The notes under the pieces were generated by a model. The model did not search any database. It saw nothing but the letters and a program-made list of their open reading frames with translations, and was not told the DNA's origin. Positions 1 through 64,000 of a stretch of DNA of 64,000 bases are shown piece after piece (position 1 is the first letter of the stretch; each line of letters starts with the position of its first letter). The stretch comes from Candidatus Lustribacter sp. (GTDB taxonomy: Bacteria > Vulcanimicrobiota > Vulcanimicrobiia > Vulcanimicrobiales > Vulcanimicrobiaceae): the NCBI GenBank assembly GCA_965277805.1, contig OZ255842.1:2336001-2400000 (forward strand). The letters are read 5' to 3'. The position numbers were made by a program, and so were the translations under genes.

Positions 1-68
1 GGAGTTCAATCGGATCATGCGCCACCTCTTCGAATTGGTCCACGCACCGGCGGCCGCGTAAGAGACGG

Positions 69-509
69 CTAGGCCGTCCGCAGGTCGCGGCCGCGCACGT
101 CCTCGGCACGATCGATTTTGATCAGCACGCCGATGCCGACGTCGGCGCCCGCATGGGTGGCTTCGCGTTCGGTCAAGCGGGCGAAGATCGCATCGTGGAC
201 GCCGCCGCTTTCGTGCAGTTCGGCGACGCCGAAGAAGCGCAAGAATCCGGAATCCAGCTTGCCCGCCAACTGCGCTTGCATGTTGTTGTAAAACACGACG
301 ACACGCTTGTCGTGCTGCAGGTTCTCGAGCGCCGTCCGCTTCGAGCGTTCCCAGTACGCGAGATGATCGTCGTCGAACAAGAACATGCTGCCCTTCGGGC
401 TGATGTTCGGCCCGTTCTCGCCGGTCGTCCCGAGAAGCATCGGACAGCCGTCGTCAAACGCGTTTTTGAGATACGTGCGAATCACATCGCTAAAGCCCGT
501 GCTTGCCAT
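69..509 (-). CDS. Pyridoxamine 5'-phosphate oxidase-like (split-barrel flavin-binding) protein
   Basis: 146 aa; GTTGENGPNISPKGS motif and 'ALENLQHDKRV' pattern typical of PNPOx-like family. Confidence 0.8.
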   Translation of the reverse strand: MASTGFSDVIRTYLKNAFDDGCPMLLGTTGENGPNISPKGSMFLFDDDHLAYWERSKRTALENLQHDKRVVVFYNNMQAQLAGKLDSGFLRFFGVAELHESGGVHDAIFARLTEREATHAGADVGIGVLIKIDRAEDVRGRDLRTA

Positions 510-519
510 CGCCTAGCCT

Positions 520-1047
520 TTAGATCAGGTAGCCGACGACTCCCGCGGCGAGGCACCACCAGATCGGACTGATATCGACGATCAGCGCGATGACCGTGAC
601 GATCGCGGTCATCGCGAGCGGCATCAGGGTGTGGTCGATGGTCGCGGCAACGACGAGACCGCTCGCAATCCACAGCCCGCCGGTAATCGGCTTGAACGCC
701 TGACGAAAGTTTGCCAGCCAGGCATTGCTATGGCGGTGCAGTAGGCGGCCCGCGATGAACGAGATCGTCACCGTCAAAACGAGAAACGCGAATAGCGCAA
801 CGCAGGCGCCCAACCACGAAGCGATGCGAAATCCGATCAACGGAACGAGCAAGAAGTTGGGCCCGGGCGCGGCCTGCGCCACCGCGAGCAATTCGGTGAA
901 CGACCGTTCGCTCAGCCAATGCGTCTGCTGCACGAACTCCGTATGCATCTGCGGGATGAGAATCTTCACCCCGCCGCCCACCGCGAAGAGCGAGAACAGC
1001 ATGAAATGTCCGGCCATCGCGAGCAAGACATGGAACTGCTGGGTCAT
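520..1047 (-). CDS. Short-chain chromate transporter (CHR family), second subunit
   Basis: FAVGGG and AVAQAAPGPN CHR motifs; ATG at 1047 overlaps the upstream stop (ATGA); ORF-track extension to 1662 is spurious. Confidence 0.85.
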   Translation of the reverse strand: MTQQFHVLLAMAGHFMLFSLFAVGGGVKILIPQMHTEFVQQTHWLSERSFTELLAVAQAAPGPNFLLVPLIGFRIASWLGACVALFAFLVLTVTISFIAGRLLHRHSNAWLANFRQAFKPITGGLWIASGLVVAATIDHTLMPLAMTAIVTVIALIVDISPIWWCLAAGVVGYLI

Positions 1048-1628
1048 GCGCGTGCTTTCGCGGTCAAACGCGTCTCGATCGCCATGCTCAGCACGAGCAT
1101 GATGATCATGGCGAGTGGAATGAACATGTGCAGACCCGCCACCAGCAGAATCCCGAGCGCGCCGATCGCCATGCGCGCCGCCCGCCAGACCGGACGCACG
1201 TCGGGCGCTTCGTTCCAGATCAACCCCATCACGCGCAACCCGTTGGAGATGAAAATTCCGGCAACGGCAGCCGTAACGGCAACTTCGGCGGTCGCGTAAT
1301 GCGGATTGCTCGCGGCCAACTGCGCTGAGAGCTGCAAGAGCCCGATCGCCAAGAGCAACGACGGCACGATGAGCCCGGCGAGTGACGCGATCACCCCGAG
1401 CGGCCCCGCAAAGCGGTCCCCGACGATCACGGCCAGGTTCACCGCCGTCGCCCCCGGCAAGGCTTGCGAAATCCCGAACTGCTCGGCCAGCTCGCCCTCG
1501 GTCAGCCACTTTCGCTGCTTCACGAGCACGTGCCGGATCGGCCCCGCCGCCCCGCCGACGCTCGTCAGCCCAATCGTCATATGGCCGACGGCAAGATCCA
1601 GCAGCCCCGGTTTGGTCGAATCGCTCAC
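1044..1628 (-). CDS. Short-chain chromate transporter (CHR family), first subunit
   Basis: TSVGGA and ISQALPGATAVN motifs; hydrophobic; paired with the downstream CHR gene. Confidence 0.85.
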   Translation of the reverse strand: MSDSTKPGLLDLAVGHMTIGLTSVGGAAGPIRHVLVKQRKWLTEGELAEQFGISQALPGATAVNLAVIVGDRFAGPLGVIASLAGLIVPSLLLAIGLLQLSAQLAASNPHYATAEVAVTAAVAGIFISNGLRVMGLIWNEAPDVRPVWRAARMAIGALGILLVAGLHMFIPLAMIIMLVLSMAIETRLTAKARA

Positions 1629-1656
1629 TGTCGCGCCCTACGCCCCCACGCCCCAT

Positions 1657-1697
1657 TGTCATCCCGAGCAGCGCCGCAGGCGCGTCGTCCAGGGACC
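1657..1697 (+). repeat. REP-like palindromic repeat, copy 1 (TGTCAT-CCCGAGC family)
   Basis: TGTCATCCCGAGCA-GCGCC-GCA-GGCGC-GTCGTCCAGGGAC; similar copies at 3167, 18198 and 48549. Confidence 0.8.
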
Positions 1698-1747
1698 GCC
1701 ACCATCGGCATGCAGGACTATAACGATATATCGAGAACTATCTCGAC

Positions 1748-3157
1748 GTGACGTTTTCTGAGTCCCGAGCCCGCCGCATCGCCCTGCTCGTCGCAGCCGC
1801 CATGTTCATGAACTTGCTGGACGGGAGCGTCATCGCCACCGCGCTGCCATCGATGGCCCGAGCCTTCGGAACGAGCGCGGTCAACCTGAACATTGGAATC
1901 ACCGCATACCTGCTCGCCGTTGCAGTTTGCATCCCGGCTAGCGGCTGGATCGCCGAACGCTTCGGCGCGCGACTCGTCTTCGGCAGCGCCATCGGCATCT
2001 TCGTTGCCGCCTCGGTCGTCTGCGGTTTCGCACGCACCTTGCCGGTCTTCGTCGCCGCGCGCATCATTCAAGCCGTCGGCGGCGCGCTCATGACCCCGGT
2101 CGGCCGCCTCGTCGTCCTCAAGACGACCCCCAAGCACGGCTTACTGCGCGCGATGTCGATGATGGTCTGGCCGGCGCTCGTCGCGCCGATCCTCGGCCCT
2201 GCGGTCGGCGGCTACATCACGACGTACTTCGGCTGGCCCTGGATCTTCTTCCTCAACATCCCGCTCGGCGTCGCCGCTATCGCCTGCGCGATCGTCCTCT
2301 TCCCCGACGATCGTCCCGAAGGCCAACAGCCCTTCGACGCGCTCGGCTTTGCCCTCGTCGGTGCCGCGTGCTTTACGCTCATGTTCGGCGTCGACCTGAT
2401 CGGCCAACCCAATACGTCACCCGCGTTCATGATCGGTCTGATCGTCGCCGGTGCGTGTCTGATCACGCTCGCAATACGTCATTTGCTCACCGCGCCGAAC
2501 CCGCTCTTGCAACTCACGGCCTTTCGCATCCCCACGTTTTCCGTGAGCATGGTCGGCGGTTCCGTCAGCCGCCTCGCAATCGGTGCCACGCCGTTTCTGC
2601 TGCCGCTGATGTTTCAGATCGGCTTCGGATTGAGCGCTGCCGCCTCGGGCCTCCTAGTGCTGTGGCTATTCGCCGGCAACCTCGGCATGAAATCGGTCAC
2701 GACGCCGCTCCTGCGCCGCTTCGGCTTTCGCAGCATCCTCATCTGGAACGGCTTGGTGACGGCGACGTCGATTCTCGTCTGCAGCGCCCTCATGCCGCAA
2801 ACGCCGGTCGCAATCATCGTCGCCGTTCTTTTCCTCGGCGGCGCCGCACGTTCGCTGCAGTTCACCGCCTTCTCATCGATACAATTCGCCGACGTCCCGC
2901 CGCAACAGATGAACGGCGCCAACACCCTCTCCGCAACCATGATGCAGCTGAGCTCCGGTATCAGCGTCGCACTCGGCGCGCTGGTCTTGCGCGGCAGCAG
3001 CTTTGTTCACGGCCACCTCGGGGCGGTCCCCACCATCGCCGACTTCCACCTCGCCTTCATCGTCGTCGCCGTCGTGGCCGCCCTCTCCGTCCTCGACGTC
3101 ATCAAACTCCCCCACGACGCCGCCCACGCCATCAGCCGCCCCGTAGCCCCCGCATAA
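1748..3157 (+). CDS. MFS transporter, DHA2 (EmrB/QacA-like) family
   Basis: 469 aa; LDGSVIATALP, GWIAERFG and GPAVGG motifs; about 14 hydrophobic segments. Confidence 0.9.
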   Translation: MTFSESRARRIALLVAAAMFMNLLDGSVIATALPSMARAFGTSAVNLNIGITAYLLAVAVCIPASGWIAERFGARLVFGSAIGIFVAASVVCGFARTLPVFVAARIIQAVGGALMTPVGRLVVLKTTPKHGLLRAMSMMVWPALVAPILGPAVGGYITTYFGWPWIFFLNIPLGVAAIACAIVLFPDDRPEGQQPFDALGFALVGAACFTLMFGVDLIGQPNTSPAFMIGLIVAGACLITLAIRHLLTAPNPLLQLTAFRIPTFSVSMVGGSVSRLAIGATPFLLPLMFQIGFGLSAAASGLLVLWLFAGNLGMKSVTTPLLRRFGFRSILIWNGLVTATSILVCSALMPQTPVAIIVAVLFLGGAARSLQFTAFSSIQFADVPPQQMNGANTLSATMMQLSSGISVALGALVLRGSSFVHGHLGAVPTIADFHLAFIVVAVVAALSVLDVIKLPHDAAHAISRPVAPA

Positions 3158-3166
3158 CCTGCCGCA

Positions 3167-3207
3167 TGTCATTCCGAGCGAAGTGCCGCAGGCACGTAGA
3201 CGAGGAG
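3167..3207 (+). repeat. REP-like palindromic repeat, copy 2
   Basis: TGTCATTCCGAGCGAA-GTGCC-GCA-GGCAC-GTAGACGAGGAG, between convergent genes. Confidence 0.8.
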
Positions 3208-3254
3208 CTCGCGCCTTCGCGCTCGCACTCAATAACCACGATCGTGGCGGGTCG

Positions 3255-4217
3255 CTACGCTTTAGGGCACCACTCTCGATCCATCAGTTTGGCGCCGCTC
3301 GTCCCCAGCGTCGTCAATCTTCCTTGGTCGTGCAGCATGCGCACCACGGAATCGAGGCCCTTTCCGTTGACGCAGCCATCGTCCGGAAACACATGCGCCT
3401 TCGTGACGTAATAGTCGTACGACGCCGTGGCCGGGCCGATCGGCAGCTTCGTCTCCGCCATCAGGATCGCGATCGCCTTATCCTTGTTCGCCGGGGTACG
3501 AAGCCACTTGATCGAGTTCGAACGCGCAATCAAAAATTTGCGCAACACGTCGGCATGCGATTGGGCCCACGAACGGTTGACCGCAATGACGCTCAACGTG
3601 AGGTTCGGAAAGTAATCCGGCGTAAACGCGAGTGCGTTGTACCCGCGCGAGATGAGATCCGCATCGGCCGGCAGCGCGAAAAACCCGCCTTGGATCGCGC
3701 CCCCGATGATCGCCGCATAGCGCTGATTTTGTCCGGGCCCATAGAGAAACTGCACGTCGGTATCCGGATTCAGTCCGTTCTTCTTCAAGATCTGCTGCAT
3801 CACGGTCGTGTAGATGTCGGTCGGATCGGCAAGCGCGATCGTCTTGCCCTTGAGATCCTTGAACGTCTTGATCGCCGGCGGCGTGATGAAGTGATAGGGG
3901 ATGTTATCCGCGCCCACCGCAACCGCAACCACGTTCGCCCCCTTGTCGACCGCAAGCGCGAGCCCGGTCGCGTTCGGCAAACCGATCTCGACCGATCCGC
4001 CGAGCAGCGCGCCGATCATCGCTTCGGGCTGGCTCATCACGATCTCCACCTCGAGGCCTTGCGCTTCGTTGAAGCCCTCGGCTTTCGCGATGAAGTCCGG
4101 CCATTGCACGGCGGTCAACGAATTTATCGCCTCATGGATGTGGAGCAGGTCCGCCGCGCCCGCATTGAGCGGCGCAAAGCAGAGCGACATTCCCAGGAGC
4201 AGCGCGAGAATTCTCAT
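3255..4217 (-). CDS. ABC substrate-binding protein, NMT1/SsuA-like
   Basis: Signal peptide; GFNEAQGLEV and IKTFKDLKGKTI motifs. Confidence 0.85.
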   Translation of the reverse strand: MRILALLLGMSLCFAPLNAGAADLLHIHEAINSLTAVQWPDFIAKAEGFNEAQGLEVEIVMSQPEAMIGALLGGSVEIGLPNATGLALAVDKGANVVAVAVGADNIPYHFITPPAIKTFKDLKGKTIALADPTDIYTTVMQQILKKNGLNPDTDVQFLYGPGQNQRYAAIIGGAIQGGFFALPADADLISRGYNALAFTPDYFPNLTLSVIAVNRSWAQSHADVLRKFLIARSNSIKWLRTPANKDKAIAILMAETKLPIGPATASYDYYVTKAHVFPDDGCVNGKGLDSVVRMLHDQGRLTTLGTSGAKLMDREWCPKA

Positions 4218-4309
4218 GCGCGAGCAATCGGCGACGAGCGTTCGTTAGGCCTGCCGATCGCGCCACCGGCATCAAGGGACGTCCGCTCGGGCGCACAAAT
4301 ACGGCACGC

Positions 4310-5725
4310 TTGACGCTCACGAGCGTATCCGCGCCGCGCCGCCCCACCTTGATCGCGTTGATCGTGTCGTTTGCGTTCTTCATGCAACAGCTCGACAGTA
4401 CGGTCATCGCGACCGCGCTGCCGCAGATGGCGCGCACGTTCGGCGAGACACCGGTCAGCGTGAGCTCGGGCATCACGGCGTATCTGCTCACGCTCGCGGT
4501 ATTCATTCCGAGCAGCAGCTGGGCTGCCGACCGGTTCGGTTCGAAGACGATCTTCGCCGGCGCGATTCTCGTGTTCACGTTCGGCTCGGTGCTCTGCGGC
4601 ATTTCGAACTCACTGCCGGAATTCGTCGGCGCGCGCATCTTGCAAGCCATCGGCGGTGCGATGATGCTGCCCGTCGGCCGCCTGGCCGTGCTGCGCACCG
4701 CAGAAAAACACGAGCTGCTACGCACGATGCAGTACATCACGGTCCCGGGCTTAGTCGCGCCGGTGCTCGGTCCACCGCTGGGCGGCTTCATCACGACCTA
4801 CGCGTCGTGGCGCTGGATTTTCTTTTTGAACATTCCGATCGGTCTGATCGGCTTCACCCTCGTCTGCATCTTCATGACGAACTACCGGCCCGACGAACAG
4901 CGTCCGTTCGACGCCTACGGTTTCGTGCTCAGTGGCGTCGGGCTCTCCGCGGCCATGTACGGCTTCACCCTCCTCGGCCGGGAGGATGGGAATTGGCTGC
5001 TGACGGCCGTTTTTCTGATCTTCGGCGTCATCGTCGTCGGGCTCGCGATCCGTCACGGTCAACGCCACCCGACACCGCTGGTCGACCTCTCCGCATTCCG
5101 CGTTCCGACCTTCGTGCTCTCGACGCTTACGGCCGGCGCGCTCTACCGCATGATCATCGGCGCGACGCCCTACCTCTGGCCGTTGATGTTTCAAATCGCG
5201 TTCGGGCACACGGCGTTCGTGTCGGGCTTGCTCGTAATGGCCTGCACGGGCGGCGATTTCAGCGCCCAGCTCTTCGTCCGTCCCGTGATCCGGCGTTTCG
5301 GCTTCCGCCCGGCCATGCTCGCCGGCGGCTTCTGCACGACCGTGCTCATCTTCGCCTGCGCCTTCTTCAACCAGGGCACGCCGCTGTTCTTGATCGCGAT
5401 CGTGTTGCTGCTGATCGGAATGTTCCGCTCGATGCAGTTCACGTCGATGAACACGCTGACCTACAGCGACATCGAACCCGAATACATGAGTGCCGCAAGC
5501 ACGCTCTCCAGCACGATTCAACAACTCGCGGTCGGTATGGGCGTCGCGTTCGGCGCGTTCGCACTCAACAGCATCGCCTTCAGCACCGGCGGCGCAGGGC
5601 ACGGCTTGACGACCAGCGACTTCCAACTCACGTTCGTCGCGGTCGGCGCCCTCGGCATCGTGTCCACGCTGCTGTTCCTGCGATTGCCGCCCGGAGCGGG
5701 CATGCACATGATGCGGCGCCCGTAA
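4310..5725 (+). CDS. MFS transporter, DHA2 family (paralog of 1748-3157)
   Basis: LDSTVIATALP, WAADRFG, GPPLGG and WRWIFFLNIP motifs. Confidence 0.9.
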   Translation: MTLTSVSAPRRPTLIALIVSFAFFMQQLDSTVIATALPQMARTFGETPVSVSSGITAYLLTLAVFIPSSSWAADRFGSKTIFAGAILVFTFGSVLCGISNSLPEFVGARILQAIGGAMMLPVGRLAVLRTAEKHELLRTMQYITVPGLVAPVLGPPLGGFITTYASWRWIFFLNIPIGLIGFTLVCIFMTNYRPDEQRPFDAYGFVLSGVGLSAAMYGFTLLGREDGNWLLTAVFLIFGVIVVGLAIRHGQRHPTPLVDLSAFRVPTFVLSTLTAGALYRMIIGATPYLWPLMFQIAFGHTAFVSGLLVMACTGGDFSAQLFVRPVIRRFGFRPAMLAGGFCTTVLIFACAFFNQGTPLFLIAIVLLLIGMFRSMQFTSMNTLTYSDIEPEYMSAASTLSSTIQQLAVGMGVAFGAFALNSIAFSTGGAGHGLTTSDFQLTFVAVGALGIVSTLLFLRLPPGAGMHMMRRP

Positions 5726-5742
5726 CCGCGAAGCAGGCGCGC

Positions 5743-6633
5743 ATGCTCCTGAATCCGATGGATTTGCAAATCCTCGTGCGTTTGCGCGACGGGATGACGC
5801 AAGCTCAAATCGGAAACGAGCTCGGGATCGAGCAGCCGGCGGTGAGCAAATCCGTGCGCGCGGCTGAGGCGCGGTTGGGTATGGCGCTCGTGCAGACATC
5901 GGGGCGGCGAATCTCGCTCACCAGCGTGGGCCGCGAACTCGCGCAAGCCGGCACGCGCGTGCTGCTGCAATTGCAATCGGTCGACGATCTGGTCGAGTCG
6001 CTGCGTGCCGGGCGGTCCGGGCACACGCGCATCATCGCCTCGAGCACGCCGGGAACCTACGTGCTGCCGAAGATGATCGCCGGGTTTCTGCAAGCGCACC
6101 CCGATGCGCAAATCGATATCGACGTGATCCCGATGATGCACATCTGGGATGCGTTCGTCTCGGGCGGTTACGATCTCGCATTTGCGCCCCGGCTGCCGTT
6201 CACCGGCGCCGTCAGCCTCGAACCCGCCTACGTCGATCCGGTGCTCTTCTTCACCGCGCCCGCGCACCGGCTGGCCGGCCGCCCGAGCGTAACCATGGAC
6301 GATCTGCGCGAGGAGCAGCTGGTCGGGAAATTCACCGAAGACTACTGGGGCCACATCTACTACGATCTGCGCCAGCACGGCAACACGTTTGCGAAGACGA
6401 TCGACCTGAATTCGGCCGAAGCGGTGAAGCGCATCGTCGCTTCGGGTGTGGGCGTCGGGATGCTCTTCGCATCGTCGCTGGAAGCCGAAGCGGAGCGCGG
6501 TCTGCTCGTGCCCTTGCAGATCGCCGAGCCGCATTACCAGCAGAGTTATTTTTTCGTCCGGCCGCAATCGGGTTCATCACCGCTCGCCGATGCGCTGTGT
6601 GCCTACCTGAAGTCGCGTTGGAGCTTGCCGTGA
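5743..6633 (+). CDS. LysR-family regulator with atypical HTH
   Basis: EQPAVSK and LTSVGREL; CysL-like ASSTPGTYVLP effector domain; start placed at ATG 5743. Confidence 0.85.
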   Translation: MLLNPMDLQILVRLRDGMTQAQIGNELGIEQPAVSKSVRAAEARLGMALVQTSGRRISLTSVGRELAQAGTRVLLQLQSVDDLVESLRAGRSGHTRIIASSTPGTYVLPKMIAGFLQAHPDAQIDIDVIPMMHIWDAFVSGGYDLAFAPRLPFTGAVSLEPAYVDPVLFFTAPAHRLAGRPSVTMDDLREEQLVGKFTEDYWGHIYYDLRQHGNTFAKTIDLNSAEAVKRIVASGVGVGMLFASSLEAEAERGLLVPLQIAEPHYQQSYFFVRPQSGSSPLADALCAYLKSRWSLP

Positions 6634-7607
6634 GCGAGTTCTCCGGACTCGGTATTTTCGGCGGACGTAAGGCGATCCCGGCCGTGCTGTCGGTAGCGGA
6701 ACTCACCATCATCCGCGGCATCGCCTCGGGCAAGACGCAGATCGAAATCGGTGAAGAGGTGCACCTCGAGCAATCGACGATCAGCAAGACGATCAAAGGC
6801 ATCGAGGAACGGGTCGGTTTTGCGATCGTGACCGTCAGCGGCCGCCGGCTCCGCTTGAGCGAGGCGGGCAGCGAACTCGCCGGCGCCGCCGATCGCGTCC
6901 TCGGCGCGATCGCGGATCTGGATGACTTCGCGCTCGAACTGAAAGCCGGCCGCGCGGGCAGCGTGCGCTTCATCGCGTCGAGTACGCCGGGAAGCTACGT
7001 GCTGCCGCGCATCGTCGCCGAATTTCTCGCCGAGCGGGAGCACGTTTCTATCGATATGGAAATCGTGCCGATATCGAACCTGCGCAGCACCTTCGATAGC
7101 GACCGCTTCGACTTCGCCATCGGGCCCGCAATCGGATTGCCGCCCGAGCTGAAAGCGGAGCATCTGTACAGCGAGCCGGTGGTCTTCTTCGCCGCACGCG
7201 GTGCCGCCATTGCCGCGCGCAAGAGCGTGAGCCTCGCGGATCTGGCGCATGAGACGCTGGTCGGCAAATTCGTCGATAGCCATTGGCGGCGGATTTTCCA
7301 CGAGCTCGAAGCGCGCGGCTTCCAAGCGCAGCGCAAGATCATGGTCATCCCGCCCGAGGCCGTGAAAGCGATGGTCGCACAGGGTCTCGGGGTCGGCGTG
7401 CTCTTCGAATCGTCAATCAGAGCCGAATTGGACGACGGGAGTTTGATCCGGCTGCCGGTGGCCGCGCCGCCGTTACTCGAGGAGTTCTGGATTGCCGGCG
7501 GCCGGGGCGAAACGCTCTCGCCGGTTGCGGCGGCGTTCGTGGAGTACATGCGGGCGCGGTTGACATATGAGCCCCCGGAATACGAGCGACGCCAGCCGGA
7601 ATTGTAG
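6630..7607 (+). CDS. LysR-family regulator with atypical HTH, coupled to the preceding LysR
   Basis: EQSTISK, ASSTPGSYVLP and AVKAMVAQGLGVG; GTG start overlaps the upstream TGA. Confidence 0.85.
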   Translation: MSEFSGLGIFGGRKAIPAVLSVAELTIIRGIASGKTQIEIGEEVHLEQSTISKTIKGIEERVGFAIVTVSGRRLRLSEAGSELAGAADRVLGAIADLDDFALELKAGRAGSVRFIASSTPGSYVLPRIVAEFLAEREHVSIDMEIVPISNLRSTFDSDRFDFAIGPAIGLPPELKAEHLYSEPVVFFAARGAAIAARKSVSLADLAHETLVGKFVDSHWRRIFHELEARGFQAQRKIMVIPPEAVKAMVAQGLGVGVLFESSIRAELDDGSLIRLPVAAPPLLEEFWIAGGRGETLSPVAAAFVEYMRARLTYEPPEYERRQPEL

Positions 7608-7693
7608 TTTCCGAATCGGGGGCTTATCGTTACGGAGACCGTCGCTACGACCATGAGGGACTGGCTATCAAACGATTTTCGATTGCCCTGCCG

Positions 7694-8650
7694 TTGCACG
7701 CTTTACTGGTCACGGCGCTCGTCGTGTGCGGTGCGTCCGCCGGCCGGTCGCAATCGAGCGACAAAATCGTCGTGAAGGAATCCTACCCCTCGAAAGTCGC
7801 CTCGTTTTGGCCCAACTACGTCGCCTCATCGCAGGGCTTCTACGCCAAAGAGGGGCTCGACGTCCAAGATATCATCGTCGATCCGAACGTCACCGTATCG
7901 ACGCTGATCGGAAACTCCGTCGATATGTCCTACGCCGACTCGACGCAGCTGCTGCTGGCGCTCCAAAAGGGGGCCGCCCTCGTAGCGGTCGGCTTGCAAA
8001 CCGAACGCAACCCCTACAGCTTGATGAGCTCGCCGTCGGTGAAGACGCTCGCGGATTTGAAGGGCAAGCGCATCGGCGCGGCCAGCGAGATCGACGTCTA
8101 CACCTACGTCATCAAGCAGATTTTGCGCAAGGCCAAAATCGATCCCGACAAGGACGTCGATTTCATCTACGGCGGCGGTCAAAATCAGCGCCTCACCGCA
8201 GCGGTCGGCGGCGCGATCCAAGCCGGGCTGTTCAGCCCGCCTTCGGATGCGAAGCTGCGCGACCTCGGCTTCAACACGCTCGCATTTGCGCCGGACTACG
8301 CGCCGAACCTGACGCTGAGCATGGAGACGGTGCGCAAAGACTTCACCGAGCAGCACCCCGATGTGCTGCGGAAGATCTTGCACGCGCAATTGGAAGCGGT
8401 CAAATGGCTGAACAACCCGGCCAATAAAGCCCAAGCGCTGCAGATCTTGGAAACGCAGACCGGCGCGAACCCGGCGGATGCCGGTCAAGCCTACGACTAC
8501 TACATCGGCAAACACATCTGGTCGGACGCCTGCATTCACACGCGCGGGATGATTGCCGTTTCCGACATCTTGCACACGACTGGACAACTGACGACGCTGA
8601 CGTCGCAAGACGTCCCGAAGTATGCCGACACGAGGTTCTGCTCGAAATGA
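7694..8650 (+). CDS. ABC substrate-binding protein, NMT1/SsuA-like
   Basis: Signal peptide; GFYAKEGLDV and ADLKGKRIG; start codon uncertain. Confidence 0.85.
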   Translation: MHALLVTALVVCGASAGRSQSSDKIVVKESYPSKVASFWPNYVASSQGFYAKEGLDVQDIIVDPNVTVSTLIGNSVDMSYADSTQLLLALQKGAALVAVGLQTERNPYSLMSSPSVKTLADLKGKRIGAASEIDVYTYVIKQILRKAKIDPDKDVDFIYGGGQNQRLTAAVGGAIQAGLFSPPSDAKLRDLGFNTLAFAPDYAPNLTLSMETVRKDFTEQHPDVLRKILHAQLEAVKWLNNPANKAQALQILETQTGANPADAGQAYDYYIGKHIWSDACIHTRGMIAVSDILHTTGQLTTLTSQDVPKYADTRFCSK

Positions 8651-9954
8651 TCACGCAAGCCGAGAACGATCGTCTCACGCGCGTCGGACCGGGTACGCCG
8701 GCCGGAAATCTCATGCGCCGCTACTGGCACCCCGTTGCCGCCAAGGCGCAATTGCTCGAGCGCAACGTGATGCCGGTGCGTATCTTCGGTGAAGACCTCG
8801 TGCTTTTTCTCGACGGCCAAGGCCGTCCCGGGCTCGTCTCCGATCGCTGCGCGCACCGCCGCGTGAAACTCGAACACGGCTACACCAACGACGCCGGCAT
8901 CGTGTGTCCGTATCACGGCTGGACCTACAATGCCGGGGGCCGCTGCGTGGCGCAGCCCGGCGAGCCGCCGGAGAGCACGTTCAAAGATAAGATCACGATC
9001 GCGTCCTATCCGGTGCAAGAATTGGCCGGCCTGATGTTCGCCTATCTCGGGCCGCTGCCGGCGCCGCTCTTGCCGCGCTGGGACCGCCTCGTCTGGGACA
9101 ACGTCTATCGCGTGATCGGCTTCGTGAAGATTCCGTGCAACTGGCTGCAGTGCATGGAGAACACCCCCGATCCGGTGCACACCGAATATCTCCACGGCCA
9201 CTACTTCAAGCATCTGCTCGACAAGAGCAAGAGCACCGACGACCGCAGCCGCAAACTGGCCGAAGGCTTCACCACCCACTTCCTCAAGCATGACTACGCG
9301 ATCGGCAAGTACGGCGTCGATCGTCGCTGGCTGCTCGAAGGCCAATCGACCGACAAGGACACCTGGTCGAAGCCGCAGCCGCTCGTCTTTCCCGACATTC
9401 ACTGCACGTCGGGCGGCGGCCGCCACACCTTCGGCTGGCGCATGCCGATCGACGATGAAAACACGATGGAAGTGTACGTGCGTTCGTTCGATCCCGGTCC
9501 GGGCGTCACGGTGCCCGTTCAGGATCCGGTACCGTATCTCGAAGTCGAGATGGTCGATGAAAACGGGCGCTTCACGGCGTTGAATTCAGTCACCGGCCAA
9601 GACGTGATGGCGTGGGTCTCGCAGGGTACGGTTCTCGACCGTACCGAAGAGCGTCTCGGCGATACCGATCGCGGCGTGATCTTGTTCCGGCAATTGCTCA
9701 AGGCCCAAATCGACGCGGTCGAAGCGGGCCGCGATCCGATCAACGTCTTCCGCGATCCCGCCGAGAACCAATGCCTCGATCTCCCCGTGCCGTGGGATCG
9801 CGGTTATGCGTGGGGGTACGGCAAGGACGGCAGTTACGTTCGCGGTTCGATCACCGCCGCCGACCCGCTGCCCGAGCATCTCAAGAACGAGATCGAAGAC
9901 CTCTTCGTCCGCGCCGCTGAGAGCCGTCAGCGCCCCGCCTCAGCGATCGCCTAA
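8647..9954 (+). CDS. Rieske non-heme iron oxygenase alpha subunit (phthalate 4,5-dioxygenase/LigXa-like)
   Basis: CAHR...CPYHGW Rieske ligands; ENTPDPVHTEYLH and GQD mononuclear iron motif. Confidence 0.92.
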   Translation: MITQAENDRLTRVGPGTPAGNLMRRYWHPVAAKAQLLERNVMPVRIFGEDLVLFLDGQGRPGLVSDRCAHRRVKLEHGYTNDAGIVCPYHGWTYNAGGRCVAQPGEPPESTFKDKITIASYPVQELAGLMFAYLGPLPAPLLPRWDRLVWDNVYRVIGFVKIPCNWLQCMENTPDPVHTEYLHGHYFKHLLDKSKSTDDRSRKLAEGFTTHFLKHDYAIGKYGVDRRWLLEGQSTDKDTWSKPQPLVFPDIHCTSGGGRHTFGWRMPIDDENTMEVYVRSFDPGPGVTVPVQDPVPYLEVEMVDENGRFTALNSVTGQDVMAWVSQGTVLDRTEERLGDTDRGVILFRQLLKAQIDAVEAGRDPINVFRDPAENQCLDLPVPWDRGYAWGYGKDGSYVRGSITAADPLPEHLKNEIEDLFVRAAESRQRPASAIA

Positions 9955-9967
9955 AGGAGCTGCGTTC

Positions 9968-10792
9968 GTGTCCGAAGTGATTCAGGTTCGACAACCGGTT
10001 GGCAGGAAGAAGATTTTGCCACGACTTCGGCTACAGAACTCGACGGCGCGCGGGGTGCTCTCGATCATCGCCGCCGGCGTGATCTGGGAAATCGCCGGGC
10101 GCACGTTCCTGAGCAACCCGCTCTTCTTCGCCCCGCTCAGCGCGGTCATCGCGAAGATGCAGCAGCTTTGGGTGGCCGGCACGCTGCAGCAAGACATCCT
10201 GGTCAGCGCGCAAGAGTTCATCATCGGCTTCGTGCTCGCATCGATCGCCGGCATCGCGATCGGCGTGATCATGGCGAGCTCCAAAGCCATTTGCGACGTC
10301 ATCGATCCGTGGGTCTCGATGCTCTATGCCACGCCGTTCGTCGCGCTCGCGCCGCTGCTCACGTTGTGGCTCGGCATCGGCATGACGGCCCACATCGCTG
10401 TCGTCTTCATCGTCGTGATCTTTCCGGTGCTCATCAACACCCACGCGGGCCTGGCCAATAGCGACCGCGATCTGATCGAGGTCGCGCGATCGTACGGCGC
10501 CGATCAGCGTCAGATCTTCGTGAAAATCCGCTTCCCCGGCGCCTTGCCGTTCATCGTAGCCGGCCTGCGGCAAGGCATCGCGCGCGGGCTCACCGGCGTC
10601 GTCGTCGCCGAGCTGTTCGGGTCGCGCGCCGGTCTCGGCTACCTGATCCTGATCTCGGGCCAGCAATTCGATCCGGCCGGGCTGCTCGTCGGCATCTTGC
10701 TCTTCGCACTCGTCGGCGTCGGCGCCGTCGAGGCGGTTCGCATTCTCGAACGGCGCATCGCGCCGTGGCGCTTCTCGGAGGTCAGCGAATGA
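9968..10792 (+). CDS. ABC permease, SsuC/TauC-like
   Basis: EVARSYGA EAA-type loop and VVAELFGSRAGLG; AAGGAG RBS before GTG 9968. Confidence 0.9.
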   Translation: MSEVIQVRQPVGRKKILPRLRLQNSTARGVLSIIAAGVIWEIAGRTFLSNPLFFAPLSAVIAKMQQLWVAGTLQQDILVSAQEFIIGFVLASIAGIAIGVIMASSKAICDVIDPWVSMLYATPFVALAPLLTLWLGIGMTAHIAVVFIVVIFPVLINTHAGLANSDRDLIEVARSYGADQRQIFVKIRFPGALPFIVAGLRQGIARGLTGVVVAELFGSRAGLGYLILISGQQFDPAGLLVGILLFALVGVGAVEAVRILERRIAPWRFSEVSE

Positions 10793-11622
10793 CGTCGACG
10801 GTTGCACCGGCGCTGCCGAAGCTCTCGATCGAGCATCTCTCGAAGAGCTATCGCAAGGGCGATCAGTCGGTCGAAGCCCTGCGCGACGTGAGCATCGATA
10901 TCGCCGGCGGCGAGTTCGTCTCGATCGTCGGCGCGTCGGGCTGCGGCAAGACGACGCTGCTGCGTATGCTCGACGGCTTGATCGCGCCGAGTTCGGGCAG
11001 CATCGCGCTCGATCAGAAGCCGATCGACGGGCCGGGATACGGGCGCGCCTTCGTCTTTCAACAAGACCGTCTGCTGCCATGGCGCAACGTGCTCACCAAC
11101 GTCATGCTGGGCACGGAGATCCAAGGGCACAAGGCACCGGCCGATCGCGCGCGTGCGCTGCAGTTCATCGAACTGGTCGGTCTGAGCGGTTTCGAGAAGC
11201 ATTATCCGCACGAGCTCTCGGGCGGTATGCGTCAGCGCGTCAACCTGGCGCGCGCGCTCACCGCGGAACCCGAGGTACTGCTGCTCGACGAACCGTTCGC
11301 TTCGCTCGATGCGCAGACGCGCGAGATCATGCAAGCGGAGTTGCTGCGGGTCTGGCGCGAGACGCGCAAGACGGCGATCTTCGTCACGCACCAAATCGAC
11401 GAAGCCGTCTACCTCTCGGATCGCGTGGTGGTGCTCACCGTTCGTCCGGGGCGCATCAAGGAGATCGTGAAGATCGACCTGCCGCGCCCGCGCGAACTAT
11501 CGGTGAAGCGCACCCCGGCGTTCGTCGAATATACGAGCCACATCTGGCAGCTCATCGAGCAAGAGGTTCAGGAAAGCATCGGCCTCGAGAAGGCCGCCGC
11601 GGCGGCCCGGCACCTTACTTAG
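10789..11622 (+). CDS. ABC ATP-binding protein, SsuB/TauB-like
   Basis: GASGCGKT Walker A, LSGGMRQR signature, LLLDEPF Walker B. Confidence 0.95.
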   Translation: MTSTVAPALPKLSIEHLSKSYRKGDQSVEALRDVSIDIAGGEFVSIVGASGCGKTTLLRMLDGLIAPSSGSIALDQKPIDGPGYGRAFVFQQDRLLPWRNVLTNVMLGTEIQGHKAPADRARALQFIELVGLSGFEKHYPHELSGGMRQRVNLARALTAEPEVLLLDEPFASLDAQTREIMQAELLRVWRETRKTAIFVTHQIDEAVYLSDRVVVLTVRPGRIKEIVKIDLPRPRELSVKRTPAFVEYTSHIWQLIEQEVQESIGLEKAAAAARHLT

Positions 11623-12589
11623 AACACCACTCCGTGTCGACCAGCTTGGCCGAATCGCCCGGCTTGAGCGTGGTCAAGCGGTTTTGCTGCTGCAGGATCG
11701 ACACCAGCGTATCTAACCGCGACGGCACGGCGCACTTATCGGTGAGCACGTGCTTTTGCACCCAGTAGCTGTAGGCCGCTTCCGATTCTTCCTGGGTGCT
11801 GTTGGTCGCGGCGGCAAGGATATCGATCGCCTTCGCCTTGTTGGCCGGATTGTTGAGCCACGCGAGCGATTCGGCTTGGACTTTGAGGAACTTCCGCAGC
11901 GCGTCCGGGTGCTGCTGCGCCCAATCCTTGCGCACGGCGAGCAGGCTGAGCGCGAGGCTCGGCACGACGTCGGGCGTAAACGCGAGCGAGGTCATGCCGC
12001 GCGCCTTCAGCTTTTCATCTGCGGGCGATGAGAACAAACCCGCGTCGATCGCGCCTCCGAGCATCGCCGCTAAGCGCTGGCTCTGGCCGCCGCCGTACAC
12101 CCAATCGACGTCCTTTTCCGGATCGAGCCCGGCTTTCTTGAGGATGTTCTTGAGCACGGTCGTGTAGATCTCGATCGGCGACGCCGCACCGATGCGTTTC
12201 CCCTTGAGCTGCGCGATGGTTTTGATGCCCGGTGCGGCCATGAGGTTGTAAGGATTGCGATCGGCGACCGGTCCCACGGCGACGATGTTCGCGCCCTTGT
12301 CGACGCCGAGCACGAAGCCGGTTGAATCGATCGACACGACGTCGAGCGAGCCGCCGATCAATGCCGTGACGGTCGTCGGCGGATCGACGAGCGTCTGCTG
12401 CACGTCCAAGCCTTCGTTCTTGTAGAAGCCTTCGGCTTGGCCGACGAAGTACGCCCAATCGACCGGCGTCTGCGACATCGCGCCGCGCTTGACCACCGTC
12501 AGCGGCGCATCGGCAGCGCTCGCGGACACCAGCGATGCGGCAAACAAGAGCGCGAAGCCGGCAACGGCGGCACGGGCGATTTTCTTCAC
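11615..12589 (-). CDS. ABC substrate-binding protein, NMT1/SsuA-like
   Basis: Signal peptide; GFYKNEGLDV and QLKGKRIG; GTG start overlaps the upstream TGA. Confidence 0.85.
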   Translation of the reverse strand: MKKIARAAVAGFALLFAASLVSASAADAPLTVVKRGAMSQTPVDWAYFVGQAEGFYKNEGLDVQQTLVDPPTTVTALIGGSLDVVSIDSTGFVLGVDKGANIVAVGPVADRNPYNLMAAPGIKTIAQLKGKRIGAASPIEIYTTVLKNILKKAGLDPEKDVDWVYGGGQSQRLAAMLGGAIDAGLFSSPADEKLKARGMTSLAFTPDVVPSLALSLLAVRKDWAQQHPDALRKFLKVQAESLAWLNNPANKAKAIDILAAATNSTQEESEAAYSYWVQKHVLTDKCAVPSRLDTLVSILQQQNRLTTLKPGDSAKLVDTEWCSK

Positions 12590-13689
12590 GAGAACTCCTC
12601 AATGCGGAATCGTTCCGACGACCAGAACGGCCCGGTGTACCCGCACAGCCGGAAGATCGCCGTATGCGCGATGTCGCGCACGAACTTGATGTCGACTTGC
12701 GGACGGCCCGTCTCATAGCCCGGCGGTCCGAAGTAGCCGTGATCGAGCAGCTCGGTGCGAACCGCGGTGAGCCGGTCGAGGCCCGCTTCGTCGACGTTGA
12801 GCCGCAGCTCGGCGACCATGCCGGCAAAGTCCGCGCGATACGCATGTTCGGCGTTCGGAGCGCGGCGCTCGGCGAGATAATATGCGGTGGTCTGTACGGC
12901 GTCCATGAGCAAGCCGGCGGAAAGATGAATCTGTGCGACCACGTTCGATCCGGTGATCTGATCGAACACGACGTCAGCCGGAAAGCCGCCTTCGGCGAGG
13001 GGGACGACGCCTTCGCCGATCGCCGCGAACGCGCGCAACAGTACCGCGTCGTCGGCGGGAAACGGCGAATGCGGAAAGCGTCCGACCCGGCGGTAACCGC
13101 GGTAGTGCGTGGCCGAAAGCAGCTTGTCGCCCGCGGCGTACTGCTCGATCGCGATGATCGGCGTCGCGATGCCGGCGATCAACGAGATCACCATCTCGAG
13201 CCGATCACGTTCTTTCGGACTGAGCACGCCTTCGATCGCAACGGCCATGCGCAGGTCGTGATGGCTCGTCGCGTCGGGTGAATGACCTTGAAACACGACC
13301 GTACGGCCGGCAAAGCGGCTCACGCCGTTCCAGCTCGTACCGGAGAGAATCACGCGCGTTGAAGCGACCGGCAGACCGGCCGCACCGCCGTAGGAAAGGT
13401 GAAGTTCGGCACAGTTGAAGAGCCGCGCGCCGTTTGCCGACGTGCCGGTAAACGTGACGGGTGAACTGCGCCACGAACCGTCGGCGGCTTCGAGTTTACC
13501 GCCCGGCTCGCCGTACCGTTCTTCCGGAATCGCGAACGTGGAAATATCTTCGAAGCGCGCGCTGATCGAGCTGCTCGATACCGTCACCGATACGTTGCCG
13601 CGAGATTGTTCGCCCGACTTGGCCGTGTACACGGCTTCGCACGGAGCCGTTGTAAACGACTCCGTCGCGCCGCGTTCAGCGATCGACAT
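12586..13689 (-). CDS. Uncharacterised protein, putative ApeA/HEPN-fold derivative (paralog A)
   Basis: 367 aa; shares HHDxRMA, RVGxxPHSPF, IHxSA and PGYETGRPQxDIKFxRDIA with 20411-21529; abuts both neighbours. Confidence is for the CDS; the fold call is weaker. Confidence 0.8.
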   Translation of the reverse strand: MSIAERGATESFTTAPCEAVYTAKSGEQSRGNVSVTVSSSSISARFEDISTFAIPEERYGEPGGKLEAADGSWRSSPVTFTGTSANGARLFNCAELHLSYGGAAGLPVASTRVILSGTSWNGVSRFAGRTVVFQGHSPDATSHHDLRMAVAIEGVLSPKERDRLEMVISLIAGIATPIIAIEQYAAGDKLLSATHYRGYRRVGRFPHSPFPADDAVLLRAFAAIGEGVVPLAEGGFPADVVFDQITGSNVVAQIHLSAGLLMDAVQTTAYYLAERRAPNAEHAYRADFAGMVAELRLNVDEAGLDRLTAVRTELLDHGYFGPPGYETGRPQVDIKFVRDIAHTAIFRLCGYTGPFWSSERFRIEEFS

Positions 13690-14151
13690 CTAGCTGAAGA
13701 ATTTGCCGGGCAGCGGAATGACGGGCTGCTCTTTGTTCTCCACCGAATCGCCGGCGAACGGTTTGCCCTCGAGGTCGACGCGGTCGTCAAAGTTCGTCCA
13801 GCCCTCGCGCTTCGCGCCGACGCGCAGGAGCACCAGATTCTCATCGCCGCTGCTGAGGAACCAGTAGTAGCTGCCCGAGGGAATCATGATGCCGTCGTAC
13901 TTGCGCAGCACGCGAATCTCTTCGCTCTCACCAAGCCGGAACGTCGCCTCACCGGCGAGGATCACGAACATATGATCTTCTTGGCTGTGCGTGTGGATCG
14001 CGTTTTCACCGCCGGCCGCATAGACTTTCAAGTGGGCGGCCAAGAGATCGGTTTTGGCGAGCAAGTCCATCGTGCGGCCTTGCGCGAGCAACTGACCTTT
14101 CAGCGTGAACGGCTTTGCTTCCGGAGCGGCCTTTTGGGTTTGCGTGCTCAT
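13690..14151 (-). CDS. Cupin-domain protein
   Basis: GGENAIHTHSQEDHMFVILAGEA cupin motif 1; IPSGSYY. Confidence 0.85.
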   Translation of the reverse strand: MSTQTQKAAPEAKPFTLKGQLLAQGRTMDLLAKTDLLAAHLKVYAAGGENAIHTHSQEDHMFVILAGEATFRLGESEEIRVLRKYDGIMIPSGSYYWFLSSGDENLVLLRVGAKREGWTNFDDRVDLEGKPFAGDSVENKEQPVIPLPGKFFS

Positions 14152-14167
14152 CAATCGTCTCTTTCTG

Positions 14168-14890
14168 CTAGGCGGTAACGGCGGTGGGAGCGGCTCCCGA
14201 AGAGAGGAGCTTTCCGAGGCCGGACGTGGTGGGGTGCCCGATTTGGGCCAGCGACCACCACGCGGTGGCCTGGGTTTGTTCGATCACGGGGATGTTCTTT
14301 TCATCTTCGAGCACCCGCGAGATGCCGAGCATATTGCCGCGCGCAAAGATTACGACGCCGTCGCACTGCGGAAAGCGCGGCAGCGTTTCCCGCGCCAGCG
14401 CATCGTAGTCGGCCGCCGTCTTGGCGTTCACTTCATCTGCGTTGCGGCAGCCGAGCCCGACCGCCGCCTCGACGGCGAGGCCCACGTCGCGGCAAAACCC
14501 GACGATCTTGTCGTTCGACGGCTCGTCGTACTGCGTCACGAGCAGCGCATGACGCACGCCCAGATGCAGGCAGGCGAGCGCCGTCGCCGTGAGGCTCGAA
14601 ACGATCGGCACGCCGCGTTCGCGCGCGAGGCTTCCGAACAGCTCTTGCTCGGCCGCATAGCCGCGTCGCGCCGCATTCGGAATGCCCATGACCACGATGG
14701 CTTTCGCGCCCTCATCCGCGAGCACGTGCACCGCACCCGGAATCGCCGCGTTCGAACGCGCTTCTTCGCCCGGCTTGCCGTTGCGGTTGTTCAGCGTCGC
14801 AACGATTGCGGTCACGTCGGTGGGGAGCACCTCGTTGAGATCCGAGGGCAGTTGAACGACCGACGGCGAGATCGATCCAATTTTCGGCAT
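14168..14890 (-). CDS. Maleate isomerase/arylmalonate decarboxylase (Asp/Glu racemase fold)-like protein
   Basis: KIGSISPS, GVPIVSS, LGVRHALLVTQY and LEDEKNIPVI pattern; catalytic Cys not seen. Confidence 0.7.
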   Translation of the reverse strand: MPKIGSISPSVVQLPSDLNEVLPTDVTAIVATLNNRNGKPGEEARSNAAIPGAVHVLADEGAKAIVVMGIPNAARRGYAAEQELFGSLARERGVPIVSSLTATALACLHLGVRHALLVTQYDEPSNDKIVGFCRDVGLAVEAAVGLGCRNADEVNAKTAADYDALARETLPRFPQCDGVVIFARGNMLGISRVLEDEKNIPVIEQTQATAWWSLAQIGHPTTSGLGKLLSSGAAPTAVTA

Positions 14891-14893
14891 CGA

Positions 14894-16198
14894 TCAGGCT
14901 TCGACCAGCATGTTCTTCCGGCGCGCCGCCTCGACGTAGAGATCTTCGATTTCGTCCGCAACGTGTTCGGGCAAACGATCGGCGGCGGTAACCGAACCGC
15001 GAATGTACGAACCGTCCGCAGCGTAACCCCACGCATGACCGCGATCGAGCACGGTCGGCAGATCGATCTGCACGTTCTCAGCCGGATCGCGGAACACGTT
15101 GATCGGCGTCATGCCGGCTTCGACGCGTTCGATCTGATCGCGAATCAGCTGACGGTAGGCGATGATGCCGCGATCGGAATCACCGAGGCGCTCCTTGGTG
15201 CGGTCCATGATCTCGCCTTGCATCGTCCAGGCCATGAAGTCTTGACCGTTGACGGTGTCGAGCGAGAGAAAATTCCCCGTCTCGTCGCGGACCGGCATCT
15301 CGTAGTAGGGCACGACCTCTTGCTTGGGCACTTTCACGCCGTTGCCGGGCTGGAACGAACGCAGCACCACTTGCATCGTGTGGGTATCATCGATCGGCAC
15401 GCGCCAGCCGAAATCGTGGCGGCCCGAACCCGACGTCACGTGCGTGTTCGGGAAAACGAGCGGCGAGCTCGACGTCCACGTGTTCGCCGTTTCGCTTTGG
15501 CCTTCGATCAGCCAGCCGCGATGCAGGCCGTACTTGTGCATGCCGTACTCGTGCTTGATGATCGGTTTCTGAAAGCCCGATGCGAGCGCCCAGCGCGGAT
15601 CGCTCTTCGGAATCCCCTGTTCGCCGAGCCAGGTTTGAAAAAACTCGCCGTGCAGATAGATCGTGTGCATCGCATCGGGCGTGTTCTCCATGCACTGCAG
15701 CCAGTTGCACGGCACGATCGCATACGCGATGACGCGGTAGACGTCGTCCCACACGAGACGGTCCCAGTTCGGCAGCAGCGGTACCGGATCGGGCCCGATG
15801 TACGCAAACACGAGCCCGGCCAATTCCTGGACGTGATAGGCGCCGATTTGGACCTTGTCTTTGAACGTGCTGCCGGCGGGCTCGGCCGGTTGATCGACGC
15901 ATTGGCCGGTCGTATCGAACGTCCAGCCGTGATAGGGGCAACGGATGCCCGCGTCGTTCGTCCGCGCGCAGTCAAGCTTGACCTGACGGTGCGCGCAGCG
16001 ATCGTCGACCAGGCCCATACGATTCTTGCCATCGAGGAAGAGCACCATGTCTTGACCGTAGAGCCGGATCGGCATGACGCGGCGCTCGCGCAGCTGCTGC
16101 ATCGGCGCGACCGGCTGCCAATAGTGCCGGAAGAGCTTCCCGACCGGCGTCCCGGGGCCGACGCGGGTGAGGCGCTCGTTTTCTTCAGCGGTCAACAT
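14894..16198 (-). CDS. Rieske oxygenase alpha subunit, close paralog of 8647-9954
   Basis: CAHR...CPYHGW, ENTPDAMHTIYLH and GQD; AAGGAG RBS before ATG 16198. Confidence 0.92.
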   Translation of the reverse strand: MLTAEENERLTRVGPGTPVGKLFRHYWQPVAPMQQLRERRVMPIRLYGQDMVLFLDGKNRMGLVDDRCAHRQVKLDCARTNDAGIRCPYHGWTFDTTGQCVDQPAEPAGSTFKDKVQIGAYHVQELAGLVFAYIGPDPVPLLPNWDRLVWDDVYRVIAYAIVPCNWLQCMENTPDAMHTIYLHGEFFQTWLGEQGIPKSDPRWALASGFQKPIIKHEYGMHKYGLHRGWLIEGQSETANTWTSSSPLVFPNTHVTSGSGRHDFGWRVPIDDTHTMQVVLRSFQPGNGVKVPKQEVVPYYEMPVRDETGNFLSLDTVNGQDFMAWTMQGEIMDRTKERLGDSDRGIIAYRQLIRDQIERVEAGMTPINVFRDPAENVQIDLPTVLDRGHAWGYAADGSYIRGSVTAADRLPEHVADEIEDLYVEAARRKNMLVEA

Positions 16199-16229
16199 GT
16201 GGTGGGGCTCCTTCTGAAATACTTCTTTT

Positions 16230-16293
16230 AGAGTACGCCCCGGGCTGGACCCGTTCAATTCTTATACCGGCGGCATCCATTCCGTTACCTCAT
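16230..16293 (-). promoter_or_regulatory. Sigma70-type promoter (TTGAAC-N17-TACTCT) with an upstream LysR-type T-N11-A box
   Basis: -35 at 16253-16258 and -10 at 16230-16235 on the minus strand; ATTCCGTTACCTCAT at 16279-16293, centred near -63. Confidence 0.55.
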
Positions 16294-16344
16294 GTATCAA
16301 CGCAGCGCAAGGTCGCCGGTCCGGCCGCGGGAATTAGGCCGCCC

Positions 16345-17124
16345 ATGCCAGCCGTAGATGCCGCGAACGCCGCGCGCTTGATCGATCTCGTCACCGCCAG
16401 CCGGATCCTCGAAAACGAGGGCATCCTCGACAGCTACGGCCACGTCACCGTGCGTTCTGCCACGGATCCGGGACATTTTTTCATGCCGCGCGCCTTGCCG
16501 CCCGGCTCGATCACGGCCGGCGATTTGGTCGAACTCGATCTCGAGTGCACGCCGGTGCTGCCGAACGCGCCGCGTCTCAACGGCGAGCGGTTCATCCACT
16601 CCGAGATCTACAAAGCGCGGCCCGACGTGCAGTGCGTGATTCACTCGCACTCGGCGGCCGTAATCCCGTTCGCCGTGGCCGGCGTGCCGCTGCGTCCGGT
16701 GCTCGCACAAGGCGGCTTCTTGCCGCCCGAAACGCCGGTCTTTGAGATTCGCGAAGCGACGGGGACCGTGGCCTCGCGCGGCATGCTCGTGACGAACAGC
16801 GCGCTCGGCGCGTTTCTCGCAAAAAAACTCGGCGCAGCGCCCGCGATTCTGCTGCGCGGCCACGGTGATGCCGTCGTCGGCACGAGCGTGAAACAAGCCG
16901 TCGTGCGCGCGCTCTACGTATCGCTGAACGCGCGCGTGCAGTCGGAAGCGATGCGACTCAGCCCCACTATCACCGCGATGGACGACGCCGAACTCGAGTA
17001 TAATGCGAAAGAAAACTTCGACGTCGACCGCCCGTGGGCGAATTTCAAACGCCGCTTGACCGAAGGCTACTACGCTCGCGGCCGCGAGCTTCCGAAAGGC
17101 TTCGAGCTCGACCCGATTACCTAA
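16345..17124 (+). CDS. Class II aldolase/adducin-family protein (possible decarboxylase)
   Basis: YGHVTVR, ERFIHSEIYKARPDV, HSHS and LRGHG. Confidence 0.88.
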   Translation: MPAVDAANAARLIDLVTASRILENEGILDSYGHVTVRSATDPGHFFMPRALPPGSITAGDLVELDLECTPVLPNAPRLNGERFIHSEIYKARPDVQCVIHSHSAAVIPFAVAGVPLRPVLAQGGFLPPETPVFEIREATGTVASRGMLVTNSALGAFLAKKLGAAPAILLRGHGDAVVGTSVKQAVVRALYVSLNARVQSEAMRLSPTITAMDDAELEYNAKENFDVDRPWANFKRRLTEGYYARGRELPKGFELDPIT

Positions 17125-18176
17125 ACCGGCGAGAGCTCTTTCGCGGGCGCATCGAGCTTCATGAAGCGCTTGATGTTGCCGCTGAGGATCTTCTCTTTGT
17201 CTTCCCGCGAGAGCGCGATCGCCTCGAACAACTCTAGCGCGTAGTGCGAATCCCAGCACGGGTAATCCGTGCCGTACATCACGTGATCCACGCCGAAGTA
17301 TTCGATCGCAAACCGCATGCCCGCCGTGTGCGGCGAGACCATGTCGGTGTACATGCGCTTCAAGTACGTGCTCGGCAACTCCGGCAGCTTTGCGCCGGTG
17401 CCGTTCTTGTCGAGACGTCCCGCTTGATACGGCAGCGCACCGCCGGTGTGCGATACGACGACCTTCAAGTTCGGATAGCGTTCCATGATGCCCGAGAAGA
17501 TCAACCGCGACGTCGCAACGGTCGCCTCCATGATGCGGCCTACGCTGCGATGCAGCGCACCGCCGTAGCCGGCCAGCGGATCGGCGAAGAGCGCATCGGT
17601 CGGATGCATGAAGAGCGGGATGCCCAACTGTTCGCAGCGCGCATAGAACGGCTCGAGCCGCGGCGCGGCGATGTCCGGATCGTCGCCGATGCTGCCCGGA
17701 ATATTGACGCCGAGCAAGCCTAAACGACCGACGGCATCTTCGAGCACGTCGATTGCAACTTGGGTGTCGGTTAGCGGCACCGCCGCGGTGGCCCAAAAAC
17801 GCCCGGGGTGCGAACGCACCGCGCCGGCCATCTCTTCGTTCCACTGGATCGCCGCTTCTTTGCCTTCGGCGGCCGGCACATCGGAGAAGTGCACCGAGAA
17901 CGGCCCGATCGACCCGAGCGCCGAGACGTGATGCCCCAGCGTGTCCATGTACGTGAAATGCCCGTCCAGATCGTACCAAACCGCCGGCACCGCCAGCACA
18001 TACGTGCAGCCGGGCGCCCGATAGTAATTGAACCCGCCCTTACCGTCAGGCTCCGCCCGCGGATACCCCTTACGCTTGCACAGATCCTCAAAGATCGACC
18101 GCGGCCACCAATGAAAATGCGACTCAATAATGTCCACGGCCAAAACCTCCGGAACAAGCGCTGCCAGGTCTAGCAA
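17121..18176 (-). CDS. Amidohydrolase-2 family (ACMSD-like decarboxylase/hydratase)
   Basis: SHFH, FMHP, SHTGG and YGTDYP motifs. Confidence 0.88.
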   Translation of the reverse strand: MLDLAALVPEVLAVDIIESHFHWWPRSIFEDLCKRKGYPRAEPDGKGGFNYYRAPGCTYVLAVPAVWYDLDGHFTYMDTLGHHVSALGSIGPFSVHFSDVPAAEGKEAAIQWNEEMAGAVRSHPGRFWATAAVPLTDTQVAIDVLEDAVGRLGLLGVNIPGSIGDDPDIAAPRLEPFYARCEQLGIPLFMHPTDALFADPLAGYGGALHRSVGRIMEATVATSRLIFSGIMERYPNLKVVVSHTGGALPYQAGRLDKNGTGAKLPELPSTYLKRMYTDMVSPHTAGMRFAIEYFGVDHVMYGTDYPCWDSHYALELFEAIALSREDKEKILSGNIKRFMKLDAPAKELSPV

Positions 18177-18197
18177 GGTTCAAGCGCATCCCCCCTT

Positions 18198-18240
18198 TGT
18201 CATGCCGAGCGGAGCGCCGTAGGGCGCGGAGACGAGGTAC
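18198..18240 (+). repeat. REP-like palindromic repeat, copy 3
   Basis: TGTCATGCCGAGCGGA-GCGCC-GTA-G-GGCGC-GGAGACGAGGTAC, between co-oriented genes. Confidence 0.75.
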
Positions 18241-18293
18241 GCGCCATAATCATGACACCAGCCGGAGCAATGCCCCCAACGGAAGACCGCCAA

Positions 18294-19268
18294 CTACCGC
18301 GGGCACCACTCCGCATCGATATACTTATCCACATCCGCCGGCGTCGACTTCGTCTGCCCGGTATCATGCATCATCGCCAAATCCGCTTGCATCCCCGGCT
18401 TCATGACACAATAATTCGTCGGAAAATCCCGCACCTTGACGACGTACTCGTTATACGCATCGCCCGCCTCATACGCCGAAACGTTCGTGGCCTTCTCCAA
18501 AATCGCAAGCGCATCGGCCTTATTCGCCGGATCGGCCAGCCACCGGCTCGCCTCCGCCATCGCCTTCAAATATCCGCGCATCGCCGCCGGATTCTTCACG
18601 GCCCAATCCCGCCGCACCGCCGTAATACTCAACTGCAAATATTTATAATAATCCGGCGTGAACGCGAGCGCATGGAACCCGCTCTCCGCAAGTTTCGTAT
18701 CCTGCGGCGCCGCAAAGAGCCCAGCCTGAACCGCCCCGCCGGCCACTGCCGCATAGCGCTGATTCTGCCCGCCGCCGTACACGAGATCAACGTCCTTATC
18801 CGGATCGAGCCCGCCCTTGCGAATGATCTGCTTGATTACGAGCGTGTACAACTCGATCGGCGACACCGCGGCGACGTGCTTCCCCGCGAGATCCTTGACG
18901 GTTTTCACCGACCCCGGCACCATCAAGTGATACGGCATGCGGTCGGCGCCCGAGCCCGTCGCAACGACTCCCGCGCCCTTGTCGATTCCGAGGATCAGCT
19001 GCGTCGCCGGCGTGAGCGCAACATCAACGGATCCGCCGATGAGCGCCGGCACGATCGCGACCGGATCGAGCGCGATGAGTTGCACGTCCAGCCCTTCGCG
19101 TGCAAAGAAGCCGCGCGATTCGGCGATGAAGTGCGGCCAGTTCTGCGCCGTGATCGAGGGAGTGGCAAAGCGGATCACCGTCTTGGCCGGCGTGTCGGCC
19201 GATGCGCGCGCGCCGAGCAGGGCGATCGCAGCCGCAGCGATCGTCAGGACACGTCGAGCGCCGTTCAC
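18294..19268 (-). CDS. ABC substrate-binding protein, NMT1/SsuA-like
   Basis: GFFAREGLDV and KDLAGKHV; GTG 19268 overlaps the Rieske stop. Confidence 0.85.
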   Translation of the reverse strand: MNGARRVLTIAAAAIALLGARASADTPAKTVIRFATPSITAQNWPHFIAESRGFFAREGLDVQLIALDPVAIVPALIGGSVDVALTPATQLILGIDKGAGVVATGSGADRMPYHLMVPGSVKTVKDLAGKHVAAVSPIELYTLVIKQIIRKGGLDPDKDVDLVYGGGQNQRYAAVAGGAVQAGLFAAPQDTKLAESGFHALAFTPDYYKYLQLSITAVRRDWAVKNPAAMRGYLKAMAEASRWLADPANKADALAILEKATNVSAYEAGDAYNEYVVKVRDFPTNYCVMKPGMQADLAMMHDTGQTKSTPADVDKYIDAEWCPR

Positions 19269-20407
19269 TTGGGTTCGAGTTCGTCCGTCAAGTGGAATTG
19301 AGTCAGCGGTTTGCCCTCGGCCAAGGCCGCCAACTCGCGCCGCCAAAGCTTGCGGAAATGCGCCTCCGCGATGTCGGAGCTCCCCAAATGCTCGTCTTCG
19401 CGCGTCGAGACCGGCCCCTGCGCAACCTGAGCGACGTAATCCTCAACCGCTTCGATGTGCGTGCGATCCTTGATATCGCGCAGGCGCAACGTCCCCGCCA
19501 GCACCTGTTCGGCCAGCACCGGAATCACCGAGCGGTCGTAAAAACTCGCCGTACGCCCCGCAAGAATCTTCTCCGCCGCTTCACCCGTAACCGGAATCAG
19601 TGTGACGCGGTACGTCACGTGGCTCTCATCGTCGATCGGCACCCGGAACGAAACGTGCAGCGAATGTGCGACGCCCTTTGCCATGTTGATCGCCCGCGGC
19701 ACGATGTATCCGACGTTGGGCATGATCTTGTGCGCGACGTTTTCCTTGGCGTCGTTCGGCCAGCGCGAATACGCGGTATGCCCCCACGGCGTATCTTCAA
19801 CCCGCACTTCGGGCACACCGGTGATGCCCTTCTCCTCCATCAGGTCCCGATGGACGAAGCTGAAGTGCAGCGCGGAATTCTCGAGCGAGAAGAAATAGTT
19901 CGCCGGCATCACGTCGACCGTCACGTCGCGAATGCCATCCCGCTCCATCGCCTTGAAGCGCCACATCGGCGGCGGCTCGCCCTCGCCGAAATAGACGAAG
20001 ATCAAGCCCAGGTATTCTTCGGTCGGATATCCGTCGATGTTCAGCGCCGGCGTCGCGCGCGCTTTTTCCGACGGTCGCTCGATCACTTGACCCTTCGGAT
20101 CGAACACCCAGCCGTGATAGAAACAGCGGATGCAGCTGCCTTCGACAAAGCCGACGCTCAGTTGGGCTCCGCGATGCGAACAGCGGAAGCCGACCGCATG
20201 CGCGACGCCGTCTTCATCGCGGTAGAGCGTGAAGTCTTGGCTCATGATCTTCACGGGCTTGGCATCGCCCGTCTCGAGATCTTCCGAACGGTACACCGGC
20301 TGCCAGAAGGTGCGCATGTAACGCCCCGCGATCGTCCCGGGCGCGGTATGCACGAATGCGTTCTTGTGAACGCGGACTTCCTCGGTCGAGTGGAGCTCGA
20401 TAGCCAT
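19265..20407 (-). CDS. Rieske oxygenase alpha subunit with an atypical mononuclear-iron motif
   Basis: CSHR...CFYHGW; ENSALHFSFVH; VEDY. Confidence 0.88.
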   Translation of the reverse strand: MAIELHSTEEVRVHKNAFVHTAPGTIAGRYMRTFWQPVYRSEDLETGDAKPVKIMSQDFTLYRDEDGVAHAVGFRCSHRGAQLSVGFVEGSCIRCFYHGWVFDPKGQVIERPSEKARATPALNIDGYPTEEYLGLIFVYFGEGEPPPMWRFKAMERDGIRDVTVDVMPANYFFSLENSALHFSFVHRDLMEEKGITGVPEVRVEDTPWGHTAYSRWPNDAKENVAHKIMPNVGYIVPRAINMAKGVAHSLHVSFRVPIDDESHVTYRVTLIPVTGEAAEKILAGRTASFYDRSVIPVLAEQVLAGTLRLRDIKDRTHIEAVEDYVAQVAQGPVSTREDEHLGSSDIAEAHFRKLWRRELAALAEGKPLTQFHLTDELEPK

Positions 20408-20410
20408 TGG

Positions 20411-21529
20411 TTACGATTTCCCCGCAAGTTCGAGCGTGGTGACGTGTTCGGCGCCGTAATACGCGCCGCTGAAGCCGCATGATTTCAGGACAACCGCATC
20501 AGCGATATCGCGCAAGAACTTGATGTCCTTTTGCGGCCGCCCGGTTTCGTAGCCCGGATCGTGAAAGTACCCGCGTTCGAGCAGCTCTGCCCGCACGCGT
20601 TCGTAACGCTCGCGATCGTCCGGCGAGAGCCCGAAGTCGTAGCCGTGCGCGGCAGCGGTCACGTTTGCCAGCGCCAGCATCTGCGCGGACATGTGAATGT
20701 CGCGCACGTTGTACGAGCACACGATCAGGTCGACGACGCGCCGCAGCGGGAAGGCTCCTTCTTGGCTCGCGCGCAGCGCGCTTGCGAGCATCGCAAAGGC
20801 CTTCGCTTTCGTCTCAACCGCGACGCCGGTGAACGGGCTATGCGGCGACCAGCCGACCCGCGGCGTCCAGCGCCGGTGCTCGGTCTCGATGAGGCCTCCG
20901 GCGGCATCGTACCGCTCGACGCAGACAACGGCCGTCTCGACGCCCTCAACAAATCCAAGCGAACGGGCGATGTCCGCGATCTCGGAATGCGGGAGATTTC
21001 CGCTCGCAACCATCGCCATGCGCTTGTCGTGATGATTTGCAACGTCGTGCGTCAGCGCGTGCACGATCGCGTCGTTGCCGGCAACCCTCGCGGATCCCGA
21101 CCACGCAGCGCCGGCAAATACGATGCGCGTGAGGGCAATCGTCCCCTTCGCGCTGCGGTTCAGCAGCAGCGAACCGTCGAAGAGCACCTCGCCCGCCGTC
21201 TGCGGCAACCCGCCGTAGCCTTTGACCGCCTCCCAACGTCCGTCGAGCGAGCGGATACGTGCCGGACCGGCCGGCCGCTTCGCAAACGCCGCGTCATCCT
21301 TCGGCACGAAACGCACCGAGATCGACGTCGGCGAGAGCACGACCGATGCGTTGCCGGCCGTACTCCATACCGGCGTCGCACGGCTCTCCGGAGCGACGTT
21401 GTCCTCGCGCGTGAACGTCGTATCGACGGGCTTAGAGGTGAAAACCTCGAGTTGCGCTGCACCGTCCAAGGCAGCGCGTTCTTCGACCGCGCGACCCGCG
21501 ATGCCGGTAGAAACTACATCCTGTGACAC
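20411..21529 (-). CDS. Uncharacterised protein, putative ApeA/HEPN-fold derivative (paralog B)
   Basis: 372 aa; motif-level identity with 12586-13689; stop is 3 nt before the Rieske start. Confidence 0.8.
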   Translation of the reverse strand: MSQDVVSTGIAGRAVEERAALDGAAQLEVFTSKPVDTTFTREDNVAPESRATPVWSTAGNASVVLSPTSISVRFVPKDDAAFAKRPAGPARIRSLDGRWEAVKGYGGLPQTAGEVLFDGSLLLNRSAKGTIALTRIVFAGAAWSGSARVAGNDAIVHALTHDVANHHDKRMAMVASGNLPHSEIADIARSLGFVEGVETAVVCVERYDAAGGLIETEHRRWTPRVGWSPHSPFTGVAVETKAKAFAMLASALRASQEGAFPLRRVVDLIVCSYNVRDIHMSAQMLALANVTAAAHGYDFGLSPDDRERYERVRAELLERGYFHDPGYETGRPQKDIKFLRDIADAVVLKSCGFSGAYYGAEHVTTLELAGKS

Positions 21530-21553
21530 GCGCCTAGTCTAGCACCGGGCCCC

Positions 21554-22549
21554 TCAGAGCGCCAGGGTCGCCGCCGCGAACAGCTCCTCGGCATCGACGC
21601 GCCGGCTCGTGATGTGCTGTTCGTGCAGGTAGCGCAGCAGCGTATCCAGTTCTTTGCGCGACCGGCGCACGCTGTATGGCCACGGATCGACCGCGACGGC
21701 ATCGCGCACGCTCTTCGCGACGATCCCGGCACCGACGTACGGGCCGAGCCCGTCGACCAAGCGTCGCAGCACGCGCTCCGTTGCGGCATTGAACGCATCG
21801 ACGATGTTCAACGCCGCCCACGGGTAACGCTCGAGCACCGAGCGGCGCACCACGACGGTATGGTTCACCGGATACATGCCGGTCGCCGCGTGATAACGGA
21901 TCGCTTCCGCTGCAACGTCCGGATAGAGCGTGCGCACGCGCGAATCGGCGTGCAAATCGGCGCGGCTGCGGTCGACCAGATTGCGCGCGGTGATGTAGTG
22001 AAAGAGCACGTCGAGTTCGCCGTCGAGCAGCATCCGGTCGAGGCTCTTGTCCGGCGCGAGAAACGAAAAGCGCAGATCCGCCGGTGGAACGAAACCGAGT
22101 GCGCCGCCGAGCGAGCGATCCGCCTCGCGTTCCATCACCCACGTCAGGTCGCTCGGCTGCACGCCGTATTCATCCGCGAGCACGCCCCGCGCCCACACCA
22201 CCGAGGTTTGAATGTAATCCGGCACGCCCGCGCGCATACCGCGCAGATCGGCCGGCGTTTGGATTCCGGCATCGGCCCGCACCAGCAACTGCGTGTGATA
22301 GAACCGGCGCAACGTGAATACCGGCAGGGCGACCCAATCGGATTTTCCGTCGGCCACGAGGCACGAGAGCGCCGAGAGTGACATCTCCGAGACGTCGAAC
22401 TCGCCGAACTCGAGTTGCCGCCAGAACATTTCGGCAGATTCCATCGGGCTTAGTCGCAGCGTGATGCCGGCAGGAGCAACGCTGCCGTCGAGCAGCGGCC
22501 GCGTCCGTTCGTTCACCGTGAACGCCGCCGAGAGCTCGATGTTGCTCAA
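21554..22549 (-). CDS. 4,5-dihydroxyphthalate decarboxylase-like protein (PhtD/OphC family)
   Basis: RTRPLLDG, EMFWRQL, EFDVSEMSLS, LPVF, GVPDY.QT..VWARG and YPVNHTVV. Confidence 0.8.
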   Translation of the reverse strand: MSNIELSAAFTVNERTRPLLDGSVAPAGITLRLSPMESAEMFWRQLEFGEFDVSEMSLSALSCLVADGKSDWVALPVFTLRRFYHTQLLVRADAGIQTPADLRGMRAGVPDYIQTSVVWARGVLADEYGVQPSDLTWVMEREADRSLGGALGFVPPADLRFSFLAPDKSLDRMLLDGELDVLFHYITARNLVDRSRADLHADSRVRTLYPDVAAEAIRYHAATGMYPVNHTVVVRRSVLERYPWAALNIVDAFNAATERVLRRLVDGLGPYVGAGIVAKSVRDAVAVDPWPYSVRRSRKELDTLLRYLHEQHITSRRVDAEELFAAATLAL

Positions 22550-23526
22550 CGTCCGGCGTCCCGCAGGTACGTCGCGTCGAAAACATCACCGATCGGCGGT
22601 ACGGTCGTGATCGCACCGGCCGCGCGAATGTCTTCACCCATCGCGAGAAAATCGCGGCTGAGGTTAACGCGGTCGTTGATGTCGAACACGTGCAGTTGGG
22701 TGAAGTCGAGGTCGTAGGCCTTCGCCGCCGTCGTCGCCGCGATGTTCGTGGCCGTCACGAGCGCCGCGACGGTTTCGGCCTTGTGCGTGTACCCGAACTG
22801 CACCGCGCGCTTGAGCGCCCGCACGAAATGCACCACAGCGGCGCGGTTCGCAGCCGCCCACTTCGTGTTCACGGCAAATGCGGTATCGGCCCACGGCGTC
22901 AACGTTTTGGCTCCGCTATCGAGCCGGTGGAAGCCCTTCTCTTCGGCCAGAATGTCGAACGGCTGCGAGAGCACGGTCGCCTGCACCGTGCCGGACATCA
23001 GCGCATCGAAGCGGGAGCTGCTGCTGGCCGAGGTGTAGACCGTGAAGTCGCTGCGCTGCAGCTGGTGCATCGCTGCCATTTTGAAGAACGAGAGCGAAGA
23101 GACGTCCTGCGGCGAGCCGAGCGTGACCGACTTTCCTTTCAGGTCGGGCCAACTATTTATACCCGCTGACACCAGCACCGTGTAGGGATTGGGACCAAAT
23201 TCAGGCGCCACGATCTTGATCGGTAACCCGTGCGCGACCGCGGCGATCTCGATGTCGCTCCCGTCGAGCCCGATGTTCGCATCGGACGTCGCAAGGACGT
23301 TGATCGTCGCCACGTTGCTCCCGCTTAGCACGGGCGTGACCTTCAGCCCCTCGTCGCTGAAGAAGTTCTGCGCGAGCGCGATGTACACGGGCCAATTACC
23401 GCTCCCCGGCGCGTTCATTGCCAGAGAAATGGGAACCGGCGTCTGCGTCTGCGCGTTCGCGCGTGCGACGAGCGATATCGTGCAGCATAGTGCAAGCGCG
23501 AACGAGCGAAATCCAAAGCGATCCAT
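22546..23526 (-). CDS. ABC substrate-binding protein, NMT1/SsuA-like
   Basis: Signal peptide; FFSDEGLKV and SWPDLKGKSV. Confidence 0.85.
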   Translation of the reverse strand: MDRFGFRSFALALCCTISLVARANAQTQTPVPISLAMNAPGSGNWPVYIALAQNFFSDEGLKVTPVLSGSNVATINVLATSDANIGLDGSDIEIAAVAHGLPIKIVAPEFGPNPYTVLVSAGINSWPDLKGKSVTLGSPQDVSSLSFFKMAAMHQLQRSDFTVYTSASSSSRFDALMSGTVQATVLSQPFDILAEEKGFHRLDSGAKTLTPWADTAFAVNTKWAAANRAAVVHFVRALKRAVQFGYTHKAETVAALVTATNIAATTAAKAYDLDFTQLHVFDINDRVNLSRDFLAMGEDIRAAGAITTVPPIGDVFDATYLRDAGR

Positions 23527-23561
23527 GGCGCTCGCCTACGCGGGGCGCCCGGCGAACTCCC

Positions 23562-24437
23562 CTAGACGCGCTCCGCGTGCGGAACCGCGACGTCACGCTC
23601 CCACGTACGATGCTGCGGATCGCGCACGTCGACGCTGAACGATCCGACCTGCTCGATCTCGATCGTCAGTTGGTCGCCGTCCATGATCGGGCCCAGCCCT
23701 TCGTGATGGGTACCGGTGGCAATGACGTCGCCCGGTTCGAGCGGCACAACCGCGGAGGCGGCTTCGATCAACTTCTCGATCGAGTTTGCCATCTCGGTCG
23801 TACGGAAATCGTGCTTGAGATTGCCGTTGACCCACTGCCGGATACGGAGATCCATCGGATTCGGCACCATGTCGGCCGTAACGAGGCCCGGCCCCATCGG
23901 GCCGAACGTCGCGAACGACTTGTGAATGTAGAAGCCCGAGCTCAGACCGCGCGCCGAGAAATCGATGAAGGCCGTGTAGCCGAACACGTACCGCATCGCG
24001 CCGGCGGCCGGCACGTTGTCGGCGCGCGTGCCGATCACGACCGCGAGTTCGGGCTCCGCATGAAACTCTTTCGCCTGATGCGCCGGCAGCACGATCGTAT
24101 CGCCGGCGCCGATAACCGAACCGCGCGCCTTCAGGAAGAAGTCCGGCGGAGCGTTGTTCTCACCGCGCCGTTCGCGTTCGTAATCGCGGTAATTGCGCGC
24201 CGCACACAGCAGCTGATCGGATTCCGGAACCGGCGCCCGCAAGCGCACCTCCGTAACCGGCACGCCGCCGCCGCCCGCAACGAGCGCATCGATCCGGCCG
24301 CGCAGCCCTTCGGCACGTTCGATGAAACTGCGCACGATCGCGAGCGGGCTCGCGCCCTCGACCAGGGCACTGATGTCGTACACGCGGTCGTTGACGCGGA
24401 CGCCCGGCACGTAGTCACCGAAGAACACGAACTCCAT
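23562..24437 (-). CDS. Fumarylacetoacetate hydrolase family protein
   Basis: ARNY, FFLK, HAEPELAVVIG, DFSAR, KSFATFGPMGP and GDVIATGT. Confidence 0.9.
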   Translation of the reverse strand: MEFVFFGDYVPGVRVNDRVYDISALVEGASPLAIVRSFIERAEGLRGRIDALVAGGGGVPVTEVRLRAPVPESDQLLCAARNYRDYERERRGENNAPPDFFLKARGSVIGAGDTIVLPAHQAKEFHAEPELAVVIGTRADNVPAAGAMRYVFGYTAFIDFSARGLSSGFYIHKSFATFGPMGPGLVTADMVPNPMDLRIRQWVNGNLKHDFRTTEMANSIEKLIEAASAVVPLEPGDVIATGTHHEGLGPIMDGDQLTIEIEQVGSFSVDVRDPQHRTWERDVAVPHAERV

Positions 24438-24442
24438 TGCGG

Positions 24443-25672
24443 TCAGCGCACTCCCACGCCGCTCGGTGCGGCAGCTTCGACGAGATGGTAGAGGTTGTTG
24501 GCGTTGTCGCGACCGACTTTGCGCGCGAGACCCGGCTTGTGCAGCGTGTTTTCCTCGAGCGTCGTCAGCGAACGCGGCCAGGTGGTCATGTGGTGCGGAA
24601 AATCACTGCCCCACATGTAGTTGTTCTCGCCGTAGACGTCCGATGCCAGCATCAGCGCGCGATCGTCCTCAAAGCCGAAGAACACGTTCTCGCGCAGATA
24701 CTCGCTGGGCCAGCGCTTGTTTACGGTCTTTTCCCGGTCGTCCGCGGAGACGCGGCCGAAGTCGTAATCGATCACCTGAACGGTTGATGCGGCATCCCAG
24801 ACTTGGAATTCCGCGAGACCGATTTTCAGCGTGGGGTAGCGATCGAAGACGCCCGAGAAGATCAAGTTGCTCGCCATCTCCCACGCCGGGTGCGGACCGT
24901 ACGCCGGACCGCTCATGCCGTTGATGATGTACTTGCGCGGATCGTATTCGCGCTTGCCGTCGCCGTGCGCCGTGACGGGACGCCCCTGGCTCGCGCCCGA
25001 GTGCGCGCTCAGCGGTATGCCGAGCTCGACCGCGGTCTGCCACAACGGCTCGTACTTCGGGTCCCAGTAGCCGCTGCCGCCGATCGTCGTCGGGATGTGC
25101 ACCGTTTTCACCCCGCGGCCCACGTATTCGCGCATGTCCTTGACCGCCAGGTCGATGTCGAGGACCGAAATCAACGGGGCCGGGAAGAGCCGCTTCGGCG
25201 CATGGGCCGCAAACGTGTCGATGATCCACTCGTTGTACGAGCGGAAGATTCCGCGCTGCAGCACCGGATCGTCCTGCAAGTAGTTGAAGCGCGTCGCACT
25301 CGAGTAGATGATCGACGCCTCGACGTTGTCGCGGTCCATCGCCTTGATGTATTCGGCCGGATCCCAGCCGCCGCGGTTGGTCTCGTAACGGAAATTCTCG
25401 CGGAACTCCTTGGCCTTGATGCTGAAGGTCTCCGGATCGCTCCAAATCGTGTTGTCGCGATGGCCGGGCTTGTCGACGACGTAACCCATCGAAAAGTACG
25501 CCGACCGCATTGGCGGGAGGCCTTCCTGAATGATCCAGAGGCCCGGCTGCAAACCCGGCGGATCGAGCACCACGTACGGTGCACGATCGCCGAATTCGCG
25601 TTGCGCCCGAACCCAGGCGTCGGGATGTTCGCCGATGTGGCTGTCGGCCGAGATCAGTTTGAAATCGAGCAT
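24443..25672 (-). CDS. Amidohydrolase family protein
   Basis: ISADSH, SGVFDRYPTL and MWGSDFPH. Confidence 0.88.
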   Translation of the reverse strand: MLDFKLISADSHIGEHPDAWVRAQREFGDRAPYVVLDPPGLQPGLWIIQEGLPPMRSAYFSMGYVVDKPGHRDNTIWSDPETFSIKAKEFRENFRYETNRGGWDPAEYIKAMDRDNVEASIIYSSATRFNYLQDDPVLQRGIFRSYNEWIIDTFAAHAPKRLFPAPLISVLDIDLAVKDMREYVGRGVKTVHIPTTIGGSGYWDPKYEPLWQTAVELGIPLSAHSGASQGRPVTAHGDGKREYDPRKYIINGMSGPAYGPHPAWEMASNLIFSGVFDRYPTLKIGLAEFQVWDAASTVQVIDYDFGRVSADDREKTVNKRWPSEYLRENVFFGFEDDRALMLASDVYGENNYMWGSDFPHHMTTWPRSLTTLEENTLHKPGLARKVGRDNANNLYHLVEAAAPSGVGVR

Positions 25673-25681
25673 AACGGTATC

Positions 25682-27016
25682 CTAGGCAGAGGCGGCCGCC
25701 GCATCGACGTCGGCAATGTCGGCCGTCATCGTGCGCGAGGCGATCCAGAAGAACAGCGCAGCGAAGAAGAAAAAGAAACTCGACGCGATCAAACCGTAGC
25801 GCAACGACTCTGCGCCCGCCGTCTTCGAGAACAGATCGCTGACGAAGCCGATAAACTGCTGGCCGAAGCCGACGCCGAAGAAGTTGAAGATCAACAGCCA
25901 GCACGCCGAGGCCGTCGCGCGTATCGACGGTAAGACGAGCGCTTGGAACGTGCTGAACGACGCGCCCAGGCAGAGCGAGTTGATCCCGCTGCCGATTGCG
26001 TAGAGCGCGATCGTCGCGCTCGCCGAGTACGACAGGAAGCCGATCGTCAGCAGAACGCCGGCGATGCAGGCCACGATCGCGGGCTGCCACAGATACCAGC
26101 GCTCGTCGTTGCGCGCGAGCCGGCGTACGAGATACCCGCCGGCCAGCGCGCCGATGCACGACAGCAAGCCGCTCGTCACGGCGAGCGTGGGACCGAGATT
26201 TTGCGGTTTCATCGCGTACGAGCGGATGAGGAACGACGGCATCCACGTGCCGATGCCGAAGCTGACGAAGCCGGTGCACGACTGCGCGATGACGAGCCAG
26301 CGGTACGTGCGGCTGTTCCAGAGCATCCGCACCGTCGCGCCGAACGTCGGCGCTACGCCCGTAACCGGCCGTTCGTCGGCGCCGCCGCGAACGGGTTCGC
26401 GCACGGTGAGGTACCAGATCCCCGCGAAAACCAAACCCGGGATACCGGCAACGAAGAACGCCGCTCGCCAGCCGTAGTGCCCGACCGTCCACCCGCCGAG
26501 CGCCAGCGCAACGAGGACGCCGGCCTGCGTCGCCATCGCCAAATATCCGAACGCGACCGGACGCTGTTTCTTCGGATAGTAATCGGCCAAGACCGAATAG
26601 AGCATCGGATTGCAGCCTGATTCACCAATCCCGACGCCGATGCGCGCGGAAAGAAACTGCACGAACGAGGTGGTCGCGCCCGAGAGCGTCGTCATCACGC
26701 TCCAGAACCCGAGCGACACCGCAAACACGCCGCGGCGCGACGTTGCATCGGCGAAACGTGCGATCGGAATCCCGAGCGTCGCGTAGAAAATCGCAAACGC
26801 GACGCCGCTCATGAACCCGAGTTGCGCATCGGTGAGGTGCATCTCGAGCTTGACCGGCTGCAGCACGAGGCCGATCATCTGCCGGTCCATGTAGCTGAAT
26901 CCGATGCCGATGCAGCACATGACCGCAACGAAGTTCCGGTAGGCGTCCGACGTTGCCCCGGAATGGGAAACGCCCACGGCGTCAGAGGGCCCGGGCATGG
27001 TGAGAGGTCGATCCAT
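25682..27016 (-). CDS. MFS transporter, spinster-like
   Basis: SYMDRQ, GIPIARFAD, ARIGVGIGES and YGWRAAF; GGAG RBS before ATG 27016. Confidence 0.88.
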   Translation of the reverse strand: MDRPLTMPGPSDAVGVSHSGATSDAYRNFVAVMCCIGIGFSYMDRQMIGLVLQPVKLEMHLTDAQLGFMSGVAFAIFYATLGIPIARFADATSRRGVFAVSLGFWSVMTTLSGATTSFVQFLSARIGVGIGESGCNPMLYSVLADYYPKKQRPVAFGYLAMATQAGVLVALALGGWTVGHYGWRAAFFVAGIPGLVFAGIWYLTVREPVRGGADERPVTGVAPTFGATVRMLWNSRTYRWLVIAQSCTGFVSFGIGTWMPSFLIRSYAMKPQNLGPTLAVTSGLLSCIGALAGGYLVRRLARNDERWYLWQPAIVACIAGVLLTIGFLSYSASATIALYAIGSGINSLCLGASFSTFQALVLPSIRATASACWLLIFNFFGVGFGQQFIGFVSDLFSKTAGAESLRYGLIASSFFFFFAALFFWIASRTMTADIADVDAAAASA

Positions 27017-27114
27017 GTCACGCTCCACGGCGAAAGCCCGCGCTGAACGGGCCGGTGCTTGCCGCGAGCCTAGCACGCCCGGAAGGCCGGACTCATTCCA
27101 TTTCCGCGGCAGAC

Positions 27115-27129
27115 ATTCCGCGGTGGAAT
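27115..27129. promoter_or_regulatory. Candidate LysR binding box ATTCC-N5-GGAAT
   Basis: Perfect 5-bp dyad fitting T-N11-A, about 50 nt upstream of a TAGGCT -10-like hexamer (27067-27072, minus strand) of the MFS operon. Confidence 0.55.
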
Positions 27130-27133
27130 ATTC

Positions 27134-28099
27134 TTACTCGCGCGAGGCCGGTTGTGGCGCGAAGTGCTCGAGCAGAAAGTTTCGGAAGCGGCGGGCCCGG
27201 GGCGAAAGCGGGATCGAACTTCGCCGAACCAGCGAAAACGGGTAGTCGAGGAAGTCCGCTTCGATCGGCAGCCGGACGAACGCGCCGCTGGCCAGCTCGT
27301 CGTGGACTGCCGTCTCGAACAGCATGCCGACCCCGAGGTTCCGGCTCACCATGTGTTTCACGCCCTCATAGGAGAGAAACTCGACGGTATTCTCGCGCGT
27401 GAAGCCCAACTGCTCGAGCCCTTCGAAGACTAGCGGCCACTCGCCGGCGATGGATTTCGAGATCAGCTTGTAGCTGGGCAACGCATCGGTCAGCCGCGCG
27501 CGCTTCTTCAACAGCGGGTGCGCCGGCGTAACGAACAAGACGAACCGGTCGGTGTAGAGCGTTTCGACGAGCAGATCGGGCGTCGGCTGCGCGTGGGTCA
27601 CGACCGCGAGATCGTAGCTGCCGCCCGCGAATATCTCGAGCGCCCCGCCGCGAAAGCGCACGTCGGTTTCGACGCGCTCGCCCGGGAACTGCTGCAAGTA
27701 CGATGCGATGACGTCGGGCAGCACGTAACTGCCGGGCGTTCCCGACGCGAGCAGCCGCACGGGCTGCGCTTCGCCGCTCAATCCCAGCGTGCACATTTGT
27801 TCGAGCGCGTCGTATTTCGCCAAGATCTCGTTCGCGAGGGCCGCCACGTCGCGGCCCGCGGGGGTGAGGCTCAGCCGTCGTCCGTCGTGCGTAACCAGCG
27901 GAATGCCGGAGCGCTGTTCGGCCGTGCGCAAGTGTTTGCTGATAGCCGGCTGCTCGAGCGAAAGGCGTTCCGCGACCTCGAGCTGGGTGCAGCCGTTCGC
28001 GAGGTGCACCAAGATCTGCAGATCCTTGATCGAGAAGGCGGCCGCGTGCCGATAGGGCCCCGAACCGTTGGCCATGGCGGGCGCGTTCTCGCTGAGCAC
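27134..28099 (-). CDS. LysR-family regulator with atypical HTH (third paralog)
   Basis: EQPAISK, LTPAGR and ASGTPGSYVLP; start uncertain (28099 or 28075). Confidence 0.85.
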   Translation of the reverse strand: MLSENAPAMANGSGPYRHAAAFSIKDLQILVHLANGCTQLEVAERLSLEQPAISKHLRTAEQRSGIPLVTHDGRRLSLTPAGRDVAALANEILAKYDALEQMCTLGLSGEAQPVRLLASGTPGSYVLPDVIASYLQQFPGERVETDVRFRGGALEIFAGGSYDLAVVTHAQPTPDLLVETLYTDRFVLFVTPAHPLLKKRARLTDALPSYKLISKSIAGEWPLVFEGLEQLGFTRENTVEFLSYEGVKHMVSRNLGVGMLFETAVHDELASGAFVRLPIEADFLDYPFSLVRRSSIPLSPRARRFRNFLLEHFAPQPASRE

Positions 28100-28131
28100 A
28101 CCGGCACCCCGCCCGGGCTCGGACGCGGCAC

Positions 28132-28623
28132 TTGCGCGAACTGCCCTATCCGGAGTGGCCGTTCGGAGGCGGGCACGTGTGCCCGACCATCACGGAAGAT
28201 GTAGCCGCCCGCCGCGATGAGGACGTGCAAATACTCGTTTCCGCGATGTTCGATGCCTGCCGCGATCTGTCGAACGCGCCGAACGGCCTGCTTCCCTATA
28301 CCGAGAAGTGCCTGGACGACCTCCGCAAGTATTCGCCGCTCGCGAGCGATGCCGAGATCGTGCGCCTCAATGAACGGCTAGCAGGTGAAATCGCGCCCTT
28401 TCCGGTACCGACAGCCGAGGGCATCGTCAATGCGCTTGCCGTGGTCACGACGCGATTTCCGGAGCTGTTGGAATACGACCCACTGATCGTGTGGGATCTC
28501 TCGTTCGCGCGTCAGTTAATGCGTGAACGCGGGCTGGTGGTTACCAAGCGAGCCGGTGACCCCACCGCGCCGAAGGTGCGCCCGGCAGGCGCTCTGAATG
28601 CGGACAATTCCCGGGCCAGGTAG
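28132..28623 (+). pseudogene. Probable 5'-truncated remnant of an SBP-fold gene
   Basis: Resembles only the C-terminal lobe (PVPTAEGIVNA...DPLIVWDLSF); in-frame stop at 28093-28095; no signal peptide or RBS. Confidence 0.4.
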
Positions 28624-28657
28624 CTCCGGCGAAAGAATGATCTTGAGGACTGGGACT

Positions 28658-29422
28658 GTGGCGTTGGAGCGGCGCGCCAGAAAGTCGTCGCCGCGTCGTA
28701 TCGGCTCGATCGAAGTCGGATTCAAAATCGTGCGCGCCCTCGAGACGGCGGATGGGCTGCTTCCGCTGAAAGAGCTCTCGAAGCGCGCCGGCATGCCGCC
28801 GAGCAAGGCATATGCATACGTCGCGAGTTTCGTGCACGAAGGCATGCTGGTGCAAGATGAGGTTACGGGCCGTTACGGCCTCGGACCCTATGCGATGTCG
28901 ATCGGCATCGCGGCGCTGCGGCAATCGGAGCTCATCGACGAAACGCGGCGCGATGCGGCGTCAATCAGCGAGGCGACAACGTGCTCGGTGATCCTCTCCA
29001 CCTGGGGCAACCTCGGCGCGGCGATCGTCTATCGCGCCGACGGCAAACACCGCGGCCCAACCTCGATGCGCGTCGGATATGTCGTGCCGCTGTGGCGCTC
29101 GGCGACGGGCCGCATCTTCCTCGCCTATCTCCCGCCGCAAGACACCGCCCCACTACTCGCCCGAGAAGAGGGCCTCGAGTGGAATTCTCCGCCCGTCTCC
29201 GAGGAGAACGCGCGCGTCCGCGCTGACGGCTATGCGTTAACCCCGGAAAACAGCGAATTCGCGGGCATCGCGGCGCCGATCCTCGATCAGTACGGTCATA
29301 TCGTCGCGGCGCTGACGCTGAGCCGCCCGTTCGCGGACAACACAAGCGAGACGCGCCACAAGCTCGGTCAAATTACCAAAGACGCAGCGGACGCGATCGG
29401 CAAACGTATCGCGCACGCCTGA
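28658..29422 (+). CDS. IclR-family transcriptional regulator
   Basis: GSIEVGFKIV, LKELSKRAGMPPSKA, RYGLG, SATGRIFLA and GIAAPI. Confidence 0.9.
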   Translation: MALERRARKSSPRRIGSIEVGFKIVRALETADGLLPLKELSKRAGMPPSKAYAYVASFVHEGMLVQDEVTGRYGLGPYAMSIGIAALRQSELIDETRRDAASISEATTCSVILSTWGNLGAAIVYRADGKHRGPTSMRVGYVVPLWRSATGRIFLAYLPPQDTAPLLAREEGLEWNSPPVSEENARVRADGYALTPENSEFAGIAAPILDQYGHIVAALTLSRPFADNTSETRHKLGQITKDAADAIGKRIAHA

Positions 29423-29425
29423 CGC

Positions 29426-31066
29426 TCAGGTCGAGAAGCGGGTAAAGCCGGTCGCTTCCGCGCGCGCGCTGAAATCCGTTACCACGTTCACTACCGCACT
29501 CTGCCCGCGGGCCACGGCCTGCGCCGCCCGTTCGAGCGCGGGACGAATGTCATCGGGATTCTCGACGTATTCACCGTGACAGCCCAGCGCGACGGCCATC
29601 TGCTCGTAGTGCGTGTACCCGAGTTCGCGGCCGACTTTCTTGCGCTCCGGATCGCCCGTCCAACCGCCGTTCAAGCTGATGACGACGAGGATCGGCAGAT
29701 TATGCCGGGTCGCCGTGTCGAGTTCCATGCCGTTGAGACCGAACGCGCCGTCTCCGGTCAGCACGATCACTTGCGCGTCCGGTTTGGCCGCCTTCGCGCC
29801 GACGCCGAACGGCAGGCCGACACCCATCGTGCCGAACGGCCCGGAATTGAGCCGGTGGCCCGGAACGAACGACGGAATGCTCTGCCGGCCGTAATTGAGG
29901 ATTTCTTGTCCATCGACCACGAGAATCGCGTCGCGGTCCATAAAATCGCGGACTTCTTTGCAGAGCCGCAACGGATGGATCGGCACCTGCGCATTGGCCA
30001 GGTTCGCCTCGTTCTTCGCTTGCCGCTCGCGCTCGATTCCGCCGAGTTGCTCCCGCCACAGCGCATACGATGCTTTGACGCCCGGCCCGATCGCCGCAGT
30101 GAACTGAGCGAGTACCGTTGCCGCATCGCCGGCGATGCCGAGGTCGGCCGTACCGTTGGCGATTTCCGCCGGATCGATGTCGATGCGGATCTTCTTCGCA
30201 CTGCCTGATAGCCGCGGTGGTCGCCCGTAGCCGAAGACATAATTCAAGCGCGTGCCGACCACGATGTACAAGTCGGCTTCTTTGAACGCGGTTGAGCGCG
30301 CGCTCGCATAAAAGTATTCATGGTCTTCGGGTACGACGCCGCGGCCCTGCGGTGTCGTATAGAACGGCATGCCGGTCGCTTCGACGAAACGCTGCAGTTC
30401 GGCGGCGGCCCCCGACCAGATAACGCCGCTGCCGCTCAGCAACACCGGTTTGCGTGCCGCCTGCAAGAGTTCGAGCGCACGAGCGACGGCTGCGGCCGGG
30501 GCCGCCGGCTGCGCGAACAGCGCACCCTCCGAAACCTTGGGCCACTTGACGTCGCCTTCTTCTACTTCTTGATGGAGGACGTCCCCCGGCAAGTCGAGGT
30601 AGACGGGACCGGGTTTGCCGGATCGCGCTTGCGCAAACGCGCGATAGACGAACTCGGGAATCCGCTTGGCCGTGTAAACGCGTTCAGCCCATTTCGTCAC
30701 CGGCCGCATGATCGCGAGCTGATCGATCTCTTGAAACGCGCCGAGGCCGTATTGTTCGACGGGACTCGAGCCGCCCAACGCCACGACCGGCGCGCAATCG
30801 ATGAGTGCGTTGGCGAGACCGGTGGTCAGGTTGATCGAGCCGGGACCCGAACATGCCATGCACACGCCCGGCACACCGCGTAAGCGCGCATAGGCGTGCG
30901 CCATCATTGCGGCCGCTTGCTCGTGACGCACATCGATCATGCGGATGCCGTCGCGCTGAGCGACGCTCGCGGTCTCGATCATCGGACCGCCCATGATGAA
31001 GAACAAATCTTGAACGCCCTGCGCTCGCAGCGCCCGGACGAGCAGGTCAACGCCCTTGATTGCCAT
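29426..31066 (-). CDS. ThDP-dependent enzyme, oxalyl-CoA decarboxylase/2-hydroxyacyl-CoA lyase family
   Basis: VRHEQAA, GAFQE, GPFGTMGVG and GDGAFG...NGGW ThDP motif. Confidence 0.85.
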   Translation of the reverse strand: MAIKGVDLLVRALRAQGVQDLFFIMGGPMIETASVAQRDGIRMIDVRHEQAAAMMAHAYARLRGVPGVCMACSGPGSINLTTGLANALIDCAPVVALGGSSPVEQYGLGAFQEIDQLAIMRPVTKWAERVYTAKRIPEFVYRAFAQARSGKPGPVYLDLPGDVLHQEVEEGDVKWPKVSEGALFAQPAAPAAAVARALELLQAARKPVLLSGSGVIWSGAAAELQRFVEATGMPFYTTPQGRGVVPEDHEYFYASARSTAFKEADLYIVVGTRLNYVFGYGRPPRLSGSAKKIRIDIDPAEIANGTADLGIAGDAATVLAQFTAAIGPGVKASYALWREQLGGIERERQAKNEANLANAQVPIHPLRLCKEVRDFMDRDAILVVDGQEILNYGRQSIPSFVPGHRLNSGPFGTMGVGLPFGVGAKAAKPDAQVIVLTGDGAFGLNGMELDTATRHNLPILVVISLNGGWTGDPERKKVGRELGYTHYEQMAVALGCHGEYVENPDDIRPALERAAQAVARGQSAVVNVVTDFSARAEATGFTRFST

Positions 31067-31074
31067 CGTGCCCT

Positions 31075-32304
31075 TCAGATCGCCTTCTGTTCGCGCATCG
31101 CGTCGAGTTCGCCGGCTGAATATCCCAGCGCCGTATAGACCGCGTTCGTATGCTCGCCCAAGAGCGGCGACGCCGTCACGGGCACGCTGGACTCCGACAT
31201 GTGCACCGGCCAGCCCGGCATGGTGAAGTCGCCCCGCTTCTTATGCTGGACGGTAACGATAACCCCGCGGCGGCGCATCTCGGGATCGTTGGCGATCTCT
31301 TCGGTGTCGAAGACCGCGCCGGCCGGAATGCCGGCTTCGCCGAGCATCTTCATCACCGAACGCTTGTCGTGCTGAAGCGTCCACTCGCTGATCAGTTCGT
31401 CGATTGCCGCGCGGTTCTCATAACGTGCCCGGGGCGTCGAGAAGCGCGGATCTTCGGCGAGTTCGCTGCGTCCCATGAATTCCAGCAGCCGCTCCCAGTG
31501 ACGGCTGCCCGCGCGCGTGCTATAGATGAAGCAATAGTCGCTCGAACCCCCGCCTTTGCACGGATATGCTTCGCTGGGAGCAGTCGAGCCGATGACGCTC
31601 GCGTTGCCGTTGCGCATCGCCGGCTTACCGAAGAGCGCGTTGCTGGCAAATCCGATGCGCGCGAAGTTCGTAACGGTCTCTTGCATGACGACTTCGATTT
31701 TCTGGCCGCGCCCGGTAGATTCACGCTGGTAGAGCGCCGCCAGAATGCCGATCACCGCATGGAGACCGGCACCGGTGTCCCCGATCGTGGCGCCGGAACG
31801 CAGAGGGCGTCCGTCGGCCTCGCCGTTAATGGACATCGCGCCGCCCGTTGCCTGCGCGATCATGTCGAACGAGAGGTAGTTCGCGTAGGGTCCGTCCGGT
31901 GCGAAACCTTTGATCTGGGCGAAGATGATCCGCGGATTGATCTTGGACACTTCTTCGTAGCTAAAACCGAGCCGCTCGATAACACCCGGCCCGAAATTCT
32001 CGACGAAGATGTCGGATTTCGCAATCAGCTTGCGCAGCAGCTCCTTGCCCTGATCATGTTTGAGATTGCAGGTAACGCTTTGTTTGTTTGCATTGAGGAG
32101 CATGAAGTAGTGCGAGTCAACGCCCGGCTCGTTGCTCGAGGCCGCACGGCTCTGATCGCCGGCCGGGGGTTCGACCTTGATGACATTCGCACCGAGCCAG
32201 GCCAGCGTCATCGTGCACGACGGGCCCGATTCGAACTGCGTGAGATCGCAGACCGTTATGCCGTTAAGAGCGCCAGGGCTCGTTTGTTGCGATGATGATG
32301 TCAC
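31075..32304 (-). CDS. Family III CoA-transferase, formyl-CoA transferase-like
   Basis: DLTQFESGP, LNANK, VENFGPG and catalytic Asp in TIGDTGAG. Confidence 0.88.
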   Translation of the reverse strand: MTSSSQQTSPGALNGITVCDLTQFESGPSCTMTLAWLGANVIKVEPPAGDQSRAASSNEPGVDSHYFMLLNANKQSVTCNLKHDQGKELLRKLIAKSDIFVENFGPGVIERLGFSYEEVSKINPRIIFAQIKGFAPDGPYANYLSFDMIAQATGGAMSINGEADGRPLRSGATIGDTGAGLHAVIGILAALYQRESTGRGQKIEVVMQETVTNFARIGFASNALFGKPAMRNGNASVIGSTAPSEAYPCKGGGSSDYCFIYSTRAGSRHWERLLEFMGRSELAEDPRFSTPRARYENRAAIDELISEWTLQHDKRSVMKMLGEAGIPAGAVFDTEEIANDPEMRRRGVIVTVQHKKRGDFTMPGWPVHMSESSVPVTASPLLGEHTNAVYTALGYSAGELDAMREQKAI

Positions 32305-32363
32305 GATAAGATCCCCTCTCTACGTGCGCGTTTTTTCCGGACGCGGCACAGCGCACCTTTGCC

Positions 32364-32409
32364 TTGAATTTGTCTATGGCAAATTCAAAAAATTTACCAC
32401 TGTTAAATT
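32364..32409. promoter_or_regulatory. Tandem palindromic operators in a divergent promoter (candidate IclR sites)
   Basis: TTGAATTTGTC-TAT-GGCAAATTCAA (32364-32388) and AATTTACC-ACT-GTTAAATT (32391-32409). Confidence 0.65.
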
Positions 32410-32498
32410 GGAAAACCGGCATTAGGAAAAGTCGCGTTCGCGTCAAGGTACGCAACAACGCGTAACGGAAGAGCGCTCGAACTTTCGCGGAGAATGAA

Positions 32499-33464
32499 GT
32501 GGATTTGAAGACACGTTCGTCCTTTCTTACCGCTGCGGGCGTCGGCTTAGCCGCTGTAACTCTGCCGCATATCGCTCGCGCACAACAGGCAACCGTGCGC
32601 GTCGCGGGCGCCTCCACCGACGTTTTTGCCGAGCCGTTTTATGCCGACGCATCCGGAGCATTTGCGGCGCACGGTTTCGACTTGCAGACGATGACGATCG
32701 ACAACGTCGGCGCCATCGCTGCCGCAATCGGCGGCGGCAGCTTAGAAATGGGCGTCGGAGATCTTATCTCCGGCGTCAACGCAATTATCGCCGGCGTTCC
32801 GATCGTGATGATTGCCGGCGGCGGCCTCTATCGCTCGCCCGCCGATCGCGCCGGCAACATCCTCGCCGTCGCCAACGCATCGCCGATCCAGTCGGCCAAA
32901 GATTTCATCGGCAAATCGATCGGCGTCCCGACGCTTGTCGGCCTGACGACGGCCTGCCTCAAGGCCTGGTTGCCGGCGCACGGCGTACCGCTCTCAAGCG
33001 TGCGCCTGGCCGAGATTCCGTCGCCCACGATGGTCCCGGCATTGCAACGCGGCACGGTCGACATCGCGCTCTTGAGCGAGCCGCTCGTGACGATTTCGAA
33101 GGCGGACGTGCGAGCGGTGGGCTACCCGTTCGATGCGGCGGCCGATCATTCGCCGAGCCACGCATTCTGCTTCGGCGTTTGGTACGCGTCCAAAGCGTGG
33201 GTCGAAGCCGATCGAGATCGCGCCCGCCGGGTGGTGCAAGCGATCTACGACGGCGCGCGCTGGGCGAACGCCCACCGCGATGAAACGCTCGGCATTATGG
33301 TCGAGCGCCGGAAACTGAACGCCGAACAAGTCCGCGGGATGACGCGCGTGACGTATGCCACCTCGTTGACGCCCGACTTGATCGCGCCCGTCTTGGAGCT
33401 TGCGATGCAGCAGAACGTGTTCGCAAAGCCCGTCAACGCCGACGCGTTGATCACACGCATCTAG
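32499..33464 (+). CDS. ABC substrate-binding protein, NMT1/SsuA-like
   Basis: Tat-like leader (TRSSFL); SPIQSAKDFIGKSIG and ALQRGTVD. Confidence 0.82.
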   Translation: MDLKTRSSFLTAAGVGLAAVTLPHIARAQQATVRVAGASTDVFAEPFYADASGAFAAHGFDLQTMTIDNVGAIAAAIGGGSLEMGVGDLISGVNAIIAGVPIVMIAGGGLYRSPADRAGNILAVANASPIQSAKDFIGKSIGVPTLVGLTTACLKAWLPAHGVPLSSVRLAEIPSPTMVPALQRGTVDIALLSEPLVTISKADVRAVGYPFDAAADHSPSHAFCFGVWYASKAWVEADRDRARRVVQAIYDGARWANAHRDETLGIMVERRKLNAEQVRGMTRVTYATSLTPDLIAPVLELAMQQNVFAKPVNADALITRI

Positions 33465-33482
33465 TTCGAAATGGGGAATCAC

Positions 33483-34424
33483 ATGAACCGTAGAGAGGTC
33501 CTGTTCGGGAGCGCCGCTGCGCTCGGCGCCGCGGCCGTTCCGATCCGCGGGCGCGCTGCCTTGACGCAGATTCGCGTGGCCCTGGTCGTATCCGATTCAT
33601 CCGCCCTATGCGTGTATGCGAGTGCGGGCGGATTTCTGGACAAAGGCGGTATGTCGGTCGACATCCAGTACCTCGCCAACGGTGGGGCATCGATCTCCGC
33701 TTTACTCGGCGGCGCGATCGACATCACCCCGAGCAATTCGCTCTCCGCCGTCGTGGCACAGGAGAAGGGCTTGCCGGTGAAGATCGTCGGCATGCAATCG
33801 ATCTACCGCGCCGGCCAAGCCTCGACGCTGCTCCTCGTGAATAAGGATTCCCCGCTTCAGACGGCGCGCGACCTCGAGGGGAAGACCGTTGCGATCAGCA
33901 GCTTGCTGAGCAACACCCACATCTCGGTCATGCGTTGGATCGATAAAAGCGGCGGAAACTCAAAAAACGTCAAATATATCGAGCTCGGCTTCCCCGCGAT
34001 GCCGGCCGCGCTGCAGGCAAAGCGCGTGGACGCCATCATGGTCGCCGAGCCGAGCCTCACCGCTTCGCTCGGCTTCGCCCGCGTGTTCGCCGACGCGTAC
34101 GGCTCCTACGGACCGTCGTGGCTGCAAGATTGCTTCGTCTCGACCGACACCTGGATCAATGCGCATCCCGCCGAGACGAAGGCGTTCTGCGACGCCATGC
34201 TCGCAGCCGCCGTGTGGGCGAATCACAATCACGAAAGGACCGCGCCGATCCTCGCCAAGGCCCTAACGATGGATCAGCACATCATCGACGGAATGCACCG
34301 GGCGGTGTTCGCGGAAAAAGTGACGCCGCAGTTGATGCAGCCGGTCATCGACGCCGGCATCGAGTACGGCGCGTTGAGCAAGCCGCATTCGCCCGCGGAC
34401 GTGTTCGCCCGCCAGGTGCTCTGA
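33483..34424 (+). CDS. ABC substrate-binding protein, NMT1/SsuA-like, Tat signal
   Basis: MNRREVL twin-arginine leader; RDLEGKTVA and ALQAKRVDA. Confidence 0.85.
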   Translation: MNRREVLFGSAAALGAAAVPIRGRAALTQIRVALVVSDSSALCVYASAGGFLDKGGMSVDIQYLANGGASISALLGGAIDITPSNSLSAVVAQEKGLPVKIVGMQSIYRAGQASTLLLVNKDSPLQTARDLEGKTVAISSLLSNTHISVMRWIDKSGGNSKNVKYIELGFPAMPAALQAKRVDAIMVAEPSLTASLGFARVFADAYGSYGPSWLQDCFVSTDTWINAHPAETKAFCDAMLAAAVWANHNHERTAPILAKALTMDQHIIDGMHRAVFAEKVTPQLMQPVIDAGIEYGALSKPHSPADVFARQVL

Positions 34425-34427
34425 GGG

Positions 34428-35885
34428 CTAGAGCGTGATGTTGATATTCTTGAGCTGGGTGAAGTCGTACAGCTCATCGATCGACTCTTCGCGTCCGATT
34501 CCGGAGAGTTTGTAGCCTCCAAAGGGAGCGCCGATGAAGTGCGCCGCGGCGTTGTTGACCCAGACGAAACCGGATTGGACGCGAGCGGCGGCACGGTGTG
34601 CGGTGCGCAAGTCGCGGGTGAAGATGGCGGCGGTTAAACCGTACTCGACCGAATTGACGTCGGCGAGCATCCGCTCTTCGTCGGACCAGCGCAAGATGGA
34701 GAGAACCGGACCGAAGATTTCCTCGGCCGCGATGCGCATGGACATCGTGACGTCGGCGAAGATCGTCGGTTCTACGAAGAAGCCCTTCGCCAGCTCCGGA
34801 TCGCTCGGAACGTTGCCGCCGGTGACGAGGCGTGCGCCTTGTTCTTTGCCCGATGTGATGAATCCGAGGATCTTCTCCCACTGCTCGCGCGAGACGATCG
34901 CGCCCATCGTCGTGGCGGGATCCGTCGGGATGCCCGGCCGGTACGATTGCGCCGCCGCAGCGATGCCGTCGATCACGCGCTCGTAGAGCGCTTCGTGCAC
35001 GAAGACGCGTGAGGTCGAGCCGCACGATTGTCCGCACCAGGTAAAGTTCATGCCCTTGACTGCGCCCGCGATCGCAGCGTCGACATCGGCATCCGGATAG
35101 ATGATGAGCGCGTTCTTGCCGCCGAGCTCGAGCACGACGTGCTTGAGGCGATCCGCAGCGGCTTTGGCGATCGCGCGTCCGGTCGGGACGCTGCCGATCA
35201 GCGTAACCACCGGCACGAGCGGATGGACGGTTAGCGCCTCGCCCGATTCGCGGCCGCCGGTCACGATGTTCAGCACGCCGGGCGGGACGATGCCCTCGAG
35301 CAGTTCCATCAAGCGGTACGCGGAGAGCGGTGCCTGCGGCGGCGGTTTCATGATGACCGTGTTGCCGGCGGCCAGCGGCGCGCCGAACTTTCCCGCCGTG
35401 AACATCAGCGGGTGATTGTAGGCTACGATGCGCGCCACGACGCCGTACGGCTCGCGCACGGTCATGTTCACGACATCCTCGCCCATCGGAATCGTCTCGC
35501 CTTTGAGCTCGGTGACGAGGCCGGCGAAGAACTCCAATTGCGCGGCTGCGGCGTGCGCATCGTTTGCCATTTCGCTGACCGGGTTGCCGCAATTGAGCGC
35601 GTCGAGATAAGCGAACTCGCTCGCGTTCTCTCGCAGCACCACGGCGATGCGCCGTAAAATGGCGGCACGATCGAGCGGCTTCGTTTTGCGCCAGCTAGGC
35701 CAGGCTCGATGCGCCGCGGCGACGGCCGCTTCGACATCCTGTGTATTCGCGTCCGCGGCGTGCCCGAGCGAGGCTCCCGTGGCCGGATCGAACGTTTCGC
35801 TATATCCGCCTAGCGGCGCATGCCACGCTCCCCCGTAGTAGAGGTCGCGATGCACTGGCAATGCGACGGTCGCCGTCGCGGTCAT
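34428..35885 (-). CDS. Aldehyde dehydrogenase
   Basis: LELGGKN, GQSCGS catalytic Cys and EEIFGPV; ATG 35885 overlaps the upstream stop. Confidence 0.92.
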   Translation of the reverse strand: MTATATVALPVHRDLYYGGAWHAPLGGYSETFDPATGASLGHAADANTQDVEAAVAAAHRAWPSWRKTKPLDRAAILRRIAVVLRENASEFAYLDALNCGNPVSEMANDAHAAAAQLEFFAGLVTELKGETIPMGEDVVNMTVREPYGVVARIVAYNHPLMFTAGKFGAPLAAGNTVIMKPPPQAPLSAYRLMELLEGIVPPGVLNIVTGGRESGEALTVHPLVPVVTLIGSVPTGRAIAKAAADRLKHVVLELGGKNALIIYPDADVDAAIAGAVKGMNFTWCGQSCGSTSRVFVHEALYERVIDGIAAAAQSYRPGIPTDPATTMGAIVSREQWEKILGFITSGKEQGARLVTGGNVPSDPELAKGFFVEPTIFADVTMSMRIAAEEIFGPVLSILRWSDEERMLADVNSVEYGLTAAIFTRDLRTAHRAAARVQSGFVWVNNAAAHFIGAPFGGYKLSGIGREESIDELYDFTQLKNINITL

Positions 35886-37312
35886 GCGTACACCACCGTC
35901 TTTGCAACGGTATAGTCGATCGCGTCGTCGCTGCCGAAGCCGCTTTCCTTGACGCCCCCGAACGGCGTCTCGGGCCGGCCTAGACCGAAGCCGTTGATGC
36001 TGAGCATTCCGACCTCGAGCTTTTCCGCGACGCGATGCGCGGTCGAGATCGATTCGGTGAAGGCGTAACCGGCAAGGCCGAACGGCAGGCGGTTTGCTTC
36101 GGCGATCACCTCGTCGAAGGACTCGAAGGACGTCAGCACGGCGACGGGACCGAATGGCTCTTCGTTCATGATCGCGGCGTGCGGCGGAACATCGGCGAGT
36201 ACGGTCGGCTCGAAAAAGTATCCATCGCCGGCGATCCGTTTGCCGCCGGTCACGAGCCGGGCGCCGTTGGCGACCGCATCGAAGATCAGCCGTTCCATCG
36301 CATCGACGCGCCGCGCGTTCGCCAGCGGTCCGACGTCGGTCGCCGCATTGAAGCCGTCGCCGACGTGCAGACCGGCGACGACGCTGGCCATACGCTCGAC
36401 GAACGCAGCGTAGATGTTGCGATGCACGAAAAACCGCGTCGGCGAGATGCAGACTTGGCCGACGTTGCGCATCTTGTTCATGGCGCACATTTCGGCGGCG
36501 TTCTCGACGTCGGCATCGGCGAAAACGATCACGGGGGCGTGGCCGCCGAGCTCCATCGTGGTCGCTTTCACGCCGTCCGCGGCAAGGCGTTCGAGCGCTT
36601 TGCCGACGACGGTCGATCCGGTGAACGACACCTTGCGCACAACCGGTGACGCGATGAGGTGGGCCGATATCTTGCTCGGCACGCCGTACACGATTTGCAA
36701 CGCGTCCGCGGGGACGCCGCCGTCGATGAGCGCTTCGGCCAGCAGCAGCGCCGTCATCGGCGTCTCCTCGGCCGGTTTGACGATCATCGAGTTACCGGCT
36801 CCGAGGCCCGCGCCCATCTTGCGCGCCGGCAGCACGCCGGGAAAATTCCAGGGCGTGAATGCCACCACCGGGCCGAACGGCTGCCGGATCACGTACGCGC
36901 GTCCGTCGGCGCTGCGCGGCGGAACGACGCGGCCGTACAGCCGGCGGCCCTCTTCGGCCGACCACTCGATGTGCTCCGCGCAGCCGAGAATCTCCATCAG
37001 GCTGTCGCGATAGCGTTTGCCCCCTTCGAGCGTCTGCTGCGTTGCGATTGCTTCGGCACGTTCGCGAATGAGCGTGGCGCCTTGGCGCATGATTCCGCAG
37101 CGATCGAACGCCGTCAGCGCGCTCCAGCGTTCGAAGCCGCGCACCGACGCAGCGAGGGCGCGGTCGAGGTCGTCCGTCGACGCGATCGGCAGGCGCCCAA
37201 TTTCGAGTCCGGTCGATGGGTTGACCACCGGCAGCCACGGCCGGTCGTCGGCCGTGATTCGGTCACCGGCAATCAGCAGATACGGGTTCTGATATCGCGT
37301 TGCGGTAAGCAT
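35882..37312 (-). CDS. NAD(P)-dependent aldehyde dehydrogenase (SSADH/KGSADH-like)
   Basis: PWNFP, FTGST, MELGGHAP, GQVC and EEPFGP. Confidence 0.92.
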   Translation of the reverse strand: MLTATRYQNPYLLIAGDRITADDRPWLPVVNPSTGLEIGRLPIASTDDLDRALAASVRGFERWSALTAFDRCGIMRQGATLIRERAEAIATQQTLEGGKRYRDSLMEILGCAEHIEWSAEEGRRLYGRVVPPRSADGRAYVIRQPFGPVVAFTPWNFPGVLPARKMGAGLGAGNSMIVKPAEETPMTALLLAEALIDGGVPADALQIVYGVPSKISAHLIASPVVRKVSFTGSTVVGKALERLAADGVKATTMELGGHAPVIVFADADVENAAEMCAMNKMRNVGQVCISPTRFFVHRNIYAAFVERMASVVAGLHVGDGFNAATDVGPLANARRVDAMERLIFDAVANGARLVTGGKRIAGDGYFFEPTVLADVPPHAAIMNEEPFGPVAVLTSFESFDEVIAEANRLPFGLAGYAFTESISTAHRVAEKLEVGMLSINGFGLGRPETPFGGVKESGFGSDDAIDYTVAKTVVYA

Positions 37313-37328
37313 GGGTCCTTCGGTTCAA

Positions 37329-38003
37329 TCAGTGCTTGTGATCGTGGTCGTGGTCGTGGCTGTGTCCCGGATCGTAATTCTGCATGTGGCGGTTATCGGA
37401 GTGCGCCTGATGATCGTGCTCGTGCTCGAGCGGCGGCAGCAACGTTCCGTCGTTGGACGGCATCGCGCCCCACTTGCGCTTGGCGTGCATCACTTCTTCA
37501 AACGAGAGCTTCCGATGCTCGCCCGCCGGCAGCGTGTACTCTGCAGCGGGACTGCTCAGCGCTTCGAAGTACTTCTCGAAGCCCCCGGGCGTGGTGATGA
37601 GCAAGAACTTCGCGGTCTCGGACGTAACGCGAAATTCGTGCCGCGTTGAGTGCGGAACGTACACGAATCCGCCGGCCTTGACGCCAGTCCAAACCGTCTC
37701 GCCGATGCAGAAATCCATCTCACCGGCAAGCACGTAAAACGCTTCGGTCGTATTCGAGTGCGTGTGTCCCGGGGCCGCAAAGCCCTGCGGTGCGAGCTGC
37801 TCGACAATCGTGAACTGGTTGTCCGTATCGAGCGCGCGCGCTTTGAGCGTAAAGAGCGCCTCCATGAACCAGAGCGCCGGCCCTTCACCGGAGTTGAGGA
37901 CGTAACCGGGCGCGAGCCCTTCCGGCGATCCGATTGCGTGCTGCGTCGCAACGGGTTCGTCCGGTTCGATCTTCACGGGTGGTTTCAAGAATGAAAGAGT
38001 CAT
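37329..38003 (-). CDS. Cupin (quercetinase-like) with His-rich C-terminal tail
   Basis: HTHSNTTEAFYVLAG and VPHSTRHEF; tail HSHDHDHDHKH. Confidence 0.82.
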   Translation of the reverse strand: MTLSFLKPPVKIEPDEPVATQHAIGSPEGLAPGYVLNSGEGPALWFMEALFTLKARALDTDNQFTIVEQLAPQGFAAPGHTHSNTTEAFYVLAGEMDFCIGETVWTGVKAGGFVYVPHSTRHEFRVTSETAKFLLITTPGGFEKYFEALSSPAAEYTLPAGEHRKLSFEEVMHAKRKWGAMPSNDGTLLPPLEHEHDHQAHSDNRHMQNYDPGHSHDHDHDHKH

Positions 38004-38014
38004 GATCGTACTCC

Positions 38015-39136
38015 TTACGCTCCCGGCGTCGCGTCGATGAGGCCGTCTTCGGCCAGTGTCTTCTGGGTGATGTTCAAGGCGCCGAATGCGCGCGGCAGTC
38101 CGGTATAGAGTGCCAGATGTTCGTAGAGCTCCTGAAGCTCGCCGATCTTGAGTCCGTGCCGCAAGCCTGCACGCACGTGTACCGGAATCTCGTGCTCGGC
38201 GCCGATCGACACCAGCACGGCGATCGTGGCGAGCGAACGATCGCGCCGGCTGAGACCGTCACGCGTCCACACCTCGCCCCAGCAATAGCGCGTCAGGAAA
38301 TCCTGGAACGGCCGCGTGAACTCGGTGAAGTTTGCAATCGTCTTGTCGATGTGGGCATCCCCGAGCGCCTGGCGCCGGCTAACGTAGCCGATTTCGAGCG
38401 TGGCCGCCGATCCGAAGTGATTGAGCAGCAGCTTCGAGAGCTGCGCCGGCGCTTCGAGCGCCACGAGGTGGGCCGCCTTCGGAATGCGCGCCAGCTTCGC
38501 TTGCGGAAGCGCAGCCGTCAGTTCGTCGAGCAACGCCGACGTGACCGTTGCATCGTCGCTTCCGGCAACCACGAGAACGTTGGCCGCGATGCGGCCCAAA
38601 TCCGGGCCGAGATCAGCATCGGCGCCGGCATCGCACGCTTGCGCGAGTTCTTCCGCCGATGCGCCCGCGAGCGTCGCCGTGACCCGCGCCGCCAGTCCGG
38701 CATCGCGCGCGATGAGTTCCGGCGTGAGCCACTCGGCAACGATCGCTTTGCGAACGGCATCACCGCTACCCGCGCGCAGCTGTGTGGCGCGCGCTTTCCA
38801 AGCGCTCGCGTCTTTGCTGCGCGCACCGGTACCGATGACCGCCAGGCGCGACACCCGATCCGGATGATGCACCGCCAGCCAGAGCGCGACGAGACCGCCG
38901 AAACCCGCACCCGCGATGTGCGCACGCCGTACGCCCGCGGTATCGAGCGCAGCGATGACTTCTTGCCCGGCGTGTTCGAGCGAGCCGGATACCTTCGGCC
39001 GGATCACGCGGAACTGTTCGGAGAACGGTCCGACGATCGGATCCCAGCTGGCCGGCCCGGCCCCGATCGAATCGAGCAGCACGAGCGCCTGCGCGCCGAT
39101 CGGACCTTCAGTAAGAGTTGCGGGACTAGTGCTCAT
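38015..39136 (-). CDS. PcaD-PcaC fusion (PcaL-like) with a degenerate enol-lactonase domain
   Basis: C-terminal FQDFLTRYCWGEVWTRDGLSRRDRS...HLALYTGLP matches 4-carboxymuconolactone decarboxylase; N-terminal alpha/beta hydrolase has GAGFGG. Confidence 0.85.
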   Translation of the reverse strand: MSTSPATLTEGPIGAQALVLLDSIGAGPASWDPIVGPFSEQFRVIRPKVSGSLEHAGQEVIAALDTAGVRRAHIAGAGFGGLVALWLAVHHPDRVSRLAVIGTGARSKDASAWKARATQLRAGSGDAVRKAIVAEWLTPELIARDAGLAARVTATLAGASAEELAQACDAGADADLGPDLGRIAANVLVVAGSDDATVTSALLDELTAALPQAKLARIPKAAHLVALEAPAQLSKLLLNHFGSAATLEIGYVSRRQALGDAHIDKTIANFTEFTRPFQDFLTRYCWGEVWTRDGLSRRDRSLATIAVLVSIGAEHEIPVHVRAGLRHGLKIGELQELYEHLALYTGLPRAFGALNITQKTLAEDGLIDATPGA

Positions 39137-39156
39137 GAGAACCTCCGGAATGCGGG

Positions 39157-40371
39157 CTACTGCGAGTTACTGGGTTTGGAGACGGCTACGAAGTCCTTGC
39201 GCGCTTGATCCCACTTGGCGATCAACGTCGCGTTGAGGCCCAGGCCGCGTTGCGAGCCGTCGCGGAAATCATACACGCCGTTGATGCCGATGAAACTGTG
39301 GAGCTTCGTAATATAGCCGCGCGCATCGTCCGCAGTGCCGTTGGGGCCGATGTGCCGCAGCGCATCGACGAGGATCATCGCCGGACCCCAGACTTGCGCG
39401 TACGAGAGGTCGGCACGGATGCCGCGCGCAGCCAGCGCTTTCTGATAGACGACCTGCGCGTCATGGATCGGCCCGGCGCCGGCACCGTTGGTCACGAGCG
39501 AGCGCATCGCGGGGAAGTACAGTTGCGAGGGCAGCGAGGACGCGAACTGATTCATCTGCGCATAGGTCATGTTACCGCTGCCGGCCAGAATCGGCAGATC
39601 GAAGCCGGCGTCGCGCATGCTACGCAGCACCGTGCCGAGCGGCGTTCCGACGGTCCAGGCGATCACCGCTTGCGGATTCGAAGCGCGGATCTTGGCCAAC
39701 TGACCCGACACCGCGATGTCGCTGACGCTGAACGACTCACGGTCGACGAGCTTGAGGCTTTGGTTCTTCGGCAGCGCGAAGGCCCGGTCGAAGGCGCGAT
39801 CCATCGTTTGACCCGCGGCATCCTGCGTGCTCAGCATTGCGATACGCGTCCAGCCCTGTTCGCGGAAGTAGCGCAGCGATGCGACGGCCTGATCGAACGA
39901 GCTGACGTCGGCAACGAATCCGAAGCCGTTGGCCGCCGGCTCGAAAATCGGCGCGATGCAATACATGACCGGCCCCTTTTTCAAGAGCGGATAGACGGCG
40001 TTACAGCCGGCGATGATTTCCGGCCCCAGCATGACCGGAGCGTTAGCGGCGATCAGTTTGCTCGCGAGCTGTACGCTCACTTGCGGGTTGGACTGATCGT
40101 CGGAGACGGTGAAGGCAACCGGCCTGCCGTTAATGCCGCCCTCCTTGTTCACGACGCCTTCGAGCGCTTCGAGCGCCTTCGCGTTGGCTTGGCCCAGAAA
40201 CGCGAGGTACCCCGTCATCGAGAGGACGACCGGAATCTCAACCGGCGCGCCGCTAACGGCCGGTGCCGCCGAAAGCCGAACGGCAGACGCGGGGCCCAAC
40301 GTTGCCGCGAGCAGCGCGGCGATGAAAACACATCGGACAAAACGGTTGATCATGAGCGGGTTCCTCGTCAT
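39157..40371 (-). CDS. ABC substrate-binding protein, branched-chain amino acid (type 1 PBP) family
   Basis: Signal peptide; LSMTGYLAFLG, NKEGGINGRPV and DDQSNP. Confidence 0.88.
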   Translation of the reverse strand: MTRNPLMINRFVRCVFIAALLAATLGPASAVRLSAAPAVSGAPVEIPVVLSMTGYLAFLGQANAKALEALEGVVNKEGGINGRPVAFTVSDDQSNPQVSVQLASKLIAANAPVMLGPEIIAGCNAVYPLLKKGPVMYCIAPIFEPAANGFGFVADVSSFDQAVASLRYFREQGWTRIAMLSTQDAAGQTMDRAFDRAFALPKNQSLKLVDRESFSVSDIAVSGQLAKIRASNPQAVIAWTVGTPLGTVLRSMRDAGFDLPILAGSGNMTYAQMNQFASSLPSQLYFPAMRSLVTNGAGAGPIHDAQVVYQKALAARGIRADLSYAQVWGPAMILVDALRHIGPNGTADDARGYITKLHSFIGINGVYDFRDGSQRGLGLNATLIAKWDQARKDFVAVSKPSNSQ

Positions 40372-40455
40372 TACTATTCAGTTACTGTATCGTTAAGTAT
40401 CTAATCTATTACGGTACGCCAAGACGGGGCGCGCTTGCGCGCGACCTCGGGGTGT

Positions 40456-41574
40456 TCAGACGGTCAGGGTCTGGACCGTGTGCTCGCCGAGCTGCGGCGG
40501 CGGATTGGCGGGCGTGATGCGCGCGCCGTCCACGTGTAGCGGCGAGTGTACCATCGTGAGCGATTCGCCCCCGGTACCCGTTACCGTGAACATCGTCGAC
40601 AAGGCCTGAACTTGGGGATCGTTCATCGCATCGACGATGTCGTTGACGGCCGCGTTGGGAACGTCGGCTGCATCGAGCAGATCCACCCATGCGGCAAGCG
40701 GGCGCTGGATAAAGTACGCGGCCAGCAAACGGTTGAGTTCGGCATAATTCGTCAGGCGGTCCATTCGGGTTGCGAAGCGGAGATCGCTCGCGAGCTCGTT
40801 CGCTTCGATGGCCTTCGTCATCGCGATCCAAAATTTTTCGAGCGACGAGAGGTGGATCGCGATCATGCCGCCGTCGGCACACCGGAAGACGAAGGACTGC
40901 GAGGATGCTGCACGCGATTGCGGCGTGGGCCGCACGTTCAGCTGCGTGGCGAGCGAAAACGCGTCGGGAACGAACGCCATCGACGATTCCAGCATGTTGA
41001 TTTCGAGCCGCCGGCCCGTGCCGGTGCGTTCGCGTTCGTAGAGTGCGCCGAGGATGCCGAGAGCAGCGTACATGCCGGTGACGTTATCGGAGATCGTCGG
41101 TCCGACCACGCGCGGGTCCGCTGGGTCAAAGAACAGGCTGCCGAGCCCGCTGATCGCTTGCGCGACCGCATCGAACGCAGGGCGGTCGCGCTTTGGGCCG
41201 ACGGCGCCGAATCCCGTAATCGAACAATGGATGAGGCGCGGAAAGCGCGCGCGCAGGGCTTCCGGTGCGAGGCCCAACCGCGGGAGAACGCTCGGGCGCA
41301 AGTTGTCGATCAGCACGTCGGCATCGGCGAGCAATGATTCCAGCGACTCGCGGCCGGTTTCGGCAGAAAGATCGATGACGACGCTGCGCTTGTTGCGGTT
41401 GTAGGCGATGAACTGCGGGCTGTACGAACCGCCGCGAAACGCCCGGAACGGATCGCCCTCAGGCCGCTCCACTTTGACGACGTCCGCGCCGAAATCAGCC
41501 AGCAGCATCGCGGCAAGGGGCGCCGTGATGGTGGTCCCGATCTCAATGATGCGTACGCCGGAAAGCAAACTCAT
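40456..41574 (-). CDS. Family III CoA-transferase (CaiB/BaiF)
   Basis: LADFGADVVKVE, NRNKRS, SITGFG and catalytic Asp in TISDNVTG. Confidence 0.9.
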   Translation of the reverse strand: MSLLSGVRIIEIGTTITAPLAAMLLADFGADVVKVERPEGDPFRAFRGGSYSPQFIAYNRNKRSVVIDLSAETGRESLESLLADADVLIDNLRPSVLPRLGLAPEALRARFPRLIHCSITGFGAVGPKRDRPAFDAVAQAISGLGSLFFDPADPRVVGPTISDNVTGMYAALGILGALYERERTGTGRRLEINMLESSMAFVPDAFSLATQLNVRPTPQSRAASSQSFVFRCADGGMIAIHLSSLEKFWIAMTKAIEANELASDLRFATRMDRLTNYAELNRLLAAYFIQRPLAAWVDLLDAADVPNAAVNDIVDAMNDPQVQALSTMFTVTGTGGESLTMVHSPLHVDGARITPANPPPQLGEHTVQTLTV

Positions 41575-42053
41575 GCTTCTTCAGCGACCTCAAAATACGC
41601 CGATTCGAGATTCTCGCGAACGCGCGTGAGCGAAGCGCGCAGCTGGGCGATTTCCGCCGGCTTGAGGCCCTTGAGCGCCGCCGTCGACACATCGAAGGCA
41701 AAGCTCAGCAGTGTCGACTGCATCGTCTGTCCCTTGGGGGTGGGGACGATCCAGACGACGCGCCGGTCGACGGTGTCGCGCACGCGCTTGATGAAGCCGC
41801 GCTTTTCCAGCGAGTCGACCGTCGCGACGGTTGCCGGGGGCGTGGTCCCGAGACGTTCGGCCAGCTCCACTTGGTTGAGGCGCTCACCGTCGCCGAGTTG
41901 GCGCAGCAGCAAGTACTGGGTCAACGTAATACCATGACGGTCGAAGTGCAGCTTGAGCGCCCGGAGCAGAAGGCGCGACGACTCACGCAGCTCGTTGCCG
42001 AAAAGAAGATCGGACTCATCGGGTACACCGCGCGGCGCCTTGAGCTTTTTCAT
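41571..42053 (-). CDS. MarR-family regulator
   Basis: QVELAERLG, LEKRGFIKR and DRR. Confidence 0.9.
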   Translation of the reverse strand: MKKLKAPRGVPDESDLLFGNELRESSRLLLRALKLHFDRHGITLTQYLLLRQLGDGERLNQVELAERLGTTPPATVATVDSLEKRGFIKRVRDTVDRRVVWIVPTPKGQTMQSTLLSFAFDVSTAALKGLKPAEIAQLRASLTRVRENLESAYFEVAEEA

Positions 42054-42874
42054 CAGACATTGCTATTACTCTCAAGACCCGGCCGGTACTTGCCCTCGAG
42101 GAAATCACCGATCCCAACGCGCCGGAACGCATCGTTTTGGTTCTTCGAGAGAAGGCCTTCGCGAGCTTGAGCGTACGCGACGGCCGCGTCCCAATCCATG
42201 CCGATCGAATAGGCATAGGCTTCTTTGGTGGCCGCAAGCGCCTCCGGATTCTTCTGCGCGAGCTCTTTGGCAAGGGTCATGACTTCATCGAGCAGTGACG
42301 CGCCGGGGACGGACGAGTTGACGAAGCCGATCTCCGCCGCCCGTTTACCATCGAACGGCCGGCCCGTGAGGCCGTAAAAGAGCGCGTCGCGCGGGCGGAG
42401 CAGGTTCGCGAGCGACTTACTCACCGGGCCGCCGGGAAAGAGCCCGAAATTGACTTCCGAGAGGCCGAACGTGGCCTCGTCGGCGGCGATCGCCAGATCG
42501 CAGCCCTCGACGATCGAGAACGCGCCGCCGAAGCAAAAGCCGTTGACCATCGCAATGGTCGGCTTCGGAAAGTGCCGCAGCGTGCGGCCGCGCCATTCCG
42601 TCGCGATGCGGTACACGCGGTCGAACTCATCGGGCTTGTCCTTGAGTTCCGTGAAGTATTGCTTGAGATCCATCCCTGCGCAAAAGCTGTCACCGGCACC
42701 CGTGATGACGACCACCCGGGCCGCGGCATCATAGCGCAACTGCTCGAGAGCAGCCGTCACGTCGAGGTGCAGTTGCGGGCTCATGGCGTTGCGCTTGGCG
42801 GGCCGATTCAGCGTTAGAACGGCGACGTTGTCGGCCGTCTCGACCAGAATGGTCTCGAATGAGTACTCGGGCAC
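42053..42874 (-). CDS. Hydroxycinnamoyl-CoA hydratase-lyase (feruloyl-CoA hydratase/lyase)-like crotonase
   Basis: NRPAKRNAMSP, AGMDLKQYF, GFCFGGAF, FGLSEVNFG..PGG and C-terminal YRPGL, typical of HCHL. Confidence 0.85.
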   Translation of the reverse strand: MPEYSFETILVETADNVAVLTLNRPAKRNAMSPQLHLDVTAALEQLRYDAAARVVVITGAGDSFCAGMDLKQYFTELKDKPDEFDRVYRIATEWRGRTLRHFPKPTIAMVNGFCFGGAFSIVEGCDLAIAADEATFGLSEVNFGLFPGGPVSKSLANLLRPRDALFYGLTGRPFDGKRAAEIGFVNSSVPGASLLDEVMTLAKELAQKNPEALAATKEAYAYSIGMDWDAAVAYAQAREGLLSKNQNDAFRRVGIGDFLEGKYRPGLESNSNV

Positions 42875-43029
42875 GGAAAATCCCCCGGCGACGGCGCTAA
42901 AAGCCATTAAGCACCTTAATCAGTTAGCATCTGCACTATAATTGGAAACGAGCTCCACGTCAACGGGGTGGGCCGCAAAAAAAGAAATGCGTTTTCGCTG
43001 GGCCTACGGGCACCCCGCTCCGGCGCGGG

Positions 43030-43665
43030 TTAGTCGGGTGCGAATCTCGCGATGGCGTCGTGTGCCAGCGCGACGATCAGCGGTTGAACCGAGCCCGCAT
43101 CGCGGCCGCGACCCGCGAGGTCGGCGTAAAAGCCATAACTCGTCAGCGCGAAAAGAACGTCCGCCAGTGCCGGCGCCCGGTCGCTATCGATGTGCCCGGC
43201 AGCCGAGAGCCGCAATGTGAGGACGTTGAAGAGCCGGCGCCGCCGTTCGTTTCGCGCCGCGAGCGAGCTGCTGAACTCGGGATCCGTCGTTCCTAGCGCA
43301 TAGAGGCTCCCCAGCACCGCCCGGTCGGCCATCCAAAAATCGACGAAGAGCGCAATGACGGCATCGATCGATGCCACCGGATCGGACAGCCGCATGGCAT
43401 CCGGAATTCTCTCGAGGCCGCCGCGCTTGGCTCGTTCGTCGAAAACCGCTTCGAAGAGCGCACTACGCGAGCCGAAGGCATTGTACACCGTCAGGCGCGT
43501 AACGCCCGCGGCCTTGGCAACGGCATCGAGCGAGCACCGCTGCGCACCGGTGGGTGAGCGCAGCAGACGGGTGGCGGCAGCAACCAAACGCGCGCGCGTC
43601 TTCTCCGCGGCGGCCTCGCGCGCCGGGCTGCGATAACCCCGGGGGCTCTCCTGCTTGCGTTCCAT
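43030..43665 (-). CDS. TetR-family regulator
   Basis: LDAVAKAAGVTRLTVYNAFGSR HTH. Confidence 0.9.
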   Translation of the reverse strand: MERKQESPRGYRSPAREAAAEKTRARLVAAATRLLRSPTGAQRCSLDAVAKAAGVTRLTVYNAFGSRSALFEAVFDERAKRGGLERIPDAMRLSDPVASIDAVIALFVDFWMADRAVLGSLYALGTTDPEFSSSLAARNERRRRLFNVLTLRLSAAGHIDSDRAPALADVLFALTSYGFYADLAGRGRDAGSVQPLIVALAHDAIARFAPD

Positions 43666-43675
43666 CTATATTAGG

Positions 43676-43690
43676 TATACACTACGTATA
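43676..43690. promoter_or_regulatory. Candidate TetR operator TATAC-N5-GTATA
   Basis: Dyad in the 46-nt AT-rich divergent gap, 11 nt from the tetR ATG. Confidence 0.55.
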
Positions 43691-43711
43691 GTCAAATTGG
43701 AGTCGCATCAA

Positions 43712-44392
43712 ATGCTCGTTCAACGCCATCATTCTCCGCCGCCGGGAATCGTCGCTACGGTGTTCGTGGTACTGTTTTGCACCGGCCTGTACTTCGTCAC
43801 ATCGTTCAACGGAATGCCGTACTTCCCGGGACCGTGGGCGTCACATACGGAGATCGAGCGCTATTTCGTGCTTCGAAGTCCGCAGGCGATGCTGTGCGCT
43901 TTCTTCCAATTTGGATCGGCGATCCCGCTCGGAATCTTTGCAGCAAGCGCCGCCGACCGGCTCCACTTCCTCGGCATTCGTGCCGCGGGCGTCGAAATCG
44001 CAAAGTTCGGCGGCGCGATGACGGCGATGCTGATCGCGGTATCGTCAGGGATCCTCTGGGCAATGACGGCACCGAACGTGAACCAGTCGCCCGGAGTGAT
44101 CGACGCGCTGTACTTCGCGGCGTTCGTGTTCGGCGGCGTCGGCTTCTCGATTCCGTTCGGCTTGCTCATCGCCGGGATCGCCGTGCCCGCGTACGTTACG
44201 CACCTTCTCCCGCGGTGGTTCGTCTTTGCCGGCGTCGCCGTCGCGCTCTGCGGCGAACTCAGCTGGTTGCAGATGGTCGCGCCGTCGCTGCTCTTTCTGA
44301 TTCCGTTGACGCGCTTTCCGGGTTTCCTCTGGATCATCGCGGCCGGCTTTCTGCTCCCCGCGCACAGGCGAGGCGCGCCGGCTGCTAGCTGA
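43712..44392 (+). CDS. Integral membrane protein (DUF4386-like)
   Basis: About six hydrophobic segments; GGAG RBS; divergent from tetR. Confidence 0.7.
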   Translation: MLVQRHHSPPPGIVATVFVVLFCTGLYFVTSFNGMPYFPGPWASHTEIERYFVLRSPQAMLCAFFQFGSAIPLGIFAASAADRLHFLGIRAAGVEIAKFGGAMTAMLIAVSSGILWAMTAPNVNQSPGVIDALYFAAFVFGGVGFSIPFGLLIAGIAVPAYVTHLLPRWFVFAGVAVALCGELSWLQMVAPSLLFLIPLTRFPGFLWIIAAGFLLPAHRRGAPAAS

Positions 44393-44828
44393 AGTTGCCC
44401 TTGATCCGCTGAAGCGTACGCCGCAATACCGCAATCTCGTCATCGGAGATTCCGGTGAGAGCCCCTTCGAGCACGTCGCCGGCATAGCCGTGCAGCGTGT
44501 CGCGCATCGTCCGGCCGGCCGGGGTCAACCGCACGTGGGTTTTGCGGCGGTCGGTCGTGCTGCGCACGCGCTCGATCAGACCCAGCCGCACGAGCGCGTC
44601 GAGCGTCCCGACCATCGTCGGCTCGAGCACGCCCACGCGGTTGGCGATCTCGCGTTGCGTAAGCCCCTCTTCTTGCCACAGTTCGCGCAGCACGTAGTAC
44701 TGCGGCAGCGAGATGCCGTGCGGTACGAGCCGCGTGGTCAGATCGTTGAGGATACGCCGCGCGGTATCGCGGAGCAAATAGCCGATGCTGTTATTCGTAT
44801 CCGCGTCGAACCCGCGGCCGGCGCGCAT
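44385..44828 (-). CDS. MarR-family regulator
   Basis: SIGYLLRD, QREIANRVG and DRRK. Confidence 0.9.
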   Translation of the reverse strand: MRAGRGFDADTNNSIGYLLRDTARRILNDLTTRLVPHGISLPQYYVLRELWQEEGLTQREIANRVGVLEPTMVGTLDALVRLGLIERVRSTTDRRKTHVRLTPAGRTMRDTLHGYAGDVLEGALTGISDDEIAVLRRTLQRIKGNFS

Positions 44829-46018
44829 TACAACGGCGCGCCGCCCGGCTTCGTCACGCCCTTGAACGTGGCGTCGGCGGCATTCCAGCGAATGACGATC
44901 GCCGTGTTTTCCGAGAGACCGCGCTGGCTGCCGTCACGGAAGTCGTACACGCCGTTGATGCCCGTCCAGCTGTGCAGCCCTTCGATGTAGCCGCGCACCG
45001 CCTCAGGAGACGCGCCGAGCCCGACGTGCTTGAGCGCATCGACCACGATCAGCGCCGGATCCCACGAAAACGAATGCGCGACGTCCGGCTTCACGCCGAC
45101 CGCGGCAAACGATTTGAAGAACAGGTTTTGGGCATCGCGAATCGGACCCGGTCCGACTTGCTCGCGAGCGAAAAAACGCGGGCTCGGAAAGTACATTTGC
45201 TTGGGTGTAAACGACTTGTACTGCGCGAGTTGCGGATACGTGAGGTTCCCGTTACCACCGAGCACCGGGATGTCGATGCCGGCGTCGGTGATGCCGTGCA
45301 GCAGGGTGCCGAACGGCGTGCCGGTCGACCAGGCGACGATCGCATCCGGCTTCAGCGAGGCCATGTGCGCGATCTGCGCGCTCACCGTCACGTCGGTGGG
45401 GTTGAAGTGTTCTTGCACGATCAGCGAGAGCCCGGCATTCTCCGGCCGGTGCGACGCTTCGACGAACGCGCGCTCCGCGTCTTGGCCGCTGGCGTCGGTC
45501 GAGGTGATGATCGCGACGCGATTCCAATGTTTGCCGTGGAAGAAGCGCAGCGACGCGATCGCGAGATCGTCGGTGCTGATGCTCGATGAGAACGTGTAGC
45601 TGTTGGCGACCGGATGAATGCCGGGCGAGAAACAGAACTGCACCGGACCGGCGGCTTTGACGAGCGCTGCCATCGCGTTACACATCGCAACGACCGCGCT
45701 GCCGAGAATCACCGGAGGCTTCTTCGCGAGCGCGCCGTTCGTCAGCTGAATGGCGACTTGCGGATTGGACTGATCGTCTTGCACGGCGAAGTGAATCGGC
45801 CGCCCCTTGATGCCGCCCGACGTGTTGACCATCTTCTCGATGATCTGCAGCGACTGCAGCTCGGAAGTACCGAGAAAGGCGCCCCCGCCCGTAAGCGGCA
45901 TGACGACGGGGATCTCGAACGGATCGGCCGCCGCAGCCGGCAATGCGGCGGGCGCCGCGAGCAGCATGACGGCCGCGGCGAGGACGGCGCCGGCGAGGCG
46001 CTTGACGGGGATCAGCAT
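44828..46018 (-). CDS. ABC substrate-binding protein, branched-chain amino acid family (paralog of 39157-40371)
   Basis: PLTGGGAFLG, GGIKGRPI and DDQSNPQ; shares GINGVYDFRDGSQRGL with its paralog. Confidence 0.88.
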   Translation of the reverse strand: MLIPVKRLAGAVLAAAVMLLAAPAALPAAAADPFEIPVVMPLTGGGAFLGTSELQSLQIIEKMVNTSGGIKGRPIHFAVQDDQSNPQVAIQLTNGALAKKPPVILGSAVVAMCNAMAALVKAAGPVQFCFSPGIHPVANSYTFSSSISTDDLAIASLRFFHGKHWNRVAIITSTDASGQDAERAFVEASHRPENAGLSLIVQEHFNPTDVTVSAQIAHMASLKPDAIVAWSTGTPFGTLLHGITDAGIDIPVLGGNGNLTYPQLAQYKSFTPKQMYFPSPRFFAREQVGPGPIRDAQNLFFKSFAAVGVKPDVAHSFSWDPALIVVDALKHVGLGASPEAVRGYIEGLHSWTGINGVYDFRDGSQRGLSENTAIVIRWNAADATFKGVTKPGGAPL

Positions 46019-46081
46019 GCAGATGCTCCAGAAGGCTCTAGGTACTTTGCTAATCGAATGATTTGGTGTACTATGGGTTCA

Positions 46082-47275
46082 ATGCCTGCCCCAACGCTGC
46101 GTCTCGGAGCGATCGGCCTCGGCCGGGCCGCCGCGACGATGCTGCCGAGCCTGCTTGCTCACCCCAACGTACGGCTTACGGCAGCAGCCGATCCGAATCC
46201 CGAGGCGCGGGCGCGCTTCGAGGCCGATTTCGGCGGCACGACCTATGCGAGCGCCGCCGAGCTGTGTGCCTCGCCGGCTGTGGATGCCGTCTATATTGCC
46301 AGCCCGCACCAGTTTCACGCAGCCGACGTAATGACGGCGGCGCGCAACGGCAAGCACGCGATCGTCGAGAAACCGATGGCGCTCACGGTCGAGGAATGCC
46401 GCGCCATGACCGATGCCGCCGAGAGCAACGGCGTGGTGCTCGTCGTCGGTCATAGCGCGGGTTTCAACCCGACGATCAAGATGATTCGCGAGATCGTCGC
46501 GAGCGGCGAAGTCGGGCCGCTGCGCATGATGACGAATCTCGTTTATACGAACTTCCTTTACCGGCCGCGCCGCCCGGAGGAACTCGACACCGCGCAAGGC
46601 GGCGGCATCATCTTCAATCAGATCCCGCATCAGCTCGACATGATCCGCGTGATTCACGGCGGTCCGCTGGAAAGCGCGTACGCCGTCACCGGCGTGTGGG
46701 ACCAAACGCGGCCGACCGAAGGCGCGATGACCGCACTCTTGCAATTCGAAGACGGTGTGGCCGCGTCGCTGACCTATAGCGGGTACGATCACTTCGACAC
46801 CGATGAATTTCACGATTGGGTCGGCGAGGGCGGGGCTGAGAAAAAGCCCGGCTACGGATCGCTCCGCCGCGAGCTGCGCAAGTTCGCCACGCCGGCCGAG
46901 GAAGCGCGTGCACGGACGGCCAGCGGCTTTGCCGGGCGCGGCATCGCGAAACCGCAAGGCCCCATGCACCATCCGCATTTCGGGCTGCTGCTCGTGAGCT
47001 GCGAGAAAGCCGACCTGCGGCCGTCGCCCGACGGCGTGCTGGTGTACGATACCGACGGTGTCCACGAACTGATCGCGCCGCCGGCGCGCACCTACCCGAA
47101 CAAAGACGGCGTCATCGACGAACTCTACGATGCCGTCGTGAGCGGCGAACCGCCGCTGCACGACGGCCGCTGGGGAACCGCGACGACGGCCGCAGCCATT
47201 GCCCTGCTCCAAAGTGCGCGCGAACGGCGCGTCATCACGCTCGCCAACGAGGACCGACCACATGCTTTCCGCTGA
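46082..47275 (+). CDS. Gfo/Idh/MocA oxidoreductase, phthalate cis-4,5-dihydrodiol dehydrogenase-like
   Basis: GLGRA, VEKPMA, FLYRPRRPEELDTAQGGG and YSGYDHFD. Confidence 0.82.
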   Translation: MPAPTLRLGAIGLGRAAATMLPSLLAHPNVRLTAAADPNPEARARFEADFGGTTYASAAELCASPAVDAVYIASPHQFHAADVMTAARNGKHAIVEKPMALTVEECRAMTDAAESNGVVLVVGHSAGFNPTIKMIREIVASGEVGPLRMMTNLVYTNFLYRPRRPEELDTAQGGGIIFNQIPHQLDMIRVIHGGPLESAYAVTGVWDQTRPTEGAMTALLQFEDGVAASLTYSGYDHFDTDEFHDWVGEGGAEKKPGYGSLRRELRKFATPAEEARARTASGFAGRGIAKPQGPMHHPHFGLLLVSCEKADLRPSPDGVLVYDTDGVHELIAPPARTYPNKDGVIDELYDAVVSGEPPLHDGRWGTATTAAAIALLQSARERRVITLANEDRPHAFR

Positions 47276-48539
47276 AGAAAACGCGCTTCTCACCAACGTT
47301 ACCGGCGACGCGCCGATGGGTCAGATGATGCGGCGCTATTGGGTGCCGGCGTGTCTCTCCGAGGAGGTCGCCGAACGCGATTGCACGCCGCATCGCACGC
47401 AGATCTTCGGCGACCGCCTCGTCGTGTTCCGCGATTCCGACGGCAAACTCGGCGTCGTCGACGAGCGCTGTCCGCACCGTCTCGCATCGCTCGCGCTTGG
47501 ACGCAACGAAGACGGCGGACTGCGCTGCATCTATCACGGCTGGAAGTTCAACACGGCCGGCGCGTGCGTCGACATGCCGACGGAGCCGGGCGAACACGGC
47601 TTCCGCGATCGCATGAAGCTGAAGAGCTATCCGGTGCGCGAGGCGGGCGGCATGGTCTGGACCTATCTCGGCCCGGCCGGCACCGAACCCAAATTTCCGG
47701 AATACGACTGGATGAAGCTGCCGCGCGATCAGTACGCGACGGTGAAGGTCGGCGAACGCGTCAACTACGCGCAGGCGATCGAAGGCGCGATCGATTCATC
47801 GCACTCGTGGTTCTTGCATCAGGGCATCATCTGGGATTGGAAGAAACGCGCCGAAATCTCGATGGACACCTCGCCGAAGATGGAATGCGAGGACACGAGC
47901 TACGGGTTCCGCTACGCCGCAATCCGCCGCCCGACGACGAATCCCGATACCGAGAAATACGTGCGCGTGACGATCTTCCTCGTGCCGTTCACCGCGTTCA
48001 TTCCGCGTCCGCTCGAGAAAACGCAGAACTGCCACATCCAAATCTTCGTGCCGGTCGACAACGAGCGCACGATCTTCTACGGCGTCTTCTTCAGCCAAGA
48101 CGGCAGCAAGGTCGACGAAGCCGAGACGCGGCGTAAGCACCACCTCGTACCCGGCGTCGACCTCGACCGCAACTGGTACAAATTGGCCACCGAAGAGAAC
48201 TGGTTCAACCAGGACCGCGAAGCGATGAAGAACGGCAGCTACACCGGCATCAACGGTTTCTCCAACCAAGACATGGCGTGTCAGGAATCGATGGGGCCGA
48301 TCGTCGACCGCACCGCCGAACACCTCGGCACTTCCGACATCGCGATCATCCGCATGCGCAAACGCATGCTCGAAGCCGTGCGCCTCTTCCAAGCCGGCCA
48401 GCCCCTCATCGGCCTCGACCCGAACCTCCACTACGACAAGATCCGCACCGAACAACTGATCATCCCAATCGACCAGCCCTGGCAAACCGTAGGAGCCTAC
48501 GCCGGCGAATACACCGCCAAAGAACCCGCCCGCGTGTAA
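47262..48539 (+). CDS. Rieske oxygenase alpha subunit (phthalate 4,5-dioxygenase-like)
   Basis: CPHR...CIYHGW, EGAIDSSHSWFLH, QDMACQESMG and EHLGTSD. Confidence 0.92.
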   Translation: MLSAEENALLTNVTGDAPMGQMMRRYWVPACLSEEVAERDCTPHRTQIFGDRLVVFRDSDGKLGVVDERCPHRLASLALGRNEDGGLRCIYHGWKFNTAGACVDMPTEPGEHGFRDRMKLKSYPVREAGGMVWTYLGPAGTEPKFPEYDWMKLPRDQYATVKVGERVNYAQAIEGAIDSSHSWFLHQGIIWDWKKRAEISMDTSPKMECEDTSYGFRYAAIRRPTTNPDTEKYVRVTIFLVPFTAFIPRPLEKTQNCHIQIFVPVDNERTIFYGVFFSQDGSKVDEAETRRKHHLVPGVDLDRNWYKLATEENWFNQDREAMKNGSYTGINGFSNQDMACQESMGPIVDRTAEHLGTSDIAIIRMRKRMLEAVRLFQAGQPLIGLDPNLHYDKIRTEQLIIPIDQPWQTVGAYAGEYTAKEPARV

Positions 48540-48548
48540 GGTTTTTTA

Positions 48549-48590
48549 TGTCATCCCGAGCGGGGCACCGCAGGTGCGCAGACGAGGGAT
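48549..48590 (+). repeat. REP-like palindromic repeat, copy 4
   Basis: TGTCATCCCGAGCGGG-GCACC-GCA-GGTGC-GCAGACGAGGGAT. Confidence 0.8.
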
Positions 48591-48611
48591 GCGCCACGAC
48601 CTAATTATCGA

Positions 48612-48687
48612 GTGCGACCGCGAAGGCGGGAGCAGTGGTATAAAAAGACGTTGTAAGTAACCACTACTCCCGCCTTCGCGGTCGCAC
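48612..48687. repeat. 28-bp inverted repeat (one mismatch) with a 20-nt AT-rich spacer; REP-doublet-like or bidirectional terminator
   Basis: Arm GTGCGACCGCGAAGGCGGGAG(C/T)AGTGGT at 48612-48639 and inverted at 48660-48687, between convergent genes. Confidence 0.85.
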
Positions 48688-48713
48688 GCTAATCGCCGAG
48701 ATCCCGCTTGTTG

Positions 48714-48980
48714 CTACGCGCCTCTCTTGTTGACGGTGGCGTAGGCGATGCGTTTGGCTTCTTCGGCGGGTTTGCCGGCGGCTTCTTCGGATTCGATGAT
48801 GTGTTCGGCTTGGCGTTTTTCTTTCGCCGTATACCGGTGCGCATCGGGGTTGAGTTTGTTGACGGTGGCGTAACCGACGCCCTCAGCTTCGCCCGCGCCC
48901 ATGCCGCGCTCCATCTCGCTCTCTTTGATGTGCTCGACTTGGCGGTGTTCTTTCGCGGAGTAACGATGTTTGCGCGCCAT
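48714..48980 (-). CDS. Small hydrophilic protein with two tandem repeats (Y(S/T)AKExRQxEHIxESE...YATVNK)
   Basis: 88 aa from ATG 48980; internal duplication directly visible. Confidence 0.75.
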   Translation of the reverse strand: MARKHRYSAKEHRQVEHIKESEMERGMGAGEAEGVGYATVNKLNPDAHRYTAKEKRQAEHIIESEEAAGKPAEEAKRIAYATVNKRGA

Positions 48981-48984
48981 CGCG

Positions 48985-49200
48985 TTAGCCGGCGTGGACG
49001 TCGCGCTGATCGTCTTCATTCGGCTGCGCGGAATCATCGCCGTAGACGACTTCCGGCGTAACGCTGATTCCGGCCACGTCGGCTTCCTCGCGCGTGAGAG
49101 CCGGATCGCGCTCGTTCTGAGTGCGCAGCTGGCGAGGCATGCCCGAATCCGGGTGGTCATCGACTTCGTCGGGCAGGGCATTCTTGTAGTCGTTCGTCAT
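48985..49200 (-). CDS. Small acidic hypothetical protein
   Basis: 71 aa; AGGAG RBS upstream; ends 4 nt before the next gene. Confidence 0.6.
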   Translation of the reverse strand: MTNDYKNALPDEVDDHPDSGMPRQLRTQNERDPALTREEADVAGISVTPEVVYGDDSAQPNEDDQRDVHAG

Positions 49201-49312
49201 CGCGTGAGTTCTCCTGAGGTGGCCTTTCCCCGTCCGGACCTTCTCTCACGCCAACCGCCCGCCAGTCTTCCCCATGAAGGAAAGTTTCTCAAGCCCGCGC
49301 CAAAGCGATCAG

Positions 49313-50527
49313 ATGAGCACCAATCCGCCGAAAAAGCGCCTGATTCTCGGCTTGCTGTGGACGGCGTTCTTCGTCGCCTACCTCGACCGGACGAACATCT
49401 CGGTCGCCGGTCCGACGATGATGAAGGCGCTGAACATGTCGCCGCAGACGTTCGGCTACGTGCTGGCGTCATTTACGGCCGGTTACGCGCTGATGCAGAT
49501 TCCGGGCGGCATGTTCGCCGATCGCTTCGGCGCGAAGCGCATGCTGATCATCGCGCTGCTGGTCTGGTCGCTCTTCACCGGGCTCACGGGGCTGGCCGTT
49601 TCGGTCGGCATGCTCATCGCGGTGCGCTTCTTCTTCGGCGTCGGCGAGGGACTCGAGAACGGCGCGCACTTCAAGGCAATCGGCGACACGTTCGCCTCGC
49701 ACGAACGCTCGGCCGCAAGCGGGATCTTCCATACGGCACTCGCGCTCGGGCCGGCGTTCGTCGCGCCGATTGCCGCGTTCACGATCGCGAGCTCCGGCTG
49801 GCAAATGCTGTTTCTGCTCTTCACGATTCCGGGCGTGCTCGTCGCGGCGCTGATCTGGGGCTTCTTTCCGGCGACGACCGGCAACCCGCGCACCGACCAC
49901 GCCGAAGATGCAACCGGGGCCGGCTCGTTCGGCGAGATGATCTCGCGTCCGTTGGCGTGGCTGCCGTTCGCGGCGTACTTGCTCTTCAACGTCGCGTTCT
50001 GGGGCTTGTTGAACTGGATGCCGTCGTACTTGAGCGCGGAGCGGCACATCGACTTGAAGTCGCTCGGTCTGATCGCGTCGATTCCATACCTGTGCGGCTT
50101 CTGCGGCTTGCTGATTCTCGGCTATCTCGGGAAGGGTTTGCTGTACCGTTACCGGCCGCTCTTGCTCGGCGCGAGTTATCTGCTGGCGGGACTCGGATTA
50201 TTTCTCGCGTTCACTGCGGACAGCGTCGTCGCGTGCGTTGCCGGCCTATCGTTCGGCGCGTTTTTTCTCTACGGCGGCTTCGGACCGTTCTGGGCCGTCG
50301 CGCTCGACGTCGTGCCCGCAAAGCTGCGCGGCACGTTCAGCGGCTTCGTCAACTTCGGCGGTCAAATCGGCGGATTTTTCTCACCGATCGTCGTCGGCAG
50401 CATCGTGCAGAACACGAAGTCCTACTCCGGCGGCTTCGTCTTCATGATCGGCGCGCTGATCCTCGCCGGCGCAACGATGGTCGCGATCCAGCAAGGCCAA
50501 CGCCTCCCGCAACCCGCCGCCGCTTAA
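49313..50527 (+). CDS. MFS transporter, ACS/sugar-acid-like
   Basis: YLDRTNIS, QIPGGMFADRFG and RFFFGVGEG. Confidence 0.9.
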   Translation: MSTNPPKKRLILGLLWTAFFVAYLDRTNISVAGPTMMKALNMSPQTFGYVLASFTAGYALMQIPGGMFADRFGAKRMLIIALLVWSLFTGLTGLAVSVGMLIAVRFFFGVGEGLENGAHFKAIGDTFASHERSAASGIFHTALALGPAFVAPIAAFTIASSGWQMLFLLFTIPGVLVAALIWGFFPATTGNPRTDHAEDATGAGSFGEMISRPLAWLPFAAYLLFNVAFWGLLNWMPSYLSAERHIDLKSLGLIASIPYLCGFCGLLILGYLGKGLLYRYRPLLLGASYLLAGLGLFLAFTADSVVACVAGLSFGAFFLYGGFGPFWAVALDVVPAKLRGTFSGFVNFGGQIGGFFSPIVVGSIVQNTKSYSGGFVFMIGALILAGATMVAIQQGQRLPQPAAA

Positions 50528-51276
50528 CGCACGGGCGCGTATCCGCCGGGCTCGTACTCGAAGCCCGCCCGGCGCGTCCAGTACTCCCACGCCCGTTGAT
50601 TGCCCATACCGGCGCGCCGTGCGCCGCCGCCGCTGCCGATCTCGGCGTCGGAGAGCGTCTTCACGTCTCCTAAGCGCAGCGCTTCGAGATAAATCTTCGC
50701 GTTGCGCGGCATGTAGACCGCGATCGTCACGACGTCGACGAGCGATGGGGCTGCTGCGGCAAAACCGTGTCCGCGCATGAGCACGACGCTGTTGGAACCG
50801 AGCCGTGCCGCCAGTGCGCGACCGTGATCCATGTTTTGCACGAGCAGGTTCGTCGCATCGCCGAACTCCTCGTCGATATCCCAAACCGGCGCTTGTTTAC
50901 CGATGCTCTTGGCCGGGCCGAGCACCGGCCGCAGCGGCGTCTGGGTAACGGTAAACGGCAGCACTTCATCCGCGTGCGAATGCACGACCGCGCCGGCATC
51001 CGGCCGCGCTGCGTAAATCGCCGCATGAATAAAGCGCTCGATGTAGCGTTCGCGCTCGTCGCCGCCGAGTGCATTGCCGTTGAGGTCGAACTCCATGATG
51101 TCTTCGACCGTCACCACCTCCGGACTGCGTGCACGCGAGAGCAGAAAGTGGTCGGGCCGATCCGGGTGGCGGACGCTGATGTGGCCGAAGGTGTCGACGA
51201 CGTCTTCGTGCGCCAGAATGCGGTTCGCGATCATGAGATCGCGCTTCAGGCGCGTCAGTTCGCTGCTCTCGGTCAT
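50524..51276 (-). CDS. Class II aldolase/adducin-family protein
   Basis: FGHISVR, ERFIHAAIYAARPD, HSH and MRGHG; ATG 51276 overlaps the SBP stop. Confidence 0.88.
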   Translation of the reverse strand: MTESSELTRLKRDLMIANRILAHEDVVDTFGHISVRHPDRPDHFLLSRARSPEVVTVEDIMEFDLNGNALGGDERERYIERFIHAAIYAARPDAGAVVHSHADEVLPFTVTQTPLRPVLGPAKSIGKQAPVWDIDEEFGDATNLLVQNMDHGRALAARLGSNSVVLMRGHGFAAAAPSLVDVVTIAVYMPRNAKIYLEALRLGDVKTLSDAEIGSGGGARRAGMGNQRAWEYWTRRAGFEYEPGGYAPVR

Positions 51277-52211
51277 GCGTAGAACTCCTCGTAGGTCACC
51301 GGGCGCTGTAACATCCCGTACTTCGCCGCAAGCCGCAGCGTGGCATCGACGTACTTGCGGTCGTTGCGCGTGGCAAAGAGCCGCCGTTGTTGCGCGGCCA
51401 CGATGGCCGGATCCACCTTCGTTACGCGTGCGATGATCTCGGCAGCTTGCGGACCGTGCGTGTTGGCCCAGCGCGCGGTCGCATAGATGGCCGTCACCAG
51501 CCGCTTCGCGGTCTCCGGGTTCTTCTGCAGCCAGGCCGTTGACGTAAACCACACCGTCGTCGCGAGCTCGGGCGCGAGCGCGATGTAGGTGTCGGCGAAA
51601 TCGCGGATGAGGCCGGCGCGCATCGCATCGGTCTTGGCGGGTTCGACGATGAAGCCGGCCTGGATCGTGCCGCGCTGGAGCGCTGCGCCGATCTCCGAAA
51701 ACGGCAGCTCGATGTACTTGATGCTCGTACGCGAGACGCCGTTGGCGTCGAGCCACGCCCACAAACTGAGCTGGTTGAAATCGCCGAGCGAGCCGACGCC
51801 GATCGTCGCGCCTGCCAGGTCTTTGGGCGAGCGGATCGGCGACGTCTTCGCCACCACGACGTTCGGATTCGCAACTTGCTTCGCGTAGATGCACGCGGGC
51901 GCGATCATCACGAGCGAGATGCCGCGCGCGATCGCAACGGCGAGCTGGAACGGGTTCACCTCGCCCGCGTCGAGATCGCCGCCGAGCACGGCTTGCACGA
52001 TCGTCGCGCCGTTGTTGAGCGTCTGCACCACCGGGGCGATGCCGTTGCCGGCGAAGATGCCGGACTCGGCGCCGTAATAGGCTTCCGCCGACGGCTCGAT
52101 CGGGATCGTGCCCATGCGCACCGTCGCCGGCGTTTGCGCCGCGGCGGGTTGCGCGGCCGCAACGATTCCGCCCGCGAGCAGACGCATCGCGGCGGAACGC
52201 GGAACGTTCAC
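51273..52211 (-). CDS. ABC substrate-binding protein, NMT1/SsuA-like
   Basis: Signal peptide; SPIRSPKDLAGATIG and ALQRGTI. Confidence 0.85.
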   Translation of the reverse strand: MNVPRSAAMRLLAGGIVAAAQPAAAQTPATVRMGTIPIEPSAEAYYGAESGIFAGNGIAPVVQTLNNGATIVQAVLGGDLDAGEVNPFQLAVAIARGISLVMIAPACIYAKQVANPNVVVAKTSPIRSPKDLAGATIGVGSLGDFNQLSLWAWLDANGVSRTSIKYIELPFSEIGAALQRGTIQAGFIVEPAKTDAMRAGLIRDFADTYIALAPELATTVWFTSTAWLQKNPETAKRLVTAIYATARWANTHGPQAAEIIARVTKVDPAIVAAQQRRLFATRNDRKYVDATLRLAAKYGMLQRPVTYEEFYA

Positions 52212-52221
52212 GGGTGACGTG

Positions 52222-52563
52222 CTAAACGCGTACCGAGATGATGAACCAGGCTGCGCCGAGCACGCGCCGCTGGCCCTTGGTCAGCAAACCGAAGATCTCG
52301 CTGCGCACGTCGTCGGCGATGCTTTTCCCGAGCCGCAAGCCGATGAGCAATTTGCGGATGCCCTGGAATTGGTCGCTAGTCAGGTTGAGGATCGCCGTCC
52401 CTTCGGTTGAGGGAAAGTTGTCCGCGGGCGACATCGCCGGAGGCTGGAAGCGCGGCAGTCGCGGCGTGGCGGTACCGCTGGTGGTCGCCCCGCCGGCAGG
52501 GGTGCCGCCGGTAGCCGGGAGACCGACCTTGTTCACATTGCTCACATGAATACTTTCGACCAA
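52222..52563 (-). CDS. Hypothetical protein (start uncertain)
   Basis: ORF fills the gap and ends 10 nt before the SBP start; low-complexity G/T/P N-terminus; no family recognised. Confidence 0.35.
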   Translation of the reverse strand: MVESIHVSNVNKVGLPATGGTPAGGATTSGTATPRLPRFQPPAMSPADNFPSTEGTAILNLTSDQFQGIRKLLIGLRLGKSIADDVRSEIFGLLTKGQRRVLGAAWFIISVRV

Positions 52564-52636
52564 ATGACGTTGGAAATCGAGCCTTCGCGACCGGCCGGCC
52601 AGGCCTTTCCCCGGACGGGGCTAAAAATTTCGTTTT

Positions 52637-53779
52637 ATGAGGGTTTTACGGACGGCGAGTTTCGCCGCCGCTATCGCGGCGGTGGTTTTCACGTTGGCGA
52701 CCGCAGCATTTGCGGCCGGGCGCCCGGTCGTCACTCAAGATTGGTTCTACGTCGGCGGCCACTACGAAGATACGGCCGACGGCACGATCTTGACCGGGCA
52801 AATGTACACGCAGGTGTTCACGCCGGTCCACGTGACCCACAAGTATCCGATTATCCTCATTCACGGCGGCGGCGGCACGGGCGCAACCTACGAGAAAACC
52901 GCCGACGGCCGGCCCGGCTGGGCCTACGACTACGCCGGTCGCGGATTCCGCGTCTACGTCGTCGATCAGCCCGCTCGCGGCCGTTCGATCCAAGATTCCG
53001 CGGTCGACGGACCACTCGTCCGCGACACGGTGAAGTCGCTCGAGCAGCGTCTCACGATTCCGCAAGACTTCGACCTCTGGCCGCAAGCGAAACTGCACAC
53101 GCAGTGGCCGGGCACCGGTAAACCCGGCGATAAATACTTCGATGCGTTCATGGCCACGCGCGTCATGTCGCTCAAAGACAACGGCAAGATGGAAGAGCTG
53201 ACGACGCATGCGGTCGTCGCGCTGCTCGACAAGATCGGTCCCGCGATCGTGCAAACGCATTCGCAAGCGGGCTCATACGGCTGGCGCATCGCCGACGCGC
53301 GACCGAAGCTCGTCAAGGCCTTGATTCAAGTCGAACCCAACGGCCCGCCGTACAAAGAGACGAGTTACATCGGGCCGCCGGACTACTTCGGCAAAGAGAC
53401 GGTCGGGCGCCCGTGGGGACTCACGAACGGACCGTTGACGTTTGCGCCGCCGGTGACCGATGTGGCCGACATGAACTTCGTGCAACAGGCGCAGGCCGAC
53501 GGACCGGGTCTCGTACGCTGCTGGGAACAAGCGCCCCCGGTCCATCAGCTTCCCGTGCTCGCAACCGTGAAGATCCTCATGGTCACGAGCGAGGCGTCAT
53601 ACCACGCGCCGTACGATCATTGCACGTCGCGTTTTCTCACGCAGGCCGGGGTGAAACACGATTGGATTCACCTGGCCGCCGTTGGTATCCACGGCAACGC
53701 GCACGACATGATGCTCGAGAAAAACAGCGCATCCATCTCCGCAGTGATGGCGAACTGGCTCGTGAGCAAAGGTCTCTAG
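52637..53779 (+). CDS. Secreted alpha/beta hydrolase
   Basis: Signal peptide; IHGGG, DGRPGW, THSQAG nucleophile elbow and GIHGNAHDMMLEKN. Confidence 0.85.
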   Translation: MRVLRTASFAAAIAAVVFTLATAAFAAGRPVVTQDWFYVGGHYEDTADGTILTGQMYTQVFTPVHVTHKYPIILIHGGGGTGATYEKTADGRPGWAYDYAGRGFRVYVVDQPARGRSIQDSAVDGPLVRDTVKSLEQRLTIPQDFDLWPQAKLHTQWPGTGKPGDKYFDAFMATRVMSLKDNGKMEELTTHAVVALLDKIGPAIVQTHSQAGSYGWRIADARPKLVKALIQVEPNGPPYKETSYIGPPDYFGKETVGRPWGLTNGPLTFAPPVTDVADMNFVQQAQADGPGLVRCWEQAPPVHQLPVLATVKILMVTSEASYHAPYDHCTSRFLTQAGVKHDWIHLAAVGIHGNAHDMMLEKNSASISAVMANWLVSKGL

Positions 53780-53780
53780 G

Positions 53781-53939
53781 CTAAATTCGCGCGCCGCGTC
53801 CCGTGACGATGTTGAAGATCAACAAGATGACGGCGATGACGAGCAGCAAATGGATCAGTCCGCCGGCGATGTGAAGCGTGAAGCCCAACAGCCAGAAGAC
53901 AAACAATACGACGATGATGGCCCAAATAAGTCCAGCCAT
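53781..53939 (-). CDS. Small membrane protein (lmo0937/DUF5670-like)
   Basis: LIWAIIVVLFVFWLLG...GGLIHLLLVIA; GAAGGGGA RBS. Confidence 0.8.
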   Translation of the reverse strand: MAGLIWAIIVVLFVFWLLGFTLHIAGGLIHLLLVIAVILLIFNIVTGRGARI

Positions 53940-54005
53940 GGTTTCCCCTTCGCAGCGCGACACATGCGCGCTCTACCTAACTAGGGTCCCCCGGCAAGGC
54001 GGCAG

Positions 54006-54575
54006 CTAAACTTCGGGGTGCTTGAGCCCGTCGAGAAAGGCGAACACCCGGCGCTCTGCCTGGAGCGCCGCGAACTCGTTGTAGCCCGCATCCTCGTGAA
54101 GCGCGAAGCCGTGCCCGGCACCCGGATAGCGATAGATTTCCGTCGTGGCAAAGCCTTCGAGCGCGCCCTTGATCGCGCGGACTTCTTCGAATGGTACGCG
54201 GTCATCGTCATCGCCGAAGTGCAAACTCAGCGGCAGTTTTGCGGCCGGCGCTTCATCGAGGTGCGCTCCGATGCCGGCGCCATGAAAGGCCGCCGCCGCG
54301 TCGGCCCCGAGCCGGGTCAGCGCCAAAAATGCGTAGCGCCCGCCATAGCCGTAGCCCACCACCGCGATCTTGCCGCCGGTCGCGTGCTCGTGCAGCGCGT
54401 CCATCCCCCGCCTGACCGACGCGAGACTGTCCTCGACACCGGCGGCCTCGTCGACGTCGACGGCGAGCACGTCGTAGCCGCGGGCGGCGAACCGCTCGAG
54501 CGCCGTGCGCGACCCCGCCGGAAGACCGACGAGCACCACGCCCAGGGCGTCGCCGGGCTGCTGTTCAGAATCCAT
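54006..54575 (-). CDS. Dienelactone hydrolase-like protein lacking the catalytic Cys
   Basis: GYGYGG in place of GxCxGG; LHFGDDD and YPGAGHGF retained. Confidence 0.75.
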   Translation of the reverse strand: MDSEQQPGDALGVVLVGLPAGSRTALERFAARGYDVLAVDVDEAAGVEDSLASVRRGMDALHEHATGGKIAVVGYGYGGRYAFLALTRLGADAAAAFHGAGIGAHLDEAPAAKLPLSLHFGDDDDRVPFEEVRAIKGALEGFATTEIYRYPGAGHGFALHEDAGYNEFAALQAERRVFAFLDGLKHPEV

Positions 54576-54671
54576 CTCGGGACCCTCTTCGCTCCCCGGA
54601 GGTAATGAACCGTGCGGAGCGCATTATCAAGCCGGAACACCGCAGCACTGCATATCGAGGATTGGGGAAAC

Positions 54672-55334
54672 ATGGGAACAGCAACTTTTACGGCCGCCGA
54701 CAACTTCTCGCTCACCGGCTACACCGCCGGACCCGAGAATGCCACCAAGGGCATCGTCGTCGTCCAAGAGATTTTCGGCGTTAACAAACACATTCGCGAC
54801 ATGGCCGACGCCTACGCCGCCGCCGGCTACAAAGTGATCGCACCCGGCATGTTCGATCGCGCACAGAAGGGCGCCGATCTCGGTTACGGTCCCGACGATC
54901 GTAAAGCCGGCATGGAGATGCGCGGCAAGATCAGCGAAGAACAGAACATTCACGACATCGTCGCGGCCGCGAAGGCGCTCGGCACGAAGTCGACCGGCAT
55001 CGTCGGCTACTGCTTCGGCGGAACGATGGCGTGGCTCGGCGCAACGCGCACGCACGAATTCCAAGCGGCGTCGTGCTGGTACGGCGGCGGCATCGCCAAG
55101 GCCAAGGACGAGAAGCCCAATTGCCCGGTGCAGATGCATTTCGGTGAAACCGACGGCAGCATTCCGCAAACCGACATCGACGCGATCAAGGCCGCCCAGC
55201 CGAGCGTCGAAATCTACGTCTACAAGAACGCCGGCCACGGTTTCGGTTGCGCCGACCGCGACAGCTTCAACAAAGAAGCGTACGAGACTGCGCAAAAGCG
55301 CACGCTCGATTTCTTCGCCAAATATCTGAAGTAA
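54672..55334 (+). CDS. Dienelactone hydrolase (carboxymethylenebutenolidase)
   Basis: QEIFGVN, GYCFGG, HFGETD and AGHGF. Confidence 0.92.
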   Translation: MGTATFTAADNFSLTGYTAGPENATKGIVVVQEIFGVNKHIRDMADAYAAAGYKVIAPGMFDRAQKGADLGYGPDDRKAGMEMRGKISEEQNIHDIVAAAKALGTKSTGIVGYCFGGTMAWLGATRTHEFQAASCWYGGGIAKAKDEKPNCPVQMHFGETDGSIPQTDIDAIKAAQPSVEIYVYKNAGHGFGCADRDSFNKEAYETAQKRTLDFFAKYLK

Positions 55335-55394
55335 CGTTTGTAATTAGCCGCCGAGGGGCAACCTGCATGAAATCCTGGCCCGAAAGGCGGACTC

Positions 55395-55553
55395 ATGACG
55401 CTCCTCATCATCATCCTGGTACTAGTGGTGCTCTTCGGCGGCGGCGGCCACTACTACAACAACGGTTCCTACCGCTCCGGCGGCTATAGTATCGCCGGCA
55501 TCCTGATCGTGGTGTTGCTGATCCTCTGGCTCACCGGCAACATCCACGTCTAG
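55395..55553 (+). CDS. Small membrane protein (DUF3309-like), 52 aa, absent from the ORF track
   Basis: MTLLIIILVLVVLFGGGGHYYNNGSYRSGGYSIAGILIVVLLILWLTGNIHV; AAAGG RBS-like sequence. Confidence 0.75.
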   Translation: MTLLIIILVLVVLFGGGGHYYNNGSYRSGGYSIAGILIVVLLILWLTGNIHV

Positions 55554-56512
55554 AGCGTAGGTAGCACGATCTCGCCCTCGAGCGTTTCGCCCCGCGCGAA
55601 GCGCTCGAGGTTGCGATCGTACTGGTCGGCCAGCCGCCGGCCCGTCGCGATGCTGCCGAACGTGCCGATGTGCGGCGTGATGATCACGCCCGGTGTGGTC
55701 CACAGCGGATCCGTCGCCGGTAACGGTTCGGGATCGGTCACGTCGAGCGCTGCGCCCGCGAGTTTGCCGGCCGTCAGCGCCGCGTGCAGCGCCGTTCCGT
55801 CGACGACGGGACCACGCGAAACGTTGACCAGCAACCCATTCGCGGGCATCGCGGCCAGCGCGGCAGCGTCGATCATGTGCCGCGTTTCGTCGTTGTAGGT
55901 CACCGCCAGCACCACCGCATCGCTTTGCGCAAGCGCCTCGTGCAAATGCGTGGTCGCGAACATCGCATCGGCGCGTTCATCGGGGGCACCGGTTCGCGAT
56001 ACGCCGATGATGCGTTTTGCCAACGGGCGCAAGCGGGTTGCGAGCCCGCCGCCGATCGCGCCGAAACCGACGATCGCGACGGTGAGATCTTCGAGCGATC
56101 GCAGCGTGCGGATCATCGCCGGCGCGTCCCACTTGCTTTCCGTCTGCGCCGCAAACGCGCGCGGCAATTGCCGCAGCAGCGCGAGCAGCAGCGCCACGGC
56201 GTGCTCGGCAACGGCCGGACCATGCACGTGGATCGCGTACGTCATCGTCACGCCGGGCGGCACGCCGGCGCGCAACAGCACGTCGTAACCCGCGCTCGTC
56301 AGCCCGATCCACTTCAGGTCGCCGCGGTTCGCCTTGATCGCTTGCGGAACGGCGGCCGAATAATACGTCGGCGTTATCCAAAGCGCGTCCGCGCCGGGCA
56401 ACGCCGCCAGCAGTTCGTTCTCGTCGCCGGCCACGAGATAATCGAGCTTACGGCGACGGGCGAGTTCCGTGAGCTCAGCCTCGAAAACTTGACCCCGAAA
56501 TACGACACGCAT
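55550..56512 (-). CDS. D-isomer-specific 2-hydroxyacid dehydrogenase
   Basis: VGFGAIG, NVSRG, LDVTDPEP and ITPH. Confidence 0.92.
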   Translation of the reverse strand: MRVVFRGQVFEAELTELARRRKLDYLVAGDENELLAALPGADALWITPTYYSAAVPQAIKANRGDLKWIGLTSAGYDVLLRAGVPPGVTMTYAIHVHGPAVAEHAVALLLALLRQLPRAFAAQTESKWDAPAMIRTLRSLEDLTVAIVGFGAIGGGLATRLRPLAKRIIGVSRTGAPDERADAMFATTHLHEALAQSDAVVLAVTYNDETRHMIDAAALAAMPANGLLVNVSRGPVVDGTALHAALTAGKLAGAALDVTDPEPLPATDPLWTTPGVIITPHIGTFGSIATGRRLADQYDRNLERFARGETLEGEIVLPTL

Positions 56513-56622
56513 CGCCCATCTCGTTGGACGCGCTGCATCGAACGTCCACTCGAAGCAAAAGCTGAGAAATTTTTAGGTCTCCCGAACTAGGATACTAGGC
56601 ACGGCTTACAGTAGCGTGAGGC

Positions 56623-57744
56623 GTGCTTAAATACGCTCCCTTTGCAGCCTTGGCCGTGGTTCTGGCCGTTAGCCGGCAGGCGTCCCCGGTCACCGCGATC
56701 CCGATTTTCAGCCACCAGTACGACGTGTCGTGCTCGAAGTGCCACTCGGTCATCCCGCACCTGAACGAGTTCGGCTCGGCCTTCATGGCCAACGGCTATC
56801 GCATCCCGGGAGTGAGGCCGGGCCCAGCCTTCCCGATCTCGGCCAAAGCGAATCTGGTGGCCTCGAGCGAGAACCAGGGCGACGGCGAGGGCGGCGCCGG
56901 GCTTCCGAAAGACATCGTCGACGAAATCGAGATCTTCACCGCCGGCGGCATCGGCGACCGTTCGGCCTATCTGGTCGAGCAGTACGCGGTCGACGGCGGC
57001 GAGCACGGCCTGTTGCGCGATGCGTGGGCCATCGATCGCATCAACCCGTGGGACGCGAAGATTCCGCTGCAAGTTCAAGCGGGATCGTTCACGCTGCCGT
57101 TGCCGGTGGATCCGGAGACGTTTCGCGAGACGTACGCCGGCTATTCGATCTACACGGCCACCATCGGCACGAACCCGTTCAACTTCTTCGATCCCAAGAT
57201 CGGAGCGCGATTGCAGATCGGCGATCCGCTCAAGGGTCTCAACGTGCAGGTCGCCGGTTTCCAAGGTCACGATCGGCAAAGCGGCGTGCCGAACAGCGGT
57301 ACCGACCTCATGCTCTCGGGTCAAGAGAATGCCGGACCGTTCGCCCTCACCGCGTTCCGGTATTCCGGCACGCGCCCCACGATCGACGGCGGCATCGACA
57401 CCTTCGAGCGCACCGGCTACGGCCTCGTGTTCGATCAGTGGGGACGTCTCTCAAGCGAGAACGTGCTGATCACGGGCAACGATACCGATTGCGGCAACGG
57501 CTTCGGCGCCGCGTGTCAGTCCAGCGGCGGTTTCTCGCAACTGCGCTGGGCGTTCAACCGCAAGCTCTTCGCGCTGGCACGCTATGAGGGCACGAACGAT
57601 CCCGTGAACGGCTTCACGCGCGACGCCGTGCTGCTGCTTGGCTACGGTCCGACTGAAAACTCCCGTATCACACTCGAAGACGTGATCGCGCATACGCCCA
57701 ACACCACGCACACCATGAACGTGCAATTCACGATCGCGTACTGA
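56623..57744 (+). CDS. Cyc2-like fused monoheme cytochrome c / outer-membrane beta-barrel
   Basis: Signal peptide; PIFSHQYDVSCSKCH..P.LNEFG..F.ANGY; beta-strand-rich remainder ending in aromatic residue (QFTIAY). Confidence 0.7.
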   Translation: MLKYAPFAALAVVLAVSRQASPVTAIPIFSHQYDVSCSKCHSVIPHLNEFGSAFMANGYRIPGVRPGPAFPISAKANLVASSENQGDGEGGAGLPKDIVDEIEIFTAGGIGDRSAYLVEQYAVDGGEHGLLRDAWAIDRINPWDAKIPLQVQAGSFTLPLPVDPETFRETYAGYSIYTATIGTNPFNFFDPKIGARLQIGDPLKGLNVQVAGFQGHDRQSGVPNSGTDLMLSGQENAGPFALTAFRYSGTRPTIDGGIDTFERTGYGLVFDQWGRLSSENVLITGNDTDCGNGFGAACQSSGGFSQLRWAFNRKLFALARYEGTNDPVNGFTRDAVLLLGYGPTENSRITLEDVIAHTPNTTHTMNVQFTIAY

Positions 57745-58298
57745 TGCGCGTGCTCTGGGCGGCATTCGCCTTCTGCGTCATACTCGGCTCCATCGCGCGC
57801 GCGGACGACGATGTCGTGCGCACGATCGACGCAGCGAAATCAAAAGCGGCGTTCGCGGTGCAGCACATCTACGTCACGCGCGTGAACGGAACGCTGCCGA
57901 TCATCGGCGGCAGCGTAACGTTGCCGCAGAACGCAACGCTGCCGGTCGCGGTCACGGCCGAACTCGATCCGAGTAAGGTCAAGAGCGGCGACCCCGATCG
58001 CGACGGCGCGCTCGTGAGCCCGGACTTCTTCGACGTCAAAGCCTTTCCGGCGTGCACGTTCACCAGCACGAAGATCATGCCGGTCAGCGCGACGGCGTTC
58101 GGCGTCGACGGAACGCTCACGCTGCACGGCGTCACCGCACCGGAGCATCTCGACGTCACGATACGAGGTGATGCAACGCATCCGCTCTATCACGCCGTCG
58201 GTCACATGGACCGGCAGGCTTTTCACATGTCCGTCACGCGGCTCGATCCCGTCATCGGGAAAATCGTCGACATCACGCTCGATATCGTTCTGAAGTAG
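57744..58298 (+). CDS. YceI-like lipid/polyisoprenoid-binding protein
   Basis: Signal peptide; RDGALVSPDFFDV..FP...F.S and GTLTLHGVT. Confidence 0.88.
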   Translation: MRVLWAAFAFCVILGSIARADDDVVRTIDAAKSKAAFAVQHIYVTRVNGTLPIIGGSVTLPQNATLPVAVTAELDPSKVKSGDPDRDGALVSPDFFDVKAFPACTFTSTKIMPVSATAFGVDGTLTLHGVTAPEHLDVTIRGDATHPLYHAVGHMDRQAFHMSVTRLDPVIGKIVDITLDIVLK

Positions 58299-58323
58299 CG
58301 TTCACCCGCAAAGGCGAAGGCGT

Positions 58324-59766
58324 TTGCGGATGGTTTTCTTTGCGGCGTGCTTGGCGGTGTTCATGGTTTCGGTTGAAGCGACGATCGTCGCGACGGCCAT
58401 CCCCACCATCGTCGGCGATCTCGGCGGATTGCGGCTCTTCAGCTGGGTGTTCGGGATCTATTTGCTCACGCAGGCCGTCACGATCCCGATATACGGACGG
58501 CTCGCCGACATTTACGGCCGCAAGAAGTTGTTCTTCATCGCGATCGCGCTGTTCCTGATCGGTTCGATTCTCAGCGGCTTCGCGCACAACATGGTCATGC
58601 TCATCATCTACCGCGGCCTGCAAGGGCTCGGCGCGGGCGGCGTGATGCCGCTCGCATCGACGATCGTCGGCGACATCTATACCGGTACCGCGCGTGCCAA
58701 AGTGCAGGGATACCTTTCGAGCGTCTGGGGCATTTCCGCCGTCACGGGCCCGCTGATCGGCGCGTTTCTGATCGCGCACGCGGGCTGGCCCACGATCTTC
58801 TGGCTCAACGTTCCGTTCGGCATCCTATGCCTGTTCGTGATAGCGCGGTTCTTCCACGAGCGGGTCGAGCATCACGATCACACGATCGACTACGCCGGCT
58901 CGCTGCTGCTGGCCGGCGGTATCGGCACGCTGATGTTCGTGCTCGTGATGCTCGGCAATATTCCGGCCACCCTGGCTATCGTACTCGCGGTCGTGGCGCT
59001 GGTGCTCATCACCTGGCTGATCGTGCACGAACTGCGCACACCCGAGCCGATGATGCCGCTGAAGCTCTATGGTCTCCGTATCATCACGATCTCGAACGCG
59101 GCCAACTTCACCATGGGGGCCCTCTCGATCGGCATCACCGCCTTCTTACCGACGTACGTGCAGGGCGCGATGGGCCTCTCGGCCGTGCTGGCCGGCGCGA
59201 CGCTCGGCGTGACGTCGGCGTTTTGGACGGTCGGCTCGCTGGTCGTCTCGCGCATCATCCATCGCGTGACCTATCGCGAGCTGGCATCGGCCGGCGGCGT
59301 GATGCTGATCGCCGGCAGTCTCTTTCTCATCACGCTCGAGCCCGATCGTTCGATCTGGTGGGCGCTCACGGGCGGGACGATCCTCGGCCTCGGCTTCGGC
59401 TTCGCGAACCTGGTGTTCGTCGTAACGACGCAAGCCGCGGTACCCTGGCAGCAACGTGGCGCCGCGACGGCTTCGAATCAGTTCATGCGCCAGCTCGGCA
59501 GCTCGATCGGCACCGCTGCGTTCGGTGCGATCTTCAACCTCGGGCTCTACGCGCGCATTCCGAACAGCGGCGAAGTGGTCACGCGCATGATGGATCCGCG
59601 CACGCGCGGCAGCTTACCGCCGGCCGAAATCGGCAGCTATGCCGCCGCGATTTCCGGCTCGCTGCACGGCATCTTCATCGTACTGGGCCTGCTGGGAGTC
59701 ATCACGCTGGCGCTCGCCCTCGGCGTGCCGGCAAAGCTCAATGCGAGCGATCCTACGCCGGCGTGA
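58324..59766 (+). CDS. MFS multidrug transporter, DHA2 family
   Basis: EATIVATAIP, YGRLADIYGRK, RGLQGLGAGG and GPLIG. Confidence 0.9.
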   Translation: MRMVFFAACLAVFMVSVEATIVATAIPTIVGDLGGLRLFSWVFGIYLLTQAVTIPIYGRLADIYGRKKLFFIAIALFLIGSILSGFAHNMVMLIIYRGLQGLGAGGVMPLASTIVGDIYTGTARAKVQGYLSSVWGISAVTGPLIGAFLIAHAGWPTIFWLNVPFGILCLFVIARFFHERVEHHDHTIDYAGSLLLAGGIGTLMFVLVMLGNIPATLAIVLAVVALVLITWLIVHELRTPEPMMPLKLYGLRIITISNAANFTMGALSIGITAFLPTYVQGAMGLSAVLAGATLGVTSAFWTVGSLVVSRIIHRVTYRELASAGGVMLIAGSLFLITLEPDRSIWWALTGGTILGLGFGFANLVFVVTTQAAVPWQQRGAATASNQFMRQLGSSIGTAAFGAIFNLGLYARIPNSGEVVTRMMDPRTRGSLPPAEIGSYAAAISGSLHGIFIVLGLLGVITLALALGVPAKLNASDPTPA

Positions 59767-60691
59767 GCCACGCGAGAATGTTCTTCACGGTATCGCGGTA
59801 GAAAATCTCGTAGGTCTCGCGCGTGACGAAACCGACGTGTCCGGTTGCCAGCACGTTCGGCAACGTGCGAAACGGATGATCGGGCGGTAGCGGCTCGGTC
59901 GCGAACACGTCGAGCGCAGCGCCTGCAATCCGTCCCTCCCGCAGCGCGGCGATCAAGGCGTCTTCATCGACCAGCGGCCCGCGCGAGGTGTTGACGAACC
60001 ATGCATCTGGCTTCATCAACGCCAGCTCGGCCGCGCCGACGACTCCGCGTGACCGTTTGCCGAGCACGAGATGCACGGTGACGATGTCGGCCGTGCGGAA
60101 GAGCTCGTCTTTTTCCACGTAGCGCGCCCCCGCCGCGGCGGCTCTTTCCGCCGTCAAATTGGGACTCCACGCGATGACATCCATCCCGAACGCGGCGGCG
60201 ATCCGTGCGCTCGCGGTGCCGATCCGGCCGAGGCCGAGGATACCGAGCGTCCGGCGATTGAGATCGCCCCCGACGGCGACTTGCCAGCCTCCCGCCCGGA
60301 TCGATGCGGCCTCGGCCGGGATGTGCCGTACGGCCGCCAGGATCAGCGCCCACGTCAACTCGATCGCGCCGTGAGACGTGTACCCAGTGTGGGCGACGGT
60401 GATCCCGCGCTCGCGCGCGGCATCGAGGTCGATCGAGGCGTTCACGGCGCCGGTCGACGCGATCAGGCGCAGCCGCGGCAGGCGCTCGATGATCTCGCGC
60501 GTCAACGGCGTACGCTCGCGCATGACGCAGACGACGTCGAACGGCTCGAGCCGGGCGACGACGGCGTCGGGATCGCTCACGTGGTCGCGAAAACTTTGAA
60601 TCACGGCGCGGCCGGCGAGCGGCGACCAGTCGGCGCAGGTGAGCGCGACGCCCTGATAGTCATCGAGAATGGCAATATTTACCAAGGACAT
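59753..60691 (-). CDS. D-2-hydroxyacid dehydrogenase family protein
   Basis: IAILDDYQ, MRERTP, LGLGRIG, NTSRG and LDVF..EP. Confidence 0.92.
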   Translation of the reverse strand: MSLVNIAILDDYQGVALTCADWSPLAGRAVIQSFRDHVSDPDAVVARLEPFDVVCVMRERTPLTREIIERLPRLRLIASTGAVNASIDLDAARERGITVAHTGYTSHGAIELTWALILAAVRHIPAEAASIRAGGWQVAVGGDLNRRTLGILGLGRIGTASARIAAAFGMDVIAWSPNLTAERAAAAGARYVEKDELFRTADIVTVHLVLGKRSRGVVGAAELALMKPDAWFVNTSRGPLVDEDALIAALREGRIAGAALDVFATEPLPPDHPFRTLPNVLATGHVGFVTRETYEIFYRDTVKNILAWLTPA

Positions 60692-60713
60692 CTTTTTCTA
60701 TTATACTGTGTGG

Positions 60714-60953
60714 ATGGGTGGTATCAACGATCGCTGTACGAAGTGCGGCCATCTTCTTGCATCGCACGTTCCGGATGTCGGCTGCACCGACCGCGTACCC
60801 GGCACAATGGAGCGGATGCCCGGGGCGTGCGGGTGCGGGGCGCCGGAAGTCCTCGCCGACGTGATCCCGTTTCGCTCCCGTAGCCAGCGCGACGCGTTAG
60901 CGCGGGGGCTGACCATCGACGAGGACGGCGGTAACGGCGATTACCACGGTTAG
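60714..60953 (+). CDS. Putative small Cys/His-rich metal-binding protein, possibly leaderless
   Basis: CTKCGHLLASH...C...CGC; TATACT at 60702-60707 just upstream of the ATG; 3' end overlaps copCD by 57 nt. Confidence 0.45.
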   Translation: MGGINDRCTKCGHLLASHVPDVGCTDRVPGTMERMPGACGCGAPEVLADVIPFRSRSQRDALARGLTIDEDGGNGDYHG

Positions 60954-62087
60954 GATCAGCATTTCGTAGCGGACGCTGCCTGCAACTGCTACGGCGCCAT
61001 CGTTAATCCGGCGACGGGATTGCAGCGCAACCACGCCGGCCAGCGCGAAAAAGACGATCTTCGCGCAGATCTCCCAGCCATACGCCGACGAAAACAGCCC
61101 GGATAGCGGGCTGACGTTGCGCAGGACTTGCACGACCGAACTCACGAGCAAGAGGATCACCGCGTACGTCGCCACGTTCGACGTGCGCCGTACGTCGACG
61201 ATTCCGGTCGCCAACAAGGTCGTCAGCAGCACACCGATCCAGACGGCCGCCGCGAGCAGGTGCGCGAAGTCGAAGATCACGCCGGCCACGGGCAGCACGC
61301 CGGTGGAACCATGTCCGCCCAGCGATTCGCAGACCAGAACCGCAACGATCGCGGCGATCAGCAACGGGTAACGGCGCTTGCCGCCGCTCACCGCAATCGC
61401 ACCGAGGAACGCGGCAATCGTCAGCGCGAGATGCAAGATCCCGTAACGCGTCTGCAGCGTCGCGATGAGCGAGCCACCCGTGATGAGGCCTTGGACGCGA
61501 ACGTCGATGAACGCCACGAACGCGATCGTGATCCAGGCCCCGAACTCCAGCATCGAAACCGGCGCAACGTTGGGCGCGCGAACGGTCAACAGCGCGCCGA
61601 ACGCGAGGCCCGTGCCGATCAGGATTCCCGCGAGCATCGCGAATCGCAGCACCGCGACGATCGCGACGGCGCCGGCGATCCCGGGCTGGTCGCCGGCCGG
61701 AACCACTCCGGCCGGGACGCCGACGCCGAACGCAAAGCTGCCCTCGCTCACGTGTCCGTCGTCGGCGGTAACTTGCCACGTGACGATGTAGCTGCCGCTC
61801 GCGAGCGCGGGCGTTTTCACCTCGACCAAACGCGTGTCGCCGCCGGGATGATACGGCGCGCTCGCGCGGTTGAGGCCGTGCGCGTCGCTCACGCGCATGA
61901 TGTCGATCTGCGCCTCTTCCTTGAAGCGCAGCGTGACGACCGCCGGTGCGCGCTGCATTTCGACGCCCGCTTCGGGCGTGCTGCCCAAGAACTTCGTGTG
62001 TGCGCTCGCCGCGTGCGGTACGAACACGAACAGCCCGCCAAGGACGAACGCCGTCACGGTGACGGCGCGACGGAACTGCTCGAACAT
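60897..62087 (-). CDS. CopC-CopD fusion copper uptake/resistance protein
   Basis: ASA|H signal cleavage with N-terminal His, STP, W.V...DDGH; membrane domain with GH, HLLAAAVWIG and YG....AK. Confidence 0.85.
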   Translation of the reverse strand: MFEQFRRAVTVTAFVLGGLFVFVPHAASAHTKFLGSTPEAGVEMQRAPAVVTLRFKEEAQIDIMRVSDAHGLNRASAPYHPGGDTRLVEVKTPALASGSYIVTWQVTADDGHVSEGSFAFGVGVPAGVVPAGDQPGIAGAVAIVAVLRFAMLAGILIGTGLAFGALLTVRAPNVAPVSMLEFGAWITIAFVAFIDVRVQGLITGGSLIATLQTRYGILHLALTIAAFLGAIAVSGGKRRYPLLIAAIVAVLVCESLGGHGSTGVLPVAGVIFDFAHLLAAAVWIGVLLTTLLATGIVDVRRTSNVATYAVILLLVSSVVQVLRNVSPLSGLFSSAYGWEICAKIVFFALAGVVALQSRRRINDGAVAVAGSVRYEMLILTVVIAVTAVLVDGQPPR

Positions 62088-62131
62088 TACAAAATAGGGT
62101 ACCACGGGCGGCTGGGGCGAACCTATGCCTG

Positions 62132-62695
62132 ATGGGGACCGACCTCTACGCCGACCGCATCGACTCTCCCATCGGCACGCTTCTGCTCATCACCAAGGGT
62201 AACCGGCTGTGCGCGCTGGACTATCGCGGCTACGATCACCGGATGAACGGTTTTCTCGCCGCCCGCTTCGGCAACTACACGCTGCACGATGCGAACGATC
62301 CCGGCGGCACGACCGGCGCGCTGCGCGCGTATCTCGCCGGCGACTTACGCGCGCTCGATGTACTCGCCGTTGATACCGGCGGTACGCCGTTTCAGGAGAG
62401 CGTGTGGGCCGAGTTGCGCCGCATCCCGGCCGGCACGACGATCACCTACGGTGAGCTCGCGCGGCGCGTCGGTCAGCCCAGCGCGAGCCGCGCGGTCGGC
62501 CATGCCAACTCGCTCAACCCGGTGGCAATCGTGGTGCCGTGTCATCGCGTGATCGGCGCGGATGCAACGCTTACCGGTTACGCCGGCGGACTCGATCGCA
62601 AACGCTGGCTGCTCGAACATGAGGGCGTGCGCCTGCCCCAAGCGCCGCCCCAGCGCCGCAGCGAGAACCAGCTCTCGCTGTTCGCTTCGTCCTAG
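62132..62695 (+). CDS. ogt: Methylated-DNA--protein-cysteine S-methyltransferase
   Basis: GTPFQ..VW, SRAVG, PCHRV active site and YAGG..RK..LL..E. Confidence 0.95.
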   Translation: MGTDLYADRIDSPIGTLLLITKGNRLCALDYRGYDHRMNGFLAARFGNYTLHDANDPGGTTGALRAYLAGDLRALDVLAVDTGGTPFQESVWAELRRIPAGTTITYGELARRVGQPSASRAVGHANSLNPVAIVVPCHRVIGADATLTGYAGGLDRKRWLLEHEGVRLPQAPPQRRSENQLSLFASS

Positions 62696-63924
62696 CCGAG
62701 CGGTCCGAGCAGGGTCTCCCCGCCGTAGACGTCGTCCGTGGCGGGGATTACCGCCGGCCACGCGCCCGGTTTCGGGTTCGGTCGCGACGACGCCGGCCGC
62801 GCGCGGCCGTCCCAACCGATCTGCTCCATCGAGAAGTACACTTGCACGGCTTGGCCATCGGGATCGAGCACGTGGAACGCATAGTCGATGCCCGGATGCA
62901 ACTCGGCCGGAATCTCGATGAACGTCCGTCCGCGCTTCTCCAGAAACGCGCGGGCGTCGCACAGCTGACGGTACGAACCGACTTGGATGCCGACCGAGAA
63001 CGTCGTGGAATCCGGCCGCAAGCCGAGTTTTTCGCGCAGCTCGATCGGATAGAGCGCGATCGTGTGGTGTTCGGTATTTGCGCGCAAGAAGACGCAGCGC
63101 GCGCCGTTCCAAACGGTCTCTTCGGAAACGCGCAAGCCGAGTTCGTGCGAGTAAAAACGCACCGCCGCGTCGATGTCGGCGGTAAAGAGGCTGATCGGTC
63201 CGCCCTTGATGATCTTGAACGGCCGCGGCAGCAAGATGCCGTCGACATCGTAATCTTTGCCGGGGAGCGAGTCGCGCATTTCGTAGCCGGAACTGAGATC
63301 GTCGCCGCGCTTTTCCGCGATGCTTACTTCTTCGTCTTCCGAGATTTGCGGCAGTTCGGGCTTCACCCGGAACATGCGGTCCCACATTCCCTTGGGTTTG
63401 CTGCGCGCATCCCAGCCGACTTGCTCCATGCCGTAGTACAGCTCGTTCGTGTGGCCGTCCGGATCGTAGAAATACGTGTGCCAGTTGGAACCCGGCATGT
63501 CGCGGCCGCTGCGCTGGATCTTCAGGCCCTCTTCGTTGAGCCAATCGCAGCCGTTGGAAACTTCGCCGAGGCTGCCGACTTGCCACGAGATCTGGTTCAT
63601 GACTACGCCCGGCGCGAAGTGGCGCTCGGTGTCGATGTACTCGCGCACGCGCTTGTTGAAGAGCACGAAGCTATGATGGTCGGTGCCGTAGCGCATGAAG
63701 TAGCCGTGCGGATCGCCGAATCCCGCGATCGCTTCCGGCGGCTGCGCGCGTTCGCCGAAGTTGCGCTTGTCGGAGATCCGGTAACCCAAATCTTCCGTGT
63801 AAAAGCGAACGCACTCTTCCATCTTGAGCGAGTTCAAGCCGAAGTGGCCTAAGCGGCGGATCTTGAACGGACGCTCGAGCAGCACGCCGCCGACGTCGTA
63901 GGTTGCCGCAGATGTTTCGATCAT
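62692..63924 (-). CDS. Two-domain VOC-family protein (extradiol dioxygenase-like)
   Basis: RRLGHFG, TDHHS, DPDGHTNE; second domain has TEHHT and DPDGQAVQ. Confidence 0.82.
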   Translation of the reverse strand: MIETSAATYDVGGVLLERPFKIRRLGHFGLNSLKMEECVRFYTEDLGYRISDKRNFGERAQPPEAIAGFGDPHGYFMRYGTDHHSFVLFNKRVREYIDTERHFAPGVVMNQISWQVGSLGEVSNGCDWLNEEGLKIQRSGRDMPGSNWHTYFYDPDGHTNELYYGMEQVGWDARSKPKGMWDRMFRVKPELPQISEDEEVSIAEKRGDDLSSGYEMRDSLPGKDYDVDGILLPRPFKIIKGGPISLFTADIDAAVRFYSHELGLRVSEETVWNGARCVFLRANTEHHTIALYPIELREKLGLRPDSTTFSVGIQVGSYRQLCDARAFLEKRGRTFIEIPAELHPGIDYAFHVLDPDGQAVQVYFSMEQIGWDGRARPASSRPNPKPGAWPAVIPATDDVYGGETLLGPLG

Positions 63925-63937
63925 GCCCGGTTCTCCG

Positions 63938-64000
63938 TTACTTCGTTGCTTCGGCGGCGTACGATGGGTCGTAGAGATCGTTCATCGGCGGCATGGCAGG
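63938..64000 (-). CDS. 3' end of an upstream gene, probably an SBP (partial)
   Basis: PAMPPMNDLYDPSYAAEATK-stop resembles the C-terminus of SBP 22546-23526 (VPPIGDVFDATY). Confidence 0.5.
   Translation of the reverse strand, partial: PAMPPMNDLYDPSYAAEATK

Follow-up and report, generated by a model that had tools for sequence, protein, structure and literature searches.

An ApeA-like protein family lacking the HEPN RNase histidine is encoded in Rieske oxygenase operons of Candidatus Lustribacter and other bacteria

Defence proteins are usually regarded as fast-evolving toxins that form a world of their own. One of them, ApeA, is a single-gene anti-phage tRNase built from ApeA_NTD1 (PF18862) and HEPN_Apea (PF18739), and it shares its domain order with the proteins described here as the X family, a mostly-beta N-domain being followed by a HEPN domain in both (architecture as outlined in PMC3710099). 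ApeA itself is heterogeneous, because the E. coli ApeA proteins are mostly helical and have a different N-domain, according to a preprint (10.64898/2026.01.26.701840). X differs from ApeA in its HEPN inserts, where it is shorter by about 100 aa, in residing in catabolic operons and not in a defence or R-M neighbourhood, and in having lost the His of the R-x4-H motif in all 80 X proteins. MtlR, the mannitol operon repressor, is a small HEPN-only protein that has no beta-rich N-domain and belongs to a sugar PTS operon rather than to one for an oxygenase. It represents a HEPN family whose members largely lack the RNase motif and which is found inside a catabolic operon (as outlined in PMC3710099); X shares this motif loss and this residence, a likeness in kind and not homology. 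The best structural matches of the X C-domain, HepT (7ae2/5yep), HI0074 (1jog) and Csm6 (8jbc), have 4-10% sequence identity with it, and X departs from minimal HEPN toxins and substrate-binding HEPN domains in having extra domains and no catalytic His.

Canonical phthalate operons encode an oxygenase, a reductase, a cis-diol dehydrogenase and a decarboxylase. The X operons resemble them in having a PDO-like oxygenase, a PhtD-like or PhtC/Mlr6791-like decarboxylase and an importer, but carry X, an Amdase-like protein and often an M24 hydrolase in place of the dehydrogenase and reductase genes. Neither a cis-diol dehydrogenase nor a reductase was found in the X operons or among the window ORFs scanned.

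The window, the whole stretch of 64,000 nucleotides that was analysed, holds X-A and X-B, the only two X copies in this genome (Table 1). The two proteins align by BLASTP with 33% identity over 371 columns (E 3e-52), a similarity that far exceeds chance. All ten motifs listed for the pair in the initial annotation are present in this alignment: GNxSVxxSxxSISxRF, DGxW, TRxxxxGxxWxGxxRxAG, HHDxRMA, a His before RVGxxPHSPF, FPxxxVxDxI, IHxSA, VRxELL(D/E)xGYF, PGYETGRPQxDIKFxRDIA and CG(Y/F)xG. Five His had also been counted as common to both copies; among 33 family members H144 and H207 never vary, at least 90% have H143 and H195, and H255 is not conserved.

Table 1. X genes and surrounding genes in the window
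Coordinates	Strand	Feature	Remarks
6597..11622	+	Divergent unit: LysR, NMT1 SBP, third PDO-like Rieske, ABC permease, ABC ATPase
11615..12589	-	NMT1/SsuA-type SBP	Start overlaps X-A stop (GTGA); Pfam (NMT1-type)
12586..13689	-	X-A, ApeA-like protein, R311-x4-D316 replacing R-x4-H	367 aa, ATG start
13690..14154	-	Small cupin (Cupin_2)	Stop abuts X-A start; Pfam
14168..14890	-	Arylmalonate-decarboxylase-like, Asp/Glu racemase fold (Amdase/Asp_Glu_race)
14894..16258	-	Rieske oxygenase A, phthalate-dioxygenase-like	Pfam; best PDB match 7fjl, E 6e-52
16345..17124	+	Class II aldolase-family protein	Best PDB match Mlr6791 (2z7b, E 2.5e-43)
17121..18176	-	Amidohydro_2 family protein
18294..19346	-	NMT1-type SBP	Downstream of Rieske B
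19265..20407	-	Rieske oxygenase B	3 nt after X-B stop; Pfam; best PDB match 7fjl, E 2.5e-24
20411..21529	-	X-B, old paralog of X-A, RAELLE replacing R-x4-H	372 aa, GTG start
21554..22549	-	4,5-Dihydroxyphthalate-decarboxylase-like (PhtD-like)	24 nt upstream of X-B; 9jp7, E 1.8e-45, full length
22546..23526	-	NMT1-type SBP
23562..24437	-	Fumarylacetoacetate-hydrolase family protein
24443..25672	-	Amidohydro_2 family protein

Inspection of the gene junctions agreed with the arrangement first proposed. The cupin stop TAG abuts the ATG of X-A, whose own stop overlaps the SBP GTG; X-B lies between the PhtD-like gene, across a 24-nt gap, and a Rieske gene, its TAA being separated from the Rieske ATG by cca. 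Translational coupling is visible at the X gene junctions. Pfam and/or PDB matches also agree with the identities given to the Rieske, racemase-fold, cupin, SBP and PhtD-like neighbours. The best NCBIfam match of the class II aldolase-family protein is the 3,4-dihydroxyphthalate decarboxylase PhtC, below cut-off. Each X paralog pairs with its own oxygenase/decarboxylase set, and the ABC importer of the divergent unit is common to the X-A operon. The GC3 of the X genes is 0.76-0.77 against 0.79-0.83 for the neighbours, and their codon usage is native, like that of the neighbours.

The X family is rare, with 52 representatives among 1.84 billion proteins. The catabolic module that carries it gave nine loci in a pattern scan of 185,579 species genomes and was absent from both same-genus genomes examined. 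In two samples of 301 genomes the centre genome alone had X, and it alone had the Amdase-like ortholog, but this common phyletic pattern is weak evidence because both samples were centred on genomes picked for having X. Searches with X-A and X-B gave no match in Pfam, NCBIfam or PADLOC at E values up to 10 and none among PDB sequences. The ApeA/HEPN Pfam models likewise yielded 0 families against the two proteins at E up to 10, and the gathering score was not reached. When 27 relatives were scanned with Pfam, HEPN_Apea appeared in P0099 only, with an E of 0.077, below the cut-off.

The path from X to ApeA leads through a long sister clade of unannotated proteins of ~450-470 aa (P0094 and others), which occurs in the bacterial family of the window's organism. 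In hhalign comparisons X (A1) matched the long clade (A4) over its full length with a probability of 100% (E 7.5e-45, 370 columns), and the long clade matched 26 true ApeA proteins (PF18862+PF18739) with 78.7% (E 1.7e-5, 222 columns), RNELLHNGY being placed on TRNYYTHY with the motifs in register. Direct comparison of the X and ApeA profiles gave nothing (probability 0.1%), the probability fell to 52.9% when X and the long clade were merged against ApeA, and the N-domains of X and ApeA gave no alignment by hhalign. Because X has no Pfam match and the direct profile comparison was empty, its membership in the ApeA group rests on the intermediate clade; the HEPN/ApeA relationship claimed initially is therefore suggested by profiles by way of the long clade, but not by X itself against Pfam or the ApeA profile. 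Although it shares the N-domain and the helix register of X, the long clade retains R[DN]E[LI]LHNGYF together with the H/E/R in the helix before it, and HHD and PGYETGRPQ are missing from it. Its genes have a low GC3 (0.60-0.65 vs 0.8-0.9 in the surroundings) and mobile or defence neighbours (relaxase/HNH/AbiE/Abi_C/ResIII, Cas1-like, or Tn7-like/KAP NTPase genes), which are clear in 3 of 7 loci. Whichever role X has, the long sister clade may represent a new family of ApeA-like defence proteins.

An AF2 model of X (pLDDT 92.4, pTM 0.89) showed by DSSP beta strands at residues 17-153, a helix at 158-172, a hairpin at 178-196 and helices at 214-349. Searching 48,161 chains with this model by VIA-align, we found that seven of the eight best rows were HEPN domains or HEPN-like substrate-binding partners of nucleotidyltransferases, aligned with X residues 229-353 (Csm6 8jbc, Z 8.9; HI0074 1jog, 8.7; HepT 7ae2, 8.7; 8xdj, 8.6; 1wwp, 8.3; 4nqf, 7.8; 2hsb, 7.8), and that the eighth was AbiA (8oz7, Z 8.1) over residues 170-348. 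In these seven rows 107-117 residues were aligned with Z 7.8-8.9; for the HepT (7ae2/5yep), HI0074 and Csm6 matches, which cover residues 230-352, the values are 107-115 residues and Z 7.2-8.9. For helical bundles such Z-scores, 8.9 at most, are too low to be safe alone. A Foldseek search with the X model gave no match. The C-domain of X is predicted to have the four-helix up-down HEPN fold, as judged from moderate Z-scores together with the profile comparisons. A model of a true ApeA protein showed the same order of elements by DSSP (beta-rich N-domain, long helix, hairpin, helical domain), recovered the set of HEPN structural matches obtained with X, and had 19 PDB entries in common with X among the best 50 of each. 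The first matches of X in the ESM Atlas scored 0.97, and ApeA_NTD1/HEPN_Apea clusters made up 15 of the 30 matches listed. The architecture assigned to X in the initial annotation, a beta-rich N-domain and a HEPN-like helical C-domain, is thus supported by fold matches, the true ApeA model, transitive profiles and language-model neighbours.

The RNase histidine, part of the R-x4-6-H motif that HEPN proteins carry on helix 3, separates the two clades completely. It is present in 17/17 long-clade rows of the tree and in 0/80 X rows, the split between the clades having 100% SH-aLRT support, and in alignment A2 it is present in 21/21 long-clade rows. At this position X proteins have D or E in 77 of 80 cases, R in two and G in one; as noted initially, it is D or E in the window's two copies, X-A having R311-x4-D316 and X-B R-x4-E. 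The motif Arg is kept in 77/80 X proteins and replaced in the other three, and H266 (18/21), E270 (17/21) and R274 (15/21) of the long clade are not kept in X. Invariant within X, among 33 family members, are H144, R147, R197, R201, H207, P209, F210, E313 and P323-D339, a 17-residue block kept across two phyla. HEPN families with D for H and a His elsewhere have been proposed to remain active (PMC3710099), so a residual or alternative nuclease activity in X is conceivable.

X operons occur in Eremiobacterota and Alphaproteobacteria and combine a PDO-like Rieske oxygenase, an Amdase-like protein, an ABC importer and an o-dicarboxylate-type decarboxylase. Rieske and Amdase-like genes lie upstream of X in 14/14 distinct loci with enough upstream flank, and ABC importer genes adjoin X in most loci. 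The initial argument from two independent placements therefore understated the case against chance, as the arrangement recurs in every locus with enough flank. An aldolase-II gene is present in 13 distinct X loci and lies directly beside X in eight (L008, L009/L053, L051/L052, L054, L055, L056, L059, L058); the compact operons L008, L053 and L056 leave no space for a further enzyme gene. LysR regulators flank the X modules. All X loci examined were catabolic operons, with no defence-island or R-M neighbourhood among them. A fusion of X to Aldolase_II is apparent in one protein only (P0070), whose tail after 'RLCG' looks out-of-frame and runs into the Met of the next gene; this fusion is probably a frameshift read-through and no Rosetta stone.

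Homology chain, loss of the His, new motifs and operon membership being observed, X seems to descend from ApeA-like anti-phage RNases, a defence protein turned to a metabolic job. The initial proposal that a defence-type fold was repurposed for aromatic catabolism is supported by the tree and by the contrasting genomic settings in which X and long-clade genes lie. The X-A/X-B clade would have branched from ApeA-like, HEPN-domain anti-phage proteins, lost the HEPN RNase centre and acquired new invariant motifs, and X would have become a fixed, vertically co-inherited part of a catabolic module for a phthalate-like (aromatic/pyridine o-dicarboxylate) substrate. RNA cutting by X would have ended, and the old ligand pocket or a remodelled cleft (HHD, H207-S-P-F, many Arg, P-G-Y-E-T-G-R-P-Q) may now bind a carboxylated pathway intermediate. 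Our best guess is that X is not a nuclease but binds a ligand and works downstream of the oxygenase, as an enzyme or as a subunit, and we give a probability of about 0.45 to its being a pathway enzyme or enzyme subunit that acts on a small molecule. X would act between the Rieske oxygenase and the decarboxylase, as an enzyme or specificity-bearing subunit, its product feeding the PhtD-like or PhtC/Mlr6791-like decarboxylase. Because the operons encode no cis-dihydrodiol dehydrogenase, in the most concrete form of this reading X may process the oxygenase product, converting for example a dihydrodiol to a hydroxy-o-dicarboxylate; that it replaces, as a cofactor-independent enzyme, the NAD-dependent dehydrogenase of canonical pathways at precisely this dihydrodiol step we consider improbable.

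X might instead be a non-catalytic HEPN-type regulator resembling MtlR, sensing a pathway metabolite through an ApeA-type pocket and controlling expression or activity by binding a protein or RNA that it does not cut. A HEPN family without the motif is already known as a regulator of a catabolic operon (as outlined in PMC3710099), ApeA proteins are described as being switched by a ligand in a pocket that lies between N-domain and HEPN (preprint 10.64898/2026.01.26.701840), X has kept the motif Arg and many other Arg, and each paralog accompanies its own oxygenase/decarboxylase set. LysR regulators already flank the modules, however, X sits amid enzyme and transporter genes with start/stop overlaps, it has no Pfam MtlR match, and an invariant block of this length across two phyla is more like an active site, so we regard a regulator as unlikely. 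The invariant polar residues are left unexplained if X is a non-catalytic structural partner of the Rieske oxygenase or the decarboxylase, serving as a scaffold, a stabiliser or a specificity subunit. Phthalate dioxygenases of this type are not known to need extra subunits. Their solved structures are deposited under a single oxygenase chain, and the X/Aldolase_II fusion that hinted at contact is probably an artefact. The constant linkage to a PDO-like Rieske gene in the informative loci, the direct adjacency to the aldolase-II gene in eight distinct loci, the pairing of two paralogs with two different oxygenases and the large oligomers that ApeA relatives are described as forming (preprint 10.64898/2026.01.26.701840) favour such a partner, which we nevertheless think doubtful.

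It is very unlikely that X has remained a defence or addiction nuclease that relies on other catalytic residues (e.g. HHD plus the retained Arg) and rides a mobile catabolic island. Its descent from a clade of defence and mobile contexts, the rare and patchy distribution of the module across phyla and the known HEPN families with alternative active sites (PMC3710099, as outlined there) would fit a nuclease. Against it, X has a fixed place in the operon, its codon usage is native and it is translationally coupled to catabolic genes; it also has no PADLOC match, the motif Arg itself is replaced in three X proteins, and variable defence neighbours were seen in no X locus examined.

With its His lost, invariant motifs gained, codon usage native and genes operon-locked in two phyla, the whole X clade appears to have left the defence world. 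If X is an enzyme or essential subunit, it would name a missing step in a widespread type of aromatic/pyridine dicarboxylate degradation in peat and soil bacteria and would show the HEPN scaffold in a new catalytic role; an enzyme of the dihydrodiol step would be the first small-molecule catabolic enzyme on a HEPN/ApeA scaffold. If X is a ligand-switched regulator, the ApeA sensor pocket would have been re-tuned from phage-derived nucleotides to a metabolite. The question is open to bench test because one X carrier, Novosphingobium flavum NBRC 111647 (locus L010), is cultured.

The window contains two copies of X, an unannotated protein family, and both proved to be real minus-strand reading frames, X-A and X-B, in whose alignment all motifs listed by the initial annotation were found. 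Over their whole length the two proteins are 33% identical (E 3e-52). Their junctions are as had been claimed: the ATG of X-A directly follows the TAG of the cupin gene, its stop overlaps the GTG start of a substrate-binding protein (SBP) gene in GTGA, and X-B lies between a PhtD-like gene, at a distance of 24 nt, and a Rieske oxygenase (Rieske) gene whose ATG comes 3 nt after the X-B stop. No further X copies were found in the genome, a single contig of 5.53 Mb. In the tree, X-A falls in a clade of 13 and X-B groups with the proteins P0082, P0079 and P0078; the two are old paralogs rather than products of a recent duplication.

Features of the window and of the long-clade loci
Feature	Coordinates	Strand	Remarks
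X-A	12586-13689	-	367 aa ORF
X-B	20411-21529	-	372 aa ORF
Aldolase-II gene	16345-17124	+	Nearest PDB entry Mlr6791 (2z7b, E 2.5e-43)
NMT1/SsuA-type SBP genes	3255-4217, 7694-8650, 11615-12589, 18294-19346, 22546-23526, 32499-34424, 51273-52211		
Oxalyl-CoA-decarboxylase-like ThDP enzyme with formyl-CoA transferase	29426-32304	-	
Fused PcaDC	38015-39136	-	
p-Hydroxycinnamoyl-CoA hydratase/lyase	42053-42907	-	Above NCBIfam cut-off
Fourth Rieske oxygenase, full-length LigXa-type	47199-48539	+	LigXa_C, E 4.6e-72
Long-clade gene	L038:8327-9766		Neighbours relaxase, HNH, AbiEii/AbiEi, Abi_C, ResIII
Long-clade locus L041			Neighbour Cas1-like gene
Long-clade locus L042			Neighbours Mu-transposase/TniB (Tn7-like), KAP NTPase
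Long-clade locus L039			Gene inserted within purine-catabolism genes
Long-clade loci L040, L043, L044			Unannotated or mixed neighbours

At E values up to 10, no Pfam, NCBIfam or PADLOC model matched X-A or X-B, and searches of PDB sequences with X, an X profile, a profile of its sister clade and a profile of the anti-phage protein ApeA gave no useful match. Searching 5.8 billion proteins by word index returned 73 clusters, every one named 'hypothetical', and a full HMMER search with the profile against 1.84 billion representatives returned 52 proteins at E <=0.001, 20 of them at E <=1e-30. Nine X loci were found by a pattern scan of one genome per species (185,579 species), in MAGs of Eremiobacterota, Rhizobiales/Hyphomicrobiales and Stellaceae and in the cultured Novosphingobium flavum NBRC 111647. 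The loci most closely related to those of the window are 98% and 89% identical. A limited literature search found no published account that places a HEPN/ApeA-like gene in an oxygenase operon, nor one of a module of arylmalonate decarboxylase, Rieske and class II aldolase.

The X profile search also recovered a sister group of unannotated proteins of about 450-470 aa, the long clade. At the position of RxELL[DE]xG[YF]F in X these proteins have R[DN]E[LI]LHNGYF in the alignment, and thus an intact R-x4-H, the HEPN RNase motif. Comparison of X with the long clade by hhalign gave a probability of 100% (E 7.5e-45) over 370 columns covering both domains, and comparison of the long clade with 26 true ApeA proteins (PF18862+PF18739) gave 78.7% (E 1.7e-5) over 222 columns, placing RNELLHNGY on TRNYYTHY and AIEAWNR on QAIEAYHRR. 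The merged X and long-clade alignment matched ApeA at 52.9% (E 1.4e-4, 223 columns); X directly against ApeA reached 0.1%, which is not significant. An ESM Atlas feature search placed X next to ApeA_NTD1/HEPN_Apea clusters (score 0.97, 15 of 30 hits). These data support descent of X from an ApeA-like HEPN lineage, by a link that depends on the intermediate long clade and on moderate scores.

An AlphaFold2 model of X built from a 33-sequence alignment (pLDDT 92.4, pTM 0.89) consists of a beta-rich N-domain (strands 17-153), a helix (158-172), a hairpin (178-196), a helical domain (214-349) and two terminal strands. The model of a true ApeA (pLDDT 83.8) has the same order of elements, with a beta-rich N-domain at 4-195, a helix at 197-215, a hairpin at 221-240 and a helical domain at 263-477. 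Foldseek found no PDB match to the X model at E 0.001 or better. When the model was compared with 48,161 chains by VIA-align, residues from about 230 to 352 gave a coherent list of HEPN domains, headed by Csm6 (8jbc, Z 8.9), HI0074 (1jog, Z 8.7), HepT (7ae2, Z 8.7) and 8xdj (Z 8.6), and followed by 1wwp (Z 8.3), AbiA (8oz7, Z 8.1), 4nqf and 2hsb (both Z 7.8) and, lower, by the sacsin HEPN, AbiV and Las1; for a helical bundle such Z values are unsafe as sole proof. The top-50 lists of the X and true ApeA models have 19 PDB entries in common. For the N-domain of X the matches were small barrels of generic type (PilZ, split-barrel), at Z 6-7.7. Flavin binding by this domain, considered for the split-barrel flavin-reductase matches at Z 6-7, was rejected because the N-domain of a true ApeA gives the same generic barrels (PilZ, PNPOx-like, Hcp). 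The likeness between the N-domains of X and ApeA is one of architecture only.

Anantharaman et al. (PMC3710099) describe ApeA as a mostly-beta N-terminal domain followed by HEPN, in agreement with the initial annotation. According to a 2026 preprint (10.64898/2026.01.26.701840), the ApeA proteins of E. coli are mostly helical, assemble into rings of dimers, cut tRNA and bear, at a distance from the active site, a ligand pocket that lies where the N-domain meets HEPN. ApeA itself is therefore heterogeneous.

A tree was built from 97 proteins, 80 of X and 17 of the long clade, each 330 aa or longer; fragments and P0070 were excluded. The split between the two groups has 100% SH-aLRT support. All 17 long-clade rows keep the His of R-x4-H; none of the 80 X rows has it, and there the position is held by D or E (77 rows), R (2) or G (1); the motif Arg is retained in 77 of the 80. 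Also lost in X are H266, E270 and R274 of the long clade (conserved there in 18, 17 and 15 of 21 sequences). Gained in X are HHD (143-145), R147, R200/R201, H207 and a loop-helix block, P-G-Y-E-T-G-R-P-Q-x-D-I-K-F-x-R-D, all of them invariant or almost invariant across 33 sequences of 34-40% overall identity. X has thus lost the RNase His and acquired new invariant polar motifs. P0084 and P0087, of the basal X clade, have R-x-E-L-L-R-R-G-Y-F, without the motif His, and also lack HHD and PGYETGRPQ; their sequences suggest an evolutionary state intermediate between the long clade and X.

The genomic setting of X was analyzed in 26 loci, in which six-frame ORFs were labelled by BLASTP against annotated references. 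Distinct loci were counted, with L046 and L004, L053 and L009, and L052 and L051 each taken once, and ten loci were too short upstream. In all 14 loci with sufficient upstream flank, X is preceded by a Rieske gene resembling phthalate dioxygenase (PDO) and by an arylmalonate-decarboxylase-like (Amdase-like) gene. An aldolase-II gene occurs in 13 distinct loci (directly after X in seven, directly before it in one), genes for an ABC importer (NMT1-type SBP, permease, ATPase) lie beside X in most, and a divergent M24 hydrolase gene adjoins the operon in six. Compact operons run SBP, Rieske, Amdase-like, permease, ATPase, X and aldolase-II. The gene order around X-B (PhtD-like, X, Rieske, SBP) is seen again in L004/L046 and, as fragments, in L061. 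These results show that membership of X in an operon with a phthalate-type oxygenase, an o-dicarboxylate-type decarboxylase and an importer is obligatory. Two samples, each of 301 genomes, contained X and the Amdase-like ortholog (E <=1e-30) in the centre genome alone, and both are absent from the two same-genus genomes. As the centre genomes were chosen for having X, what the samples show is that no X-less module occurred among 600 other genomes.

L003 comes from the 98%-identical MAG. Its SBP and PhtD-like genes are broken into several frame pieces (1438-3411), and between PhtD-like and Amidohydro_2 it has no X-B, Rieske-B or SBP gene, owing either to a deletion or to an error of the long-read assembly. 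The short metagenome contig of L061 has, at 327-1418, a gene resembling X-B that is broken over several frames and flanked by PhtD-like and Rieske fragments; it is either a pseudogene or a sequencing error.

The combined profile hit 16 of 301 genomes of the phylum, all from the window's own family and including G276, which is flagged unpublished and supports no other statement here; six of the 16 have full-length long-clade genes. The contexts of seven such genes in Eremiobacterota genomes were examined (L038-L044, in G136, G053, G226, G091, G061 and G099). Their GC3 is 0.60-0.65, against 0.8-0.9 in their neighbours, and this family of about 460 aa had no Pfam or PADLOC match. With its intact R-x4-H and its likeness to ApeA, the long clade is a candidate for a new single-gene defence family. 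The context of X is the opposite, with a native-like GC3 (0.76-0.77, neighbours 0.79-0.83) and a fixed place in catabolic operons. The earlier proposal of a defence-type ApeA/HEPN scaffold that lost its His and was exapted into aromatic catabolism largely holds in kind.

We infer, with a probability of roughly 0.45, that X is not a nuclease, that it would bind a carboxylated intermediate and that it would act as an enzyme or enzyme subunit. No cis-dihydrodiol dehydrogenase was found in the compact X operons or among the scanned window ORFs, so that X may fill the slot between oxygenase and decarboxylase. The boldest concrete version, in which X would convert the dihydrodiol to the hydroxy-dicarboxylate, is a long shot.

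X could instead be a non-catalytic regulator like MtlR, the HEPN-fold mannitol operon repressor, a role that we regard as doubtful. It could serve the oxygenase or decarboxylase as a structural partner, which seems improbable; a complex prediction for aldolase-II and X-A scored 0.00, with controls not run, and speaks neither for nor against binding. A 632-aa protein recorded as X plus Aldolase_II (P0070) probably reflects a frameshift read-through or an assembly artefact, not physical coupling: the stretch of its X part that follows 'RLCG' looks out of frame and leads into the next gene's Met. A search for other longer (fused) X relatives, by a method that gives weak evidence, found none. Least probable is a nuclease that uses another active site and is carried on a mobile island; the native-like GC3 of X and its fixed place speak against it. 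The window Rieske proteins of the X operons are nearest to phthalate dioxygenase 7fjl, and the PhtD-like protein matches 4,5-dihydroxyphthalate decarboxylase 9jp7 over its full length (E 1.8e-45). The best NCBIfam model for the window aldolase-II, under its cut-off, is 3,4-dihydroxyphthalate decarboxylase PhtC; Mlr6791 is the hydroxy-methylpyridine-dicarboxylate decarboxylase.

As a whole, the window is an island of lignin-aromatic catabolism, of which at least the X module is absent from both same-genus genomes. Its LigXa-type Rieske gene differs from the three PDO-like Rieske genes and has periplasmic binding protein, MarR and MFS genes as neighbours. At least eight NMT1/SsuA-type SBP genes occur in the 64 kb with only one permease/ATPase pair (9806-11622), suggesting that many of the binding proteins share a single importer.
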